From Octopus sinensis (Eukaryota), in the NCBI RefSeq assembly GCF_006345805.1, contig NW_021831284.1:496001-560000 (forward strand): a stretch of DNA of 64,000 nt, written 5' to 3'. Position numbers and translations under genes: made by a program. Below, one piece after another: positions 1 to 64,000 of this stretch. The notes under the pieces are model-generated. The model saw nothing but the letters and a program-made list of their open reading frames with translations. It searched no databases and had not been told where the DNA came from. The number at the start of each line of letters is the position of its first letter. Within the stretch, counting starts at the first letter, position 1.

Positions 1-240
1 TTATTAATTTAAGTTAATTTTAATGGGATTGTCTATTGGATTGTTTAGATTTTCATATTTTTCTAAAGAATAAAAATTAAGCCGAAAAATCTCATTTGTT
101 AACTATTAGGAGCAGAAATTCTTGGAATATCTTCTCTTTATCAACTAACGAGGTCCGCCACGTGAATTCGTCCAAATAAGACTCCGACAAAGATCGCGAT
201 GTTCCTAAAATAAATTTACGAGTTTTACCAAATTGCGTCT

Positions 241-990
241 TTAGCATTCTCTTCGCTTGCATCCATGTGTTACAATATTTTGAGTATGGATGGAGCGGTC
301 CAAAGGGTCAACAAAATGCTCGGAGTGATTTATCACAGAATGTGAATAAATCACTCCTCCAATCTGCGCAATCCCATTATAGGCTGCCCAACCATCAGTA
401 ATGATATGGGTGCCGGGAAGTACGCGTCGAACGATAACTTCATTAAGTGTTTCCGCTGTTCTGTCTAAAAGATAAATGGAAAAAAGAACCTGCAACTTCT
501 TCAAATAAGCACTTTCTGGTTTCCCTGTCTATTCCACCCAATACCCAATGGCCTGGTCGCCAATGACCTCAATGGTACTTTATGTGAACAAATTTACACT
601 CGTCGATTTCCACTATCGACTCCTCTAAAAATTAAAATTAAATGAATTACGTAATGTATCTTCATTAACCATGAGTTTAAGGATCACTTACTGCAAAACC
701 AGCTGTTCGTTCTTATACTTCGAGAAGTATTGCATGGAATACATAACCAAATTGCGTTGTTCACGTTTCTTCTTGACTTGGATAAACGACAGCGTCTCTA
801 TTTGTGAGAATGTAGGTCTTACTTTACAGCGAACGCATTTCATTTTGTTAGAGATCAACCGCCTCTCTGCGCACCAAATTACATACTCTTCTATATTATC
901 GCCGAAGAGCCTGTTTAAAGACAATAACCGGTTATATTCCTGCATTATTTGCTCATCAGACTTGATTGCAGCCGCATCAACAATAGACAA
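241..990 (-). mobile_element. Merlin/IS1595 (ISXO2-like) DDE transposase, decayed
   Basis: Spliced translation gives IVEIDECKF...WVLGGIDRETRK...DRTAETL...PGTHIITDGWAAY...VINHSEHFVDP...IHTQNI, the ISXO2/Merlin motif series. It has in-frame stops and micro-introns at 465-489 and 625-650. Confidence 0.85.
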
Positions 991-1109
991 ACTTATTTAA
1001 AATTAAACAAATCCATTAAAATTAATTTAAATTAATAAAAAATGAAAAAATAATTAAAATCTATTGCTTATACGTCGAGATTTATACATTGACTAAAAGT
1101 GGAGATTAC

Positions 1110-1782
1110 TGGATTTTTGGAACGATGGGTGCACAGACGGTCAAATTTCTTTAGATGAGCAAGAGTCGGCCACAAAAACACATGACGTCTCAACGACAAT
1201 TGCCTAAAAGAAAAAGCGTTCGCAGAAATGACCGCACTTCGACAGTTTCGTTAATTCTGCCTTCTCAGCCGACGAACCGGGTCGACAAGAAGTGGAATTC
1301 AGGCTCCCTTTGCGAAAGAGTTATTTTATGATTTTTAAAAACAAAGCTTGAATTTTTATGTAATAAATTTTTACATATTTATACATAATTTGAATTCATA
1401 TTAATAATTGTTGTATATTTTATTTTATAATATTCAAAAAATAATAATTGATTTTTTTCGAAGAGATAGAAGCTAGTTATTAACTACCGTCTCGCGGGAG
1501 TGAGACAATTTTAGCGTAAAACAGCCAGCGAGATCCTCTGAATAAGGAATATAAATTCCTTGGGATTTTTGGAACGATGGGTGCACAGACGGCAAAGTTT
1601 CTTTAGATGAGCAAGAGTCTTAGCCCAGAAAACACAGGGAAGTCTCAACGGTAATTCCCTAAAAGCAAAAGCGATCGCACAAATCATCGTGCCGAAAGAA
1701 TTATTTTATGATTTTTAAAAACAAAGCTGAATTCTTATGTAATAAATTTTTACATATTTATACATAATTTTAATTCGTATTA
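1110..1782 (+). repeat. Diverged direct duplication (about 1110-1403 and 1562-1782), probably two retroelement 3' ends
   Basis: Both copies begin ggatttttggaacgatgggtgcacagacgg and end ttattttatgatttttaaaaacaaagc...atacataattt. The second copy lacks a central block of about 75 nt. Confidence 0.8.
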
Positions 1783-1875
1783 TTCACCAATGGTCCAACA
1801 TTAAAAAATCATTTTTCTTTTCTATTCAGCACATAGTATGCCAAATATTAATAAAATACAACATAAAAATTTATT

Positions 1876-3763
1876 TCATGAACATATAAACTGGTACAGA
1901 ATATCACGAATGTCCGAAATAAAAATACGACGATAATCATCAATTAAATGATTCCGCAATTCATTCTCTGCAATATTTTGGTATTTCTCAATAACATTAC
2001 ATCCCACTGGACAATTCTCCATTTCCAAAAACATTTCATTCACCCAATTTAAATGAATTCTAAAATCAAACTAACAGTACTCCGATACTCTTGTTTCAAA
2101 CATCCAAACAATTCACCAAGCACTCCACGAACCGACAAACAGTCCAAATGATAATTGTCATCAGTTAACTCAACACTCGCACGGTAATCCATCAACATGA
2201 AGCACTCATAAACAGTAAAGTCGACAGATGGATCACTCATGGGATGTCTAATCATTTTATTCACATAACCAACAAATTAATGATCATCAAATTCTCTGAG
2301 TTGATATTCCCATGCAAAAAACAATGTGAGTGAAATCGATTGACAACTCTCAACAGCTGCCAACAAAGATATACACCAAGAGCCAACAGTGCAGCCGGAT
2401 ACTCAATCAACACAAACAACTTAATCAAATACTTAAAATATACAAACCACAAAAAACCTTCAAAGTTCCTAAAATAAATGGAGATTTCCCAATCAACAGA
2501 AAACAGTTTTTCAAGGAATATAAACTAGAAAAAGAACTAAAAAACTCATTTCCATGACATTTCTCCACAATTTGTTGAGAAAAACGAAATTGTCTCAACC
2601 AATTAATATCCGTAAAAATCTAAAATCACGGAGAAAATATAACTGTGGCATGATAATAATTCTCGTTCTTATCCACCAAAGTCAACAAAAAAGCTGAATG
2701 TGATACAACTCGCTCTAAAATGTAAACATTTCCGTCTACAAATTAAAACAATTTATAAACCAAGAACGAAAGGAGAGCCATCAAAGGGATTCAGAAACAC
2801 ATCCAACTTTTTCATTCCGTGATCCACCTACAAATAATAACAACAATCAACAGCAAAGGCATAGTCCTCGTTTTTTTGTTCAAAAAAATCAGAGGGAATA
2901 TATAACTGTGTGGCATATTCTTCAAACGAAATGCGATCTTTTCCACGTTTCGACACAAAAATTTCAAGACAACAATTTTTTGATTGTATTTTAAGCCCTG
3001 ACTGTGGGTGGACTTGTTTTTTAATTTTCTTTAAACAATCATGCCAGTAGAATTCCTCAAAACAACCCACTCCAGGGATTTTAAACATATTCTTGTCAAA
3101 CTCCAATCTGACCCGAGGAGACTTCAAAGAACCAATCCGCGATAAAAAAGCCCTGCAATTATTTTGACTAAACGACTCACATTTTTTCATTATCAACAGC
3201 CTTAACTGGCCGAGATCCGGACTTTTTTGCCAAATCAAATACTTGCTCTGCGTTTTTCAAATCTCCCTTCTCCTCACAAAGTCTTGCCCAAGAAATGTAA
3301 AATTTGCTACACCTCTGACCCACTCCAAGGCGATGCAGAAAGGAATAAATCCTCATATCACGTGCCTTTGATATAATTAGTAATTTTAACGTAAAAAATG
3401 CACAAGTCGATAATCCGGATGTCCCCTAACCATTCTTTGTGGGGAATGTGCTCTATTATACATTCTTTACACTCATCAATGAATTCGGGGACGGGTATGA
3501 GTGATTTTAATGTCTCCAAATGTCTTAGAAATATTTTTAAAAGTTTTACTTCATCCAAAGAGCAAGAGGGTCGTTGCCTGTGTAGTTTTGGAGTGCTTGT
3601 TTTAGGTTTCTTGATAGTATGTTAAAATTAAGTATTTATACAGTTTTAAATTTAAACGTACGAGTTCTCTGAGTTGTTTATCTGTGTTGAGAATGGCATT
3701 TATTTCTTTTAATTCGTGTTTGCATGTCGAGATGTTGAGAGTACAACAAACAACACAAGGCAT
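1876..3763 (-). CDS. Compact BubR1/Bub1-family (MadBub) checkpoint protein with TPR domain and degenerate kinase
   Basis: The spliced N-terminus has YTGNDPLALW and IYSFLHRLGVGQRCSKFYISWARLCEEKG (Mad3/Bub1 TPR). The C-terminal lobe has LCWQLLRVVNRFHSHCFLHGNINSENL and NYHLDCLSV. Several 25-32 nt introns; the start codon is inferred. Confidence 0.8.
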
Positions 3764-4323
3764 TCTTTAATTTGCGGTATTTTATAAATAAATATCTTAA
3801 TTATTGTTTATTATAAAATTATATAAATAATAATATTGGATATAATCAAATTAATATATTTGCTAGTTGAAAAAACAATAATGATATCTAGGTTTGTTTG
3901 ACAGTCCAACATTACTACATGTGGTTTAATCAAATTCGAGGTTGAAAACTCGGGGAAAATAAAATAAACCTGTTTTCAGACAATAAAGGGAGATTTTACT
4001 TTTCTTGCGTGCTTCTAGTATTTATATTTTGTTATAAAATTTATAACATTGCCCATTCAAGTAAGAAAAATCTAACTAGAATGCAGGATACCTTGTGGAG
4101 TAGGATCCAATGAGAAACTGTCTTTATTGATACTGAAAAAAGGATGTTACAACTTAGAGACCATAAAAGGCAGTATCGGCTATATATTTATTCATTTAAC
4201 TTTATTCCTCTTGAAATTGAGAAGAATGGGGCACGAAGAAAACTGATTAAATATATTGTCGACTTAGAGAATTTTTTTTATCTTTATTAAAAAAGAAACT
4301 AATTAACTAAGTAATTTTTCTAA

Positions 4324-6640
4324 CTAAATCCAGAGCCTTCTGAGTGAGCTTTCTTCACCTTGACTATTTAATCTTTTTTTTAAATCTGGAATTAATTTCC
4401 GGGGAAACAGTTTGGCAATCCGCCAGGCTACATATCTACCATAAACATAATACTATTAAAAAATTAAATAAGTCAAAAAAAAATTTATGATAAAGAAAAA
4501 GAGAAGTTAACTAAATTAGATGAGTCGCCGAGCAAATGGACAGGCAAATTCCACGTAATATCGCGAACGATATCGTTTCACAACTGTCGTGACTTCTCCT
4601 CGAGATGATTAAACTAATTTCTGAGAGGAGTTTGAGAGCTTTTTGGCCAATTACCTCACTGGTTTCAAAAGCCAGGGGCCGAAGCAACAAATGTCAGTCA
4701 AAGAAGTTTCAGCAGGTCGGCGTGTAAGCGGATATCTTCAAGTATGTGCGAACAATATATATTATCCCATTCGTTATGGGGGCATCGGTATTCGCTCTTG
4801 TGATTTATCCCTTCCGTGTTACCTATCATCGTTGTCCGCTTCCACTAATTTTGTTAACTATGTTCTTTTTCTCTCTTCTGAACAGTGCGAGTTGTTGGAA
4901 TATGTGGCTGGTATCAACGAGTAAGTTTCTCGGGGGCTTAAAGTTTCGGACATTCCATCTTTTTAATCTTTTTAACTTGTTTTTAATAATTTTGGTAAAT
5001 TTTTGGTAGAGTATCTTGATAAAGTTATTTTACAGGTTATTTGTGTCCATTTGATTAATAATTCAATCTCAATTGAATGCATTTTTTAAATAATATGTCA
5101 CAGGCGCTGGGCATTACCAAGCGCTACGGGTTACCCAAGTGGATTCAGACGTGGAAATCCAGGCTATTCCATAGAGACCGTTTGCCACCTTGGACAAGCC
5201 CGTTCGAACAATACTACGGGGTCGCCAATGATCGTACAGATAAACTTGAGCAGAGACCCATGCATCATGACAATCAGAAAACAACACCGGTATATCGTCA
5301 ATAATGGAACCGGCCTCGAGGTTGGAAAGAACATGGGGTTGATATAAAAACCCTTTGTTGTTGATATAAAAACCCTCTCTTGTCGAGATTTCCCTCGGCG
5401 TGCTTCAGTTGTAAACTTGAGCATTTCGGAGGCTTGAGGATTCCTTTTGAGACCAGGACAAGTCTTTGGGGGTGTTTGCTTCGGTTTCCAAGAAGACTTT
5501 GCAGGTTTTGATTTTTGTGGGATTTGTTTCTTAGAAGAAGTGACAGTCTTTTTGTTACGCATATTGAGGCCAACCCACTTATGCCTTGACAGAGATTCAT
5601 TGTCAGTAGTCTCAAGGAGTGCGTCCAAAACTTGTTTGACGATAGTGAGGTAATGGGCCCTAACAGAGTCACGCATAGAGTCGAAGGGAACATTATACGG
5701 TTTGTCTAAGTCAGCCTGATGAAAAGGGCGTCGGGAAAATGTAGCGAAAAACCCAATATCGCCAATACTCCGATAACTATCGACTTGTTGGAAGAAAACA
5801 AATTTGGGAACAATCTTCTTATTTCTTCGAAGTAAGAAAAATTGTCAGTCTGGAACACAAAAAGAGAAATGTCCAAAGACCTCAGCGCTGGCTAGACGGA
5901 ATCACTTCAACTGATTTCATAATGGTTGGGTGGGTGATCCGAAAACGGGGCACTCGTGAACCGTCAAGAACATTCACGCTATCAAGTTTACATATAACAC
6001 TTATGTCTCTGAAATCGATATAAAATATGAAATCAAATGGGCATAAGCGTTTGAAAACCAAAGAATGTTAAAAAAAACATGTTCTAAAACAGAGGTGTTT
6101 CCTGACAGAAGTAAAAAGTCACATCTGGGAACGCTGAGAGATGGAACATGCACAAAATAATGGCCTCTAGAACAAGAGAGAAGATTAGAGTCACCGTATG
6201 GACCATTAATGCGGGAGGAATCATATCGGCAAGGGGATTTGGGTCGAAGGAATCAATTATGACCCTAATGTTTAAACGAAAAAGTTTTGAAATTTTGTCC
6301 AAGAAATCTTTAAAAGTATTGCCATCAACAATGGTCAGAGAGTATCGACTCAACTCGGGCGCAAAGGACGAAAAATCAATGTGGTGGTAATCTCGAGAGT
6401 TCATATGCATACTTTAAGCACGCAAGCAAGCAAAGATCGTCGACCTCAGAATTGAACCACCCCTCAGGGATCAACACAGTAAAAGAAACTGTGTCAGGCT
6501 GGCTTAAGCAACTTAAACCATCAGGGGAGATGTCGTTAGGGATTAAATTGACAGGAAATTTTCGTAAGATATTCTCCTTCATTCAAAAGAGCTCACCCTT
6601 GGATAAGGCTAATGAGTCACACATGACTTATTAGGCTCGT
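4324..6640 (-). pseudogene. Unassigned intronless gene family, copy 1 (broken; interrupted by other DNA at about 4480-5090)
   Basis: GC-richer stretch with ORFs 6376-6582, 6084-6410 and 5164-5676, stops and frameshifts. It shares motifs and a 3' tail with 57374-58521. Confidence 0.45.
4520..4930. mobile_element. CRE-clade non-LTR retrotransposon fragments in opposite orientations
   Basis: The + strand reads IRYGGIGIRSCDLSLPCYLSS, matching 33639 RWGGLGLRSCFDLALPAYLSS. The 4520-4620 part matches the minus-strand 3' tail at 37235-37330. Confidence 0.7.
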
Positions 6641-7689
6641 TGTCTACCATAGTTACTAAATAGCTCACAAAAACGCTAAACAAGGACGAACGCCATAATG
6701 AAAACTGCCTTGGTCTTACCATCATAATTTGTTGGATTGATTTATTTTGACAGTAATTTAATTTAATCTTTTCTCACCTTCACTTTTTATCTTATTTATA
6801 AGTTAATCTTCTTTAAATTCACTAGTGAAGTTCGGCCTTTATTGGGTCTAGCCTTGCTGAAATGTTTTTTTTTCTAGCCACTTTCTGGCCCTGGCTTCTA
6901 AATGATTTATTTATAGGTTGTCTGTGGCGAGTACAAATATAGATAAATCACTTCCATTGTCTTTGGAGCCTTACGTACGATTGCTTAAGATATGCTAAAA
7001 TTGATGCCACTCACAACATCACTTCTGAGTTTCAACCGAGACATCTTTTGGGTCATTCTGCGGTTCGAAAGGGGGACAACACGATTTGCAGAGATATATC
7101 TACTAAATTTTTCGATTTGCAGAGATATCTACTTGGTAAAATCCAAAAAAAATTCTAATTATATTATAATAAAATATTCGTTCTATTATAGTTAACTTTT
7201 TTGGGAAACCTAACATAATCGGATAACCACGTTACTATTCGTGATTTTTTTAATGTTGTGCATTGTTTTTATTCGTGAAATATATTTTCATATATTAAGG
7301 GTTAATTTGTATTAAAATTGATTAAATATAGTGTTGATTGATAGAATTTCTTATTATATTCGATATTCTATCATTGAATTGGTTTTATTTTCACATTAAT
7401 TTAGTCTTTTTTACATTTTAACCATTCAATATTTCTTGGATTTTTTACACATTTTTATTTCTTGCCTATTTTTATATTTATTACAATTTTACTGTATGAA
7501 AATTCAATAATTTCTATATTCTTGAAATATTTTTATTTTTTTGTTTTTTCTCAATATTTTTTTTTGAATGAGAATTTTGAAATGTTTTATGTTCCGAGTC
7601 GAGAATGAAATCGAGCCGAGACTGAAATTATGACAGCTGTCATCATTCCCAATCCTTGTCAAAAATAAGATAATCAAACTTGTAATCCG

Positions 7690-8075
7690 TCGACCAAGTG
7701 AGCGAAGGAAGGGAAGGGATTTCCCCCTGCTTGTATGGGAAGGTGGACATGCCGTCCCCTCTATCCAGTCCAACAGGTTCGAGAATTGACGGGACGCCGG
7801 CGGAAGCGAGGGCTCTCTGTATGATCGAGTTAAGTTCACTGTCAGCCCTACTCGGAGAGACATTGCGATTCTTAGGCATTCCTTGTCCACCAGGTTCCCT
7901 ATGGAAGGGAGAGCCTTTAACCAGGCGCCGCTGCCTTCACAGCGACCTGCACGGAGGCAAGCGACACGGTGTTGATTGGAGACGGGAAGGATGCCTTTGA
8001 AAATTGCCTGACATGAGATTTCGTCCCATTGACGCTGGACAGATTGAGACTTGGGCAGCTTCGAGCCAAACTGAG
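7690..8075. mobile_element. CRE-clade RLE-domain fragments
   Basis: The minus strand reads ELNSIIQRALASAGVPSILEPVGLDRGDG. The adjacent + strand piece FRPIDAGQIETWAA resembles the F.P.A.ET.G motif. Confidence 0.7.
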
Positions 8076-8079
8076 GCTC

Positions 8080-8460
8080 TCACCGACCACAGGCGGCAGA
8101 GTAATCGTCAGACAATTTCCGTTTGGGGAGGTTTCCTTTTTCTTTACACCATCTTGCAATCTTACCAATATGACCAAGAGTTATTTTCCATGATATTGAT
8201 TTGCTCATGGAAAGATCTATAAGTAAAATATCATCTTCATAAATGACCATCTCCATGTTAGGATGATCCACTTTAGGAATGCCACACATCTTAGAGTTAA
8301 ATAAAAGTGGATTGATGACACATCCCTGTGGAACTCCTCTTATAAGAGAAATTTTCCTCGACAATTGGTTTTCGACGCGTATGAATCTTTCTCTTCCCGA
8401 GAGGAAACTCTTCATCCAAAGTAAGACCGTCTTTTCATAATTATTTTTAACGTGGATCAT
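8080..8460 (-). mobile_element. LINE reverse transcriptase fragment (CR1/L2/Jockey-like)
   Basis: LLWMKSFLSGR...RGVPQGCVINPLLFN...IYEDDI (degenerate YADD). Confidence 0.85.
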
Positions 8461-8463
8461 TTT

Positions 8464-8880
8464 TTATAGCGCGATGTCAGTGTTATGAGTCAACAATTTG
8501 TTCACTTGAAACTGTGTTAATAATTTGTGAAACCATCCTTTCACCAAGAAATGTAACAATGTCTCTGCATTTGGTTTCCGAAGGAACAGAATGTCCATAT
8601 TTATTAAAAAAATCAATAATTGATGTATTTCGTAACTTATGAAGTGGAATATTTGCTGATAAAAATGCATTTGCAAGATCCACGGCAAAACAATCAGCAG
8701 TGACCTCATTTTTACTATGAGTATCCAAAGTATATCTGGGATTCTCAGAATATGCTTTTTAGAATGTCTGTGCTTATCAATAAACCATTGCTTATTAGCA
8801 GTTACGTAAGAATTAGATAATTTGCAGAATAATTCTGACCTGTTCTGAAATGATTTGATTATCGATAAAAGAGTTTCTTT
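8464..8880 (-). mobile_element. hAT-related transposase fragment (CGGBP1-like region)
   Basis: DLANAFLSANIPLHKLRN...FFNKYGHSVPSE is typical of CGGBP1-like/hAT transposases. Confidence 0.65.
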
Positions 8881-9458
8881 AATATAGAAAAACTCGCGTA
8901 GAAAAGTGGAGGAACATCAGAAAGCTCGGATCTATACTTGGCGACTCAGAAGATATTACTCGACGGAAAATCTTACTTAGCCAAAATAGCACTCAAAAAT
9001 TACAATCGATTTTATTGAGAACGTGCATTAACTAACTAACTTTCTCTTGATTTTGTTAATTTTACAGTTAACTTTTACAGTCTCAAATCTCAATTTATTT
9101 AATTTATACAAATTTAGATTGAGATATCCAGTGTTACTTCACTTTGATATTGATAATTGCGAAAAATGGAATTCAATGCGGCACATGGTCGGAAACAAAT
9201 TCCGCTTCCAACCTCGGTGTTTAGTTGACGTCGAGTATAGAAAGAGACCCAAGCGATCAGCCCTGCCTGTGTTTGCATATATCTTTAGACAAAGTAATCT
9301 TTACAATTGCTTTATTAAAACTAAACTTGGTTACATCTCCCTAATTCTTAATTTACTATCCTCCACTGTGAGTATTACATTTTTTGACATGACACAAGTC
9401 AAATTCGAATATAAATTTTATTATTTGAATAAATTATTAAATAATTGTGCACGTTAAA

Positions 9459-10302
9459 ATGAACAATGACATGGAAGCTTTGTATACTCTAGAAGAGTTG
9501 ACATATCTAATATTATTATAGAGGAGAGTGCCTCCCATCTTCCTCCAACGACTCGGAAAGCAGCACAGATTGGGTGGCCTTCACAAATTCTCTACGAAGA
9601 CATGACCAATACATTCCTCCTTCTCCCCCTGTCGAAGAGGACGACTGGAACATCCCCTCAATCCACCTCACCAACATCACCCTTCAATTACACCCAGTCG
9701 GACTCCTCCGTCTGTCCATCAACCCTATTTCCGCTACCGTGGAAGGGACGAGTGATACCCCTCCACTTGCAGAGGACACTGTCCTTCTCCTCCACAAAGA
9801 CACTCCTCTAGGCATAGTCAAAGAAATATTCGGCCTTGTTGAAAAGCCCTCCTATGTGGTCGGCCTGTGTGAGGAAGCCCTCGATCTGATTTCCCGTGGA
9901 ATAGTTCTCAACAACACACAAGTGTTCTGTGTCCCCCAAGACCCCACACTCACTCAATTTGTCTTCAATGTCGACTCCCTTAAACAGTCTCTTCTTGGAG
10001 GTCTATTTTAGAACACGTGGTTCTGACGCTTCTTGGATTGGGAACACTGAACCACCCCCACAGGTTGTTTTATTTAGTCTTATTTATAGCACTTGGACTA
10101 CTCTGACGACGAACAGGAGAAGTGTGCCCGACTCGAGTCTAAACTGGGAGTCACCAATGAGGAGGCTATACGAATTCGCCAACAAAGGAAACAGAGATCG
10201 ATCAATCGAAGAAAACCCCCCACTATGGGAATGTGGCCTCCTCCTTGGCGATATCCGCCACGATCTGGCTACCCTTACTATCCTTTCTATCCACCATTTT
10301 GA
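9459..10302 (+). CDS. NAF1: H/ACA snoRNP assembly factor NAF1
   Basis: PPLAEDTVL...LGIVKEIFGLVEKPSYVV...RGSDASWIGNTEPPP..DYSDDEQEK and a Pro/Tyr-rich tail. Removing introns 9497-9521 (25 nt), 9987-10011 (25 nt) and 10064-10089 (26 nt) gives one open frame. Confidence 0.92.
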
Positions 10303-10802
10303 TTTACTTTATTTTATAAAAGATTAAGACACAGTTGAAATGATTCTAATTTGTCTAACATTTGGAGTATTTCTCTCCTTAATGAACCACGTCTCATAGC
10401 TTGTCAAGTTTTGTAGGAATAAACTATTAAATCACCACAGCCTGTATAAAACTCATTTCTAAATAATTTTCCGAAAGACAAAAATACTCAAACACTCATC
10501 CCATTTAAGAAGTTGTACGTGGTCTTTCTATAGTCTTGTAAGAAACCAATTCTCTATCTATTATACAAGGTTTTTATTTTTCTTTATTTGTCATTGTAGT
10601 CTATGAATACGTTTATATTCTATCGACATGTCTTCAAAATCTTAGAGAGGATGTTGAAAAAATGGCATAAGCGGAATGTACAAGTTGCGGGGAAAGCGAT
10701 ATGTGTTAATAATAAATTAAGTAAATAAGCCCACAAAATAAATCAAAGGATAACAGTATTAGTCAAACTAACCCATTAAACCAAGAAGAGAGTCAATATG
10801 TT

Positions 10803-11625
10803 TTATTTCCATGTAGTATACCGCAAGTACTGTTTCTCAGATGGCAGAACCATTGTTCTAATAGCAGTAAAGCGGTTTATGGCTTCTTCATCACTCAGAG
10901 AAGGAATAATAATACAATCTTCACCTTGCTAAAAATATACTAAAGTAATTGTCAACCTTCCAATTAACTGGGGTGGCTAAGGCATGAACATCAGTCATAA
11001 TGACAGAATCAATCACTCGTAAGAGCTTACTAAAATATTAAAACTACATAAACCTAACATTCCTTCCAGTAGTAGCCGGATAGAGAATACTAAGTCTCAT
11101 TTTCATATCTTTATCAATCAAATAAACCTAAAGATTAGTAAAACCAAGCAAAAATAATTTAATATACCGCACGTGCCGGGAGAGTATTATTATCTGGGCT
11201 AATTTCTCGAGGGTCCAGCATCCCCAACTGGGTGACAATTTTTCTTTCGGAATCGTCTATTATAGGAAATGGCAAACTCTCTGTTGTTATATTTCCATGT
11301 GCAAGAATGTCCTAATTATTTGCTGTGGAATTTGAATGTACTTTAATCTATTCTCGGTGGCTCTCCACGGTATCACAGGACAGGCCAATTAGTTTGACAT
11401 TTCTTTGTTCAAATTCATTGACCTTTTTGCTAGTTCAGCTAATTCGGTCGTACAGACCGGAGTAAAATCTCGTGGATGTGAGAAAAATAAACATCAACTA
11501 TATTTATGTATAAAAGTATTACCTTGATCCAATAAAACTGTAAAGATCAAAATCACCCATTGTGGTCTGCAGTTGAAAATTTGGGAACTTGTCGGACAGA
11601 CGTTTAGAATTGAGGGTGTTATTCA
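10803..11625 (-). pseudogene. PRDX6: 1-Cys peroxiredoxin (Prdx6) unprocessed pseudogene
   Basis: FSHPRDFTPVCTTEL, KLIGLSCD, LPFPII, YPATTGRN, ATPVNWK, with five micro-introns retained. Lesions: TGA at 11494-11496, TAG at 11348-11350, a 1-nt deletion in the run at 11424-11428, and no in-frame ATG at the expected start. Confidence 0.88.
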
Positions 11626-11899
11626 AAAAATTATAATTATTATAAAATCAAATAAATTAATATTTTATAACGTGGTTTTTTTTTCTTGGTTGTATAACAT
11701 CTTTCATATTAATGATAGTTTACAGTAATGATGGCATACGTTTCCATTGAGTTTATTAAGTTACTGATTAATATCAGTTAGTTCTCGATATAAAACTACA
11801 TTTTTAACCTATGATGACTAACGATGGTCTACTATGATAATGATGACCTGTAATATGACTGAGGCTATATTGAATTAGAGCACTTTTTAAGTAATTTAA

Positions 11900-12625
11900 T
11901 TTTTTTTTTTTTTTTAAGCTAGATTAGTTTTATATTATAAATCGTCACGCTCCGGCAGCCAGTATCGCGTGCGTGTTGCCACGAAGAACTGCAATTCCGA
12001 TACGTTGGCGAAGCCAATACCCCTCGCGACTGTCCCTCCTTCGTTTAGCCAGCATCGCCCCAATTTCCTTGAGAAATTCCGCGGTTTTGGATCCCACTAC
12101 ACCAGACGTCTCTATCGAGATTGGGACAAAACGGAAAGTTTTCCGATCTCCAAATACTTAGATATCTTCGCCTTTTCTGCTGCATTAGCAGCCAACCGGG
12201 CGAATGAATATTCCGAAGAATCATGGACTGGGAGAACGTGTCTACGCACGTCGCATCCCATGCGAGTGATTTTCCCTGGGAGTACGGGAAAAGAGTTATC
12301 CCATCGGGCCTCTGCAATCTCCCCGGTCAAGCCCGATGGGTTCCAGGTGTGCTGGAAATCCTGCGCTCTCGAGGGCCCGTCGTATTATGTCGTTGAGTGC
12401 GGCATGGCGGGGAGCGCGACCTGCACTCCTCTTGCAAGACAAAGGGTGTAGTCCTTTGGAATCGACTATTCCTCCACACCGGCATCTGTGTTCCTGACAG
12501 ACGTCAAGACCCAAGCGTTGTGCAACACGATTCTCACACAATCGTCGTCCATAAGCGTACCGAATGAACTGCATGGAAATGCGTGGAGCCATGCACCACT
12601 CCGTGCTGTGCCCCGGATAGCAAAC
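11900..12625 (-). mobile_element. 5'-truncated CRE-clade retrotransposon with poly(A) tail
   Basis: [54 protein letters not shown]. The T14 run at 11901-11914 is the poly(A) tail on the element strand. Confidence 0.9.
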
Positions 12626-13186
12626 AGACGAGTAATTTAAACAATCTGTTTATGTTTCCAATGGTATTATATTTACTTAAGCAATTATTGCCTGTAAATA
12701 CAATTCAATTTTATATATACTCCTCTTATCTACAACTAAATTCATTTTGGATGACCTGATCAGATAACCATCTTCCCTGTTAAGTGTGGAAAGTCCTTTG
12801 TGTGTGATGCGTCATCCCCAGACAACTACGCCCCTACTTTTCTAAATTTCTAATCAGTGAGTTTTGGCTAGGTTTCTACTACGGCAAAAGATATAAAATT
12901 ATGTTTCTTTCAATAGTGGCATTGGCAAGTCTCCACTTGTAGTTTTGTCAGAAATCGGGGAATGGATCTTTATTAAGGCGAGACCAGCTGGTTATTCCGA
13001 GGAATTTTATTTGCCATCTACCAAAACACTTTTAAGCCAATCTTATATCTTCTAATTAATATAACCGATAATTTCTATTTTTAAGTTTATTGATATGTAA
13101 AACGTATATTCAAATAACTAATTTATTAATTAGCCTTATAAAGACGAGCGTATATCCTAATTTATTTGGCATAAATGAAACTACAA

Positions 13187-15954
13187 TCAGGAATAAATAA
13201 GCGGAATGTCATTAAAGGACATTACTGGAGCAGTTTTGAGTAAATCATGTGCATGTAGATAACAACTCGAAGCCTTCTCATAATCACCGGTCGATTCGAG
13301 GACCTTTCCAAGTAATCCCCTATTAAGTACTGCTAAAATAATGAAAACCAGGATCTATGCTCAAAAGGATCCACCTTAATGGCCTCCCTGAGATAGTTTT
13401 CTGATTCTGAAAAAAGTTCAATTTCATAATATGCCAAACCCTACTTTTAAACAAGATATATAACCAGTTCATAAAGAATGTCAAAATTCCTTGGATCAAC
13501 TGCGCTCAGCGTTAGAAACCACTCGAGAGCCAAATCGTTCATTTTTGTAGCACGCAAAAATTTAGCTTTCTTTAAAATATTTTTATCGCTAATTTACCAT
13601 AATTTGTAGATTTAAAGAGTTTGGAGATATATTTTGTGCTTCAATTAAACATAGCTTCACATCCTCGAGCTTATCCAGTCCAAGAAAAATTTCAGCTTCA
13701 ATTTTAAAAAAACAATTTACCAGTTCGTAACCAAATTTTGAATTCGTCAGGATCAGACTTACACCATTCTCTGTTATTACAATAACAATTCGCCACATTT
13801 AAAAAATCGTCCAAATTTAAATCGAGGTTTGTTTCTTTGCATGTGTTTCCATTTTCTTGTTCTGTGACAAATTCCGACTTTCCCGGACTATTTTTCTCAA
13901 ATTCAGAAAAGTTACATTTTGGTCAACATTTTACCACACGTTTGCAAAGCCGAACTAAAATCACCCATCTCGGACTCGATGCAACTCTTGATCAGGAAAA
14001 AGCTTAAATAAACGTCAAATTGAGTTCTACTTTGATGAGGACGGATATTGCATTAAAGAACTCTCAACACATTTGATGGCTGCTCCATAGTCTTTAGAAG
14101 CAGTAAAAAGCAACACCAGAAGAGTCAAAGTAGTCTCTTTATGCCAATTAAGTGTGATAGCTAATTTGCAATAATGAAGAGCTCTATCAATCCTCCTTTC
14201 TAGGGCGTAGTAAAGTGACAGGTGAAATGCAGGCAGATAGTCACGTGGGTCAGCTTCATGAGACCTAGACAAAATCAGAATACCCGATTTGTACCTGTTC
14301 AAAAAATCTAACGCAGCGGATAGGTGAGTAGAAGATTGAGAAAAAATTTCCTGTCTTCTGGCAATCAGAACGTGATAGAGACCACAATAAAGTAAGGCAC
14401 GAGAATGAAAAGGAGAAGAACCGTCACAAAGATCTAATAGTTGTTTAGTATAATCCTCAAGTGTTTGGTCAATCGGCTATATTTATGTATTGAAATTATT
14501 TACCAATGGACAATGTGGGTCAAAATGTATACAAATAATGTGTATAAGAGTATCGATTTCTCCGGGGACAAGAGAATTACAAACTTTAAGAAAATGATAA
14601 CATTGTTTGTACTAATCAATACAAAATAAATTTTTACTTTTTTTTCTTGGGCCAGTGTAAATGCAAATTGCCGTAAGGAATAAAAATCCCCGAGACAGTA
14701 TTTAAGAATGTCCCACAATGCCTGAAATAAACTGAGAACAAAAAACTGAATTGAGTCTACAGGGAGACGATAACTGCCCGAACAGTAGACAATAATAATT
14801 CACCAATTTGACAGTTTTGGGGGATATTTCAATCTGGGAATCAGCAAGCTGTAGATTTAGACAAAAATATGTTCACCAGTAATGGTTTCATTAATTTTTG
14901 ATAGACGCTTATCAAATAGCAAAGTTCCTCTTCCCGATTTAAATTAAGGAGACTAAAAACCTGTAATAAAAACACAAATACGTGGATTGGGATAGATTTG
15001 TGTCCCCCAACTCAGAAATAGACTCGGAAACTGATTCGTAGTTATCAAATGTGGTCTCATGAAATAAAAAATCAATGTATCGTTCAATTATACTCTGTTG
15101 TGTTAATTCATCCAACTTTACCTTGTAAAAATTAGTCAATTTCTCAATGTTGTCAACAACTAGCAAATCTCTGAAAGCTCTTATGGCTTGTTTGCCTCTG
15201 CTGAATAACAGTTTTTATTTAAAGACAAATACAGGCTGTGAATTTGATTTTTTAGGTGAGTTTCCATTGCTTCTATTAGATGGTACCCGAGATATGTGCT
15301 TAGTTCTTCAGATCTAGACTTACCGAGTTATGAGAACTCTGGAATGAGCAAATGAAGTTGTTTTAGGAGAGCTTTAGCAATATCCGACGACATTTTGAAA
15401 TATTTTTTTACAGATGTGCCCATTTTGTCACATTTAAGTCCTAATTTCTCCAAAGATTTTGCTATAAAATTATTCTGATTTATTTTTACCGCAGAAAACA
15501 TAACTTTCTCCAAGAATGACCATCGAACGGTTACAATTTTGTAATTTTTCTGTCTCGATTTTTTGAAGAGCAAATGATTGGAGCAATTCTTGATAATTTC
15601 CCAAAGCAAATAAACATTTTAATGAAAGCATGTTCATATCTGTTTCATATTTTGAGCAATAAGAATGCCTGTGAGTTATTATAAAGAGGCATTGTACCAC
15701 ACGGTGGCATTGATCACCTTGTAGACGACATGTAGTTCTGTTCTGTCAAGTTTAGCCTCACATATATCAATCAATCCATTTTCAAGACGCTTTTCGAGGG
15801 TTATAATGTTGGAAACGTTTTCTGAAAATATTAATTTCAGTGATGGACCGATGTAGGAAGATTTGTTGCAGAGGGTAAGACACTCGTCCCATTTTCGTAA
15901 AAAACGTAATTGGTCGACACGCAGTAAAAGAGCTTCACTTTTACTAATGGACAT
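13187..15954 (-). CDS. TTC7: Tetratricopeptide repeat protein 7 (TTC7/YPP1, PI4KA scaffold)
   Basis: DPRDYLPAFHLSLYYALERRIDRAL, LLVLLFTASKDY...LMQYP, and C-terminal YLREAIKVDP...LGKVLE...KTAPVMSFNDIP. Many micro-introns. Confidence 0.85.
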
Positions 15955-16213
15955 TAACACCACAAGGAATATTATATGTATTAAAGTAAATAAGATTTAT
16001 ATAAAGTTTTAAAAATATCACTATTAGTTTATTTTTTTATTTTTCAAAATATATTCTTGACAGTTGAAATCATAAGACTTTTTAAATTACGTAATTATTA
16101 AACTCCTTTAAAATTAAATTTAACTTAAAATTATCCAAACTAAAAAAACTTTAGTTAAAAAATTATATAAAACAATAAATCAATAGAGGATGAGGTGGGT
16201 CACTTAAACCTTT

Positions 16214-16892
16214 TCAAATATTCGCGAGATAGCGCGAATAAATATAGTAGTCACATTGATCGTCAATTGGACAGTTCCAATCCATACTAAACCCATGTTT
16301 TTTAAAAAAATTTAAAGAGCCTGCATTGTCACGAAATATAGTGCACGTTATTTTGTCCATGTCAACTCTAATACTAGTCAAATATCAAATTTTACAACTT
16401 AATAGCGATTCCGAGTAAAATATTGAGCATAAACGATCCAACTCCGCAACCACGAGACTTTTTCTCAACTTGAATGTCGTAGCAATAAGCAATTGCTTCT
16501 CTTTCTTCAGTTATAAAACGAAAATGAAGAAATCCTAGTATCGGAGAATTAATGTTTTCATCTCCTTCTTTTTCTCGCACGACTATAATTAATGTTTTTT
16601 TATTTTTTAATTCTGAAAGTTTTTCTTTGTCGTTCCATCCAAATGAGCTGTTTATAAACATATTGTATATATTGTCTTTTAACAACACAAATAATTCAGT
16701 AATAGAATGGGCATCGAGTGCATTTCCCCAAGTTATGTTGACCTGCCAATTTTCACTAAAATAAACATCAATTTTAGCATTTTATACTCACGTTGATTGG
16801 GGTTCAAAAACCTCTTTTGATAAATAAGCTTTTTTGCATAATTCTCGGCATTTTTTGGTACTTTTTCTGTTTGAAGGTTCTTGGCCAAACAT
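16214..16892 (-). CDS. NAA40: N-alpha-acetyltransferase 40 (NatD, histone H4/H2A N-terminal acetyltransferase)
   Basis: SSFGWNDKEKLSEL, GFLHFRF, YCYDIQVEKKSRGCGVGSFML, TIFRDNAGSLNFF; two introns. Confidence 0.9.
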
Positions 16893-17970
16893 CACAACGA
16901 AGGAATATTATTTTTATTTATTTTTTAACACCAAAACCACGTTAAAAACAGAACAAATTAATCACGTAATTCCGATGCATCTCACAAGCGACTTCATCTT
17001 CGCTTGGTAATCTTCCCACGAGCCCACACCATTTCGCACCGGACGGCTATTGAGCTCGTTTTTTAAACTGACTTCCTTCGATATCCTGAACAACCAGTAC
17101 AATTGGTAACGCAAGTGGACCTTCTTTTGGGGTTGCTTTATACTTTGAAAGAGATCAATTATGTTAGAAGAAGCAAATGAGCTTGTTGAATAAAGTCGGT
17201 TTGAATAAAGAACGAGCTAATTTGGTTCTTCTAAATGAATAATATCTTTCAAACTGGAGATAAGAATTTAACAAAACGAATTCGGAATTCTAATATATTT
17301 AACTTGATTGAATTTTGATCACCGACTCCAAAAGTTTCACATTTTTAATACTTTTATGATTTTAACTGGTGATATTATGAGGATAAAAAATCTTGTAAAT
17401 TCTGACTTTTTTCTTTATTTTAATTGAGAATTCATTCATTATAAGTATGGTTCAACGTCATTTTATTAAAAATGGTTTTCCTAAAAGATTTTATTATAGT
17501 CTCAAAATTTAGATTACGTGAAAAATAATAGTCAATACAAAAATCTCTTTATTTAAAGGACAAAAATAACCAAAAACACAAAATGGTTATTTTCATGAAC
17601 AATGAAACGGAAATGAAGACACCGGAATTCGCTATTTATCAAGAATGTTACTGGGGAACATAAACACTTCAAAGGAAGTGTAGTGAATTCTATTCTTCTG
17701 TGAAACGCCCAATTACTTAAAAATTATAAAAGACTGCAAAATTTATTAAAAATAACATTACTCTTGGCCATGCTTAAAATTTACCTTCATAAAATTTCAA
17801 TCGAATTCAAAATAATGTTTTTTCAAAATAGACGACTCTTGTGCAAGTCAAATAACTAAAGTAGATGACTCTTAGGGAAAGTCATTAAAACTTTTAGTTT
17901 TTCACGAAAAATGATTTTTTGTTTAAAAATTAGTAATTATTAATAGTAAACAAATGAGTTCATGTATTTG

Positions 17971-20900
17971 TTAGTTTGTTACTTGGAAATTCATCGCATA
18001 ATTCGTTTGAGAGAAAAAATATTTCCAAACTATAAAACCAACCACTCCAGTTAGGGCTACTCCTCCTACTGACAATCCAACGATTAATGGCAGATTTAAA
18101 GTTTCCTTTTTTTTTTCTTAGAATAAAAGTTTACCGAATTTGTATAAATAAGTTTATCACCATAAACTACGTTTTCGACACCGAGACTTCCTTCGAAAAA
18201 CTTGAGGACGTTATTTGTATATAAACTCGTTTTAAATAATTTAACTGATTCGTCCATTTCAGTATTATTTCCAATCATAAAAACAGCAATTTGTTTATTT
18301 TCTAATAAATGTATATAGAAATAAATAGAAATACCCGAAACTATAGAAAAATTGGTGAAATCTATATTTGAAAAATCCCGACTGATATAATTGAATAGAA
18401 TTGCTTCAATGTATAGGGCGTCAACACCAATGCTCAATATATTTTTATCAAATTGAATAACTACACTTTTTACAACAGACAAATTCCAATTAAAATCTAT
18501 TTTTAATACAAAGAATCATACTGGTATTACGAACTCGGATTATTTGACTTTTTGTTGAAAGATCGTAATCATTCGGCTGACTAAAAACCGCAATGTTTAA
18601 TATATAATATCCAAAATTAGGGAATGAAAAATTTGAAAGATTAATAGTGCCATTTACAATTTGCTGTCTTTTTAGAATGCTTGGTGTATGCCCAAAAACG
18701 CTTGTATCACTTTCATTGATTTCATAAATCCAATTATTTATCTATTCACTCTGAATATCAAAATTAAACCCTCCATGTTAAACTTCCAACACTTATATTT
18801 TCAACCGTATCTTTCACTAATAATAGACCGGACATATTTTGGTATGTCGTGACAACATTATCAAAAATTGACACTTCTGCTGACAATTGTCTTTTCAGAA
18901 TGTTTATCTGATGAACAACAGTAGTAATCGAAGAGTTTAGACTCTATCAATAACAAAAATAAAAGTATACTCTAAAAGTGAAAGAATAATTATTTCCATA
19001 AAATGGAATCCTTAGAGAAGTAAAATTAGCAGTTCCCAATATAAAACTAGCCAATGACCCTTGCGAAAATGTTTGAAGAACAGTTCCATTGTGGGAAATA
19101 TCTAGTTGAATCTTCCATGGGTCGTACACGGATCCGACGATTTCCAAAGTAGAATTCTAAATTGAACAATTTCAATAAACATTTTCGTCCTGCATGATCA
19201 TTGAGAATCCTATATGAGATAAAGATTCTTCATAAAGTGTTATTGGTTGTGATATTATGACTAATTTTTGAGGAATTAAAATTTGTAATAAATTGCTCGA
19301 ATATCCCTCATAAAGAATGGTTTCTGTTGGTGGAATGGGTTCAGCAATCGATACGCCTGAGATCTATAAAAAGTATATTAAAATTTAATATTTACAGAAA
19401 TGTTCAAAATATTTGAAATTCCTGAACTCTGCGCTGTGTTTAAAATCACTGATGATATATTCTGAAGTTGTTGATCAGTCATAAAAGAAGAAGAGTTAGT
19501 CGTTTCATTATATGAATTTGATATTTCAATTAAAAATAGCGTGGTAGAAGTAGCTCTATTTATTTAAATAAAATTTTCAACCTTTTTGATCTTGGCGCAG
19601 AATTTTCTTTAACGACATTTACAATTCGAACTTTATTGGAAGGAATTCCGAGAAATGCAATTAAATTTTCCAATACGTTAGCTCCGAAGAAATCTACTTC
19701 AGGAACGACCGTTGATAGTCCAATTATGACACTCTCAGTAAATTTAATATCAATTGCTTCTGAGCCTTTTAGACCTACGTAAAGGAATTTTGTTGATCGA
19801 TTCCGATAATTCTGTCCAGAAATTGTGTTATGAACATTTGGAATGGTATCTTTTTAAGCATTAAAAAATATTTCTTAGTACCGCTAGGAAATATTGGGAT
19901 TGAATTAGTAGACGTTTCAGTTGCTTGTACCCGATTAAAAAAATATCTAATGACTATTCTATCAGTTGGATCAGCATTAATCATTCTCAGTCTCAAATGC
20001 TTTGGTACTGTGGATGTAAAATATAAATGATACAACTTTCCTATTGAAAAATAATAACTTTTAATATACCGGTTGCAACAATTGCATAAAATGTCGATAT
20101 TCTTTTCTGGCAAGTGTAACCGTTACACCAGCCATGATCCGCGGGCCCATTTAAAAGATCGAGGTACCCATCGCCCCGAATAGCTACTGGAGAGAGTCTT
20201 CGCTTTTCAGTGTCATGATCCATACTTTCAATTATCATTATGCGATAATTAAGGCCACAACATTTATATGCTTGCCACTCAGCATTATAAACACAATTTT
20301 GATCTCTTAGTATTCCTAACAGATTATAAAAATTACATACCTAAATGTTGCCGGACTAAATTAATTGGAATCATGGAACCATTTGAATATATTTTCATAC
20401 TTGTAGGAATGCGATAGTCTCCAGTTCCTCTCCTTCTATCGCCGTTCCAAGCAAACTCTGATTTTGGAAAAGCCGCACAGTTCGGAGAACCCAGAAAACT
20501 TCCATCAGAATCAGTGATCAAAGTTTTCTTATTTCCATCACAATCCATATCAACACAATCAGATGGATTTATTTTTCTATATATAAATGATGTGAGTACT
20601 GTAATGGAGGCAAAGTCATGTATATATAGTTTTTACTCGGGAAATTATAAAAACGAATTCTAGATATTATCACCGGATGTTGAAAGTCGTAACTTTTGTC
20701 ACTTGTCATAATGAAAACGTCTTTAACACAACTTACGGAGTTATATGTGTCAACTGTGATGTCTAAATTGTTAAAATTAAAAAAATAATAACTACCGGAA
20801 ATGACCATAAGTCCAGATAAAGAAGGATATGCCATTGGTGTTGTCCAATCTTTATTTGCCATTTTAAGACTCCCGGAGATAAAATTAGGAAAAAATATTC

Positions 20901-23900
20901 CTACTCTCGCATTATTAGTAATTGAAAAGACACTCGAAGCTGTTAATAAACCATTCTATTAAATAAAAATAAAATTGGATACAATTCTGACAGAGGTGTC
21001 AGTTTTACAGTCAAAAAATGGTGTGGTCATTAGTATAGTAGAATTTCGAACGGTGACCGTTTGATTACTAGTAAGATGCCTTAAAGGAGAAGGTCCGATA
21101 ATAAATGTATATACTCCAACGTTATTTTCGATCAAAATAACATTTTCGACTACAATGCTGGCAGTAGAGTGTACATAAATTCCAAAATTATAAAATTTCC
21201 AAATAATAAAATCTAAAAATAAAACATTTAATACCATACTTTGGATAGTGAGACAACTCGGTTCTGGAGAATGTTCTTTGAGATGAAAAATAACGACGCC
21301 ATTTAATCCAGATTTAGCAATATTTTTCTTAAAAGTTGAAAGTCCGCCGTTGCATGAATCACCGCTAATACGATAAGCTATCGTCTGAGAGCCGGCAACA
21401 ACATTTCCAATCAATTCAGTCTATCAAAATTAATTCGTTAAAAATAAAACATTGGTAGCTTCATTTATTGTGATTGCTCCTTTCCATAATATATTTTGAT
21501 CCCATTTTCCATTATATAATCCTTCATAGATATGAGAAACGATAAGATTTTGTTCTATTTTTGTACCAGAACTTGTTGATATAATTCCTAGCGAAGTTAA
21601 AATCGAGAATTATACCAGGACCAACGGGGCGATATATTATATTGTTTGATACCTCTAGCTTATTTGTTCTATAAACTCCTATAGTCGGTGAATAGCATTC
21701 ATGAAATGATGACATTCTGACATATGCCGGTCTTAATGAATTAATTTCACCAATGTCCATAAATGTTATCGAATATCTGGCATCAGTTTTACTATCATAA
21801 TCGAATTGGCCAGTTTTATAAAATTCGACGTTCTTAATACGCGCAAAACCTTAATTTCAGTAAAAATATAAACCTGTATAAATTTTTCCTTCATGTACTG
21901 TTTTTCCTACAAGAACACGGCCTCCGAAGGGAGAAAATGTCTGACCTCCGATAATCTTTATATTCCTTGATAACAACCCAACGGAAGCAGAAAGCTGATG
22001 GACTGTATTCCCTACAATGTAAAGTTCACCTATAAAATTAAAATTTGTATCGTGCATACCCAAATGTTTATAATTAAGAGGTCTGTTTAGCTCCAAGACT
22101 GTTCCGCCATTCATTATATTGTTTATAACGACTTTTTCGCCTTCATTTACATTATAGGATGTCGAAGAAATAATAATTTCATCTCCGATATTCCAATCAA
22201 CAATATCTTGCAAGTAAATTTTTCTATCTCCAATATTTGCAGTCTTGTTCAATGTAGTAGAATAAATATTTTTGGCTTCGCCATGAAAATCTAGTCCTCC
22301 AAAACAAGCTATAATTGAATTATTTTTTCAACTTTCTTACCAATTACTTTAGTACCTACCAACGGACCAGTTATTAATGGAAATGTTGCAGAATTTTTAT
22401 TCCCAATTAACGTTATTTCGAGCTTTCCACGGAAAGAACGGTCTTCTGTTCCAGCTATTATTCTTCCGCCTCTTATAAAAATAATTTCGACCGACAAATA
22501 AAAATCTCGATATCCGGATATTGTTGAGTTGTCAATATCGTCGAATTCTAAAACTCCATATATATGTAATTCCTTTATTTTTGGAAGTTTTACATCCACC
22601 AATACGTAAACATCTTAAAGATAATTATTAATAAAACTAGCCTGAAGAAATAACAACTGTATCACCATTTGATGGCAATCCCCCATTTCCAAAGTCTTTA
22701 CTTGCGTTCCATTTATTGTTTGTAAAACGCCAAATATTAGTATTTGACCATCTCAAAGCATCTTTTGGTCTGTTCCGTGACGGAGGGAGACTTCCTTTAT
22801 CTGCTGGAGCCTCACATTTTAAATAAAAGCAGCGATAAGCATTAAATCTTATGTTAATTCTTCGAATATCAGAATATTTGTTCGGATTATTTGTTTTTGG
22901 CGACATGACTAAGTTTTAAAATTTAATTTACTACCGATGTAGCTTAATTTATTTTCAAGTGAATCATAGTACCAATCTCCATTTTTATTCTGCTCGTGGC
23001 TTAAAGGGAGTAATGACATAGGGCGAAATGTACTATCAATAGTAAAAACTCGATCAGGTTTATAATTCATCGGAATACTGACAATTACATAGTCTCCACT
23101 CTGTTTGATTATAAGCACGAACATTATTATACAATCAGATTATCAATAACTCCAGTATAAGAGATATTCGTTAAATTGGATTCCGTTGATAATGTAATAA
23201 ATATTTCATCATTTGTAGGGAAAATGGACATCCATCCAAGAGGTGAAGTAACCCTTTTTTCAGCAAAGTAGCTTGTATCATTTCCATAAGAATTTACTAT
23301 TTTTATACTGCGCCCCAAATACATATCAGGATTAATTTCTATTTTTAATTAAAATAATTACTATTAAATGACAATCTTGCGAACCTGTATTTGGGTGGGC
23401 AAAAGAGCGATTCCAACCCACGAGTGTTATTTGTATTTATTGCACAGTCGGGCGGTATAAGTTTAGAATATGGAACAATATTTGTTTTAGAACCAGTCAA
23501 AGATCCATCAGAGTCAACAATAATCCCTTCGTGTTTCCAATTCCATTTGTATCGGTTTTGCGAATTTATAAAATGAATATTTTTCATAAAATATAAAAAT
23601 CCTATTAGAAATTACTAATATAAATAAAACCAACCTCCTGAAAAAGTTGAACTTGTCCCAGAAATTTTTGCTAAAACAAAACATTGACCACGTGATGTAT
23701 TGTAGTTATAAAAATTAACATTATTAAGAGTCAATCCACTTGATAGAGGTAGAACAACTCCACTAGAAGAAGATATGTGTGTAATTCCGGGAACGTAAGC
23801 TAAAAAGGTTTATTTTAAATATTACCAATTATATCACTGTTATTTAGATATGGACCTGAATTTGAATATATTGTATTTTCAGAATTATGCATAAGTTCTA

Positions 23901-26900
23901 TATTTGCAACCTTGTTTGCAACAGTTACAAAATTATCAAATTGCAAGGCACCACCATTGGTCCATTCAGCTCCCTTTTGATTGTGCCATGAAGTAAAATT
24001 GCTAAATTTTGCGACTACAGGAATTCCCGATCTCCACCCTTTATAACGCGGAGTATAACTGCAAGTTATTAGATTACTTTAAAAGAAATAAAACCCTTCA
24101 AAAATCCATAGTCCGTACCATCCTTGAGAATGTACTTCGTTTCCTGTGAAAATTCCCATTTCTCCTTTATTTGGTACGATATTCCATACATAAGAAGGCC
24201 CGTCAACCGTTGCATGCAATCTGTACCTATATTTACATATTTTAATCAAAATAATAATCACCAGAAACCGAAATGTGTTCCGCCTGCCACAGTGTTGTGC
24301 CTTATTATATTTTTCGGATGAGTGACCCAGTATCCAGCAGGAGTGATGTCATCGTTTAATAAACTTGAGCTATGTTTCACGTAAACGAGTAAATTATATT
24401 CGAATATATTATTTGTTTCAATTCCATCTTCAAGAAAAAATGCACCGCCCATTATGTTATATCCAACATTTCTTTTCACAACAAGTCCATGAGAACCTTA
24501 AAAATTAACTACGTTATAAAACCGTGAATGTTAACAGCCCTGTTGAAACTGTTATGAATAGCACACCCATTTACATATGATTTCTCATTCCAGCCAGAAA
24601 GGTGATAATGTATTGGATATCGTCCAAGACGGAACGCTTGTCCGACGTGGTTAAATTCAACGTGTGAAAATTTTCCGATCGCCTCATCCATACTTGGATG
24701 TCTCGGAGCAATCATTACTGTTCCTCCAAACTGATCATCTCCTATTTCATCGCCTTCTCTCCCTTGGAAACATGTTTGAACTGCAAATTGGCCTATATTT
24801 ATTAGATATGAATTTATTTGGATAAAACCCATTTTGAATCCGTCAGGGCATCTTTCTATTTTGAAGGAATAATTCATGTTTTTAGTTCCAATTATTTTTA
24901 CATTTCTTGTGAGCAATCCAACGTCAGCTCGCATTTTAACCTGTTTTCCATTACCGTAGTTATACGTGTATGATAGTTTACGATATCTAAAATTTTATAA
25001 AATTTGGGTTATGTTACTTTATTGGTTCGACTAGAGTTATAATCTTACGATTTAATGATATATTTGCGATTCTATGTATTTCATTTTCTTTAGCACTATC
25101 CATATCACCTGTGCTAGATATGATAATAGTTTCATTTTTCTTTTTATGTTATTATTAAACAAAACTCGCCAATCAACAGGATCTTCTAATTCTATAATGT
25201 TGATTCCGACATCGACAGATTTCGAGAGCTTAGTCCAAGTTATATTTCGATATTTTCCTTAATGGATAACGATAAAACAATAACCATGAAGTTCAATTAT
25301 ACCTTCACGGACGCCAATAACGTTAGAACCAAAAATTGGGAAAGTTTTTGACAAAAATTTGGAATGCAATTCAATCAACGCCTTATGTTGAAATGGTTTA
25401 TTTTCTTGACCAATCTAATTTTTTTAATCTAAACCACATTCATTACTTGCAACAATCCGCCATTTGTGATAAAAATATTTTCGGCATGAAGTTCAAGATC
25501 CTTCTCGTCAAATGTCAAAGATCCGCCTTAAAATATGATTTTGGCTAAACTTTTAAATACCATTAATTAATAAAATTTGGAGTATTGGTGTATTTACGTC
25601 TAGAAGAATATTCAACCCATGAGGAATAACTACAATTTCTCCAGCCTTCGGTATATCATAACCTCCCCAAGTAAACCGAGAAGACCAGACATTTACATAT
25701 TCAAATAATATATTTGTTATATTTTTCTAAAATAAATAATAAAAATAAACGGCATATGCGAAGCCACTGTCTATAGAATAAACGTTTACTCTTGATTTTC
25801 GGTTTCCTATATGTGATCCTGACGTACAAGTAATCAAATTATCCGTAATTCCTTTTATCACACAGATTGAGTTGTCAATTGTGACTCGAGTCAAATTCGT
25901 GTTGTTTCTAAATATTTAAATATGAACTACCCAAATCCTTTTCCTACTATCGATATAAGGGTTCCGCCAGCAGTTCCACCCCTTTTTGGACTAATGCGAT
26001 CTATAAACTGAGTTTTATTGTCAGTATATATAAATTCGTTTGAACTTTGAATAGATAATAAATTCGTTTCAATGTTAATACTACAATTTGTATTATTTTT
26101 GGTATCTAAAATTAGTTATGTAAATAAGTAACAGTTTATTTGTGGTGTTTCAACAAAAATAGAACTGTGATTTCGAAAATCAACAATCCTTGCCGGTTTG
26201 TTACATATCAACACAGACATATTGTTGCTAAATCCATTTCCCATAATTCCAATTTTTTGTCCGCCACCAAACCCACCTAAAATAATTTGTAAATGTCAAT
26301 TACCCTTAGTAGGAAAAATATCTGTGATTTTTAATAAGTTTGTATAGTTTTTAAATATGTTTGAATAGCCGTAATTTATGCGTCTTAATTGTACAGCATA
26401 GTTTCCGTAGTCTAAATCGGGTGTCACACATTTTAGAATTGTTGCATTTATTTGAGTAATATTACAGTTCTTATTGCCAATGAATACAATATATTTACTT
26501 ATATTTATGCCGAAACCTGGAAATTTAAATACTTAAAAGTTACCATTATAACTAATTGAAATTTCGGTATTGCGTGAACCGTTTGTTGGGTTTATTCGTG
26601 TAATATTCGGACTAAGGGAACCATCGTAGTGAAATAAAAATTGGTTAAAGATATAGTTGCTACTTCTTATCGACATATTTTTGATTCCTGGAGATGAAGA
26701 ATGTGTTTTACAAAATATCTATATTAGTATTATACAAACATAAATACCATATTTTGCCTACATGATAATATTTCGCAATGTGTACTTTCTATATGTACTG
26801 TTGTGTCGTTGCAAATAAAGCCATATCCACTTATTTTTATTTCAGTTCCTCCATATATGCTACCTGACATAGGATTTATATTTGTGATCGATCCATAACT

Positions 26901-29900
26901 TTTTAAAATGTTATTTGTTTCAAATTTTGCATTACCATATCCAGCAATATAAAAAGAAATGTTGTGATCACCAGAATTTAAAAACGGGATTACAAAAAAT
27001 ACACTTGAATTTGATGAATTTAATGGGAAATATCTCATGTTATTTATTTTTAATTCTATAGATCCATTGCCAGAAATTAGTCTGTCTCCAATAATTTGTA
27101 TTGTTGTATTTGAGCTTGTAATGTTTTCCGGAATTATTTTTTTGATAATAGGAGTATGATTAGTTGAGAATTCAAATTTAATATTATTAACATTCACTGC
27201 ATTATATCTTCTTCCGTCCGAAAATATATCAATTATAATATCGGCAAATGTATCATTGGTTTTGAATACATATGTACGACAGTGAATGTTTGTAATTGAC
27301 AAATAAACAATGTCACATTGGTGACCTCCAATTCTTACATTCGTTTGATTTATTTTAAATCCCCAGCCATTGATGGATACTAATGTGTTTCCTGCCGTTG
27401 ATCCTTTATTTGGTAGAATTTCGAAAAATTCTGGTCTCAAAAACAAAGAATTTGTTGTACCGTGTTCCATTTCAAATATTCCGTAACCAATATTCTTTAC
27501 TTTAATTTTCAATAAAGATTTATAGCCAAAAGGAGAATTTTGTGTTTTATTTAATTTACATACAATTTTATTTTCGCCTGCTTCGAAAACAATGCATCTA
27601 TGTCCATCGAGGGTGACGTTGTTTTGACATATTTTTTTACCAAAATTTATTCCTAAATATATTTTAGACATATTGATTAAACCTATAATTGTGATATTGT
27701 CCATAATGCTTTCGTTTGTTTTTACGACTGATAATATTTTAATTAATCCGCAATTCCCAAAGTTAAAAGAAAAGTTTGAATTTACAGAACAGTTAAGTGT
27801 AGACGAACAATTTGCTAACTCATAATTGATATGTCGATTAAATTCTTAATTTTAAATAAAAATGTAAACTTGCATAGATAGGGCTTATTCCACCTATTTT
27901 AATGTTTAGAGGTAATGACTGATTAATTCCATTTTTAACATTTACAATTCCTTTAAGAGAAATGTTACTATATTTATTAACTGGCAGAGACCAATAAAAA
28001 TATTTTCCAGGTTTAAAAAATTGACGTTTATAGCTTCCTGAAACATTTTGGTAATTTTTTTACCTTTGTATGTTGCTTGACCACTATCAAACCCACTTTT
28101 CACTGGTCTTGTATCGATTAGTGAACGTATCTGTTGAATTTTATAGTTGACGCTAATAATTCCTGGTGGTGTAGACCAGGTCCATAATACCGAGTCTCCG
28201 ATATTTATGGTTATTTCATTATGAGACCAGATATAACCAACACCATATACTACAAGGTAGTTAGAAATACATAAACTATACTTGGATGTACTCCCAAGTT
28301 CGTAATATTGTGTATTACACGGTTTCCAGTTGTTTCACATATCAAAGTTGAATAGTTCACATATTTAACATTGCATGGATGATTTCCGAAATGCACCGAA
28401 AAGTCTAACGGATTTTTTGAAAAACCGCTTCCGTGAATATGAATATTTGTCCCTCCAAATATTGATCCAAACGTTGGGAACATTGAATTAACGTTAAAAA
28501 TATATTTTAATTTTTGTAGTTCCAGTCTTCTATTTTTAAAAATATAAAATTCAATACTGGTTAATAATTTGATTTCCTACAAGAATTTCAAATGAATAAT
28601 TTCCCGGAAGCATTGATGGAGTTTTGAAATAAAAAGAATTATTTTGACAAGATGACTGATTTATTATGTGCTCGTTTAATTTTAAAAATGTAAAATTATT
28701 TCCACATTGTAAATTTGTTATGTTTATTTCCAAAGTTTGATTGCCTTCAATGTAAAAATATAATCTAACCTAAAACGTTCAAAGTTAGTGGACGAAAGTT
28801 TTCAATTATTGGCCCCGTATAATTATTATAACTCATTTGGCCAATATTATATGATTCATTAGTATGTAGCGTAACATTATATGTTCCAGGTAACTAAAGA
28901 ATTACTTGCAATAAATAATGTGCATTTTGGCTAGGAGTCACAAAAGTTATTTGTTTAACTGTCGCTCTAGTTATTAAGGCATTTTTATTTCCGACAAATA
29001 TCGAAAAATTTCCATAAAACCCCATCCCATCAATAGTTATGTACTTACCACCTAATTGAATATACCTCTTAAATAAACCATAAAGGTCAGTTGAGTTGTG
29101 AGAAATAGTATTGACTGAAAGAGGAAACTTGAAACAAAATACTTGCGATAATCGAGCATACCCCAAATTTTTAACAAATATTGATATATTGCAGGGTGAA
29201 TATTCTTTATTGACGATTATCAAAGTACAGTTGATTTGTTCATTTGATGAATAATATACCAAACAATCGTTTTCAGAAATTCGAATTATATTGTTTATTA
29301 TTTCTGCGCTAAACTTTGTTCCTTTGATTGTGATATTAGTTCTAGCATTTCTTACTAATTTTTAATATTTTAAAATTTTTTATTACTTAAAATTGGGGAA
29401 ATATCCAATACTGTAGGAGTAGATCTATTTGTTTTTAAAAACGTGCAACTTCCATTGCAAATAGAAGGAGAATCATTTATAATTACTTCAACTTGTGGAT
29501 CTTTAAATTGTTGTCTAATCATCGATTGTTGTATTGTAGATTGTAAATATCCATCAACTAATGTTATTGTAGATCCTTGAATTTGATCGTTACCTGTGAT
29601 ATTTATCTATAATTTTATTATTTAATAAATAAATCAAAACCTTTAGTAATTCTGCGTCTCCGTTGTAAGATTTGAATATTATATCAGCCATTAAAGACTG
29701 GCAAGTGCGTTGTTCACTGATTGTCACTAATCCAATTTCATTAAAGTTTTCCAAGGCTTTCTGGAAATTTTCGGAATTTATTTGTACTAAAAATATATTA
29801 TAAATATTACAGCATAAAGGAATCTCGCAGTAATTCCATTTTGTATGATTATAGTCCGTATAGCACCAAGGACCAAACGGTTTGTTGTCAGGATTTCGAC

Positions 29901-32900
29901 AAAAATTAAGTTCACTTGTTTTATTTGAAAAATACGTCGAATTCCAATTTACACATTTAAACCCATTTTTAGTAAAAGATGTCGTCCCAGTATAATTGAT
30001 TCCTTTCACAGTGGTCTTACAGTCCAAAACTAATTTAGACAAACTTTAATTAAACCTTGTGAAGCTTTAATAGACCTTCCTTTAAATGTAAATATAATAT
30101 CTCCTTCAGGAGGTAAAGTGGCATTTGAAAGTGACTGACTAAATGTAAAATTTGTCGAAGTGTTATTTTTTGATTTCTAAATAACATCATCCAGTATAGA
30201 GTGTACATTTATAACAGTCATTAATGGTAATTTTCCGAAACATTTATGAAAACTATAAGTAACAGTAATGCTGTTTTCAAATTTTACGACAGATACAGCT
30301 TCAACAGAGTGTTGTCCAAGAACTCGCCTTGTTTTCAAAATTGCTAGCATATTTAAATCACTGAAAAACCAATTTTATCTAAATTTCTAGCCGTTTTAGA
30401 CAAAGAAACAAGATCGTAGTAAATAGTTCCATTATTTATTATGTTGATTTTTTTGACTAATACTATTGAAGATTGTACATTATTCATCAATAAAGTCAAG
30501 TCAATGCATTCGTAATTCCAATCACTAAATATAAATTTTATTTATCTGACTGAATTGAATTTTCCAGTGTTATTTCATACGTATAAGAAACATAGTCTAT
30601 ACTGTTATTGGAATATTCAATTTCTAATTCTTTAGGTGAATAACCATTATATGCAAAGCATAACTATTCGAATACCAAAAATATAAAACCATTTTAAATA
30701 TTGCTATATTTGGCTGGTTTTTATCTATTGCGCGAAACATTGATTCCAAATTTTTAAAAGAATACAATCCACAGAAGGCGTTTCCAAAGTGGTTTGAATG
30801 AGTTATACTCGATTCAAAATCTTCGACATAAAAAACTGAATCTGATTTTTTATTAAAATTTCGTGGACAGCGATTTCCATATCCGGACAAAATCTTTGCT
30901 GAAATCTATAATTTATTTAAAAACTTCTAATTTACTTCTATTTCAGTCAATTGAGATGAAATTGGAGGTAAATTATATTTTCCTACGTTAAATAGTAAAT
31001 AAGAATTTCCAGGTGTCCCATTAACAATTTTTTCAATTGAATAATTTTTTATAGAATTATTAATTTCTACTATTGTGAATGGCACAAAATTTCCTAGAAA
31101 TCATAAAAATTAAAATTAACCAAAACAAACAGTAAAATTCAATTTATAACTTGTTCTTGTATTATTATCGACATAGTTTTCTACTTTAATATGATAATCG
31201 CCAAGGATCGGATGATTGTTAAATTTGTTTTCTAACTCTTGAACCGTATCTTTAGTTCTCAAAATTTCTAAAATTTCAAAATTTTGAAAGACCGGTTTCA
31301 ATATCATTGAAATTTATTCTGTATTGAATATTACTTTCATTTTTATTAATAACTATTTGATAAACTTCGTGTGTCGAATTTTCAGCCGTTTGATTATTAA
31401 AAAAATAACGCTATTAATAATAATTCTATTAAATTCATACATGTTTTTCATATTGATAGTTGTAATTGATGATTATTTTTTGTTTTTCAGCTACAACTAA
31501 CTGCAATATTTTGTTAGAATATGGAGATTCAAATAACTTGAACGAAGCTTCAAGTGTTGATTTCCAAATATAATTCTTGTATATTCGGAGAAAATATCTA
31601 AAGATTCAATTTATAAATATACAAAACCCTTTATTCTTTTGCATATAAAATGATTTGAATAAATAGTCTTCACAATTTGTCGTCTTAATTTGATAAAAAT
31701 ATAATGAGATACCAAATTTTCAAAAGTAATGCAAAACGAAGATTTGGTATTGTCATTTATATAAAATTTATAATGTCCAGTCTTTGGAGGATAAAAATAC
31801 CCCGATAGCCTAACAACTTTATTTCCATCTGGCAAATGTTCTTTTCCAGATAAAGCTGTTTTGAAATTATAACCGGACGGATATGTTGCCGTATAGTTTT
31901 TTATTTCATTGTTATTAGAAAAATTTAAAGGGGTGTCCCAATATTCGAGTAAAAATCCTCTACTACCTGAAATAATTTATTTAGAAAAGAAATAATAAAT
32001 ACCTGCGTATAATTTTCTGAAGTTTAATGTAGATTTTGTCAAACTGCATACAATTGTATCATTTGAAATAGAATTTATGTTGCATTTTTCTCCTTTGTAA
32101 TAATGATGTATCAATTCTTACCTCCAACATAAACTTTTGTACTATCATTGTAAAAATATTTTCCAAATATTTTTATTTGAGTCCCGCCAAATATACTTCC
32201 TTCATTTGGAATGATCGAATTAATTGCTGTAAAAATAAAGATTGTTTAAGAGTTTAAAACTTGCATAAGCTTCATATTGTCCAAATTGCATGTTGCTGAA
32301 CAACATCAACGATCCAATATCTGCCTTTGATCTGTTAAAATAATATTTCTGAAAAATTAAATACCTTCCATAATATCGATCAATTATAATACTTCCATTA
32401 ATACCTCCTATTCGCACGTTTGAAAGTTTACACTTAAATTGTCCAAAAAATTTAGATGTAAGATTAAAATCGTATCTAATATATCAATAAAAATTGTTGA
32501 ATACGGTTTGCTTGTAACTGGATCAATTATTTCACAGTTTTTGTTTCCAAAATATATTCTAGGATTATAATAACAATAGTTACCTAGTGAACTTTGGAAA
32601 AATTTCCTTAGAAACCCCAATTTCGTTATTTAGATAAATCGTTGAATAAAAAGATCCAGAAACAGTTATTAATTGGTCTGCAATTAGAAAATCAATTGGG
32701 AACCTGGTGATCCAGTATTTGGGACTACACTCGTTATTCTTGGTGTGCAACTCCACCGAGACTATAGATTATTAAAACAACAAAAAATATAAACAAAAAA
32801 CATGCAATTGTAAATATGTCTGTTTTGACATATTTGCTCATCCGGAATCCTGATTCCATCAACTTCTACATGCAAATAATAGTTTCCAATTTCCATGGGT

Positions 32901-33251
32901 CTAAAAATAGATAAATTCTAAAAAGTTACTCTGTAAAACAAAAAATTGCTTTACTGTGTGTTAAATCAGTACGGATATTGCATTTATATGATCTGACAGA
33001 GGAATATAAATAAACACGATTTCCTATAGTTCCTTGATTTTCAATATTCAAAGTGAATGCTTCATCGGAAAAGCCTTGAAAATATTTATTCTCTATTTAA
33101 ACCATCTCCTCTAATCTCAATCAACGTTTCTCCTTCCAAAGATCCGCATCTTGTAATTATACGATCAATTCGTGGGTTTACTGAGAATTAAATAAAACTA
33201 TAAACCGCTTTGTTGACATCTCATAAACAAAAACAAAGAGATCAGCATCAT
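17971..33251 (-). CDS. PKHD1L1: Fibrocystin-L (PKHD1L1)-like giant membrane protein: IPT/TIG repeats, PA14, kringle, two G8 domains, PbH1 repeats, C-terminal TM helix
   Basis: IPT motifs (PTFGSIFGGTNIHIHGSGF, PNKGSTAGNTLVSINGWGF), PA14 (RLSGYFYPPKTGHYKFYI), G8 (WSSRFTWGG..P; RWSNTNIW..LP), GQAFRLGRYPIHYH, FFLEDGIETNN, IIESMDHDTEKRRLSPVA, and TM LIVGLSVGGVALTGVVGFIVW. Dozens of micro-introns. Confidence 0.92.
29811..30029 (-). other. Kringle-domain exon within the fibrocystin-L gene
   Basis: CKTTVKGINYTGTTSFTKNGFKCVNW...NFCRNPDNKPFGPWCYT...WNYCEIPLC has all six kringle cysteines. The exon is 219 nt, between introns 30030-30055 and 29787-29810. Confidence 0.95.
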
Positions 33252-33459
33252 GATCTGCTAAAAATTTTAATTCGAAATTTTTCGTACTATAGAAACAGAT
33301 TGAACCCTCGCTGACTACTTTAAATACTTTATAAAGTTTATTGAGTTTTTTGGTTTTCTAAAATAAACTATTAATGCTAAAATAATTTTAATATTTTAAT
33401 AATTAAAAAAATGCCATATAGTTTTGATTTTTCATTCTATTAAATTAAATTAGTTTCAG

Positions 33460-34620
33460 TTTCCTTTCCTCCTGCGAAATCACTTTTCCACCCCTAAGGT
33501 CCTTTATACGCTAAGATGTGCACCCTTTTTCCACAGAAGTGACCTCCTATCTGATTTCGATTACATCCTTAAGCTCAGTATGAACTCCCATACAATCTTG
33601 CTTTCGACGATTCTGGCTGGTCTCAGGCGACCTTACCTGTGCGCTGGGGCGGCCTTGGTCTGAGATCCTGTTTCGATTTGGCTCTTCCGGCTTACCTGTC
33701 CTCTCATTCTGACTCCTGCAATCTCTCAGACATCGTTCTCCGAAACCTTCCCAAACGGAAAGTGTCTGCAGATTTCGTCGTGGCAGGTCTCTTATGGAAG
33801 GCCCGGTTTGACTTGAGGCGGCCTGAGTCCGAGGATTACCAGCGCCAGTGGGACGAGAATGTATGTCGGTCTTTGTACGAAGAACTCACTCCAAAATTTA
33901 ACCAACACAGGCTCGCCTGCTTTCGTGCAGGCTGTCACCCAGGCAGCGGTGCTTGGATTGATGCCTTCTCCATTCAATTGGGAACCTCCTGGACTCCAAG
34001 TGCCTAAGAATCGCTATCTTCTTACGTGTTGGGCTCAAAATCTGTCAGGCCCACAAATGTCGCTGTGTCGGAACTGTGGACGAGTTCGGGTTACATCCCC
34101 TCTCTTGCCCCCCCAGTGCAGGCCGCGCTCCTCGCCACAGTGAACTGAACGACATCGTGAAAAGTTCTTTCGAAGCCGCCGGGGTGCCGTCCGTCCTTGA
34201 ACCTGTCGGTTTGAACAGAGGTGACGGCAAACGCCCTGACGGCTTAAAATCCCTTATATTGGATTCTACCTGCTGTGACACATTCTCCAACGGGAACCTA
34301 GCCATGTCGGCCGTCGACCCAGGCTTTGCTTCCAATCGCGCTGAAGATCTCAAAATCCAGAAGTACGGTCACCTCTCTAGTTTTGTTTTCACGCCCATCG
34401 CCGTTGAGACCTCTGGGGTCTTTGGCCGCAAGTCGCTTTGTTTCCTACGTGGTTTGGGGAGAAGAATCGCCAAAAGAAGGGACGACCCGAGAGAGTCCTT
34501 TTGGCTTCTTCAACGCCTCTCCATTGCCGTAATCCGCGGCAACTGTTTCGCAATTCGTAATGCTGGGAGTGCGTCCTAAACTGTATAGTCTTAAACAAAT
34601 TTTCTTCTTTTCTAACTGTC
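33460..34620 (+). mobile_element. CRE-clade retrotransposon, 3' portion (end of RT, Zn knuckle, RLE nuclease)
   Basis: RWGGLGLRS...GSGAWI...[20 protein letters not shown]...KRPDG...FTPIAVETSGVFG...LLQRLSIAVIRGN; frameshifted. Confidence 0.9.
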
Positions 34621-34639
34621 TTTATTGAATAAAAAAATT

Positions 34640-35090
34640 TACGCTAGCATAACTTTGTCTCCATTTTGTCATGTTGGCCCAGTTTGTTTGTAAAAGGTCA
34701 AGATGAATATAATTTCTGAGATCTATACTCAATAATAAGGAAATCGATCTTCCAAAACATAAGAAGTATCGACTGAAAAAGAAAGCAGAAAATTTCCTAA
34801 TTAAAGAGGGGAAACTATATATTAAAGATGTAAACGGTCTGCACAAGCTCGTAATTCCTTCCACGAGCTTAAAAGAGATGAAAATAATTGCACGTGAGAT
34901 TTATGAAGCCAATCATTGTGGACATTATGTAGGCAAAGATTTTTTATATTGAGAAGAGAGATCATTCGCCAAGTTGTCAAAAAATGCAATTTCTGCAAAT
35001 TTTCAGTTCCACTAAAACAATATGATAATTCAACAAAGATAAATTCGAATTCAACTTCTCCAAAATTAACTTGAATTCTCCGTATTATAA
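34640..35090 (+). mobile_element. Integrase Zn-binding (H2C2) region fragment, Gypsy/Ginger-like
   Basis: The + strand reads IAREIYEANHCGH...REIIRQVVKKCNFCK with stops and frameshifts. Confidence 0.5.
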
Positions 35091-35109
35091 GAGAATGAAC
35101 AGGAAGATG

Positions 35110-35362
35110 GAAGTACATGTGTCGGGCTTCGCAGCTAACCTGGCCGAAACGCTTAAAATCAAGAAATACAGTGGATTATCTCACCGTCATATCTTTGCCC
35201 CGATTGCTTTACTATGCCCCGATCGCAATTACTTATTAAAGTGGGGGACCTAGCAAGCAGAAGAAGAAATGATCATCGGGAACGGACATTGCTTTTTCAA
35301 CGGATATCAATAGCCATCTTGCGTGGGAATTGCCATTTTATTTTATCCTCTGCTACTAATTA
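35110..35362 (+). mobile_element. CRE-clade 3' end fragment
   Basis: AANLAETLKIKKYSGLSHRHIFAPIA, then LFQRISIAILRGN. Confidence 0.8.
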
Positions 35363-35426
35363 AACACGTGATCAGTTGTTACTTCTGAGTTTTTTGTTAA
35401 TCGACGAAATAGAATTTCGATAAATA

Positions 35427-36897
35427 CAGTAAAACCTCTGGTGCTCGCCACCTCTGTTACTCGCCACCTCTATTGCTCGCCACATATTGTTCAAAAAATT
35501 AAAAATTTCTAGTAAATTTTGATAAATATTCTATTGCTCGCCATTTTCTAAATCTCGCCATTAATTTTTAAAAAATTTTTTTTTGGTTAAACTATTTTTT
35601 ATATAAAAGTTGATCAGAAACAAGAAATTGATGCATTTACTTCTTTGATCTCTGCACAGATTCAACAATATAATGCTGAAAACATTTATAACGCTGATGA
35701 AACTGGGATTTTTTACAAATCTATCCCTTCAAAAAGTGTTTGTCAAAAGGTTCGATATGGACATAAAATCCTTAAAGAACGGTTTAATTTTTATTTATTT
35801 TTTAGATTTTCTTTGTTGCTATGCTCAAATATGACTGGGACAGACAAAAAATTCCACTTATGATTGGAAAGTTCCAGAAACCTCGCTGCTTTAAAAAATT
35901 TTAAAGTCGAAAATTTTGTCGATTACTGTCATTCATCAAAAGCATGGACGACAAGTAAAATTTTTAACGAATGGCTTTTAACATGGGATAGGCATCTAAA
36001 AAAACGAAAAATTCTTTTAGTTGTGAATCGATGCCAATCCCATAAACTTTACGCTGATTTAGAGTCAATTGAAGTTCTTTACCTACCTTCGAAGACTACA
36101 ACAATTCTACAACCAATGGATCAAGCAATCATTAGATCCTTCAAAGGACATTTTAATAAACTTAAATTTGAGTTTATGTTAGAAAAAATTGATAATGGAG
36201 AAAATCCACTGGAAGCTCATAAAAAATTAATTTTAAAAGACGGTCTTCTTTTTACATATTTTGCCTGGAAAAAAGTAAAGACCAAAACAATTACAAATTG
36301 TTTCGGACATTCAAAATGGATCGAATGTGAAAATCAACTCGAAAGACAAACTGTTGAAATTGATAATTATGATCAAATGGTAAATATCTTGAAAATATTG
36401 GACCCGGTGGATAAAGATGATTTTATTAATCATGAATTTACCGAAATATATGAAATTGAAGATTACCTTAATATTGCTGGAGATTCTTTCCCACAAAAAT
36501 ATGACGATGAAGATACTCATAATGACGAATCTCATGTGAATTCAGAAGAGGCTTTGAAAATGTTGAAAAGAATAAAGTCATTCTTTTATCAAAATGAAAA
36601 TTTTGATATAAATTCGTTGGAACTAATCGACACCGTTATTAGAAATATGGCTGAATTAAAAAAACTATTAAAGATTTTTTAGTTAATTTTTTCCTTTTAA
36701 TTTCTGTCGATTCTCTTTGTTGCTTTACTCAAATGTGACTTGGAAGGCTCACTTATGATCGGAAAGTATCGAAAACCGAGATGTTTTCAAAATTTCAAAG
36801 TCAAAAAATTTATTGATTATTTCCGTTGCTCGCCAAATTCTATTGCTCGCCATTTTTTCTTTGGTCCCGAAAATGGCGAGCACCAGAGGTTTTACTG
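35427..36897 (+). mobile_element. Tigger/pogo DNA transposon, internally deleted
   Basis: Perfect 24-bp TIRs cagtaaaacctctggtgctcgcca (35427-35450 and 36874-36897), TA on both sides, and subterminal ctcgcca repeats. DDE_1 motifs IYNADETG, KAWTT, LQPMDQAIIRSFK; frameshifted and lacking the N-terminal HTH. Confidence 0.95.
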
Positions 36898-36935
36898 TAT
36901 GTATTAAACGTAAAATTCGAACAAAATTTAAAATA

Positions 36936-37008
36936 TACCTCGACTGGGAGTTGAACCCAGAACCTCTCGCGTGTTAGGCGAGCGTGATAACCGCTACACC
37001 ACCGAGGC
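36936..37008 (-). tRNA. tRNA-Val (anticodon AAC)
   Basis: gcctcggtggtgtagcggttatcacgctcgcctAACacgcgagaggttctgggttcaactcccagtcgaggta forms a 73-nt cloverleaf with A and B boxes, followed by T runs. Confidence 0.95.
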
Positions 37009-37229
37009 TGTAACGTACATGAGGCGATAGTACTCAGTTGAACAAAAACCTTGATTAAAAATGGAAACTAAAAGGAAGTTTGTGGCAATCTCTGTTTTAA
37101 GCGAAGAAGAGAAATTACTGATGACCTGGATTTCTAATTAGATAATTTAAAATAGAATTCACATTTATTGTATAATTTGTTGATTTTTTTAAAGATAAAG
37201 AAAAACATAAAGAACTTTTTGCTAATTTA

Positions 37230-37650
37230 AATTTGTCGCCGAGCGGATGGATAGAAATTCCCAGGTAATATCGCGAACGGCATCCGTTGAAAAAGCCAGC
37301 TTGTTTCACGGTCGTCGTGACTCATTTTAGAGATGGATGTACCAATCTCATATTGTAGTTTGAGCGCTTTGGATCCATTTATCTCACTGATCTTGAAAGC
37401 CAGGGGACGAAGCAGCAGGTATCGGTCAATGAGACATATTTTTAGTTTTCCTAAATTTCGCAAAGGCAGATGCAGATCCAGGACAAGACAAGAAGCAGAG
37501 TCAATCTGCGATGATGAGGAAAATGAATCTACGCAGGTAACATCCCACACCAGGACTGAATGGGAATAAAATCGCCAATCAGGGCGTTTTCCGTCCCCAC
37601 CGGTTCTAAGGGGAATCCAGCGGCGTTAAGCGCGCGCTTCACAACATCAT
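37230..37650 (-). mobile_element. CRE-clade RLE fragment
   Basis: GDGKRPD, VWDVTCVDSFS, RETSWLFQR..AIL.GN. Confidence 0.8.
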
Positions 37651-37950
37651 TTAATGAAGAGTGTCTGGGGATCTTGTCGGCAACCCCCTCCTGTCGATGA
37701 CTTTTCCTTCCTTGTACAAAAATATACCGTTTGAGGAGATCGGTAACACATTAAGTTAATCGGCCGAATGAGGCTGACAAGCACAATTAAAACTGAAACC
37801 GGTTGGCCTGTAAGCGGATATTTTCGAGTATGTGCGAGCAATAAATAATATCCCAGTTCCTTTGAACAGATGGAATTTCCGGGATTTTAAGCCCCCGAAA
37901 ACCCACTCGTTGACACCAGCCGCATATTCAAGCAGGAAGATCAGGAATAT

Positions 37951-38217
37951 TTACATTGAATGGTAATTGAAAACAGTAAATTCATTTTCAAGCTCATGGG
38001 AAATTTCAAAACGCGTCTCAGATTCAGTAGCTTTCGTAACACATGATTTTATAAAATCATCAACACTATAAGGTTTTAATGCTAACGTTATATCCCGATA
38101 AATAACGTAGTTAGCTTTTACAGCTTCCTCACTGTCATCTCGAACTTTATCGAAAGAAGATTGCTGATTATGCAAACATGCAAGTAGTGCTTTTCTCGCG
38201 GACCGTATCTTTGACAC
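37951..38217 (-). mobile_element. hAT (SPIN/GTF2IRD2-like) transposase fragment
   Basis: QQSSFDK...AVKANYVI...KPYSVDDFIKSC resembles the AV.ASY.IA..IA...KPF..GEF.K.C motif and the piece at 61020-61130. Confidence 0.7.
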
Positions 38218-38302
38218 TCCTGGGCAATAGGTTATAAATAATAGCTAGATTTAAATTCTTATTACATTTTTATTAAGTCCAAAAAGTAATAGATTTTAAA
38301 GC

Positions 38303-41300
38303 CTATTTTTTATGTTTTTGTTTGGTTTTCTTTCCGGTTTCTCTAAATTCATCCACTGAATCGATTTTTATCTCTGAAATTTTGTTTATTAATTCAGCGT
38401 ATTCTTCAGAAGCTAAAACTAAAAAATATCAAAAAAACTGAATGTTTTTTGAAATCTCTCGTCCTTCTTACAAAATTCATTTTCATAAATCGAATTTTTT
38501 ACTAAAATTAATTAACACAATATGACGAATAAACATTGATTAATTTCTTCAATCGGATATGTATCAGTCAAAAATGTTTCTAAATCAACAAAAATTGTTA
38601 CTTGTCGAAAATAAAAAATTATCTCCTGAAGTTTCACTATCAAATTCACTGTCAGAGGTCAAAGAAACTATTAAATTGTACGCTTGTTTGTATTTAACTT
38701 TTAGTAGTTTTTGAAAAGGCTTTTATATCGAATTTTTGATCTTCAGATGACTAGTTAAATAATAAATTAACTTCTACGCTGTTCATATTAATTAAATATT
38801 TTTGAGATTTTTGAGCGTCAATTTTCTTTTTTTGAAATTCCTGGTCACTTTTTATCGTATAATTTGTTGGAATTACCTCTACCCGTTCATCTCCTTTAAG
38901 TAATATTTATAGAGAAGACAGACCTAAAGGCAGAATATTTCCATTATTTTTGATAGAAATTGAATTAAAATCGAATTGATCTGTTTCAAGAATATTATTT
39001 CTTTCTTCGGTAACATTTTCAGTATCCGAAAGTATCGCTTCGATTTTAAAAGTTTCTACAGTTTCTTGTATAAATTTGTATGCGTCTAATATTTCTCCTT
39101 CCAGTTCTAGACGAATTTGTTCTATTTTTCTATTTTCAGAACGTTTTAATTCTTGTTGAATAGTTTCGTCATCAATTTTTGTAAGATTTACAGTGTAAGA
39201 AGACTCGTCTGATCATGTAATCAAAAATACCTTTAATATTTCCTAAATCTTTTACTGATACACACATATTTTTTGCCTCATCTTTCACAAATAAGAAATC
39301 AAAATCATCATGGTTGTCATTACGATCTTCAGTGGAATGTAATACTTTTTTGATAATATCGTTTTGTAGATTTTCTTTAATAAATTCAACGGCATCGACA
39401 ATTTCATTTTCTAGCTGTTTCTGGATAGTATGTATCATATCTATCACACATATTTATATCATATTACCAGGCTCCTCTTTATTTTTGATATCTAAAAATA
39501 GTTTTAATAATGAATCAATACTTTCGACCGATATTTTATTAGTAGACGAGTCGATATCAGGCTTATCAATTATGGGTTGAGACTTTGTGCGCGTTTTTGA
39601 TGTTTTAATTGTATTTCTGTCACGCTCTTCTTTCATTTCCCTCCTTTTCTGGATTTCTTCTTCTTTTTTTAGCATTTTAAGCTTTCTCTTATTTTCTTTT
39701 TTTTCGAGTTGAGATTCATATGGGTTATTTGTTTTTTTCTGGATACTTTCAATGTTACAGGTTATATCGAGAGAAGGTAATGCTTTAACGGTGTCAGTAG
39801 GGATTGATTTTTGGGTACTGACGACATCTAATTTATCGGTTTCACGTATTTCTTCAGGCTCTTGAGTCTTAGTTATATCTTTATTCGTGATATATACATT
39901 TTCTGGCACTTTCAAAACTTCAAGCGATACAGCTTTTTCAGATTTTTTGAATTCTTCCACTTTCTGAAGATTCGTATTATTAGCATTAGTAGATTTTTTG
40001 TTCATTTCTCTGACAACTAATCAAAAATAATAACAATCACGTTTACTTTGACGTAAATTTTCTTTATCTTCTTTTGATAGTGAAATGGTTGGAAGACCAC
40101 TGAAATTATAAATATTCTTATTTTCATATATTTTATCAACTTTAAAATAATATTAAATAATCGAAAATGATAAATTTAAAAATTATTTACCTCTTTCGGT
40201 TTTAAGTAAAACATCATAAACTTTTGTTGGATATATTACCTCGTTACTATGAGCTTAAAATATATTAGATTTAATCTAACTCAATGTAATTTTCTTTTCA
40301 AAATTAATAACATTTTTTTCTGAATTGTTTTCGGATTGTACCTCTATTTCGCCATATCGATTGATTGTTTTATTTATTTGATGATTTAATGAATTTGTAA
40401 TTTTATTCATATCTAATTTAAATATTTATGAAAACTTTTTTGTTTATTTTTTTCAAGTATTTTGTAATAATCTTTTAAAAATTGCTCATCATCCCAAATA
40501 GATTCAGTTTCTAATTAGTAAAAATGATTTTTATTACTATAAATAATTTTATAATCTTTTTTAGCTTTAGGAAATTGAGTGACAGCTAAAATTAATCAAA
40601 TATACAATTACAAAATTTTGATTGTTCAATATTATATTTTTTTTCTTTCTTGATTTTACCTAAAATTTTTTTTTATTATTACCTTTTGCTTTCTCATTAT
40701 CTTCTGATAGACCCATTTGTGATATGGGTTCAACTTCTTCAGGCGGAACAACTGTCAATGATTCCTTTCCTACTTGAGTTTGAACATTAGACCCTTCAGT
40801 ATTTTTTTATTTTAATATGAATACTTTGAATGACTAACTTATTATTAAGATTTTGTTTTTCTTTTAATAATTTTATTTCTTTATTTGTTTTTTTAAAAGT
40901 TTCTATAACATATTACGAAACAATAAAAACCGTTTGCTTCTTTGATAATAAATTCGAAGCATTCATGATATGTTACAAAAAATAATGAAAATTGATGAAT
41001 ATCATCTTTTAAACTGGAATCAAATTCTCGAATCAACCCCGAAATTCTATTAAAGCTGAAAGGGGGATAAATAAATTTGTATTTTTTGTGAAAAAGACTT
41101 GCAGGATGATATTTTGTTGGATAAAGAAAAATAATAGAATCTGGTGAAATAAAATGTTTTGGTCTTATATCTCCAGCCTTAAATGTTGAAATCGGGAAAA
41201 AAAATGTTGAAATAATTTTAGTGGCTTCAAGATCTTGATAATCATAATAAAAATTTTTAAAAACAGCAATTTTCTTTTTGTAATAAAATCCATGTAAACT

Positions 41301-42559
41301 TTTATTTAAAAATGAAGATGGAACTAAATAATATTAATAAGTAATAATGCCTATTTTATTTTTTTCTTTTTCGATAACCCATAAAACTGAATTATTTAAT
41401 TCAATAAATGGCATTTTCTTGTCTGATTCTATACCCGAATAAAATTTATCTTTTTCTTCAAGTTTTTTCCGATACAAGTTAATAGTATTAGAACCCACAA
41501 CCACTTGATCAAAAAATGGGTAAATTAAATACAAATCTGGAAAGTTCAAGATTTATTTTACATATGTATATTAACGAGTTTTTAATATTCTGTACATATT
41601 CAGATTCCTTTTCAACAAAATGAAACATTCCTTCTATAAAACAAAATAAAATCTACCGTCATTTTTCCATCTGTAAAATGATTTTTCACGGAAATCATAA
41701 ACACACACTATATATAGTTAATAAATTAAAATACTCAAATAAAATTTATTTTCACGATATTCAATACTCCCTATGAACTGATCGAGAACAATAGTTTCTA
41801 ATTTATATATTTTTTTGAATTTACCGGATATTGCAACTGGGTAGTTAGAATACGTTTGTTCATTTCTGAAAATAATTGCTAAAAAATTAATAAAATAATG
41901 AAAAGCTTAATGGTGTTGGTTTATCTGGGAGAAATTTATTGCCTATTATAAATTTATTAGTATTAAAAATACAAGAATCTTCCTCCATTTGAAAAACAGA
42001 TGGATTCTCAATTACTTCATCACACTTTGTAGATATTTCGAATGAATCATGTTGACTTAGCGGTATATTATGAGAGTAATTTACTAATTATATACAAAAT
42101 AATTCTATTACTTTCATAAAAATATGTTTCTTGCATTGATTTCGGAATATCAGGTAAAGAATAAAAATTTAATAAATTTGGGATATCTTTAAATTTTATT
42201 ACCCAAAACATACCAAATGAAGTAGTTTGCATATATGGATAATATTCTAAAAAATTTTTTTGGTAAAAAAACCTGGATAATACTGAAAAGGAATAAATTC
42301 TATATTTTTATACAATAATGAAACGTGTATATGGATTGTATATGTATGGATAAAAAAGATTTGAATTTAAATTAAGATCATAATCTAAATGGTTTTATTT
42401 TTCAACATGAACAAGAGTATGGAGTCAGAAGATCTTCCGAAACAGCATTTTCTGTGAAAAACATAAGATTTATTTGAAACCTGCAGGCTCATTTTGAACT
42501 TCAGGAAGATCATTTTGATTAGAATCATCAACCTTTGATTTAGAATCATCAACCTCCAT
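38303..42559 (-). CDS. Intron-dense orphan gene with a Tyr/Phe-rich N-terminal half and a Lys/Glu-rich coiled-coil C-terminal half
   Basis: It starts MEVDDSKSKVDDSNQND. Regular 22-31 nt GT-AG introns link ORFs 41334-41549, 39454-40005 and 39172-39447. No family recognised; it could be more than one gene. Confidence 0.65.
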
Positions 42560-42654
42560 TTGATTAATTTATTAGAGGAATTAAACAGAATTCAAATGAA
42601 AAATTATATTTATAAAGATAAAATTATGTAATAAAAAATTACGTAATTAATATA

Positions 42655-44240
42655 CAGTATGGTCCAAAAATAGTACACCCCTTGTTTTTTTGTCGAAAAA
42701 GTCTTATATCTGCTAAAATAATACATTTATTTAATTATTTTTTTGTGAATTATATCTGTTTTAGAGTTTAATGAATTTTTCACTTTATAGAAAATCGAAA
42801 TGAATTTAATTATACATATATTTTAAAAAATTAATGATTTTTTAATGGTCCATAAATAGTACACCCTTAACAAATTCAACATCTGTTGTGCTTTAAAATT
42901 ACCTAATAAAGTTTTATTTAATATACAAAAATATTTTTATTTTTAGTTTATGTTTTTTTATTTTTTTAAAGTAATTATTTAACTAAATAATTATCTTATT
43001 GTCAGATTTTTTTTATTTATGACGTCAAATGTTTCAATTTTTCTTTTTAAATAGCACCACATGTCTTCAATTGGATTTAAATCTGGCAAATTTTTTTTTT
43101 CTGTCAAAAAACTTTTAGTCTTCTTTGCAGTATGCTTCGGATCGTTATCTTGTTGGAAATTCGGATTTTCTGAATGATCGTTGATAAAGGGCATCATTTT
43201 TTCCTCAAGTATATTAATGTACATGTCTGCATTCATGATTCCATTTATGGTATAAAGTTCACCAGGTCCTTGGAAGCTCATAAATCCACATATCTTTATA
43301 TTTCCGCCGCCATGTTTCATTGTAGATACTATGCATTTTGGATTTAGTGCACCGCCATTTTTGCGCCACATATGCTTAATTCCATTTGATCTGAACAAAT
43401 TGATTTTGGTCTCATTTGACCACAGAATTCTATTCCAAAAATCCATATTTTTGCCTACATATTTTTTTGCAAATTGTAAACGGTTTCTTTTGTACCTTTT
43501 TGACAATAACGGTTTCCTTCGAAATATCAGCCATATAAATTGCATTCATGTAGTCTCCTTTTTATTGTAGATTTTTATATTTTAATAACAGAATAAGATT
43601 CCAATTGTTTTGCAATTGCAGATGAAGAGATTCTTGGATTTTTTTCAGCAGAACGTCTGATTAGACGGATAGATCTGATAGATAACTTCTTCGGTCTCCC
43701 TCTTTCTCGATTTAAAATGCCGTTTATTCCGTTTTTCGGTATTTTTGTACAATCTTAGCAACGGTGTTCTTGCTAATCTCAAGTTTTTTGGCAATTTTTT
43801 TGTATCCATAGTTGTCCTCGTGTATGGAAATAATACGATTTTTAATATCTGAAGAGAGATCAACATTACGAAAGTTCATGTTAATTATTTTGACAATAAG
43901 ATAATTATTTAATTAAATAATTACTTTAAAAAAATAAAAGAACATAAACTAAAAATAAAAATATTTTTGTATATTAAATAAAACTTTATTAGGTAATTTT
44001 AAAGCACAACAGATGTTGAATTCGTTAAGGGTGTACTATTTATGGACCATTAAAAATTCATTAATTTTTTAAAATATATGTATAATTAAATTCATTTCGA
44101 TTTTCTATAAAGTGAAAAATTCATTAAACTCTAAAACAGATATAATTCACAAAAAAATAATTAAATAAATGTATTATTTTAGCAGATATAAGACTTTTTC
44201 GACAAAAAAACAAGGGGTGTACTATTTTTGGACCATACTG
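42655..44240 (-). mobile_element. Tc1-family transposon with 350-bp IR/DR-type TIRs and a defective transposase
   Basis: TIRs 42655-43004 and 43891-44240, TA on both sides. RRKPLLS, WNRILWSNETK (first Asp changed to Asn), KHGGG, FQQDNDPKH, PDLNPIE with the preceding WPSQS-type segment deleted. Confidence 0.95.
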
Positions 44241-44639
44241 TAGTTGATCAAATAAATCACAATATTTTGTGCTGGTCTAAAAATAATCTAAAAGCGTTAG
44301 AATATTGATTCGAAAAACGATTAAAATAGCATAAAATTACATCGATTTCAGTCATCAGTAATTTCTAGTTTATAATTAAGTCAAAAAGGGAAAGTTGATC
44401 ACTAGCTTTAATTTAAGCTTTCAAGTCAGACAAAGATTGATTTATCTACTAGAGTGCTCACACTCAGAACTGAGTTTTAACAACAAAAATCATTTTAAAA
44501 ACTGATTTAATCGAAATTAAAGACACCTTTATAAAATGATTTATATAATAAAATTATTAATTGATAATTGTTATTTGATTATTAAACATTATCGTGTGGA
44601 TTACCTAAGTGTATGTACTTAAATTAAATCACATTCAAC

Positions 44640-45965
44640 ATGAGTATGCAACCTAATCACACTCCATGTGAATCCGATCGGATGAGTATAATTGATTCGA
44701 CTAGTGAAGTTGGAGAAAGTGATGCCAGCAGCATAGATGCTGCTTCTTTCCGAAGAATTCAAACCTCCCAACTCTCAAGAGAACAACTTATAAGAGAACT
44801 GGACACCATGTATGTTCTTTGCACACAATACAAGTCTGAAGCCAACTCTTATAAAATGTTATGTAAAAATTTGAGAGAGGAGAATAAAATGTGGCGGAAA
44901 AACAGCGTCGACATTGTAAATTATATTTTTTTCGATTTTCTGTAGCAAGCTCGGGCTGAACAAGAAGGGGAGTTTATAAGCAATACTCTAATGAGGAAAA
45001 TTCAGGATCTAAAGAAAGATCAAGAAAAAATTTCAATTCAATACGAAATGGAAGAAGAACGCCTAACAAATGAACTGACCAGAAAAATAGAAAAAATCCG
45101 ACAGGAAAAGAAAGAACTTGAAGAGACGCTTGTAAAGGAACATAATAATCACGTCAATATACTCCAACGACATATTCGAAGTCTAGAGGCCCAGGCTGCT
45201 GTCAAAGAGTCAGCTCTCGATAAAGTAATCAATCTCATTAGAATAATTCAAAATACTTAAAAAATTAATTTTGAATAGCTCAGAAGAGATAAAATCGACT
45301 TGGAAAATGTATTGGAGAATGAACAAGAAGCACTGGTCAATAAATTATGCCGACGAATCGATAGGCTTGAGACAGAAAAGAAGTATTATAAAGAGGGTTA
45401 ATATTTTTAGTGCACTCAGTAAACGAATAAGTGAAAAAACATCAATTACTGAAAGTGATAGCCGAGAAGCACCCTCTAGTAGTTTATCTGTCGAAAAATT
45501 ATCTACAAAATATGTTGGGCTGCGTTCTGAATTGATTTCACTCCGCCAAAGATTGCATTCGCAAAGAAACATGGGAATTGAGAAAGTTAAACGGCTATCG
45601 AGAGAGGAAACTTTGCTGCGAACAAATAATCGTCGTCTTCGTCAAAAATCGGGTGATAACGAAAGAATAAGACGTTTGCTTATCTCTGAGAGTGAATCGA
45701 GTATGGACATGGACGATGACTCGTTTGTTGATTTGTTTTACTTTAGTTCACGCCCAGAGTTGTTGCGGACGTCAGCTAATTCAAATGAAAGGACTTCCCG
45801 TCCAAGCGAAGGGAACACCTTTACTGATTCATCTCGACCCGTATCTGTCTTATTTTTAGATTTTTTAAATTTTCTTAGACTTCACTTCAAAAAGATTCAA
45901 AAGTTGTGTTTAATCTTGGAAATATAAATGAGAATCCAGAAGAGGGTTCTGCTGAAAAGTCATAA
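44640..45965 (+). CDS. CCDC6: Coiled-coil domain-containing protein 6 (DUF2046)
   Basis: Spliced [25 protein letters not shown]...[15 protein letters not shown]...[19 protein letters not shown]. Confidence 0.9.
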
Positions 45966-46319
45966 TTGTTTTTTTCAAATGATTAGTCTTTTCCTAGACA
46001 ATAAGGATTAATTCTATGGAATTTGTTTAAATGATAAAATTAAATATATAGAATTTAATGGTAGTTCTAGTCAAAATCAATTAAATAGTTGATTGAATAT
46101 TGTGATTAACATTGTGATTTAATAAACATTATTAGATTAAATAAACTTCTGCAGTACAATAAATCGAATTATTGATTTACAGATTTTCGTCACTTTTAAT
46201 AGACCGCACAATAGAAAACCAAAGTTTGTTTCCTAATAATAAAATTAAGGAAATATCTCTTTCCCTAAATTAAAAAATTCTGACAAATAAGTTATTAAAA
46301 ATAATTCACAAAGTAAAAA

Positions 46320-47702
46320 TCACTGAAAGTTTGGCATTTTCAAATTTACAGACTGATTTTCATATTTAATTCTTTTTGAAACATTACCAAAATGTGTTGG
46401 TAATGTACCATTATTCTTATCATTTCCAACCGTTTTTTCAAACACGCTCTGAGTTGTCGTACAATCCAATTCAACGAATGAATCAGTCTTCCAAGTCGAA
46501 TCATTAGACGAAGGACGGTCACTTTTCCCAGGCGGATCACCAACTGAAGAAAGCTCAGCATCTGGACACGGAGGCAGGTTTTTAGAATTATCCGACACGT
46601 TCGAATCAGCCGGAATAACTGAGAAAATTCCCCCAGTCAACTACAAAAAGAATCTTAAATAAACAGTTACTGTAAACATGAGTTGCTTCCTAACTTGAAT
46701 AGGAGTAGACATAATTATCCTATGAAAGTGCTTTGCAACCTCTAGCAACTTTTAATATAATTAAAACGCTTATAATCAGCCCTATCTTCAGGAAGTGTCC
46801 ATTTAGTGGCCAATTCGGAAACCAGCTGTAGAACAGACTAAGCAAATCAACAAGAAGAACAACATTATTAGACGTATGAAGAGCCGACATGTACAAGCAG
46901 GCGCACGCGATCAACCCCGAAGAACACTGATTCGGCAACATGGTCATGGAAATACTAATCACGAGTACTCAGTCTCGTAATTATTAAACCTAGCTGACGC
47001 CAACATGGTGGCGACCTTGAACGGCAAAACTCCGTGTGTAGCTATTGATATCAAAAATGGTACAAATACATGAATATTGTCTGTAAGCTTTAATTATATA
47101 ATAATGTGGGTGGATGTAGTTAATGTCAAAGTCTACAAATCTTATTTTATACACACACCTAATGTATGGAGAATGAAAGATTCGATTATCACAATTTTGT
47201 CACGAAATGACTATATAAATAACAATTTAATACAAAATCAACCTTAATTTGAAATTCGCTAAAGTTTTTGTTGCATTTTGGGTCTTTTACCATCAGACAA
47301 AACACTCTCACAACCTCCGCCAATATGCGATTGTAGTCTTCGTATTTTGAAGCCAAAAGAATACAGGCAGCCCCAACATACTTAAAAGAGTGGTTCGACA
47401 GTTATAAACCTCTTTTTGGAATTTATTGATAGGTTGTTTCATATAAAAACACTGCAGAATACGAATTGCTGTCATTCTGGTGAGATGGTTACTAAATTGG
47501 AAGAAAGTTAGCCATTTAAAGTCAACTACCATTCCAAATGGTTAGACATTGTGTAAATGAAACAGGCCATTTTTTGACGGAAATAGTACTCTGTCCTATA
47601 AGGAATTTGTATTGCTCTTGATGGAGTCTGGTCGAGTTTGTCGTCGTATAGGAACAGTTTTGACTTGTCAAAACGTGTTAAATGTTTTTTATAAGTTGAC
47701 AT
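46320..47702 (-). CDS. Transcriptional cyclin, cyclin T-like
   Basis: LDQTPSR...EYYFRQKMACFIYTMSNHL, TAIRILQCFYM, GAACILLASKYED, ESFILHTL.FDI..HPH, IACACLY (two cyclin boxes). Confidence 0.75.
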
Positions 47703-48367
47703 CAAATATATTTCAACTATATTTTGTATTAATTGATAATATAGAAGAAAATGTATCAATTATAACAAACTAACATGTAACAACGAACAGTGCAGGACCA
47801 CACTACTATAAGATTTATTTTTAATAATTTAAAATGATTAATTTCTTTATTTTTAATATAACTAAATTAATTCTTTTCATCAATTTCATATTAGAAAATA
47901 TATTATAATTTTTTAAAATTTTTTAGCAATATTAATAAACTGATTATTTAAACATATTTGTTTACTTTACATGAAAAATACTTATAAGTTTATTGATAGC
48001 ATAATAATCAATGCTTTTTAGAGTTATTAATATGTTTCAAGTGGACTCGAATGATTTCTTTTGACACGTGAAGCTGAAATTAGAATTTAAGAGAATTCTC
48101 AAAGTCTCAAATGTAATCCCAGGCTTAATTTTGAGCTGTTCGACACAATAATTTAAAGAAATTTTAAAGTTTCATCCAGTCACCATTTCTTCCATAGGCC
48201 TCGATAATAAGATTTTGCAGCCTCAGATTTTTTTATTTGCGCAGGCATACGAATGAAAAATGAAATTTTTTCGCAGACATGCAAATATGTAGGTTTTTGC
48301 TTAAACGCGTTTCCGATTGATTTTGACATTTTTGAACAAAAATTATTTTTTGTAAGTACCACTTTGC

Positions 48368-48740
48368 ACCCACTCGCTACTAGGAAAAGATACCTTACAG
48401 AAAAACTGCTGTACTTACATCAGTCTCGGGGAAATTACCAACATTCTATGGATAACTATTTTTTCTCCGTGGCAATGGGACTCTCCCCAAATGACGAATA
48501 AGAGCTCATGCTGAATGGCATATATACAGCTGCTGATAAACACATTGGAAAGCAGACAAATAAATCCCAGGGAAAGGAATGCTATCCAGGAGTGCATGCA
48601 CGTGCCGGTGAGCAAAAAGATCTCAAACTCAGAATTGAAAGTAAGTACGAGGGTAGCAATAAATCTGCACTCAAGAACGAACGTGCCAGAATAGATAGGA
48701 TGGTTCAGAAGATCGCCTCGCTTGTTACACGTGTGGTATT
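48368..48740 (+). mobile_element. RTE-like LINE fragment
   Basis: PLATRKRYLTEKL, NGIYTAADKHIGK and EQKDLKLRIE match the linker region of the LINE at about 60650-61830 in the opposite orientation. Confidence 0.7.
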
Positions 48741-48777
48741 ATAACTTTGATTATGTTCATACGGACAGTGTCATACG

Positions 48778-48870
48778 GACCACTTTGCTTTTGGTAAATA
48801 TTACTTTGCCTTTGGTAAAAACCACTTTGCTTATAGTAAGTACTACTTTGCCTTCAGTAAGAACCACTTT
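48778..48870 (+). repeat. 21-bp minisatellite, about 4.5 copies
   Basis: Units such as aaccactttgcttatagtaag and tactactttgccttcagtaag; a detached partial unit lies at 48352-48368. Confidence 0.85.
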
Positions 48871-49859
48871 AAACCTGAAATGGTATAGAATAATTACTGA
48901 AGTAGTATTCTATAATAAAATCATCACTACGAATGGACAAAACGTGAAACATCTGATAACTAAACATATCACTTTACCCAAGTTACTAAAGTATCAAGCT
49001 GTGATAAACCTATGAAACTGATAGCTCTAAGAGAGGTTTATTACTTGAAAAAATAATATTTAGCTTATTCAAGCAAACTCTATCTGGAAAGAGTATACTA
49101 ATAATAATGTTCGGAACTACTATTACAATAAAGTTACTGGAACAACTTAATCGGAAAAGCTTTGATATCTATTTGAGATTGAAAGTATTAAAAATGCATA
49201 TTTAATTATAAAATGCGAGAAATATTTGAATTTGATGAAAGAGAAAAGTACTTTTCAAAGTGATTCTCCAATTACAGACATTTCTTTGATTGATCTATTA
49301 AAGATGAATTTCCATAATTGTGATAAATCTTTCTTTGATATTATTTCGTAAAACAATACTGAGATTTGGTGCTCTCCATAATGACGATGTATGAATAATA
49401 AATCGACATATATTCAAAAATTCGGATTGCTGCTTTTCTGCCATAAATATTTCGTTCCCAGCAGTATAATTAGGAAAAATTTTCCCATTGGAAAAAATAA
49501 ATCCCTTAACAGGGAAATATTTTTTGAATAATGAAATATAATATATGTATTAGAGAGTCATGGAGTATAACTATATAATAAAAAATTTAAACCATTAAAA
49601 GAAGTATTAAAATATGTGATAAAAACTAAAAATGACTCAAATATCGATTATTTAAAGTTATAATCAAATTCTTCAATTTTTGAAAATTTTCACCTGCACT
49701 CTCTACTGATTATGATGTTTGATGATCCAATTCAATTTCTGTACGAAAAAATCCCAAATTTTGACACAAAAACTAACTTTAGTTCTACCCAAAATTCAAA
49801 TCAAGCCCTAACCATATTTTGACTCTAAATCCTAACATTCCGCAGATCAAGTTTAACAT

Positions 49860-50220
49860 CCACGTGATGATGGAATAGAGCATCCTTTGAAAGAAAGAGA
49901 GTTCGGAACGCGTGTACGGCAGCTTCACAGCCGTTTGGGATCCCGACTCCCAATTGAAGTGGAGCTAGTTCGGCGCTGAGGCGTAGACTGACGTGTCGTG
50001 CGCCAGCTTTAGCGGCAAACGGCGGAACAAGTTGCCAACAGCGATCGGACGAATACCGCCATCCTTTTTTCTGAATGCCAGTAGATGAGACGAGAAAAGT
50101 AGCTTCGTAGCAAAATTCGGGATGTTCCCGCTCAGCAACCGGTTTATAAGTGTGGTGATAGCAGTGAGTAGAGTTTGGCCTGCCTCGGCGGTCGTTTCTT
50201 GAAAGGATTCGCGAGGAGAG
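49860..50220 (-). mobile_element. CRE-clade reverse transcriptase N-terminal fragment
   Basis: LLAFRKKDGGIRPIAVGNLFRRL...QLGVGIPNGCEAAVHA. Confidence 0.85.
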
Positions 50221-50352
50221 AGGTTGTGAATAAATAACAACATTTATTTAAAAAAATTAACTAAAATCCATGAATCAAGCTAAAATTACAAAAACATAAG
50301 AAAGAGCATAAATATTCGCACTTTAAAGATCATAAATAAAAGAATAATCATT

Positions 50353-52272
50353 TTAAATAGATTGAGGTTCTTTGATAGATCTTTCCGTATTTTTCCTAGG
50401 AACAACCGTAGAGTTCAGTAATGCAGGATAGATACATTTCTGTACACTAGTAGCATTACAACTCTCATCAATCTGATTCCTGGTCTGAATAACCTTCAGG
50501 GTCCTCTAATATTATAAAAATAATCACAATCATACCACAGCCTCCATTCTTATATATTCACAATTACCCCGACACTCCGCATTATTAGCAAGCTCAACCA
50601 ACCTACCAACACCTCCAAAACTACAAATAAACAACCAACCATTCTTCTCATAAATAATCTTGGAAACCCCTCTACTCAAAGCCAATTTGCTCATAGTTCT
50701 TATCGATTTTTGAAGAACACGTGTAGTGGCCAGAAAGTTACATTCCACTTGCAAAGGATGTGGAGACTCAAAGAGATAAGCCAAAACAAGTGAAAGGCAG
50801 TCTGAGTGAATCATATATTCATGATAGCCTTGAATATTAGCCAACGAGACCATGAGACTGCATAACTGACATTATATTTAATTATATTTAACCCAATCTC
50901 GAATGTACACGTTCTTTCCAAGTAGACGGGTTTTACAGGCATTGACCATTATGGACAGACCGTCGGCCATGATTATGAATTCACCAAATTGATGGTCATA
51001 AATCACTATATTGGCCAAAGCGGATACACACATCGTAAAAATGTCATCAGCATACGAGCTTTGACATATTTCTTGATATATTATGAATATAACACAACCG
51101 ACTAGTCCTTCCACCACCACGGAGAGCGTGTCTATCATTGATCGACTCAGGATTATAGTAGATGTTGATTTCTCGTCAAAATTTGGAAAAAAGAGAGAAG
51201 AAATGGTCATTGCTGTCTCTAACTTGGCCACAAAACAATATTTTTCAGTCTCACGTACCAACACGGCAGCAGCACAGTCCAAAAACCCATTCTATAATAA
51301 ACAAACCTAAAATCCAACATTAAGTAGCACATTTCTAGATTCCGGGTATTTAGTAGAAAGGACACAAAATAACTTGATTACGGAATCTGCAATATTCCTA
51401 AGTGAATAACAAATTGAGATCAAAATTGGGATCCCACCATTCTATAGAGCTCGATTATTTAAATATCACCTTTACAATGGAAGGAGCGACGTCAGAACTG
51501 GTCCTGGAATGGCCGATTAATGTTTTTACAGCATTTTTAATCACCTCAGGCTGTCGGGACTCGGCCATAATTCGAATAATCGCCTTTTAAAAATAAATAC
51601 GATTTAAAACCGAAATAAGTGAATTTAGCCAAGAATCGACTGTCGCTTTATAAGAATTGACAATTTTTATGATCAGTTTGTCATACCACGTTAATAAATC
51701 TCCACTCGACACATTCCGGGCATGATTGGAAGATATTTTATCAATCAGTTCATTACAGGCTGCCAAACACTCGCCGTACATCTGACGGGTTATTTATGTG
51801 GCTAAACTCACTTTTTTGGCCTTTTCTAAGACAGTGGGATTATTTGGCTTTAAATTGCAGTTCATTTGTATTAAATTTGTGAATTTTGAACGGAATTCCA
51901 CAAGGATTGAGCCTGCTTTTATCATTTTGCTCTTTTTTATGTAACTGAGGATTAAAATAGGAGAATACCATTGGAATTGGTCCAAAGAATTGGAGCATGA
52001 TTGACTTGTAGAAAGACTATCTAATGAGGCTTATACTTTAAATAAAATAAAAGTACCCGAAATTGAATGAATGATTATAATAAAATTATTTTCTGATTTT
52101 ATTGGGAGCAATGATACGTTTAGCTTGATAAAGTCTTCTTCCAGTGGGTGGAACCGCAAATTATTAATAAATTTGATTAAAGATGGTGGAACACTAATAA
52201 AAATATGTCACATATTATATTGACAAACCTGATTTTATTATTTATATGTGAATTTGAACAATTTCCAGACAT
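50353..52272 (-). CDS. INSC: Inscuteable homologue (ARM-repeat spindle-orientation adaptor)
   Basis: SALANIVIYD, NVYIRDW, ATTRVLQKSIRTMSKLA and RLVELANNAECRGN are collinear with the recalled INSC C-terminal motifs AALANITFFD, TPYTRDQ, ACERVQQKAAVTLARLS and RLIELCRSPSERN. Confidence 0.75.
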
Positions 52273-52838
52273 AAAAAGAAATTTAAATGGCACCACTAAA
52301 ATAATTCTACCCCGCCAATAAATTTACAATCATTAAATTACTGAAATAAATAATATTAAATAAACACAAATAATTATATTTTTTTCTGGATTCACTTCGG
52401 GATTTTATAGTCCCAAAATTGACATATAATATTTAAATTTGGATATTTATAGCCACAAACCGACCTGTCAACAAATCATTTTTATAAGGACCGTTTGATA
52501 ATTAATGTGGTTTTTATTATTCGTTACTTGTTGGGACTCATATTTTTTAGCGTTATTCCTGAATTTTTAACATCCAGCAATTAGGATGTCTTGAAAACGA
52601 CTAGTTCGAAGGAGAAAAGTCTCCAAAGAAGAAGTTTTTTTTATTTCCTTAACGCTGTTGTCAGCAAGACACAACTCACTCATATTTGATCATATCACTC
52701 ATTTGTTTAATCAATTGACGTCATTAACAGCAATACTTAAAATCGGATAAATGTTATAAATCTATTACAAACTGATTGCATTAATAAAACATTACAATAA
52801 ATGAGTATAGTTAGCTCAACTTATAAATCAATATTTTA

Positions 52839-53627
52839 TTACGCTTTGGTTATGAATGTAGAAAAATTTATTTGTGTTTTCTCAGTTCTGTAGTTACAAT
52901 TTACAAATTTTTTCTCTGAACCTACTGCCACATAGTGACTGTTTGAAGTTAATTTGTCTACATCATTTATTATTTCTCCCGATAAAGAATAGATTCTTGA
53001 ATTAACATAAATAATATACTTTCTGACAGCTCCAGTTCTCATTTTTATTTCTTCATTAATTGCATCAAGACACATTTCAAGACTTTTTTGTGAACTTCCC
53101 CGTAAAATAACTTTTGAAGGTGTTCGGATACTGTTTCCGTTTTCATGAACACTTTAATATATATTTTCATTTACTAAATCAAAATTGGAAATTGTTCTGG
53201 TACGTTGATTCGACTTTTTATGGTTTGGTATTGCTTAGGAATCTGGTCATGAATAAATTGACTTTACTTTTGGTAATTTTTGAATTCTGACAGGATTGAT
53301 AGGCTGAGGTTTTTGGTCTTCTATATGGTATCTATAATTACGATTACATATATGTTAGCACTCAATTTTAATAAACTTAGACATATTTCCAGCAACATAA
53401 ACTTTGCCATTTTCAATTTGAGAAAGTTTTTTTACTTGGTGACCATTTATCGGGGTCATTATTTTCCGAACACATCCCCAAATAGGCAGGATGCGTTCTG
53501 TAAGATTATTTAGGAGTATATCCATGTTCCTGATCTGTCTTGGATTGACAACGATTTTATGTTTATAGAAGGAATCTCCATTTCTGTAGACTGTAATTCT
53601 TTTTGTAACCAAAGTTTGATTTGTCAT
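52839..53627 (-). CDS. Tandem doublecortin-domain protein (DCDC2/RP1-like)
   Basis: KRITVYRNGDSF...LTERI...GCVRKIMTP.NGH...L..GKVYVAG, and a second repeat HENGN...TGAVR..IYSLSG...YVAVGSEKKF. Confidence 0.88.
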
Positions 53628-54313
53628 TGATATTAATTTAGGTTTATAATCACTATGACAATTATTGGTGCTCTTGTATTTAAGATAATAAATTATAAAG
53701 GTAAATTAAAATTAATTATATTCAGTTGTAAAATTTTTTTAAACCAAAAAAAAGTTCTGTTAAAAAAGTCGAAATTTAAAATCAATTTTCTAAAGAAAAT
53801 TTTTTAAAATTTAACGGAAACATAATTATTAAAACAATCAATGAAATGTACTTAATTGTTGTATCATTAACACGAATATATCAGTAATCGGCACATCAGA
53901 ACTCTTTATGCATTTGAACTTTTATTTACTTTCTAGCGTGTAAAATAGTACGAAAAAACAACGCTAGTCGAAAAAGTCTGTTGCTTATATCAAAAGCGAG
54001 TTCCTTCGAAATCTTGATAATAAATTACATTAATTAAAAAAATTTCCTATAAATACAGACAAGGAATAATATCATTCAAAAACCAAGAAAATTAAAAAAA
54101 TGTTCACGATTTAGTATAAAATTAAATGAGTCTGGACAATACTTAGGAAAATATCAAAATCTTTCCCAAATTAATCATACACAAAATTTATAAATAGACT
54201 TCAAAACATATCTTAAATTGTATGATCAATTTACTTTACAAAAAAGTGCAAAAACTAAACCGAGAATCAAATAAAAAATTAAAAGCCATATATTGAACAA
54301 TCAAGAAAACTAA

Positions 54314-56273
54314 CTAAAGTTCTTCAGAAGCTGGATTAGGTTGAGCGGATGCAAATTTGGAAGTGATAGGATGAACAACAGACTCGAATTCAGAAAGACG
54401 TTTTTTGATTTCATCAGCCGAAGCATTTCTATTCGAGTTAAGCCAATCCAAAGCACTAGTGGCTTCAGTTTCCAAAGTTTTTTTGTCTTCAACACTCAAT
54501 TTCCCACCCAATTTTGAATCATCTTTCAACTGTGCGCTGAGCTGATAGGCAGAAGCCTCGAATCTTTGGAAGGATTCAGTCCTTTCCTTGAACAGACGAT
54601 CTTCCTCAGCAAATTCGACCTCATCCCTGATCATTTTATCAATCTCCTCTTTCGAAAGACGGTCAGCACTTGAATCGATGACAAGGGACTGAGAAGAGTT
54701 TGAGGACTTGTCAACAGCACTGACTGTGAGAATCCCATTCACGTCAATTTCAAAAGTGACCTCAATTTGAGGAGTTCCTCGAGGGGCGGGCGGGATTCCT
54801 GAAAGGTGGAAATTCCCAATCTTCTTGTTGAACTTGGTCTGATCTCTCTCTCCTTGAAACACAAGGATATCAACACCCGGCTGATTGTCCACAGCTGTAG
54901 TAAACGTATTTTGACGTTTTGTGGGAATGACAGTATTTTTTTGAATTAGTTTGTGCATCACTCCTCCCATAGTTTCAATTCCAAGTGAAAGGGGTGTCAC
55001 ATCCAGCAAGACCATGTCCGAACCCTCACCAGAAAGCACTCCTGCTTGAATGGCAGCCCCAAATGCGACTGCCTCGTCAGGATTAACTCCTCGGGCTGGC
55101 TCCATTCCGTTGAAGAAATTCTTGACCAATGCTTGAATGTGAGGAATTCGGGTTGATCCGCCAACAAGAATCACTTCGTCCACATCCGAAGCTTTAAGTC
55201 CAGCATCATCGAGTACTGTTTGGACCGGAATTAACGTTTTCTTGAATAGTTCAATGTTCAATTGCTCAAATCGAGCTCTGGACAGAACTTCAGAAAAGTC
55301 AGTTTGTTGGAAAAGGTCTTCTATTTCAAGAGTCGCTTGATGTTGAGAGGAAAGCGTTCTTTTTGCCTTTTCTACTTCTCTTCTCAGTTTTTGCATGGCT
55401 TTTAAATCCGAACGAATATCACCCCCTGACTTCTTTTTGATAACTTTGATGAAATATTCCATCACGTTCTGATCAAAGTCCTCCCCTCCCAAATGAGTGT
55501 CCCCATTTGTGGCCAACACTTCAAATACCCCCTCATCGATGGTCAAAAGTGTCACATCGAAGGTCCCGCCTCCCAAATCGTAGACCAAAACATTCCTTTC
55601 TTTCATTTTCTTATCCACTCCATAGGCAATAGCCGCCGCAGTTGGTTCGTTTATTATCCTCAAAACATTCAATCCTGCGATGGTTCCTGCATCTTTGGTG
55701 GCCTGTCTTTGAGCGTCGTTGAAATATGCAGGCACAGTCACAATGGCCTCCTTAACTTCCTGTCCCAAATACTTTTCCGCGATTTCCTTCATTTTTGATA
55801 ACACCATTCCAGAAATCTCCTCAGGGGTGTACAATTTCTCATCAATTTGAACATAAAGACGGTCATTTTTGTTTATTAGCTATTATTTTAAACTATAAAT
55901 TATAACTTTATAGGGCAATTTAGTCATATCGCTCTGGACTGTTGAATCCGTGTACTTTCGGCCCATTAGTCGTTTCACGTCAAAAATTGTGTTTTCTGGG
56001 TTTAAAGCCACTTGGTTTTTTGCTGCGTCTCCGATCAGTCTTTCCCCTGTCTTTGTGAAGGCTACGTAGGATGGAGTGATTCTATTTCCTTGTTCGTTTG
56101 GCATTATTTCTACTTTTCCGTCTCGATATATTCCAACACTAGGAAATATTGGATGGAGTTTATTACCATGAATAAGTTGTTCCCAAGTCTATTCCTATCA
56201 CTATGTTAGAAGATTTGTTAGAGGAGGATGATAAAGTCCATAATAATGAGGAAAATAAGAGGTAAGACAACAT
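54314..56273 (-). CDS. HSPA5: ER Hsp70 chaperone BiP/GRP78
   Basis: Signal peptide, [54 protein letters not shown], and C-terminal SEEL. Only two introns, both near the 5' end. Confidence 0.96.
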
Positions 56274-56298
56274 CACTGTAATTTATCGCAAATTTCGC

Positions 56299-56353
56299 TT
56301 ATATAGTCAACAACAAGTGACACGTAGGAATATACGTGCTGCTCTCTGATTGG
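56299..56353 (-). promoter_or_regulatory. BiP promoter with ERSE-like CCAAT-N9-GCACG, an ACGTGTCA bZIP site and a TATA box
   Basis: The minus strand reads ccaat-cagagagca-gcacg (56353-56335), tacgtgtca (56326-56318) and tatataa (56305-56299), 26-80 nt upstream of the ATG. Confidence 0.7.
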
Positions 56354-57373
56354 TCAATTCAAATATAATTATTTATTATCATTAATTTTAAATTATTAAA
56401 AAATATTATAACTTGATAAAGACATCTATTTATAAATTAAAATTTTGATTTCCAATTTGATGGTCAACCCTATCATTAGTCAATATGTGCAGTGGATTGT
56501 TACTATAAAAAGTTCTAAAAAATCTACGACTGTCCCCGACACACTCTGAGTCACTTTAATGAATGACCCGTATCTAAAATGACGTAATACCCCAACAATA
56601 AATATCGAGTCTGGACGTCTTTGGTCAAATCCAAGGCATCGAGTGACCCCATTCCGCAGATTTCATTCCTACTCGCAGACAATCCACACCTGCATTGATG
56701 AGGCTAATGACCTGGAGACAGTCACCACTGTTTCATTGGCACAATATTTTACCATTTCCTCCAATCATCCTATTTTACTAAAAGTAAAGATATTTTTGTA
56801 AAACTACTACAAATTCTCTCTGACTATGGATTTGAATTAAGTATGCTTGTATGTTTGTGCACCGATAGTACTTCTCGTTTTTTTACTTATACGAACCTTG
56901 CAAAACTTACACTTAGATAATGATTCAGGATTCAAGAATGTCTCTCTAAGAAATCTATGCTATTTTGAAAATTCAGAGATTTCTTCAAATTTAGACTCAA
57001 TTGAAAATTCAACTATTTTAACTTAGAATTTATGCTTAAGCGATTCTAATTTTAAAATTCCCAAAAACAATGAATAGGAAAATCAATATTCACAATATTA
57101 AATATGAATTTACTGTTAAAGATAAAGTTTAGATAAAAAAGTGGATAGGTTCAAATTAAAAAACATTTCGGAATGAACACATCGTGGCGGCTGAATGAAT
57201 ACAAGTCCCCATTCTATCTGGCTGCTGAAATAATTAACATTATTTCAAATATTCGAGTCGAGGTAAATCAATCATTCTTTATTTAATAGATTAAATATAC
57301 TAAAAGAGAGGTTTATACGTTACTAATGACAAGACTAACATTATTAATAAAAAGAAACTAATTAATTGCCTAT

Positions 57374-58521
57374 TTAAGTCCAGAGCCTTTTAAGTGAACA
57401 GAGAATGGCACTCTACGAACCTCCTCCCCTTCTTCCTTCCTTCTCTTCTCTGGCACTGTAGACCATCGAGAAAGTGTAGTCCATCGCCTTTCGCTAACGT
57501 CAGGGAAGGAGTGGATCGGCGAGCATCAAACAAGACAATCTCCAAACCCCTCTCCTAACCGACTCATTGTCCATAAGTTTCATGAGGCAGTGGAGTGGCA
57601 TTTAAACAGGCACTGCTGTGGGGACGACAGGATGTCTCAAAGCAGCCCAAGCGATGTTGATCGAGGAATGCGCGGAATGACTTAATACGCGATTCAAGGC
57701 GAATTTCGTCCTAAGTAAATTGCCTTTGCCGAAGGTCCAGAGTTTCAAGACCAAACGAGTGCCACTTCAGGGACGCCGATGATAACTCGAAATGCACGTA
57801 ATGTTTGAAGTCAGTTAAAAGAACTGTGCCCATGAGTTTCTGGCATAAAGAAAGTCACGAAAGGTACGCAAGTAGTGCGACATCATTCGGTACCAAAGTC
57901 CGAGGCTTCCGTGGCGTATAAGGAGAATCAAATTCAACATTGCATATTGATAGGAAGTTTCCAAAATCAGTTATGATGTTTTTATGCAGAAACCATAGTG
58001 CGCTTTTGAGAGAGTAAAGCAATTTGCGAAGGGCAAAAAAGTTTTTGGCAAAAAACAAGCCGACGTAGCTGTCCAACATTGTGAGGCTGGTCAAAAAACG
58101 GATGAGTTTGGAATGTTTAATACGAAAATCAGATTCAATAACGGTTGATAGAATATGGGATTCGAGAATCGCTGACATCAGTCGCTGACATCAGTCGTGT
58201 GTACTTGACAAAGACAAGTGCGGAGGGACGATAGTAGTTGGCCAAAGCATTCATGACCAAGGTGACAGGCTGATTGCGGAAGAGTTCGGTTGTCTCCCCT
58301 CGGATCGACAGGCATTCTCCCGGCCTTTGTTTGGGTTCTGGTAATTTTACTGTATGCTGTCCAAAATTTGGGGTATTTTGGATTGAACATTTTTGATTGG
58401 CGTAACCAATCACGTTCTTTTTCAGTTTGAGTTGTCTGACAAAGTGTTTTTCAATGGTTCTTATTATTTCTTTCAGTAGAGTTCTATCTAGGAGATCCAA
58501 GTATCTTTTAAGCTTCGACAT
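57374..58521 (-). pseudogene. Unassigned intronless gene family, copy 2 (broken)
   Basis: GC-richer ORFs 58135-58521 and 57855-58178 continue through stops to 57374. A 14-nt tandem duplication (tcgctgacatcag) near 58169-58196 shifts the frame. It shares motifs with 4324-6640. Confidence 0.5.
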
Positions 58522-59449
58522 AAGTCAATTTTTTAAGCAAAAAATTTTAGACTCCGGAACTATTTGGGATTTTTTGTTTTGAGTTGATTTGTTGATAGTA
58601 CTTCTCCAAGAAACTGCTCAATAGACTTCTAATGCAGTCCTCTGCTCTAATAAAGAATGGGTTAAAAAGAATACACGATTTACATTATAAAAATTATAAA
58701 AGCTATCAAAAATAATTATCATTATAAAAATAGGCGTTCAATGACTTATTTGCCCCACTGTATTCTATCAAAAAAATATGAAAAACAAACAGAATTGTGT
58801 TTTAATTAATTAAAATAATGTTTTTTTCATTAATAAATTATTTTAATTTTTAGTTACCCAATTATTAATAGAAAACCTAATAAATTATTGCACGTGTGAG
58901 CACGTTGTTGACATTCCTTGTTGTATTGTTACATTATTTGATCGTTCTTTGTTTTTTTATTTAATTGGATTAGAAGGAATATTTTGCGATGTAGTTTCTT
59001 TTAATGGATAAATTATCTGAAATTTCATCATTTTGTAATATTTGCGAGATTATTCTTTCAATCTGTTTATTCCACTTATTTTGAAATCTTCTTTATATTT
59101 ATCTATTGAATTTTACGCTATTTTTTGATAGAAAGTTCTATTCTTTATATTCTTATAGTAGATTTTTATTTATTTGTTCCTGGATTTTTTTAAAAGCGTG
59201 AGCTGCTTTTTTAAATTTTTCAAAATATTATTTTATTTTTAATTTGAATGGTAATTTATCCAACCGCAACGAAGGGTTTGTTCCATAATCTTTTTTAACT
59301 CGAACCTATCTATAATTTTTTATCTAAACTTTGTCTCCGACACTAAATTCGTATTTTCTATTGATCCAATAACGCAGCTGTTACATCATTAATCAGAATA
59401 AGTATGTATTGTCCATCTTAAAGTTCAACACCGTATTTCAACGTGCATT

Positions 59450-60085
59450 CGAAAATAACGCGAATGTAGTTTTGGGCCACAAACGGACTTGAAAGGCTTC
59501 AAAGCGACAATCAATTATGTGTCTTGAACTTGCATAAAGCATCAAAGATATCACAGGCTGTGTTTTACGACTTTTGCTTCAGGCGAAATGTCAGTGTCCA
59601 TTTTCTTTCCTATTCATTGCCTTATAGTAGGCTGAGTTTCCACCACAGATTATATGGCAAGTTTATATAAGTTATACATACAAGTAATTGGTCTCAAATC
59701 TTTGGGTATTTGACAAATATCTTTCTTTGGGATGAGATATGTGATTCCAGTGTAGAACCACTCATCCGGTGTGTATTCACCATTATTATCTTGATGTAAT
59801 TTTTTTATAAAGAAATTATACACCCCATCACATCCGCTAACTCTCCAGTCTGGGAGTTGTTTAATTATTTCAAGGATGCTTTCTTTACTAAATTCTGCAA
59901 ATGTACCCTGTGTCCATGTCACTCTTTTGTTAGTCTGTAACACACTATCACTACTTCATTTTTACTCCATATTGTTTTTCCATTCAGTGTCATTAAACAT
60001 AAACTCTGCACTCTTTCTTTCATCATTTAAAGTGCGATAGAAACAACGCCGATTCAGTTCAAAGAACCAATTCTGCTTCCGGAAT
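59450..60085 (-). mobile_element. R4/Dong-like non-LTR reverse transcriptase fragment
   Basis: LPDWRVSGCDGVYNFFIKKL...PDEWFYTGITYLIPKK...LRPITCMYNLYKL. Confidence 0.75.
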
Positions 60086-60089
60086 CTGG

Positions 60090-62585
60090 CCGAGTGTAAC
60101 GAGTGAGAAGAGTTTTCTCAGAGTGTTTAGTGGTATCACAGTACTGAGGTTTTGTTGGCTTTTTGTATCGGGATGAGTGTGCCTGAGCCCAATGGGAGTA
60201 GGTCAATGGTTGCGAACATTTAATTGAGAGAGGTCGTCAGTTTTTCCATGAGTAGTTTTGGAGCATACTTGATCAGTTCTGCATTGATATTGTCACTTCC
60301 AGCTGCCCGACAATTCTTATGCTTCTTAACAGCTTGGATGACCTCCTCAACTGCGATTGGCTTATTGAGAGGTGCTGATATGCATGTAAGGGGGTCAATA
60401 TCGTCAGTGTTCAGATTAAATTGATGTTCGAAGTGATCAGAAATTATTTCGGCTTGCTCAGCAGGCTTGTAGATGGTTTTTCCCATGCCATCGGTAATTT
60501 TGAGTTTGGTGGGTTTTCTTCTTTTGAGAAGAAGCATGGCTTGAAATATTTGTGCGCCGTCCTTGAGCCCTTTCATTTCGTTTAGAAAGGTTTCCAGAGT
60601 GTCTACAGTCGGCTCCAGAGTTGCCTGACGGTTTAGTTTCTTAATGAGTCGTTGTATTCTGGCACGTCCCCTCTTCAGTGCCTGTTTGTTATTATGATCG
60701 TTCTTGTTTTCGATTTTGAGCTTTAGAATCTAAAGCTCAGTTTTATAAAGATATCTTTACTTGCAACTATCGTGCATTGGTACCAGTTCGAGAAACTCTT
60801 CATAAATATTAAAATCTGAATCACAGGCTCTAAAAAAGATTGCTAATTGTGCAATTCCAACGACGTCAACTGTTTCATCGATTGCAATTGAAAAATATTC
60901 GAATTTTAACAAATCAGACTTTAATTGGTGTTTCAAATTCAATGCCATTTCATTAATGTGTTCGGCAACAGTATTTCTTGTTAATATCTTTAAACAAGTG
61001 GGCGTCGTCTGGACAAATAATATTCGCTGTTTTTACAAGGCATTGCTTAATGAAATCACCATCACAATATTATTTTCCATTTACTGCAAGCATTCTGCTG
61101 ATTTCATAGCTTCCAGTGACTAATGCAGTACTTCGATTATGATTTTTTTGAAATGAGTTTTTAACGCAGATAAATTTTTTCGCAATTCATTTAGCATTGA
61201 AACACGCATTGGACGTTCTTGGTTAATAAGCAACTTAATACCTTCGAAATAAATTTATGATAAATGATTAGATTGATAATGCCCCTTTAGGTTGTATTCT
61301 TTCGGTATATCGATAAACTTGTTACATATCAATAGAGAAGTTCCCATTTATCTTGAAACACTCTCCGTTCATCTTTCAAGCACCGTTTCTTTTTTATTCC
61401 AGAAGAAGCACGTGACATTAACAAACACGATTTAAAAATACAATTAAAAAATTTAATTAAATGTAAAAAAATAAAAAATAATTTTTTGCATTTTATAGCC
61501 ATTAAATCAGACCGCACTTATGTTTGGCAAAGTACGCTGAGGGCCGCATGTTTGACACCCCTGCTTTAGATCCTTTTGCTCAACGATTACCGCCCGGGTG
61601 GCAACATTTTCCAGACTGATTATTATTTGGTTTCTTCATAATGGACTCGTCAGCAGCAGTATGGATACCATTCTTAATGGACTCCCATGTGTTCATCGAG
61701 GAGAGACCCGTTCCTATACAAGAGATATAGCTCCCCAATAATTTTTGATAGTTTTCCCGAGTAAGGGAGGAGTACAACAGTTTTTCCGCGATATATCTTT
61801 TCCTTGTAGCAAATGGGCGTCTTCGCGCGTTGAGGGGCACATGGTGTTTCTTGAAACGTCCAACGACCATTTTGTGATCACTGTCAACCCAAGATTCTCC
61901 ATATGATCGGGAGTCAAATAAGGCAGCCTTATTGGCCTGTCGACAAAGAATATAATCGATTTGGTTGTAGATTTATGTAGTTTCACCGACCCCATTTGTT
62001 CTACTTTTAGTCCATGTGGTCCGATGTGCGTGCAACGTGGATGAAAGTTGTGATACACAAAAATAGTGAAAAGGTCTCACAGAAATGGACCAGAAGAGTC
62101 CCCGGAAAGTGTGCGGATGCCAATTTTGGCATTCCAATCCCCCGCGATGAATAGAGTGGACGAATCCTCCAGACTTGTGAGTGTCCTACCTACTTCCTCG
62201 TAAAAGGAGTCTAGTTCGTCGAGATTCTTGGCAATCCTACCACTTTGAGGAGCATAAACATTAATGATATACGCATTCCAGACTTGCGTTCGGTACTTAT
62301 TTGTAGTACAGATATTCGATCCAGCATCGATGAATACAAGTAGATAAGTGTTTATGTGGCACAAAGCCTTGGCCATAGTTCCTGCATTTTAGAGGGCAGC
62401 AGAATAAGGCGATAGTCCCCATCGACTTGGTCATCCCAGAGTTTCACTTTGTTTTCTTGTAGACATCCAACCGAGATCCTGTATTTCTTCAATGCGTGTT
62501 GTTTTCAAGTCGATTTAAGGCCTCTTACATTGAAAGACATAATAGACAGTTCATATGATTGTTTTGCTTGTGTTATATCAGACAT
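60090..62585 (-). mobile_element. RTE-like LINE (APE endonuclease plus start of RT), split by a hAT insertion
   Basis: SIMSFNVRGL, GCLQE, INVYAPQ, IAGDWNAKIG, NQIDYIL, DHKMVV, and EEVIQAVKKHKNCRAAGSDNINAELIKY. Confidence 0.88.
60740..61563 (-). mobile_element. hAT (SPIN/Charlie-like) transposon with one intact end
   Basis: Terminal caggggtgtcaaacatgcggccc at 61563; ERRVFQDKWE; FSIAIDETVDVVGIAQLAIF.R...IYEEFLELVPMH. The other end is missing. Confidence 0.88.
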
Positions 62586-62636
62586 TGAAAATAGAGGGTT
62601 GTCTCCACCTCAACCGATGTGACCAATCACGCCATT

Positions 62637-63018
62637 ACCATAAGGAACGGTTTCTGATTAAAAACTTGTTTCTTAAAAAAAAATTATCCTGGAAATTCGG
62701 TGAAATATCATCGTTTTTTAGTGAAAACTTGACACGAGACTCTTGATATCTGCATCTGTAAGGTTTCTTTGAACTGTCATATCGACCTTGGTTCCTGTTA
62801 CTGTCGATCGCAAAATTACGTAGGTATTGAATATTTTCATTGCTGTCTTTAATTGAAACGACAATCCATTTTTTGATAAAAAGACGTGCAACGTGACTGC
62901 GACAGCTTGGGGAAAACCATCCAGCATTGACTCTAAAGTCGAAAACAAGAACTTTTAACCGGTGTTCTTCCTCACCATAAGGAACGGTTTCTGATTCAAA
63001 ACTTGTTTCTTAAAAAAA
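62637..63018. repeat. 45-bp direct repeat pair (62637-62681 and 62974-63018)
   Basis: accataaggaacggtttctgatt(a/c)aaaacttgtttcttaaaaaaa occurs twice with one mismatch. Confidence 0.85.
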
Positions 63019-63099
63019 TTTGTGACAAATAATTTCTTTTAAGTTGTCTTTTAAAATGTCATGTTGACGAGCCGCGTGGCACTTGTTAAATCTGGTATG

Positions 63100-64000
63100 C
63101 GGTAGGAAAGTCAAGCGGAATAAAGGTCAAGTGGAAAAAAGTCAAGTCGTCTTTGTTTAATTTATATTGTATCTTTATAGCCATAATAGCAACTCTTAAT
63201 TTTTATCAATTTTTCAATATTTTTTTCCCATATAAATTTTCGAAATTTTGCGCAAAATGGAAAAAAAGTAAAGCCCGTAATTTCGTTAACGAACTTGACT
63301 TTTTTCCGTCTTGAAATAATCGCTTTTCCAAAATCAATTTCGAATTGGCTTATTTGCTTTGATAAATCTTTTTGGCTTAATCAGGTTCAAGGCGTATCTT
63401 AATCTTAATATCGTATCTTAAATATTATGCATGCCGCAAAAATAAGTGACAAAATGGAGATAACATTATCTAACAAAGAAGGGAAAAAAATTGTTTAGAG
63501 GCTATATGTATACAATAAAAAAATGCGTGGAACTATGCGTATTTTGAAGCTTAGCAAAGAAATTCTTGAAAAAATCAAAAAAATCAGAGGAAACCAAGAA
63601 GAAAACACATTAGACCACAATCCCAAAAAAACTTCAGCAAGTGCCTTTCGTGGATATTTTGGGCGATATTGTACCATAATAAGAGATTGTTTGGCTTTAC
63701 AATGCAATAAAAGTAGCAATCATCTATATGTTTCCGTCGTGGGCGAACACAAGTCCGTGTTAGTGGGATCAAACCTGACATCCCCATTTACTCGGGTTTA
63801 GACATAATGCAGTTGACCCATCTAAACCATCATATGGTGAGTATGTGACAAAACTCACTAAGTCTATCCCAAATATCACCAATAGATTTGCCCTCCTTTT
63901 AACAGTCATCGATGTTTATAGTACGTTAGTAGTAGGTCTTTTAACAATTTATTCAAATTTGCATTTGTCAGACCACTTTTTCATAAATCTTCAAAAGAAG
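63100..64000 (+). mobile_element. Probable Mutator/MULE element end with a FLYWCH-like fragment
   Basis: Subterminal aagtcaag repeats at 63107-63147, an inverted copy at 63293-63306, and frameshifted MEITLSNKEGK..CLE.YMYT at 63454. Confidence 0.45.

What the first reader, a model, noticed from the sequence alone, without database searches (positions are those of the whole stretch)
4245..6640. Unassigned intronless gene family, copy 1: candidate new mobile element or endogenous virus
Seen: this GC-richer region lacks micro-introns and is collinear by eye with 57374-58521. FGHFSFCVP..RRNKKIVPKFV aligns with FGNFLSICNV..RKPRTLVPNDV; LDALLETTDNESLSRHKW with LHCLMKLMDNESVRRGVW; ICTIIGDPVVLFERACPRWQTVS with LSCLMLADPLLPDVSERRWTTLS. 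Both end SL(R/K)RLW(I/T)-stop. The DNA tails share aaagaaactaattaa...tccagagcctt.t.agtga (4292-4347 and 57351-57397) and gattaaatata. I see no RT, DDE, tyrosine recombinase or capsid motif. Inference: dispersed, intronless, decaying, diverged copies among TE debris behave like a selfish or viral gene, not a host gene. The upstream motif DDLCLLACL...KISKLFRLNIRV faintly recalls Polinton-associated proteins, which is weak evidence.
Basis: partly seen in the sequence, partly recalled or inferred. Interest (0 to 1): 0.72.

Follow-up and report, generated by a model that had tools for sequence, protein, structure and literature searches.

The report
Fossil noda-like RNA virus in genome
This stretch is a broken DNA copy of part of an RNA virus distantly related to nodaviruses, one of many such copies in this genome, likely pasted in by a jumping gene's reverse transcriptase together with a repeated element that may help turn such copies into antiviral guide RNAs, while the proposed 'second copy' is unrelated jumping-gene debris.

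Summary
The family is real, but the proposed pairing is wrong. Window 6732-5150 (minus) is a frameshifted endogenous copy of a noda-like +ssRNA virus: the end of the RdRp, a 330-aa extension without database relatives (OTU-like lead, unproven) and a likely capsid start. The better-preserved frame matches 19 loci in G000. Sister copies carry RdRp motifs B/C and a nodavirus methyltransferase. Copies differ mostly at silent sites (57 synonymous: 6 replacement codons), so distinct strains were captured separately. Region 57374-58521 scores no better than shuffles (37 of 100); it is retroelement debris, and the shared tail is a LINE poly(A) end. The viral piece abuts a diverged copy of a 1.1-kb repeat (R). 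In held loci, 18 of 59 viral blocks lie within 300 nt upstream of R in the same sense, none in the three other geometries. [quoted passage not shown] The scan noted this one-strand virus/repeat pattern before on other DNA of this genome (e1-10356704). Verdict: new variant of a known kind.

The parts
6598..6732 (-). C-terminal end of a noda-like RdRp domain (5'-truncated; holds stops)
   Evidence: 60% over 45 aa to the RdRp frame of L017, which carries motifs B and C and hits PDB 8fm9 at E 5e-7
5590..6597 (-). About 330-aa C-terminal extension of the replicase, frameshifted; 6150-6480 holds a Cys...His pattern that recalls OTU proteases (lead only)
   Evidence: 39% to L005 residues 96-489, E 7e-69; frame pieces; no relatives; Atlas lead
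5150..5562 (-). Start of the downstream ORF, likely capsid: conserved Met, basic arm, then a beta-rich stretch; 3'-truncated
   Evidence: 18 K+R against 2 D+E in the first 60 aa; sister pieces; junction compared in six copies; capsid identity not significant
4957..5149 (-). Diverged, 5'-truncated piece of the R repeat, joined directly to the viral 3' end
   Evidence: Score 83 against 36 for shuffles, 0 of 200, versus R copy L091; first 75 nt versus L092 0 of 500; junction bridged by a DNA contig
4962..4972 (.). Candidate target-site duplication, left copy (11 nt)
   Evidence: Identical to 6762-6772; 10 of 1000 like-AT control pieces give such a match; overlaps the end of a CRE match by about 5 nt
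6762..6772 (.). Candidate target-site duplication, right copy
4761..4966 (+). CRE-type retroelement fragment (not viral)
   Evidence: tblastn E 6e-5; 75-77% DNA matches
4500..4700 (-). CRE-type endonuclease fragment (not viral)
   Evidence: E 5e-10 to the window remnant at 37161-37427
4398..4471 (+). 3' end of a CRE-type element
   Evidence: 93-100% to CRE ends in L159-L168
4272..4349 (-).
   Evidence: 91% to L165/L167
7151..7593 (-). Older R-like piece upstream of the viral insert
   Evidence: about 59% over 395 nt, E 1e-8 to 5e-10, AT-rich
57341..57553 (-).
   Evidence: 78% over 228 nt to L167
57545..58200 (-).
58824..59187 (-). R repeat copy upstream of that remnant

Best explanation
[quoted passage not shown] Shown: viral homology, integration in host DNA, many copies from distinct strains, and the sense-first joint to R. 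Inferred: that R is a transcribed non-autonomous retroposon, that the jump was RNA to RNA, that the last ORF is capsid, and that replicase, extension and capsid shared one frame in a one-segment genome. The insert does not move by itself. A role as template for antisense piRNAs is plausible but untested.
For: Identity: L017 has RdRp motifs B and C in one frame with the shared stretch and hits 8fm9 (E 5e-7; 8fm9 as Flock House virus protein A is recalled). All 3 hits among 1.8 billion representatives fall on this stretch; two carry RdRp families and one also Noda_Vmethyltr. PF19222 passes its cut-off at 5 places in G000, one directly upstream of a sister RdRp. Separate captures: 59-84% nucleotide identity among copies, with 57/6, 62/26, 35/7 and 31/8 synonymous/replacement codons in the four pairs compared. 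Integration: DNA contigs cover 30 of 30 bins and bridge both edges. Mechanism: 18 of 59 viral blocks have R within 300 nt on the 3' side in the same sense (14 within 40 nt), 0 of 59 in each of the other three geometries; 9 of 28 loci picked by R alone have viral ORF pieces 5' of R in the same sense, none otherwise; the joint falls at different positions of R's start; same-sense chains of unrelated RNAs occur (noda-rhabdo-R in L008 and L010, rhabdo-noda-R in L152 and L190, noda-LINE in L312/L313, noda-LINE-R in L311); a candidate 11-nt target duplication flanks virus plus R. Template jumping is an established activity of R2 RT (PMC8857657, abstract).
Against: 41 of 59 viral blocks have no R within 300 nt. 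The 18 include duplicates (about 12 independent joints by my reading), and two of the five R queries came from loci tied to EVEs. R shows no poly(A) end and no Rfam match, and no autonomous partner was identified. Pieces downstream of R also point towards it (26 of 35), which template jumping alone does not predict. Some viral pieces abut LINE 5' ends in antisense (L008, L012). The target duplication is AT-rich and overlaps a CRE match. Capsid and OTU assignments failed every statistical test tried.
Confidence: 0.62

Rival explanations
1. Same viral origin, but the polarity comes from selection: R is a fixed, possibly bidirectional promoter of small piRNA clusters, pieces arrive independently, and those read antisense from R are kept. 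This can act on top of the best explanation.
For: The nearest coding piece points towards R on both sides: 42 of 48 upstream (virus 22/22, retroelements 16/21, DNA transposons 4/5) and 26 of 35 downstream. PIWI-clade genes lie on compact-intron contigs like the window's. A same-strand TE/EVE cluster makes antisense piRNAs in Aedes (PMC7161354, abstract).
Against: It does not explain joints flush with R's start or with truncated R (14 within 40 nt), R's high copy number, or the candidate target duplication. Beyond R the window's pieces are of mixed polarity. DNA-transposon counts are small (4/5 and 2/4), and the loci were chosen through virus and flank searches and are not independent.
Confidence: 0.27
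2. Free viral cDNA was patched into double-strand breaks in repeat-rich regions, and R is only a frequent neighbour.
For: Most blocks (41 of 59) lack an adjacent R; pieces are truncated at both ends and internally deleted.
Against: Chance neighbourhood gives no polarity: 18 against 0, 0 and 0, and 22 of 22.
Confidence: 0.07
3. One reading: a new self-mobile element or Polinton-associated gene with a second copy at 57 kb.
For: Dispersed, intronless, decaying copies among TE debris.
Against: Copy 2 is not homologous. The protein continues into an RNA-virus RdRp and methyltransferase. Copies share no common ends.
Confidence: 0.02
4. Assembly artefact: viral RNA reads stitched into the contig.
For: The only holder run is probably the source sample, and its kind is guessed as DNA.
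Against: The copy is full of frameshifts and stops, unlike a live virus; short-read contigs at 32-43x bridge both edges and show allele-like differences.
Confidence: 0.02

Closest known systems
Nodaviridae protein A and marine noda-like viruses (PDB 8fm9; PMC7508674, passages)
   Same: Membrane-anchor-like start, Noda_Vmethyltr, then RdRp with matching B, C and D/E motifs. One-segment noda-like genomes with a capsid ORF behind the RdRp are common (PMC7508674; L242, L249, L232).
   Different: At most 37% identity to 83 relatives; the four EVE RdRps form one clade, support 1.0, on a stem of 1.72. The frame runs at least 447 aa past the GRYF motif against 207-304 aa in 23 relatives with a closed frame, and continues into the next ORF without a stop in 4 of 6 copies.
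eBxnv-1, endogenous nodavirus of Bursaphelenchus xylophilus (PMC5177903, abstract and Results)
   Same: Nodavirus-like RdRp fixed in an invertebrate genome through a retrotransposon.
   Different: There: one RdRp copy inside a Bel/Pao LTR element. Here: at least 19 loci from several strains, covering methyltransferase to likely capsid, joined to non-LTR pieces and a non-coding repeat, often chained with rhabdo-like N.
Aedes aegypti EVE clusters (10.1101/127498, passages; PMC7161354, abstract)
   Same: Rhabdovirus N pieces are common, EVEs share the strand of neighbouring retroelements, and TE-EVE hybrids form one-strand patches.
   Different: There capture is tied to LTR elements (Ty3/gypsy, Pao) and large clusters with shown piRNAs. 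Here the neighbours found are non-LTR (APE-RT, CRE, RLE), patches are small and dispersed, and they end at one repeat; no RNA data.
Viral OTU-like proteases (PF02338 clan)
   Same: Cys then His in a spacing recalled from OTUs; nearest named Atlas cluster has PF02338 in 19% of members, score 0.77.
   Different: No Pfam, PDB or fold match. No paper on an OTU in a noda-like replicase turned up in two searches.

Membership tests
Non-retroviral endogenous viral element | Homology to an RNA-virus gene | tested here: met
Non-retroviral endogenous viral element | Contiguous with host DNA in a DNA library | tested here: met
   Contigs 5089-6007 and 6645-6969 bridge both edges; one sample only, probably the source
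Non-retroviral endogenous viral element | Germline fixation (orthologous site in other individuals or species) | not testable with these tools
   G000 has no relatives here; one study only
Nodaviridae | Nodavirus-type RdRp | tested here: met
   E 5e-7 to 8fm9; alignment
Nodaviridae | Nodavirus methyltransferase upstream of the RdRp | tested here: met
   PF19222 over cut-off; in order with the RdRp in L185; a sister copy, not the window copy
Nodaviridae | Two-segment genome, capsid on a separate RNA | tested here: not met
   The basic-arm ORF follows the replicase directly in 6 of 6 copies that span the place; rests on reading that ORF as capsid. So: noda-like, not filed in the family
Nodaviridae | Alpha- or beta-type jelly-roll capsid | tested here: inconclusive
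   No significant match; best ungapped window falls on an S-domain strand of L242 but 451 of 1000 shuffles reach it
Nodaviridae | B2 suppressor on a subgenomic RNA | not tested
   none
Viral OTU protease | Catalytic Cys and His in an OTU fold | tested here: inconclusive
   Models at pLDDT 33 and 43; no OTU row; Atlas lead 0.77; the His position is not kept in L011
flamenco-like piRNA cluster | TE and viral pieces on one strand | tested here: inconclusive
   Holds upstream of R (42 of 48); mixed beyond R in the window; patches are short
flamenco-like piRNA cluster | PIWI-clade genes in the organism | tested here: met
   3 of 3 compact-intron Piwi-domain hits tested rank PIWI proteins first; same organism as the window is inferred
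flamenco-like piRNA cluster | Long antisense precursor and phased piRNAs | not testable with these tools
   needs stranded RNA and small-RNA data
Polinton/Maverick | pPolB, integrase, ATPase or capsid genes of Polinton type in the element | tested here: not met
   The element's proteins are RNA-virus replicase parts; no Pfam family in the window frames scanned; terminal inverted repeats were not searched

The most novel reading that the evidence does not exclude
R is a dedicated, mobile 'memory cassette': a non-coding RNA that borrows LINE reverse transcriptase, picks up pieces of whatever virus or retroelement RNA is in the cell at its 5' end, and after insertion drives antisense transcription of the cargo into PIWI guides. 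That would be a dispersed, polarised acquisition system against at least three RNA-virus groups in a tiny-intron animal. The virus recorded here would also be a new deep noda-like lineage with an OTU-like protease between polymerase and capsid in one frame.
Probability: 0.22. Interest if true: 0.85.

Novelty: new variant of a known kind. Interest (0 to 1): 0.55.

Why it matters
Endogenous nodaviruses are rare in print (PMC5177903 called its case the first, in 2016). Here a deep noda-like lineage left at least 19 loci from several strains, which records repeated germline-reaching infection and a replicase layout not seen in the 83 relatives examined. The likely host is an animal with 27-28-nt introns, a trait reported only for myxobolids and Dicyema (PMC13644364, passages); one search for dicyemid viruses listed no paper on them. 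The strict polarity towards one repeat makes an open question testable: whether RNA-virus capture is an accident of retrotransposition or a directed route into piRNA immunity.

Tried and rejected
Homology of the two window regions: rejected. First idea that the frame is an extra gene of a rhabdo-like virus upstream of N: rejected, since it is noda-like and the N joints differ between loci. R as 3' UTR of the neighbouring APE-RT LINE: rejected, since full LINE copies L135, L136 and L148 lack it and its orientation varies. R as a Penelope/hammerhead element: no Rfam match in 10 loci. Protein searches without hits; a PDB hit to a C11 protease at E 0.03 was judged chance. Folding: both models low confidence, so the missing OTU match says nothing either way. 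Capsid: PF00729 found nothing in G000 and nothing in the controls; other tests were not significant. Run search: no RNA holder listed. In L008, no listed contig bridges the LINE/noda or the N/R joint by 31 nt. Tail lengths were measured in 35 of 83 relatives where the motif pattern was found, 23 with a closed frame. The tree used 62 distinct rows of 68 and has no outgroup. No earlier notes by sequence or nearby. Supplements of papers were not opened.

Full report
1. The observation. The quoted peptides are present on the minus strand. A protein comparison of 4245-6640 with 57374-58521 gives a best score of 41, which 37 of 100 shuffles reach; the viral part alone gives 41 and 39 of 100. The second region aligns instead with the C-terminal part of a CRE-type non-LTR element (score 75 against 36 shuffled; 78% DNA identity over 245 nt to the CRE stretch in L008). 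The shared tail is real but belongs to a third repeat, the poly(A) end of an RLE-type LINE (305 first-look candidates for the 4230-4500 query). The stretch 4398-4966 is made of CRE fragments.

2. What the core is. The 226-aa frame at 5164-5844 finds 7 places in G000. One, L005, has a 491-aa open frame; the window matches its residues 96-489 at 39% (E 7e-69) in pieces with at least five frame changes. That frame finds 27 matches, which I count as 19 loci on 17 contigs. Among 1.8 billion representatives it has 3 hits, all on residues 20-146; two carry RdRp families and one also Noda_Vmethyltr. L017 extends the frame upstream through motifs B and C and hits PDB 8fm9 at E 5e-7 (that 8fm9 is Flock House virus protein A is recalled). 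PF19222 passes its cut-off at 5 of 10 places in G000, and in L185 a hydrophobic stretch, the methyltransferase and a sister RdRp lie in order on one strand. The window therefore holds the end of a noda-like replicase.

3. How it differs from known noda-like viruses. The 83 related contigs are at most 37% identical. Four EVE RdRps form one clade (support 1.0, stem 1.72) among 62 rows. In 23 relatives with a closed frame the protein ends 207-304 aa after the GRYF motif; here it runs at least 447 aa, and the extension has no match among them or elsewhere. It was under purifying selection (35/7 and 31/8 synonymous/replacement codons). Its first half has a Cys...His pattern that I recall from OTU proteases; the Atlas gives only a lead (nearest named cluster PF02338 in 19% of members, score 0.77), and the folds were too poor to test it. 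Behind the extension come a conserved Met and a basic arm (18 K+R against 2 D+E in 60 aa). The frame is open across this place in 4 of 6 copies; one has a 1-nt shift and one a stop. Position and arm suggest capsid, as in one-segment relatives (L242 PF00729; L249 and L232 PF01829; PMC7508674, passages), but no test was significant.

4. Integration and history. Contigs of a run guessed as DNA cover 30 of 30 bins, at 32-43x in the longest pieces over the insert, and bridge both edges; this is probably the source sample, so it excludes a misjoin but is not independent. Copies are 59-84% identical at DNA level and differ mostly at silent sites (57/6 and 62/26 over 126 codons), so they diverged as replicating strains and were captured separately. 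The window copy is among the more decayed. The same genome holds 44 matches to a rhabdovirus-N-like frame (PF00945 E 0.0008-0.02, below cut-off) and partitivirus-like RdRp pieces (PF00680 E 2e-22; the family label is recalled).

5. The R repeat. The capsid-like piece ends at about 5150 and is followed at once by a diverged piece of an AT-rich repeat of about 1.1 kb. Of 59 merged viral blocks in the loci held, 18 have R within 300 nt on their 3' side in the same sense (14 within 40 nt) and none in the other three geometries; the nearest exception lies at 310 nt. Duplicates reduce this to about 12 independent joints, and two of five R queries came from EVE-linked loci. As a check, 9 of 28 loci chosen by R alone have viral ORF pieces 5' of R in the same sense and none elsewhere. 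With queries from R-chosen loci only, the nearest coding piece points towards R in 42 of 48 cases upstream and 26 of 35 downstream, over 60 R copies. Same-sense chains join unrelated RNAs: noda-rhabdo-R, rhabdo-noda-R, noda-LINE, noda-LINE-R. An 11-nt direct repeat flanks virus plus R in the window (4962 and 6762; 10 of 1000 controls), but it is AT-rich and overlaps a CRE match.

6. Mechanism. Most likely (0.62), a non-LTR reverse transcriptase copying R RNA jumps to viral plus-strand RNA, sometimes several times, and the joined cDNA is inserted as one unit. Template jumping is established for R2 RT (PMC8857657, abstract). It explains the polarity, the flush joints at variable points of R's start, the chains and the candidate duplication. 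It does not explain the downstream bias, which fits selection for antisense read-out from R (0.27); PIWI-clade genes are present on compact-intron contigs. Both may act. No RNA data bear on either.

7. Host. The window has 27-28-nt introns in BiP (and direct reading of the sequence), and G000 holds two sets of Piwi-domain genes, one with long introns on chromosome-size contigs and one compact on small contigs. The window's contig therefore likely comes from a second, compact animal genome within G000. Introns this short are reported only for myxobolids and Dicyema (PMC13644364, passages); which group this is was not tested.

8. Comparison and verdict. It works like the nodavirus EVE of Bursaphelenchus (PMC5177903, abstract and Results) and the strand-biased EVE patches of Aedes (10.1101/127498, passages; PMC7161354, abstract), but with non-LTR neighbours, many strains and one recurring repeat. 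It is noda-like but not filed in Nodaviridae, as the two-segment layout is not met. Searches for an OTU-bearing or polyprotein-type noda-like virus and for non-LTR capture of viral RNA listed no matching case; I saw these as listings only, apart from passages of 10.1101/451740, 10.1101/2023.11.03.565523 and PMC7508674 and the abstract of PMC12645703. The scan had noted the one-strand virus/repeat pattern on another piece of this genome; I reached it before the look-up. Verdict: new variant of a known kind, interest 0.55.

Noticed in passing
G000, 44 places (L043-L072); L140, L142, L151: Large family of rhabdovirus-N-like inserts in several sequence groups, some with long open frames.
   Followed up: partly
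L141:8540-9916; L086, L090: Partitivirus-like RdRp pieces, in L086/L090 upstream of R in the same sense.
   Followed up: partly
L133, L135, L138, L139: APE-RT LINEs with a CCHC gag nest head to tail; a short repeat lies just upstream of the ORF1 start, and viral pieces abut this end in antisense in L008, L012 and L050.
   Followed up: partly
L092:1095-2250; L090; L144: R carries a short direct repeat at both ends and an internal CRE fragment; tandem R copies occur at 0.5-kb and 3.6-kb spacing.
   Followed up: partly
L010:8253-10000; L133, L134, L140, L092: A 15-24-nt satellite with long open frames recurs beside R and the LINE arrays.
   Followed up: no
L286, L287, L291, L296-L298: At least five compact-intron Piwi-domain genes; the three tested rank PIWI-clade proteins first.
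   Followed up: partly
window 54314-56200, 19775-31976, 629-1000, 9470-10327, 52839-53705: Host genes with micro-introns, named from recalled motifs only: BiP/Hsp70, a fibrocystin-L-like protein with a kringle, OGT end, NAF1-like, doublecortin-like.
   Followed up: no
window 6940-7113: 174-nt repeat, 98% identical to L136:9786-9957, between the viral insert and the older R piece; not identified.
   Followed up: no
window 7721-8067, 11948-12612, 33466-34576, 37161-37930, 49837-50192: Many further CRE-type retroelement remnants; Tc1-like at 42991-43545 and pogo-like at 35864-36682 (labels recalled).
   Followed up: partly
G000:C7755:562251-563143 (L011): Second noda-like copy 2 kb beyond the window end, with internal deletions shared in part with L035, L039 and L040.
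   Followed up: partly
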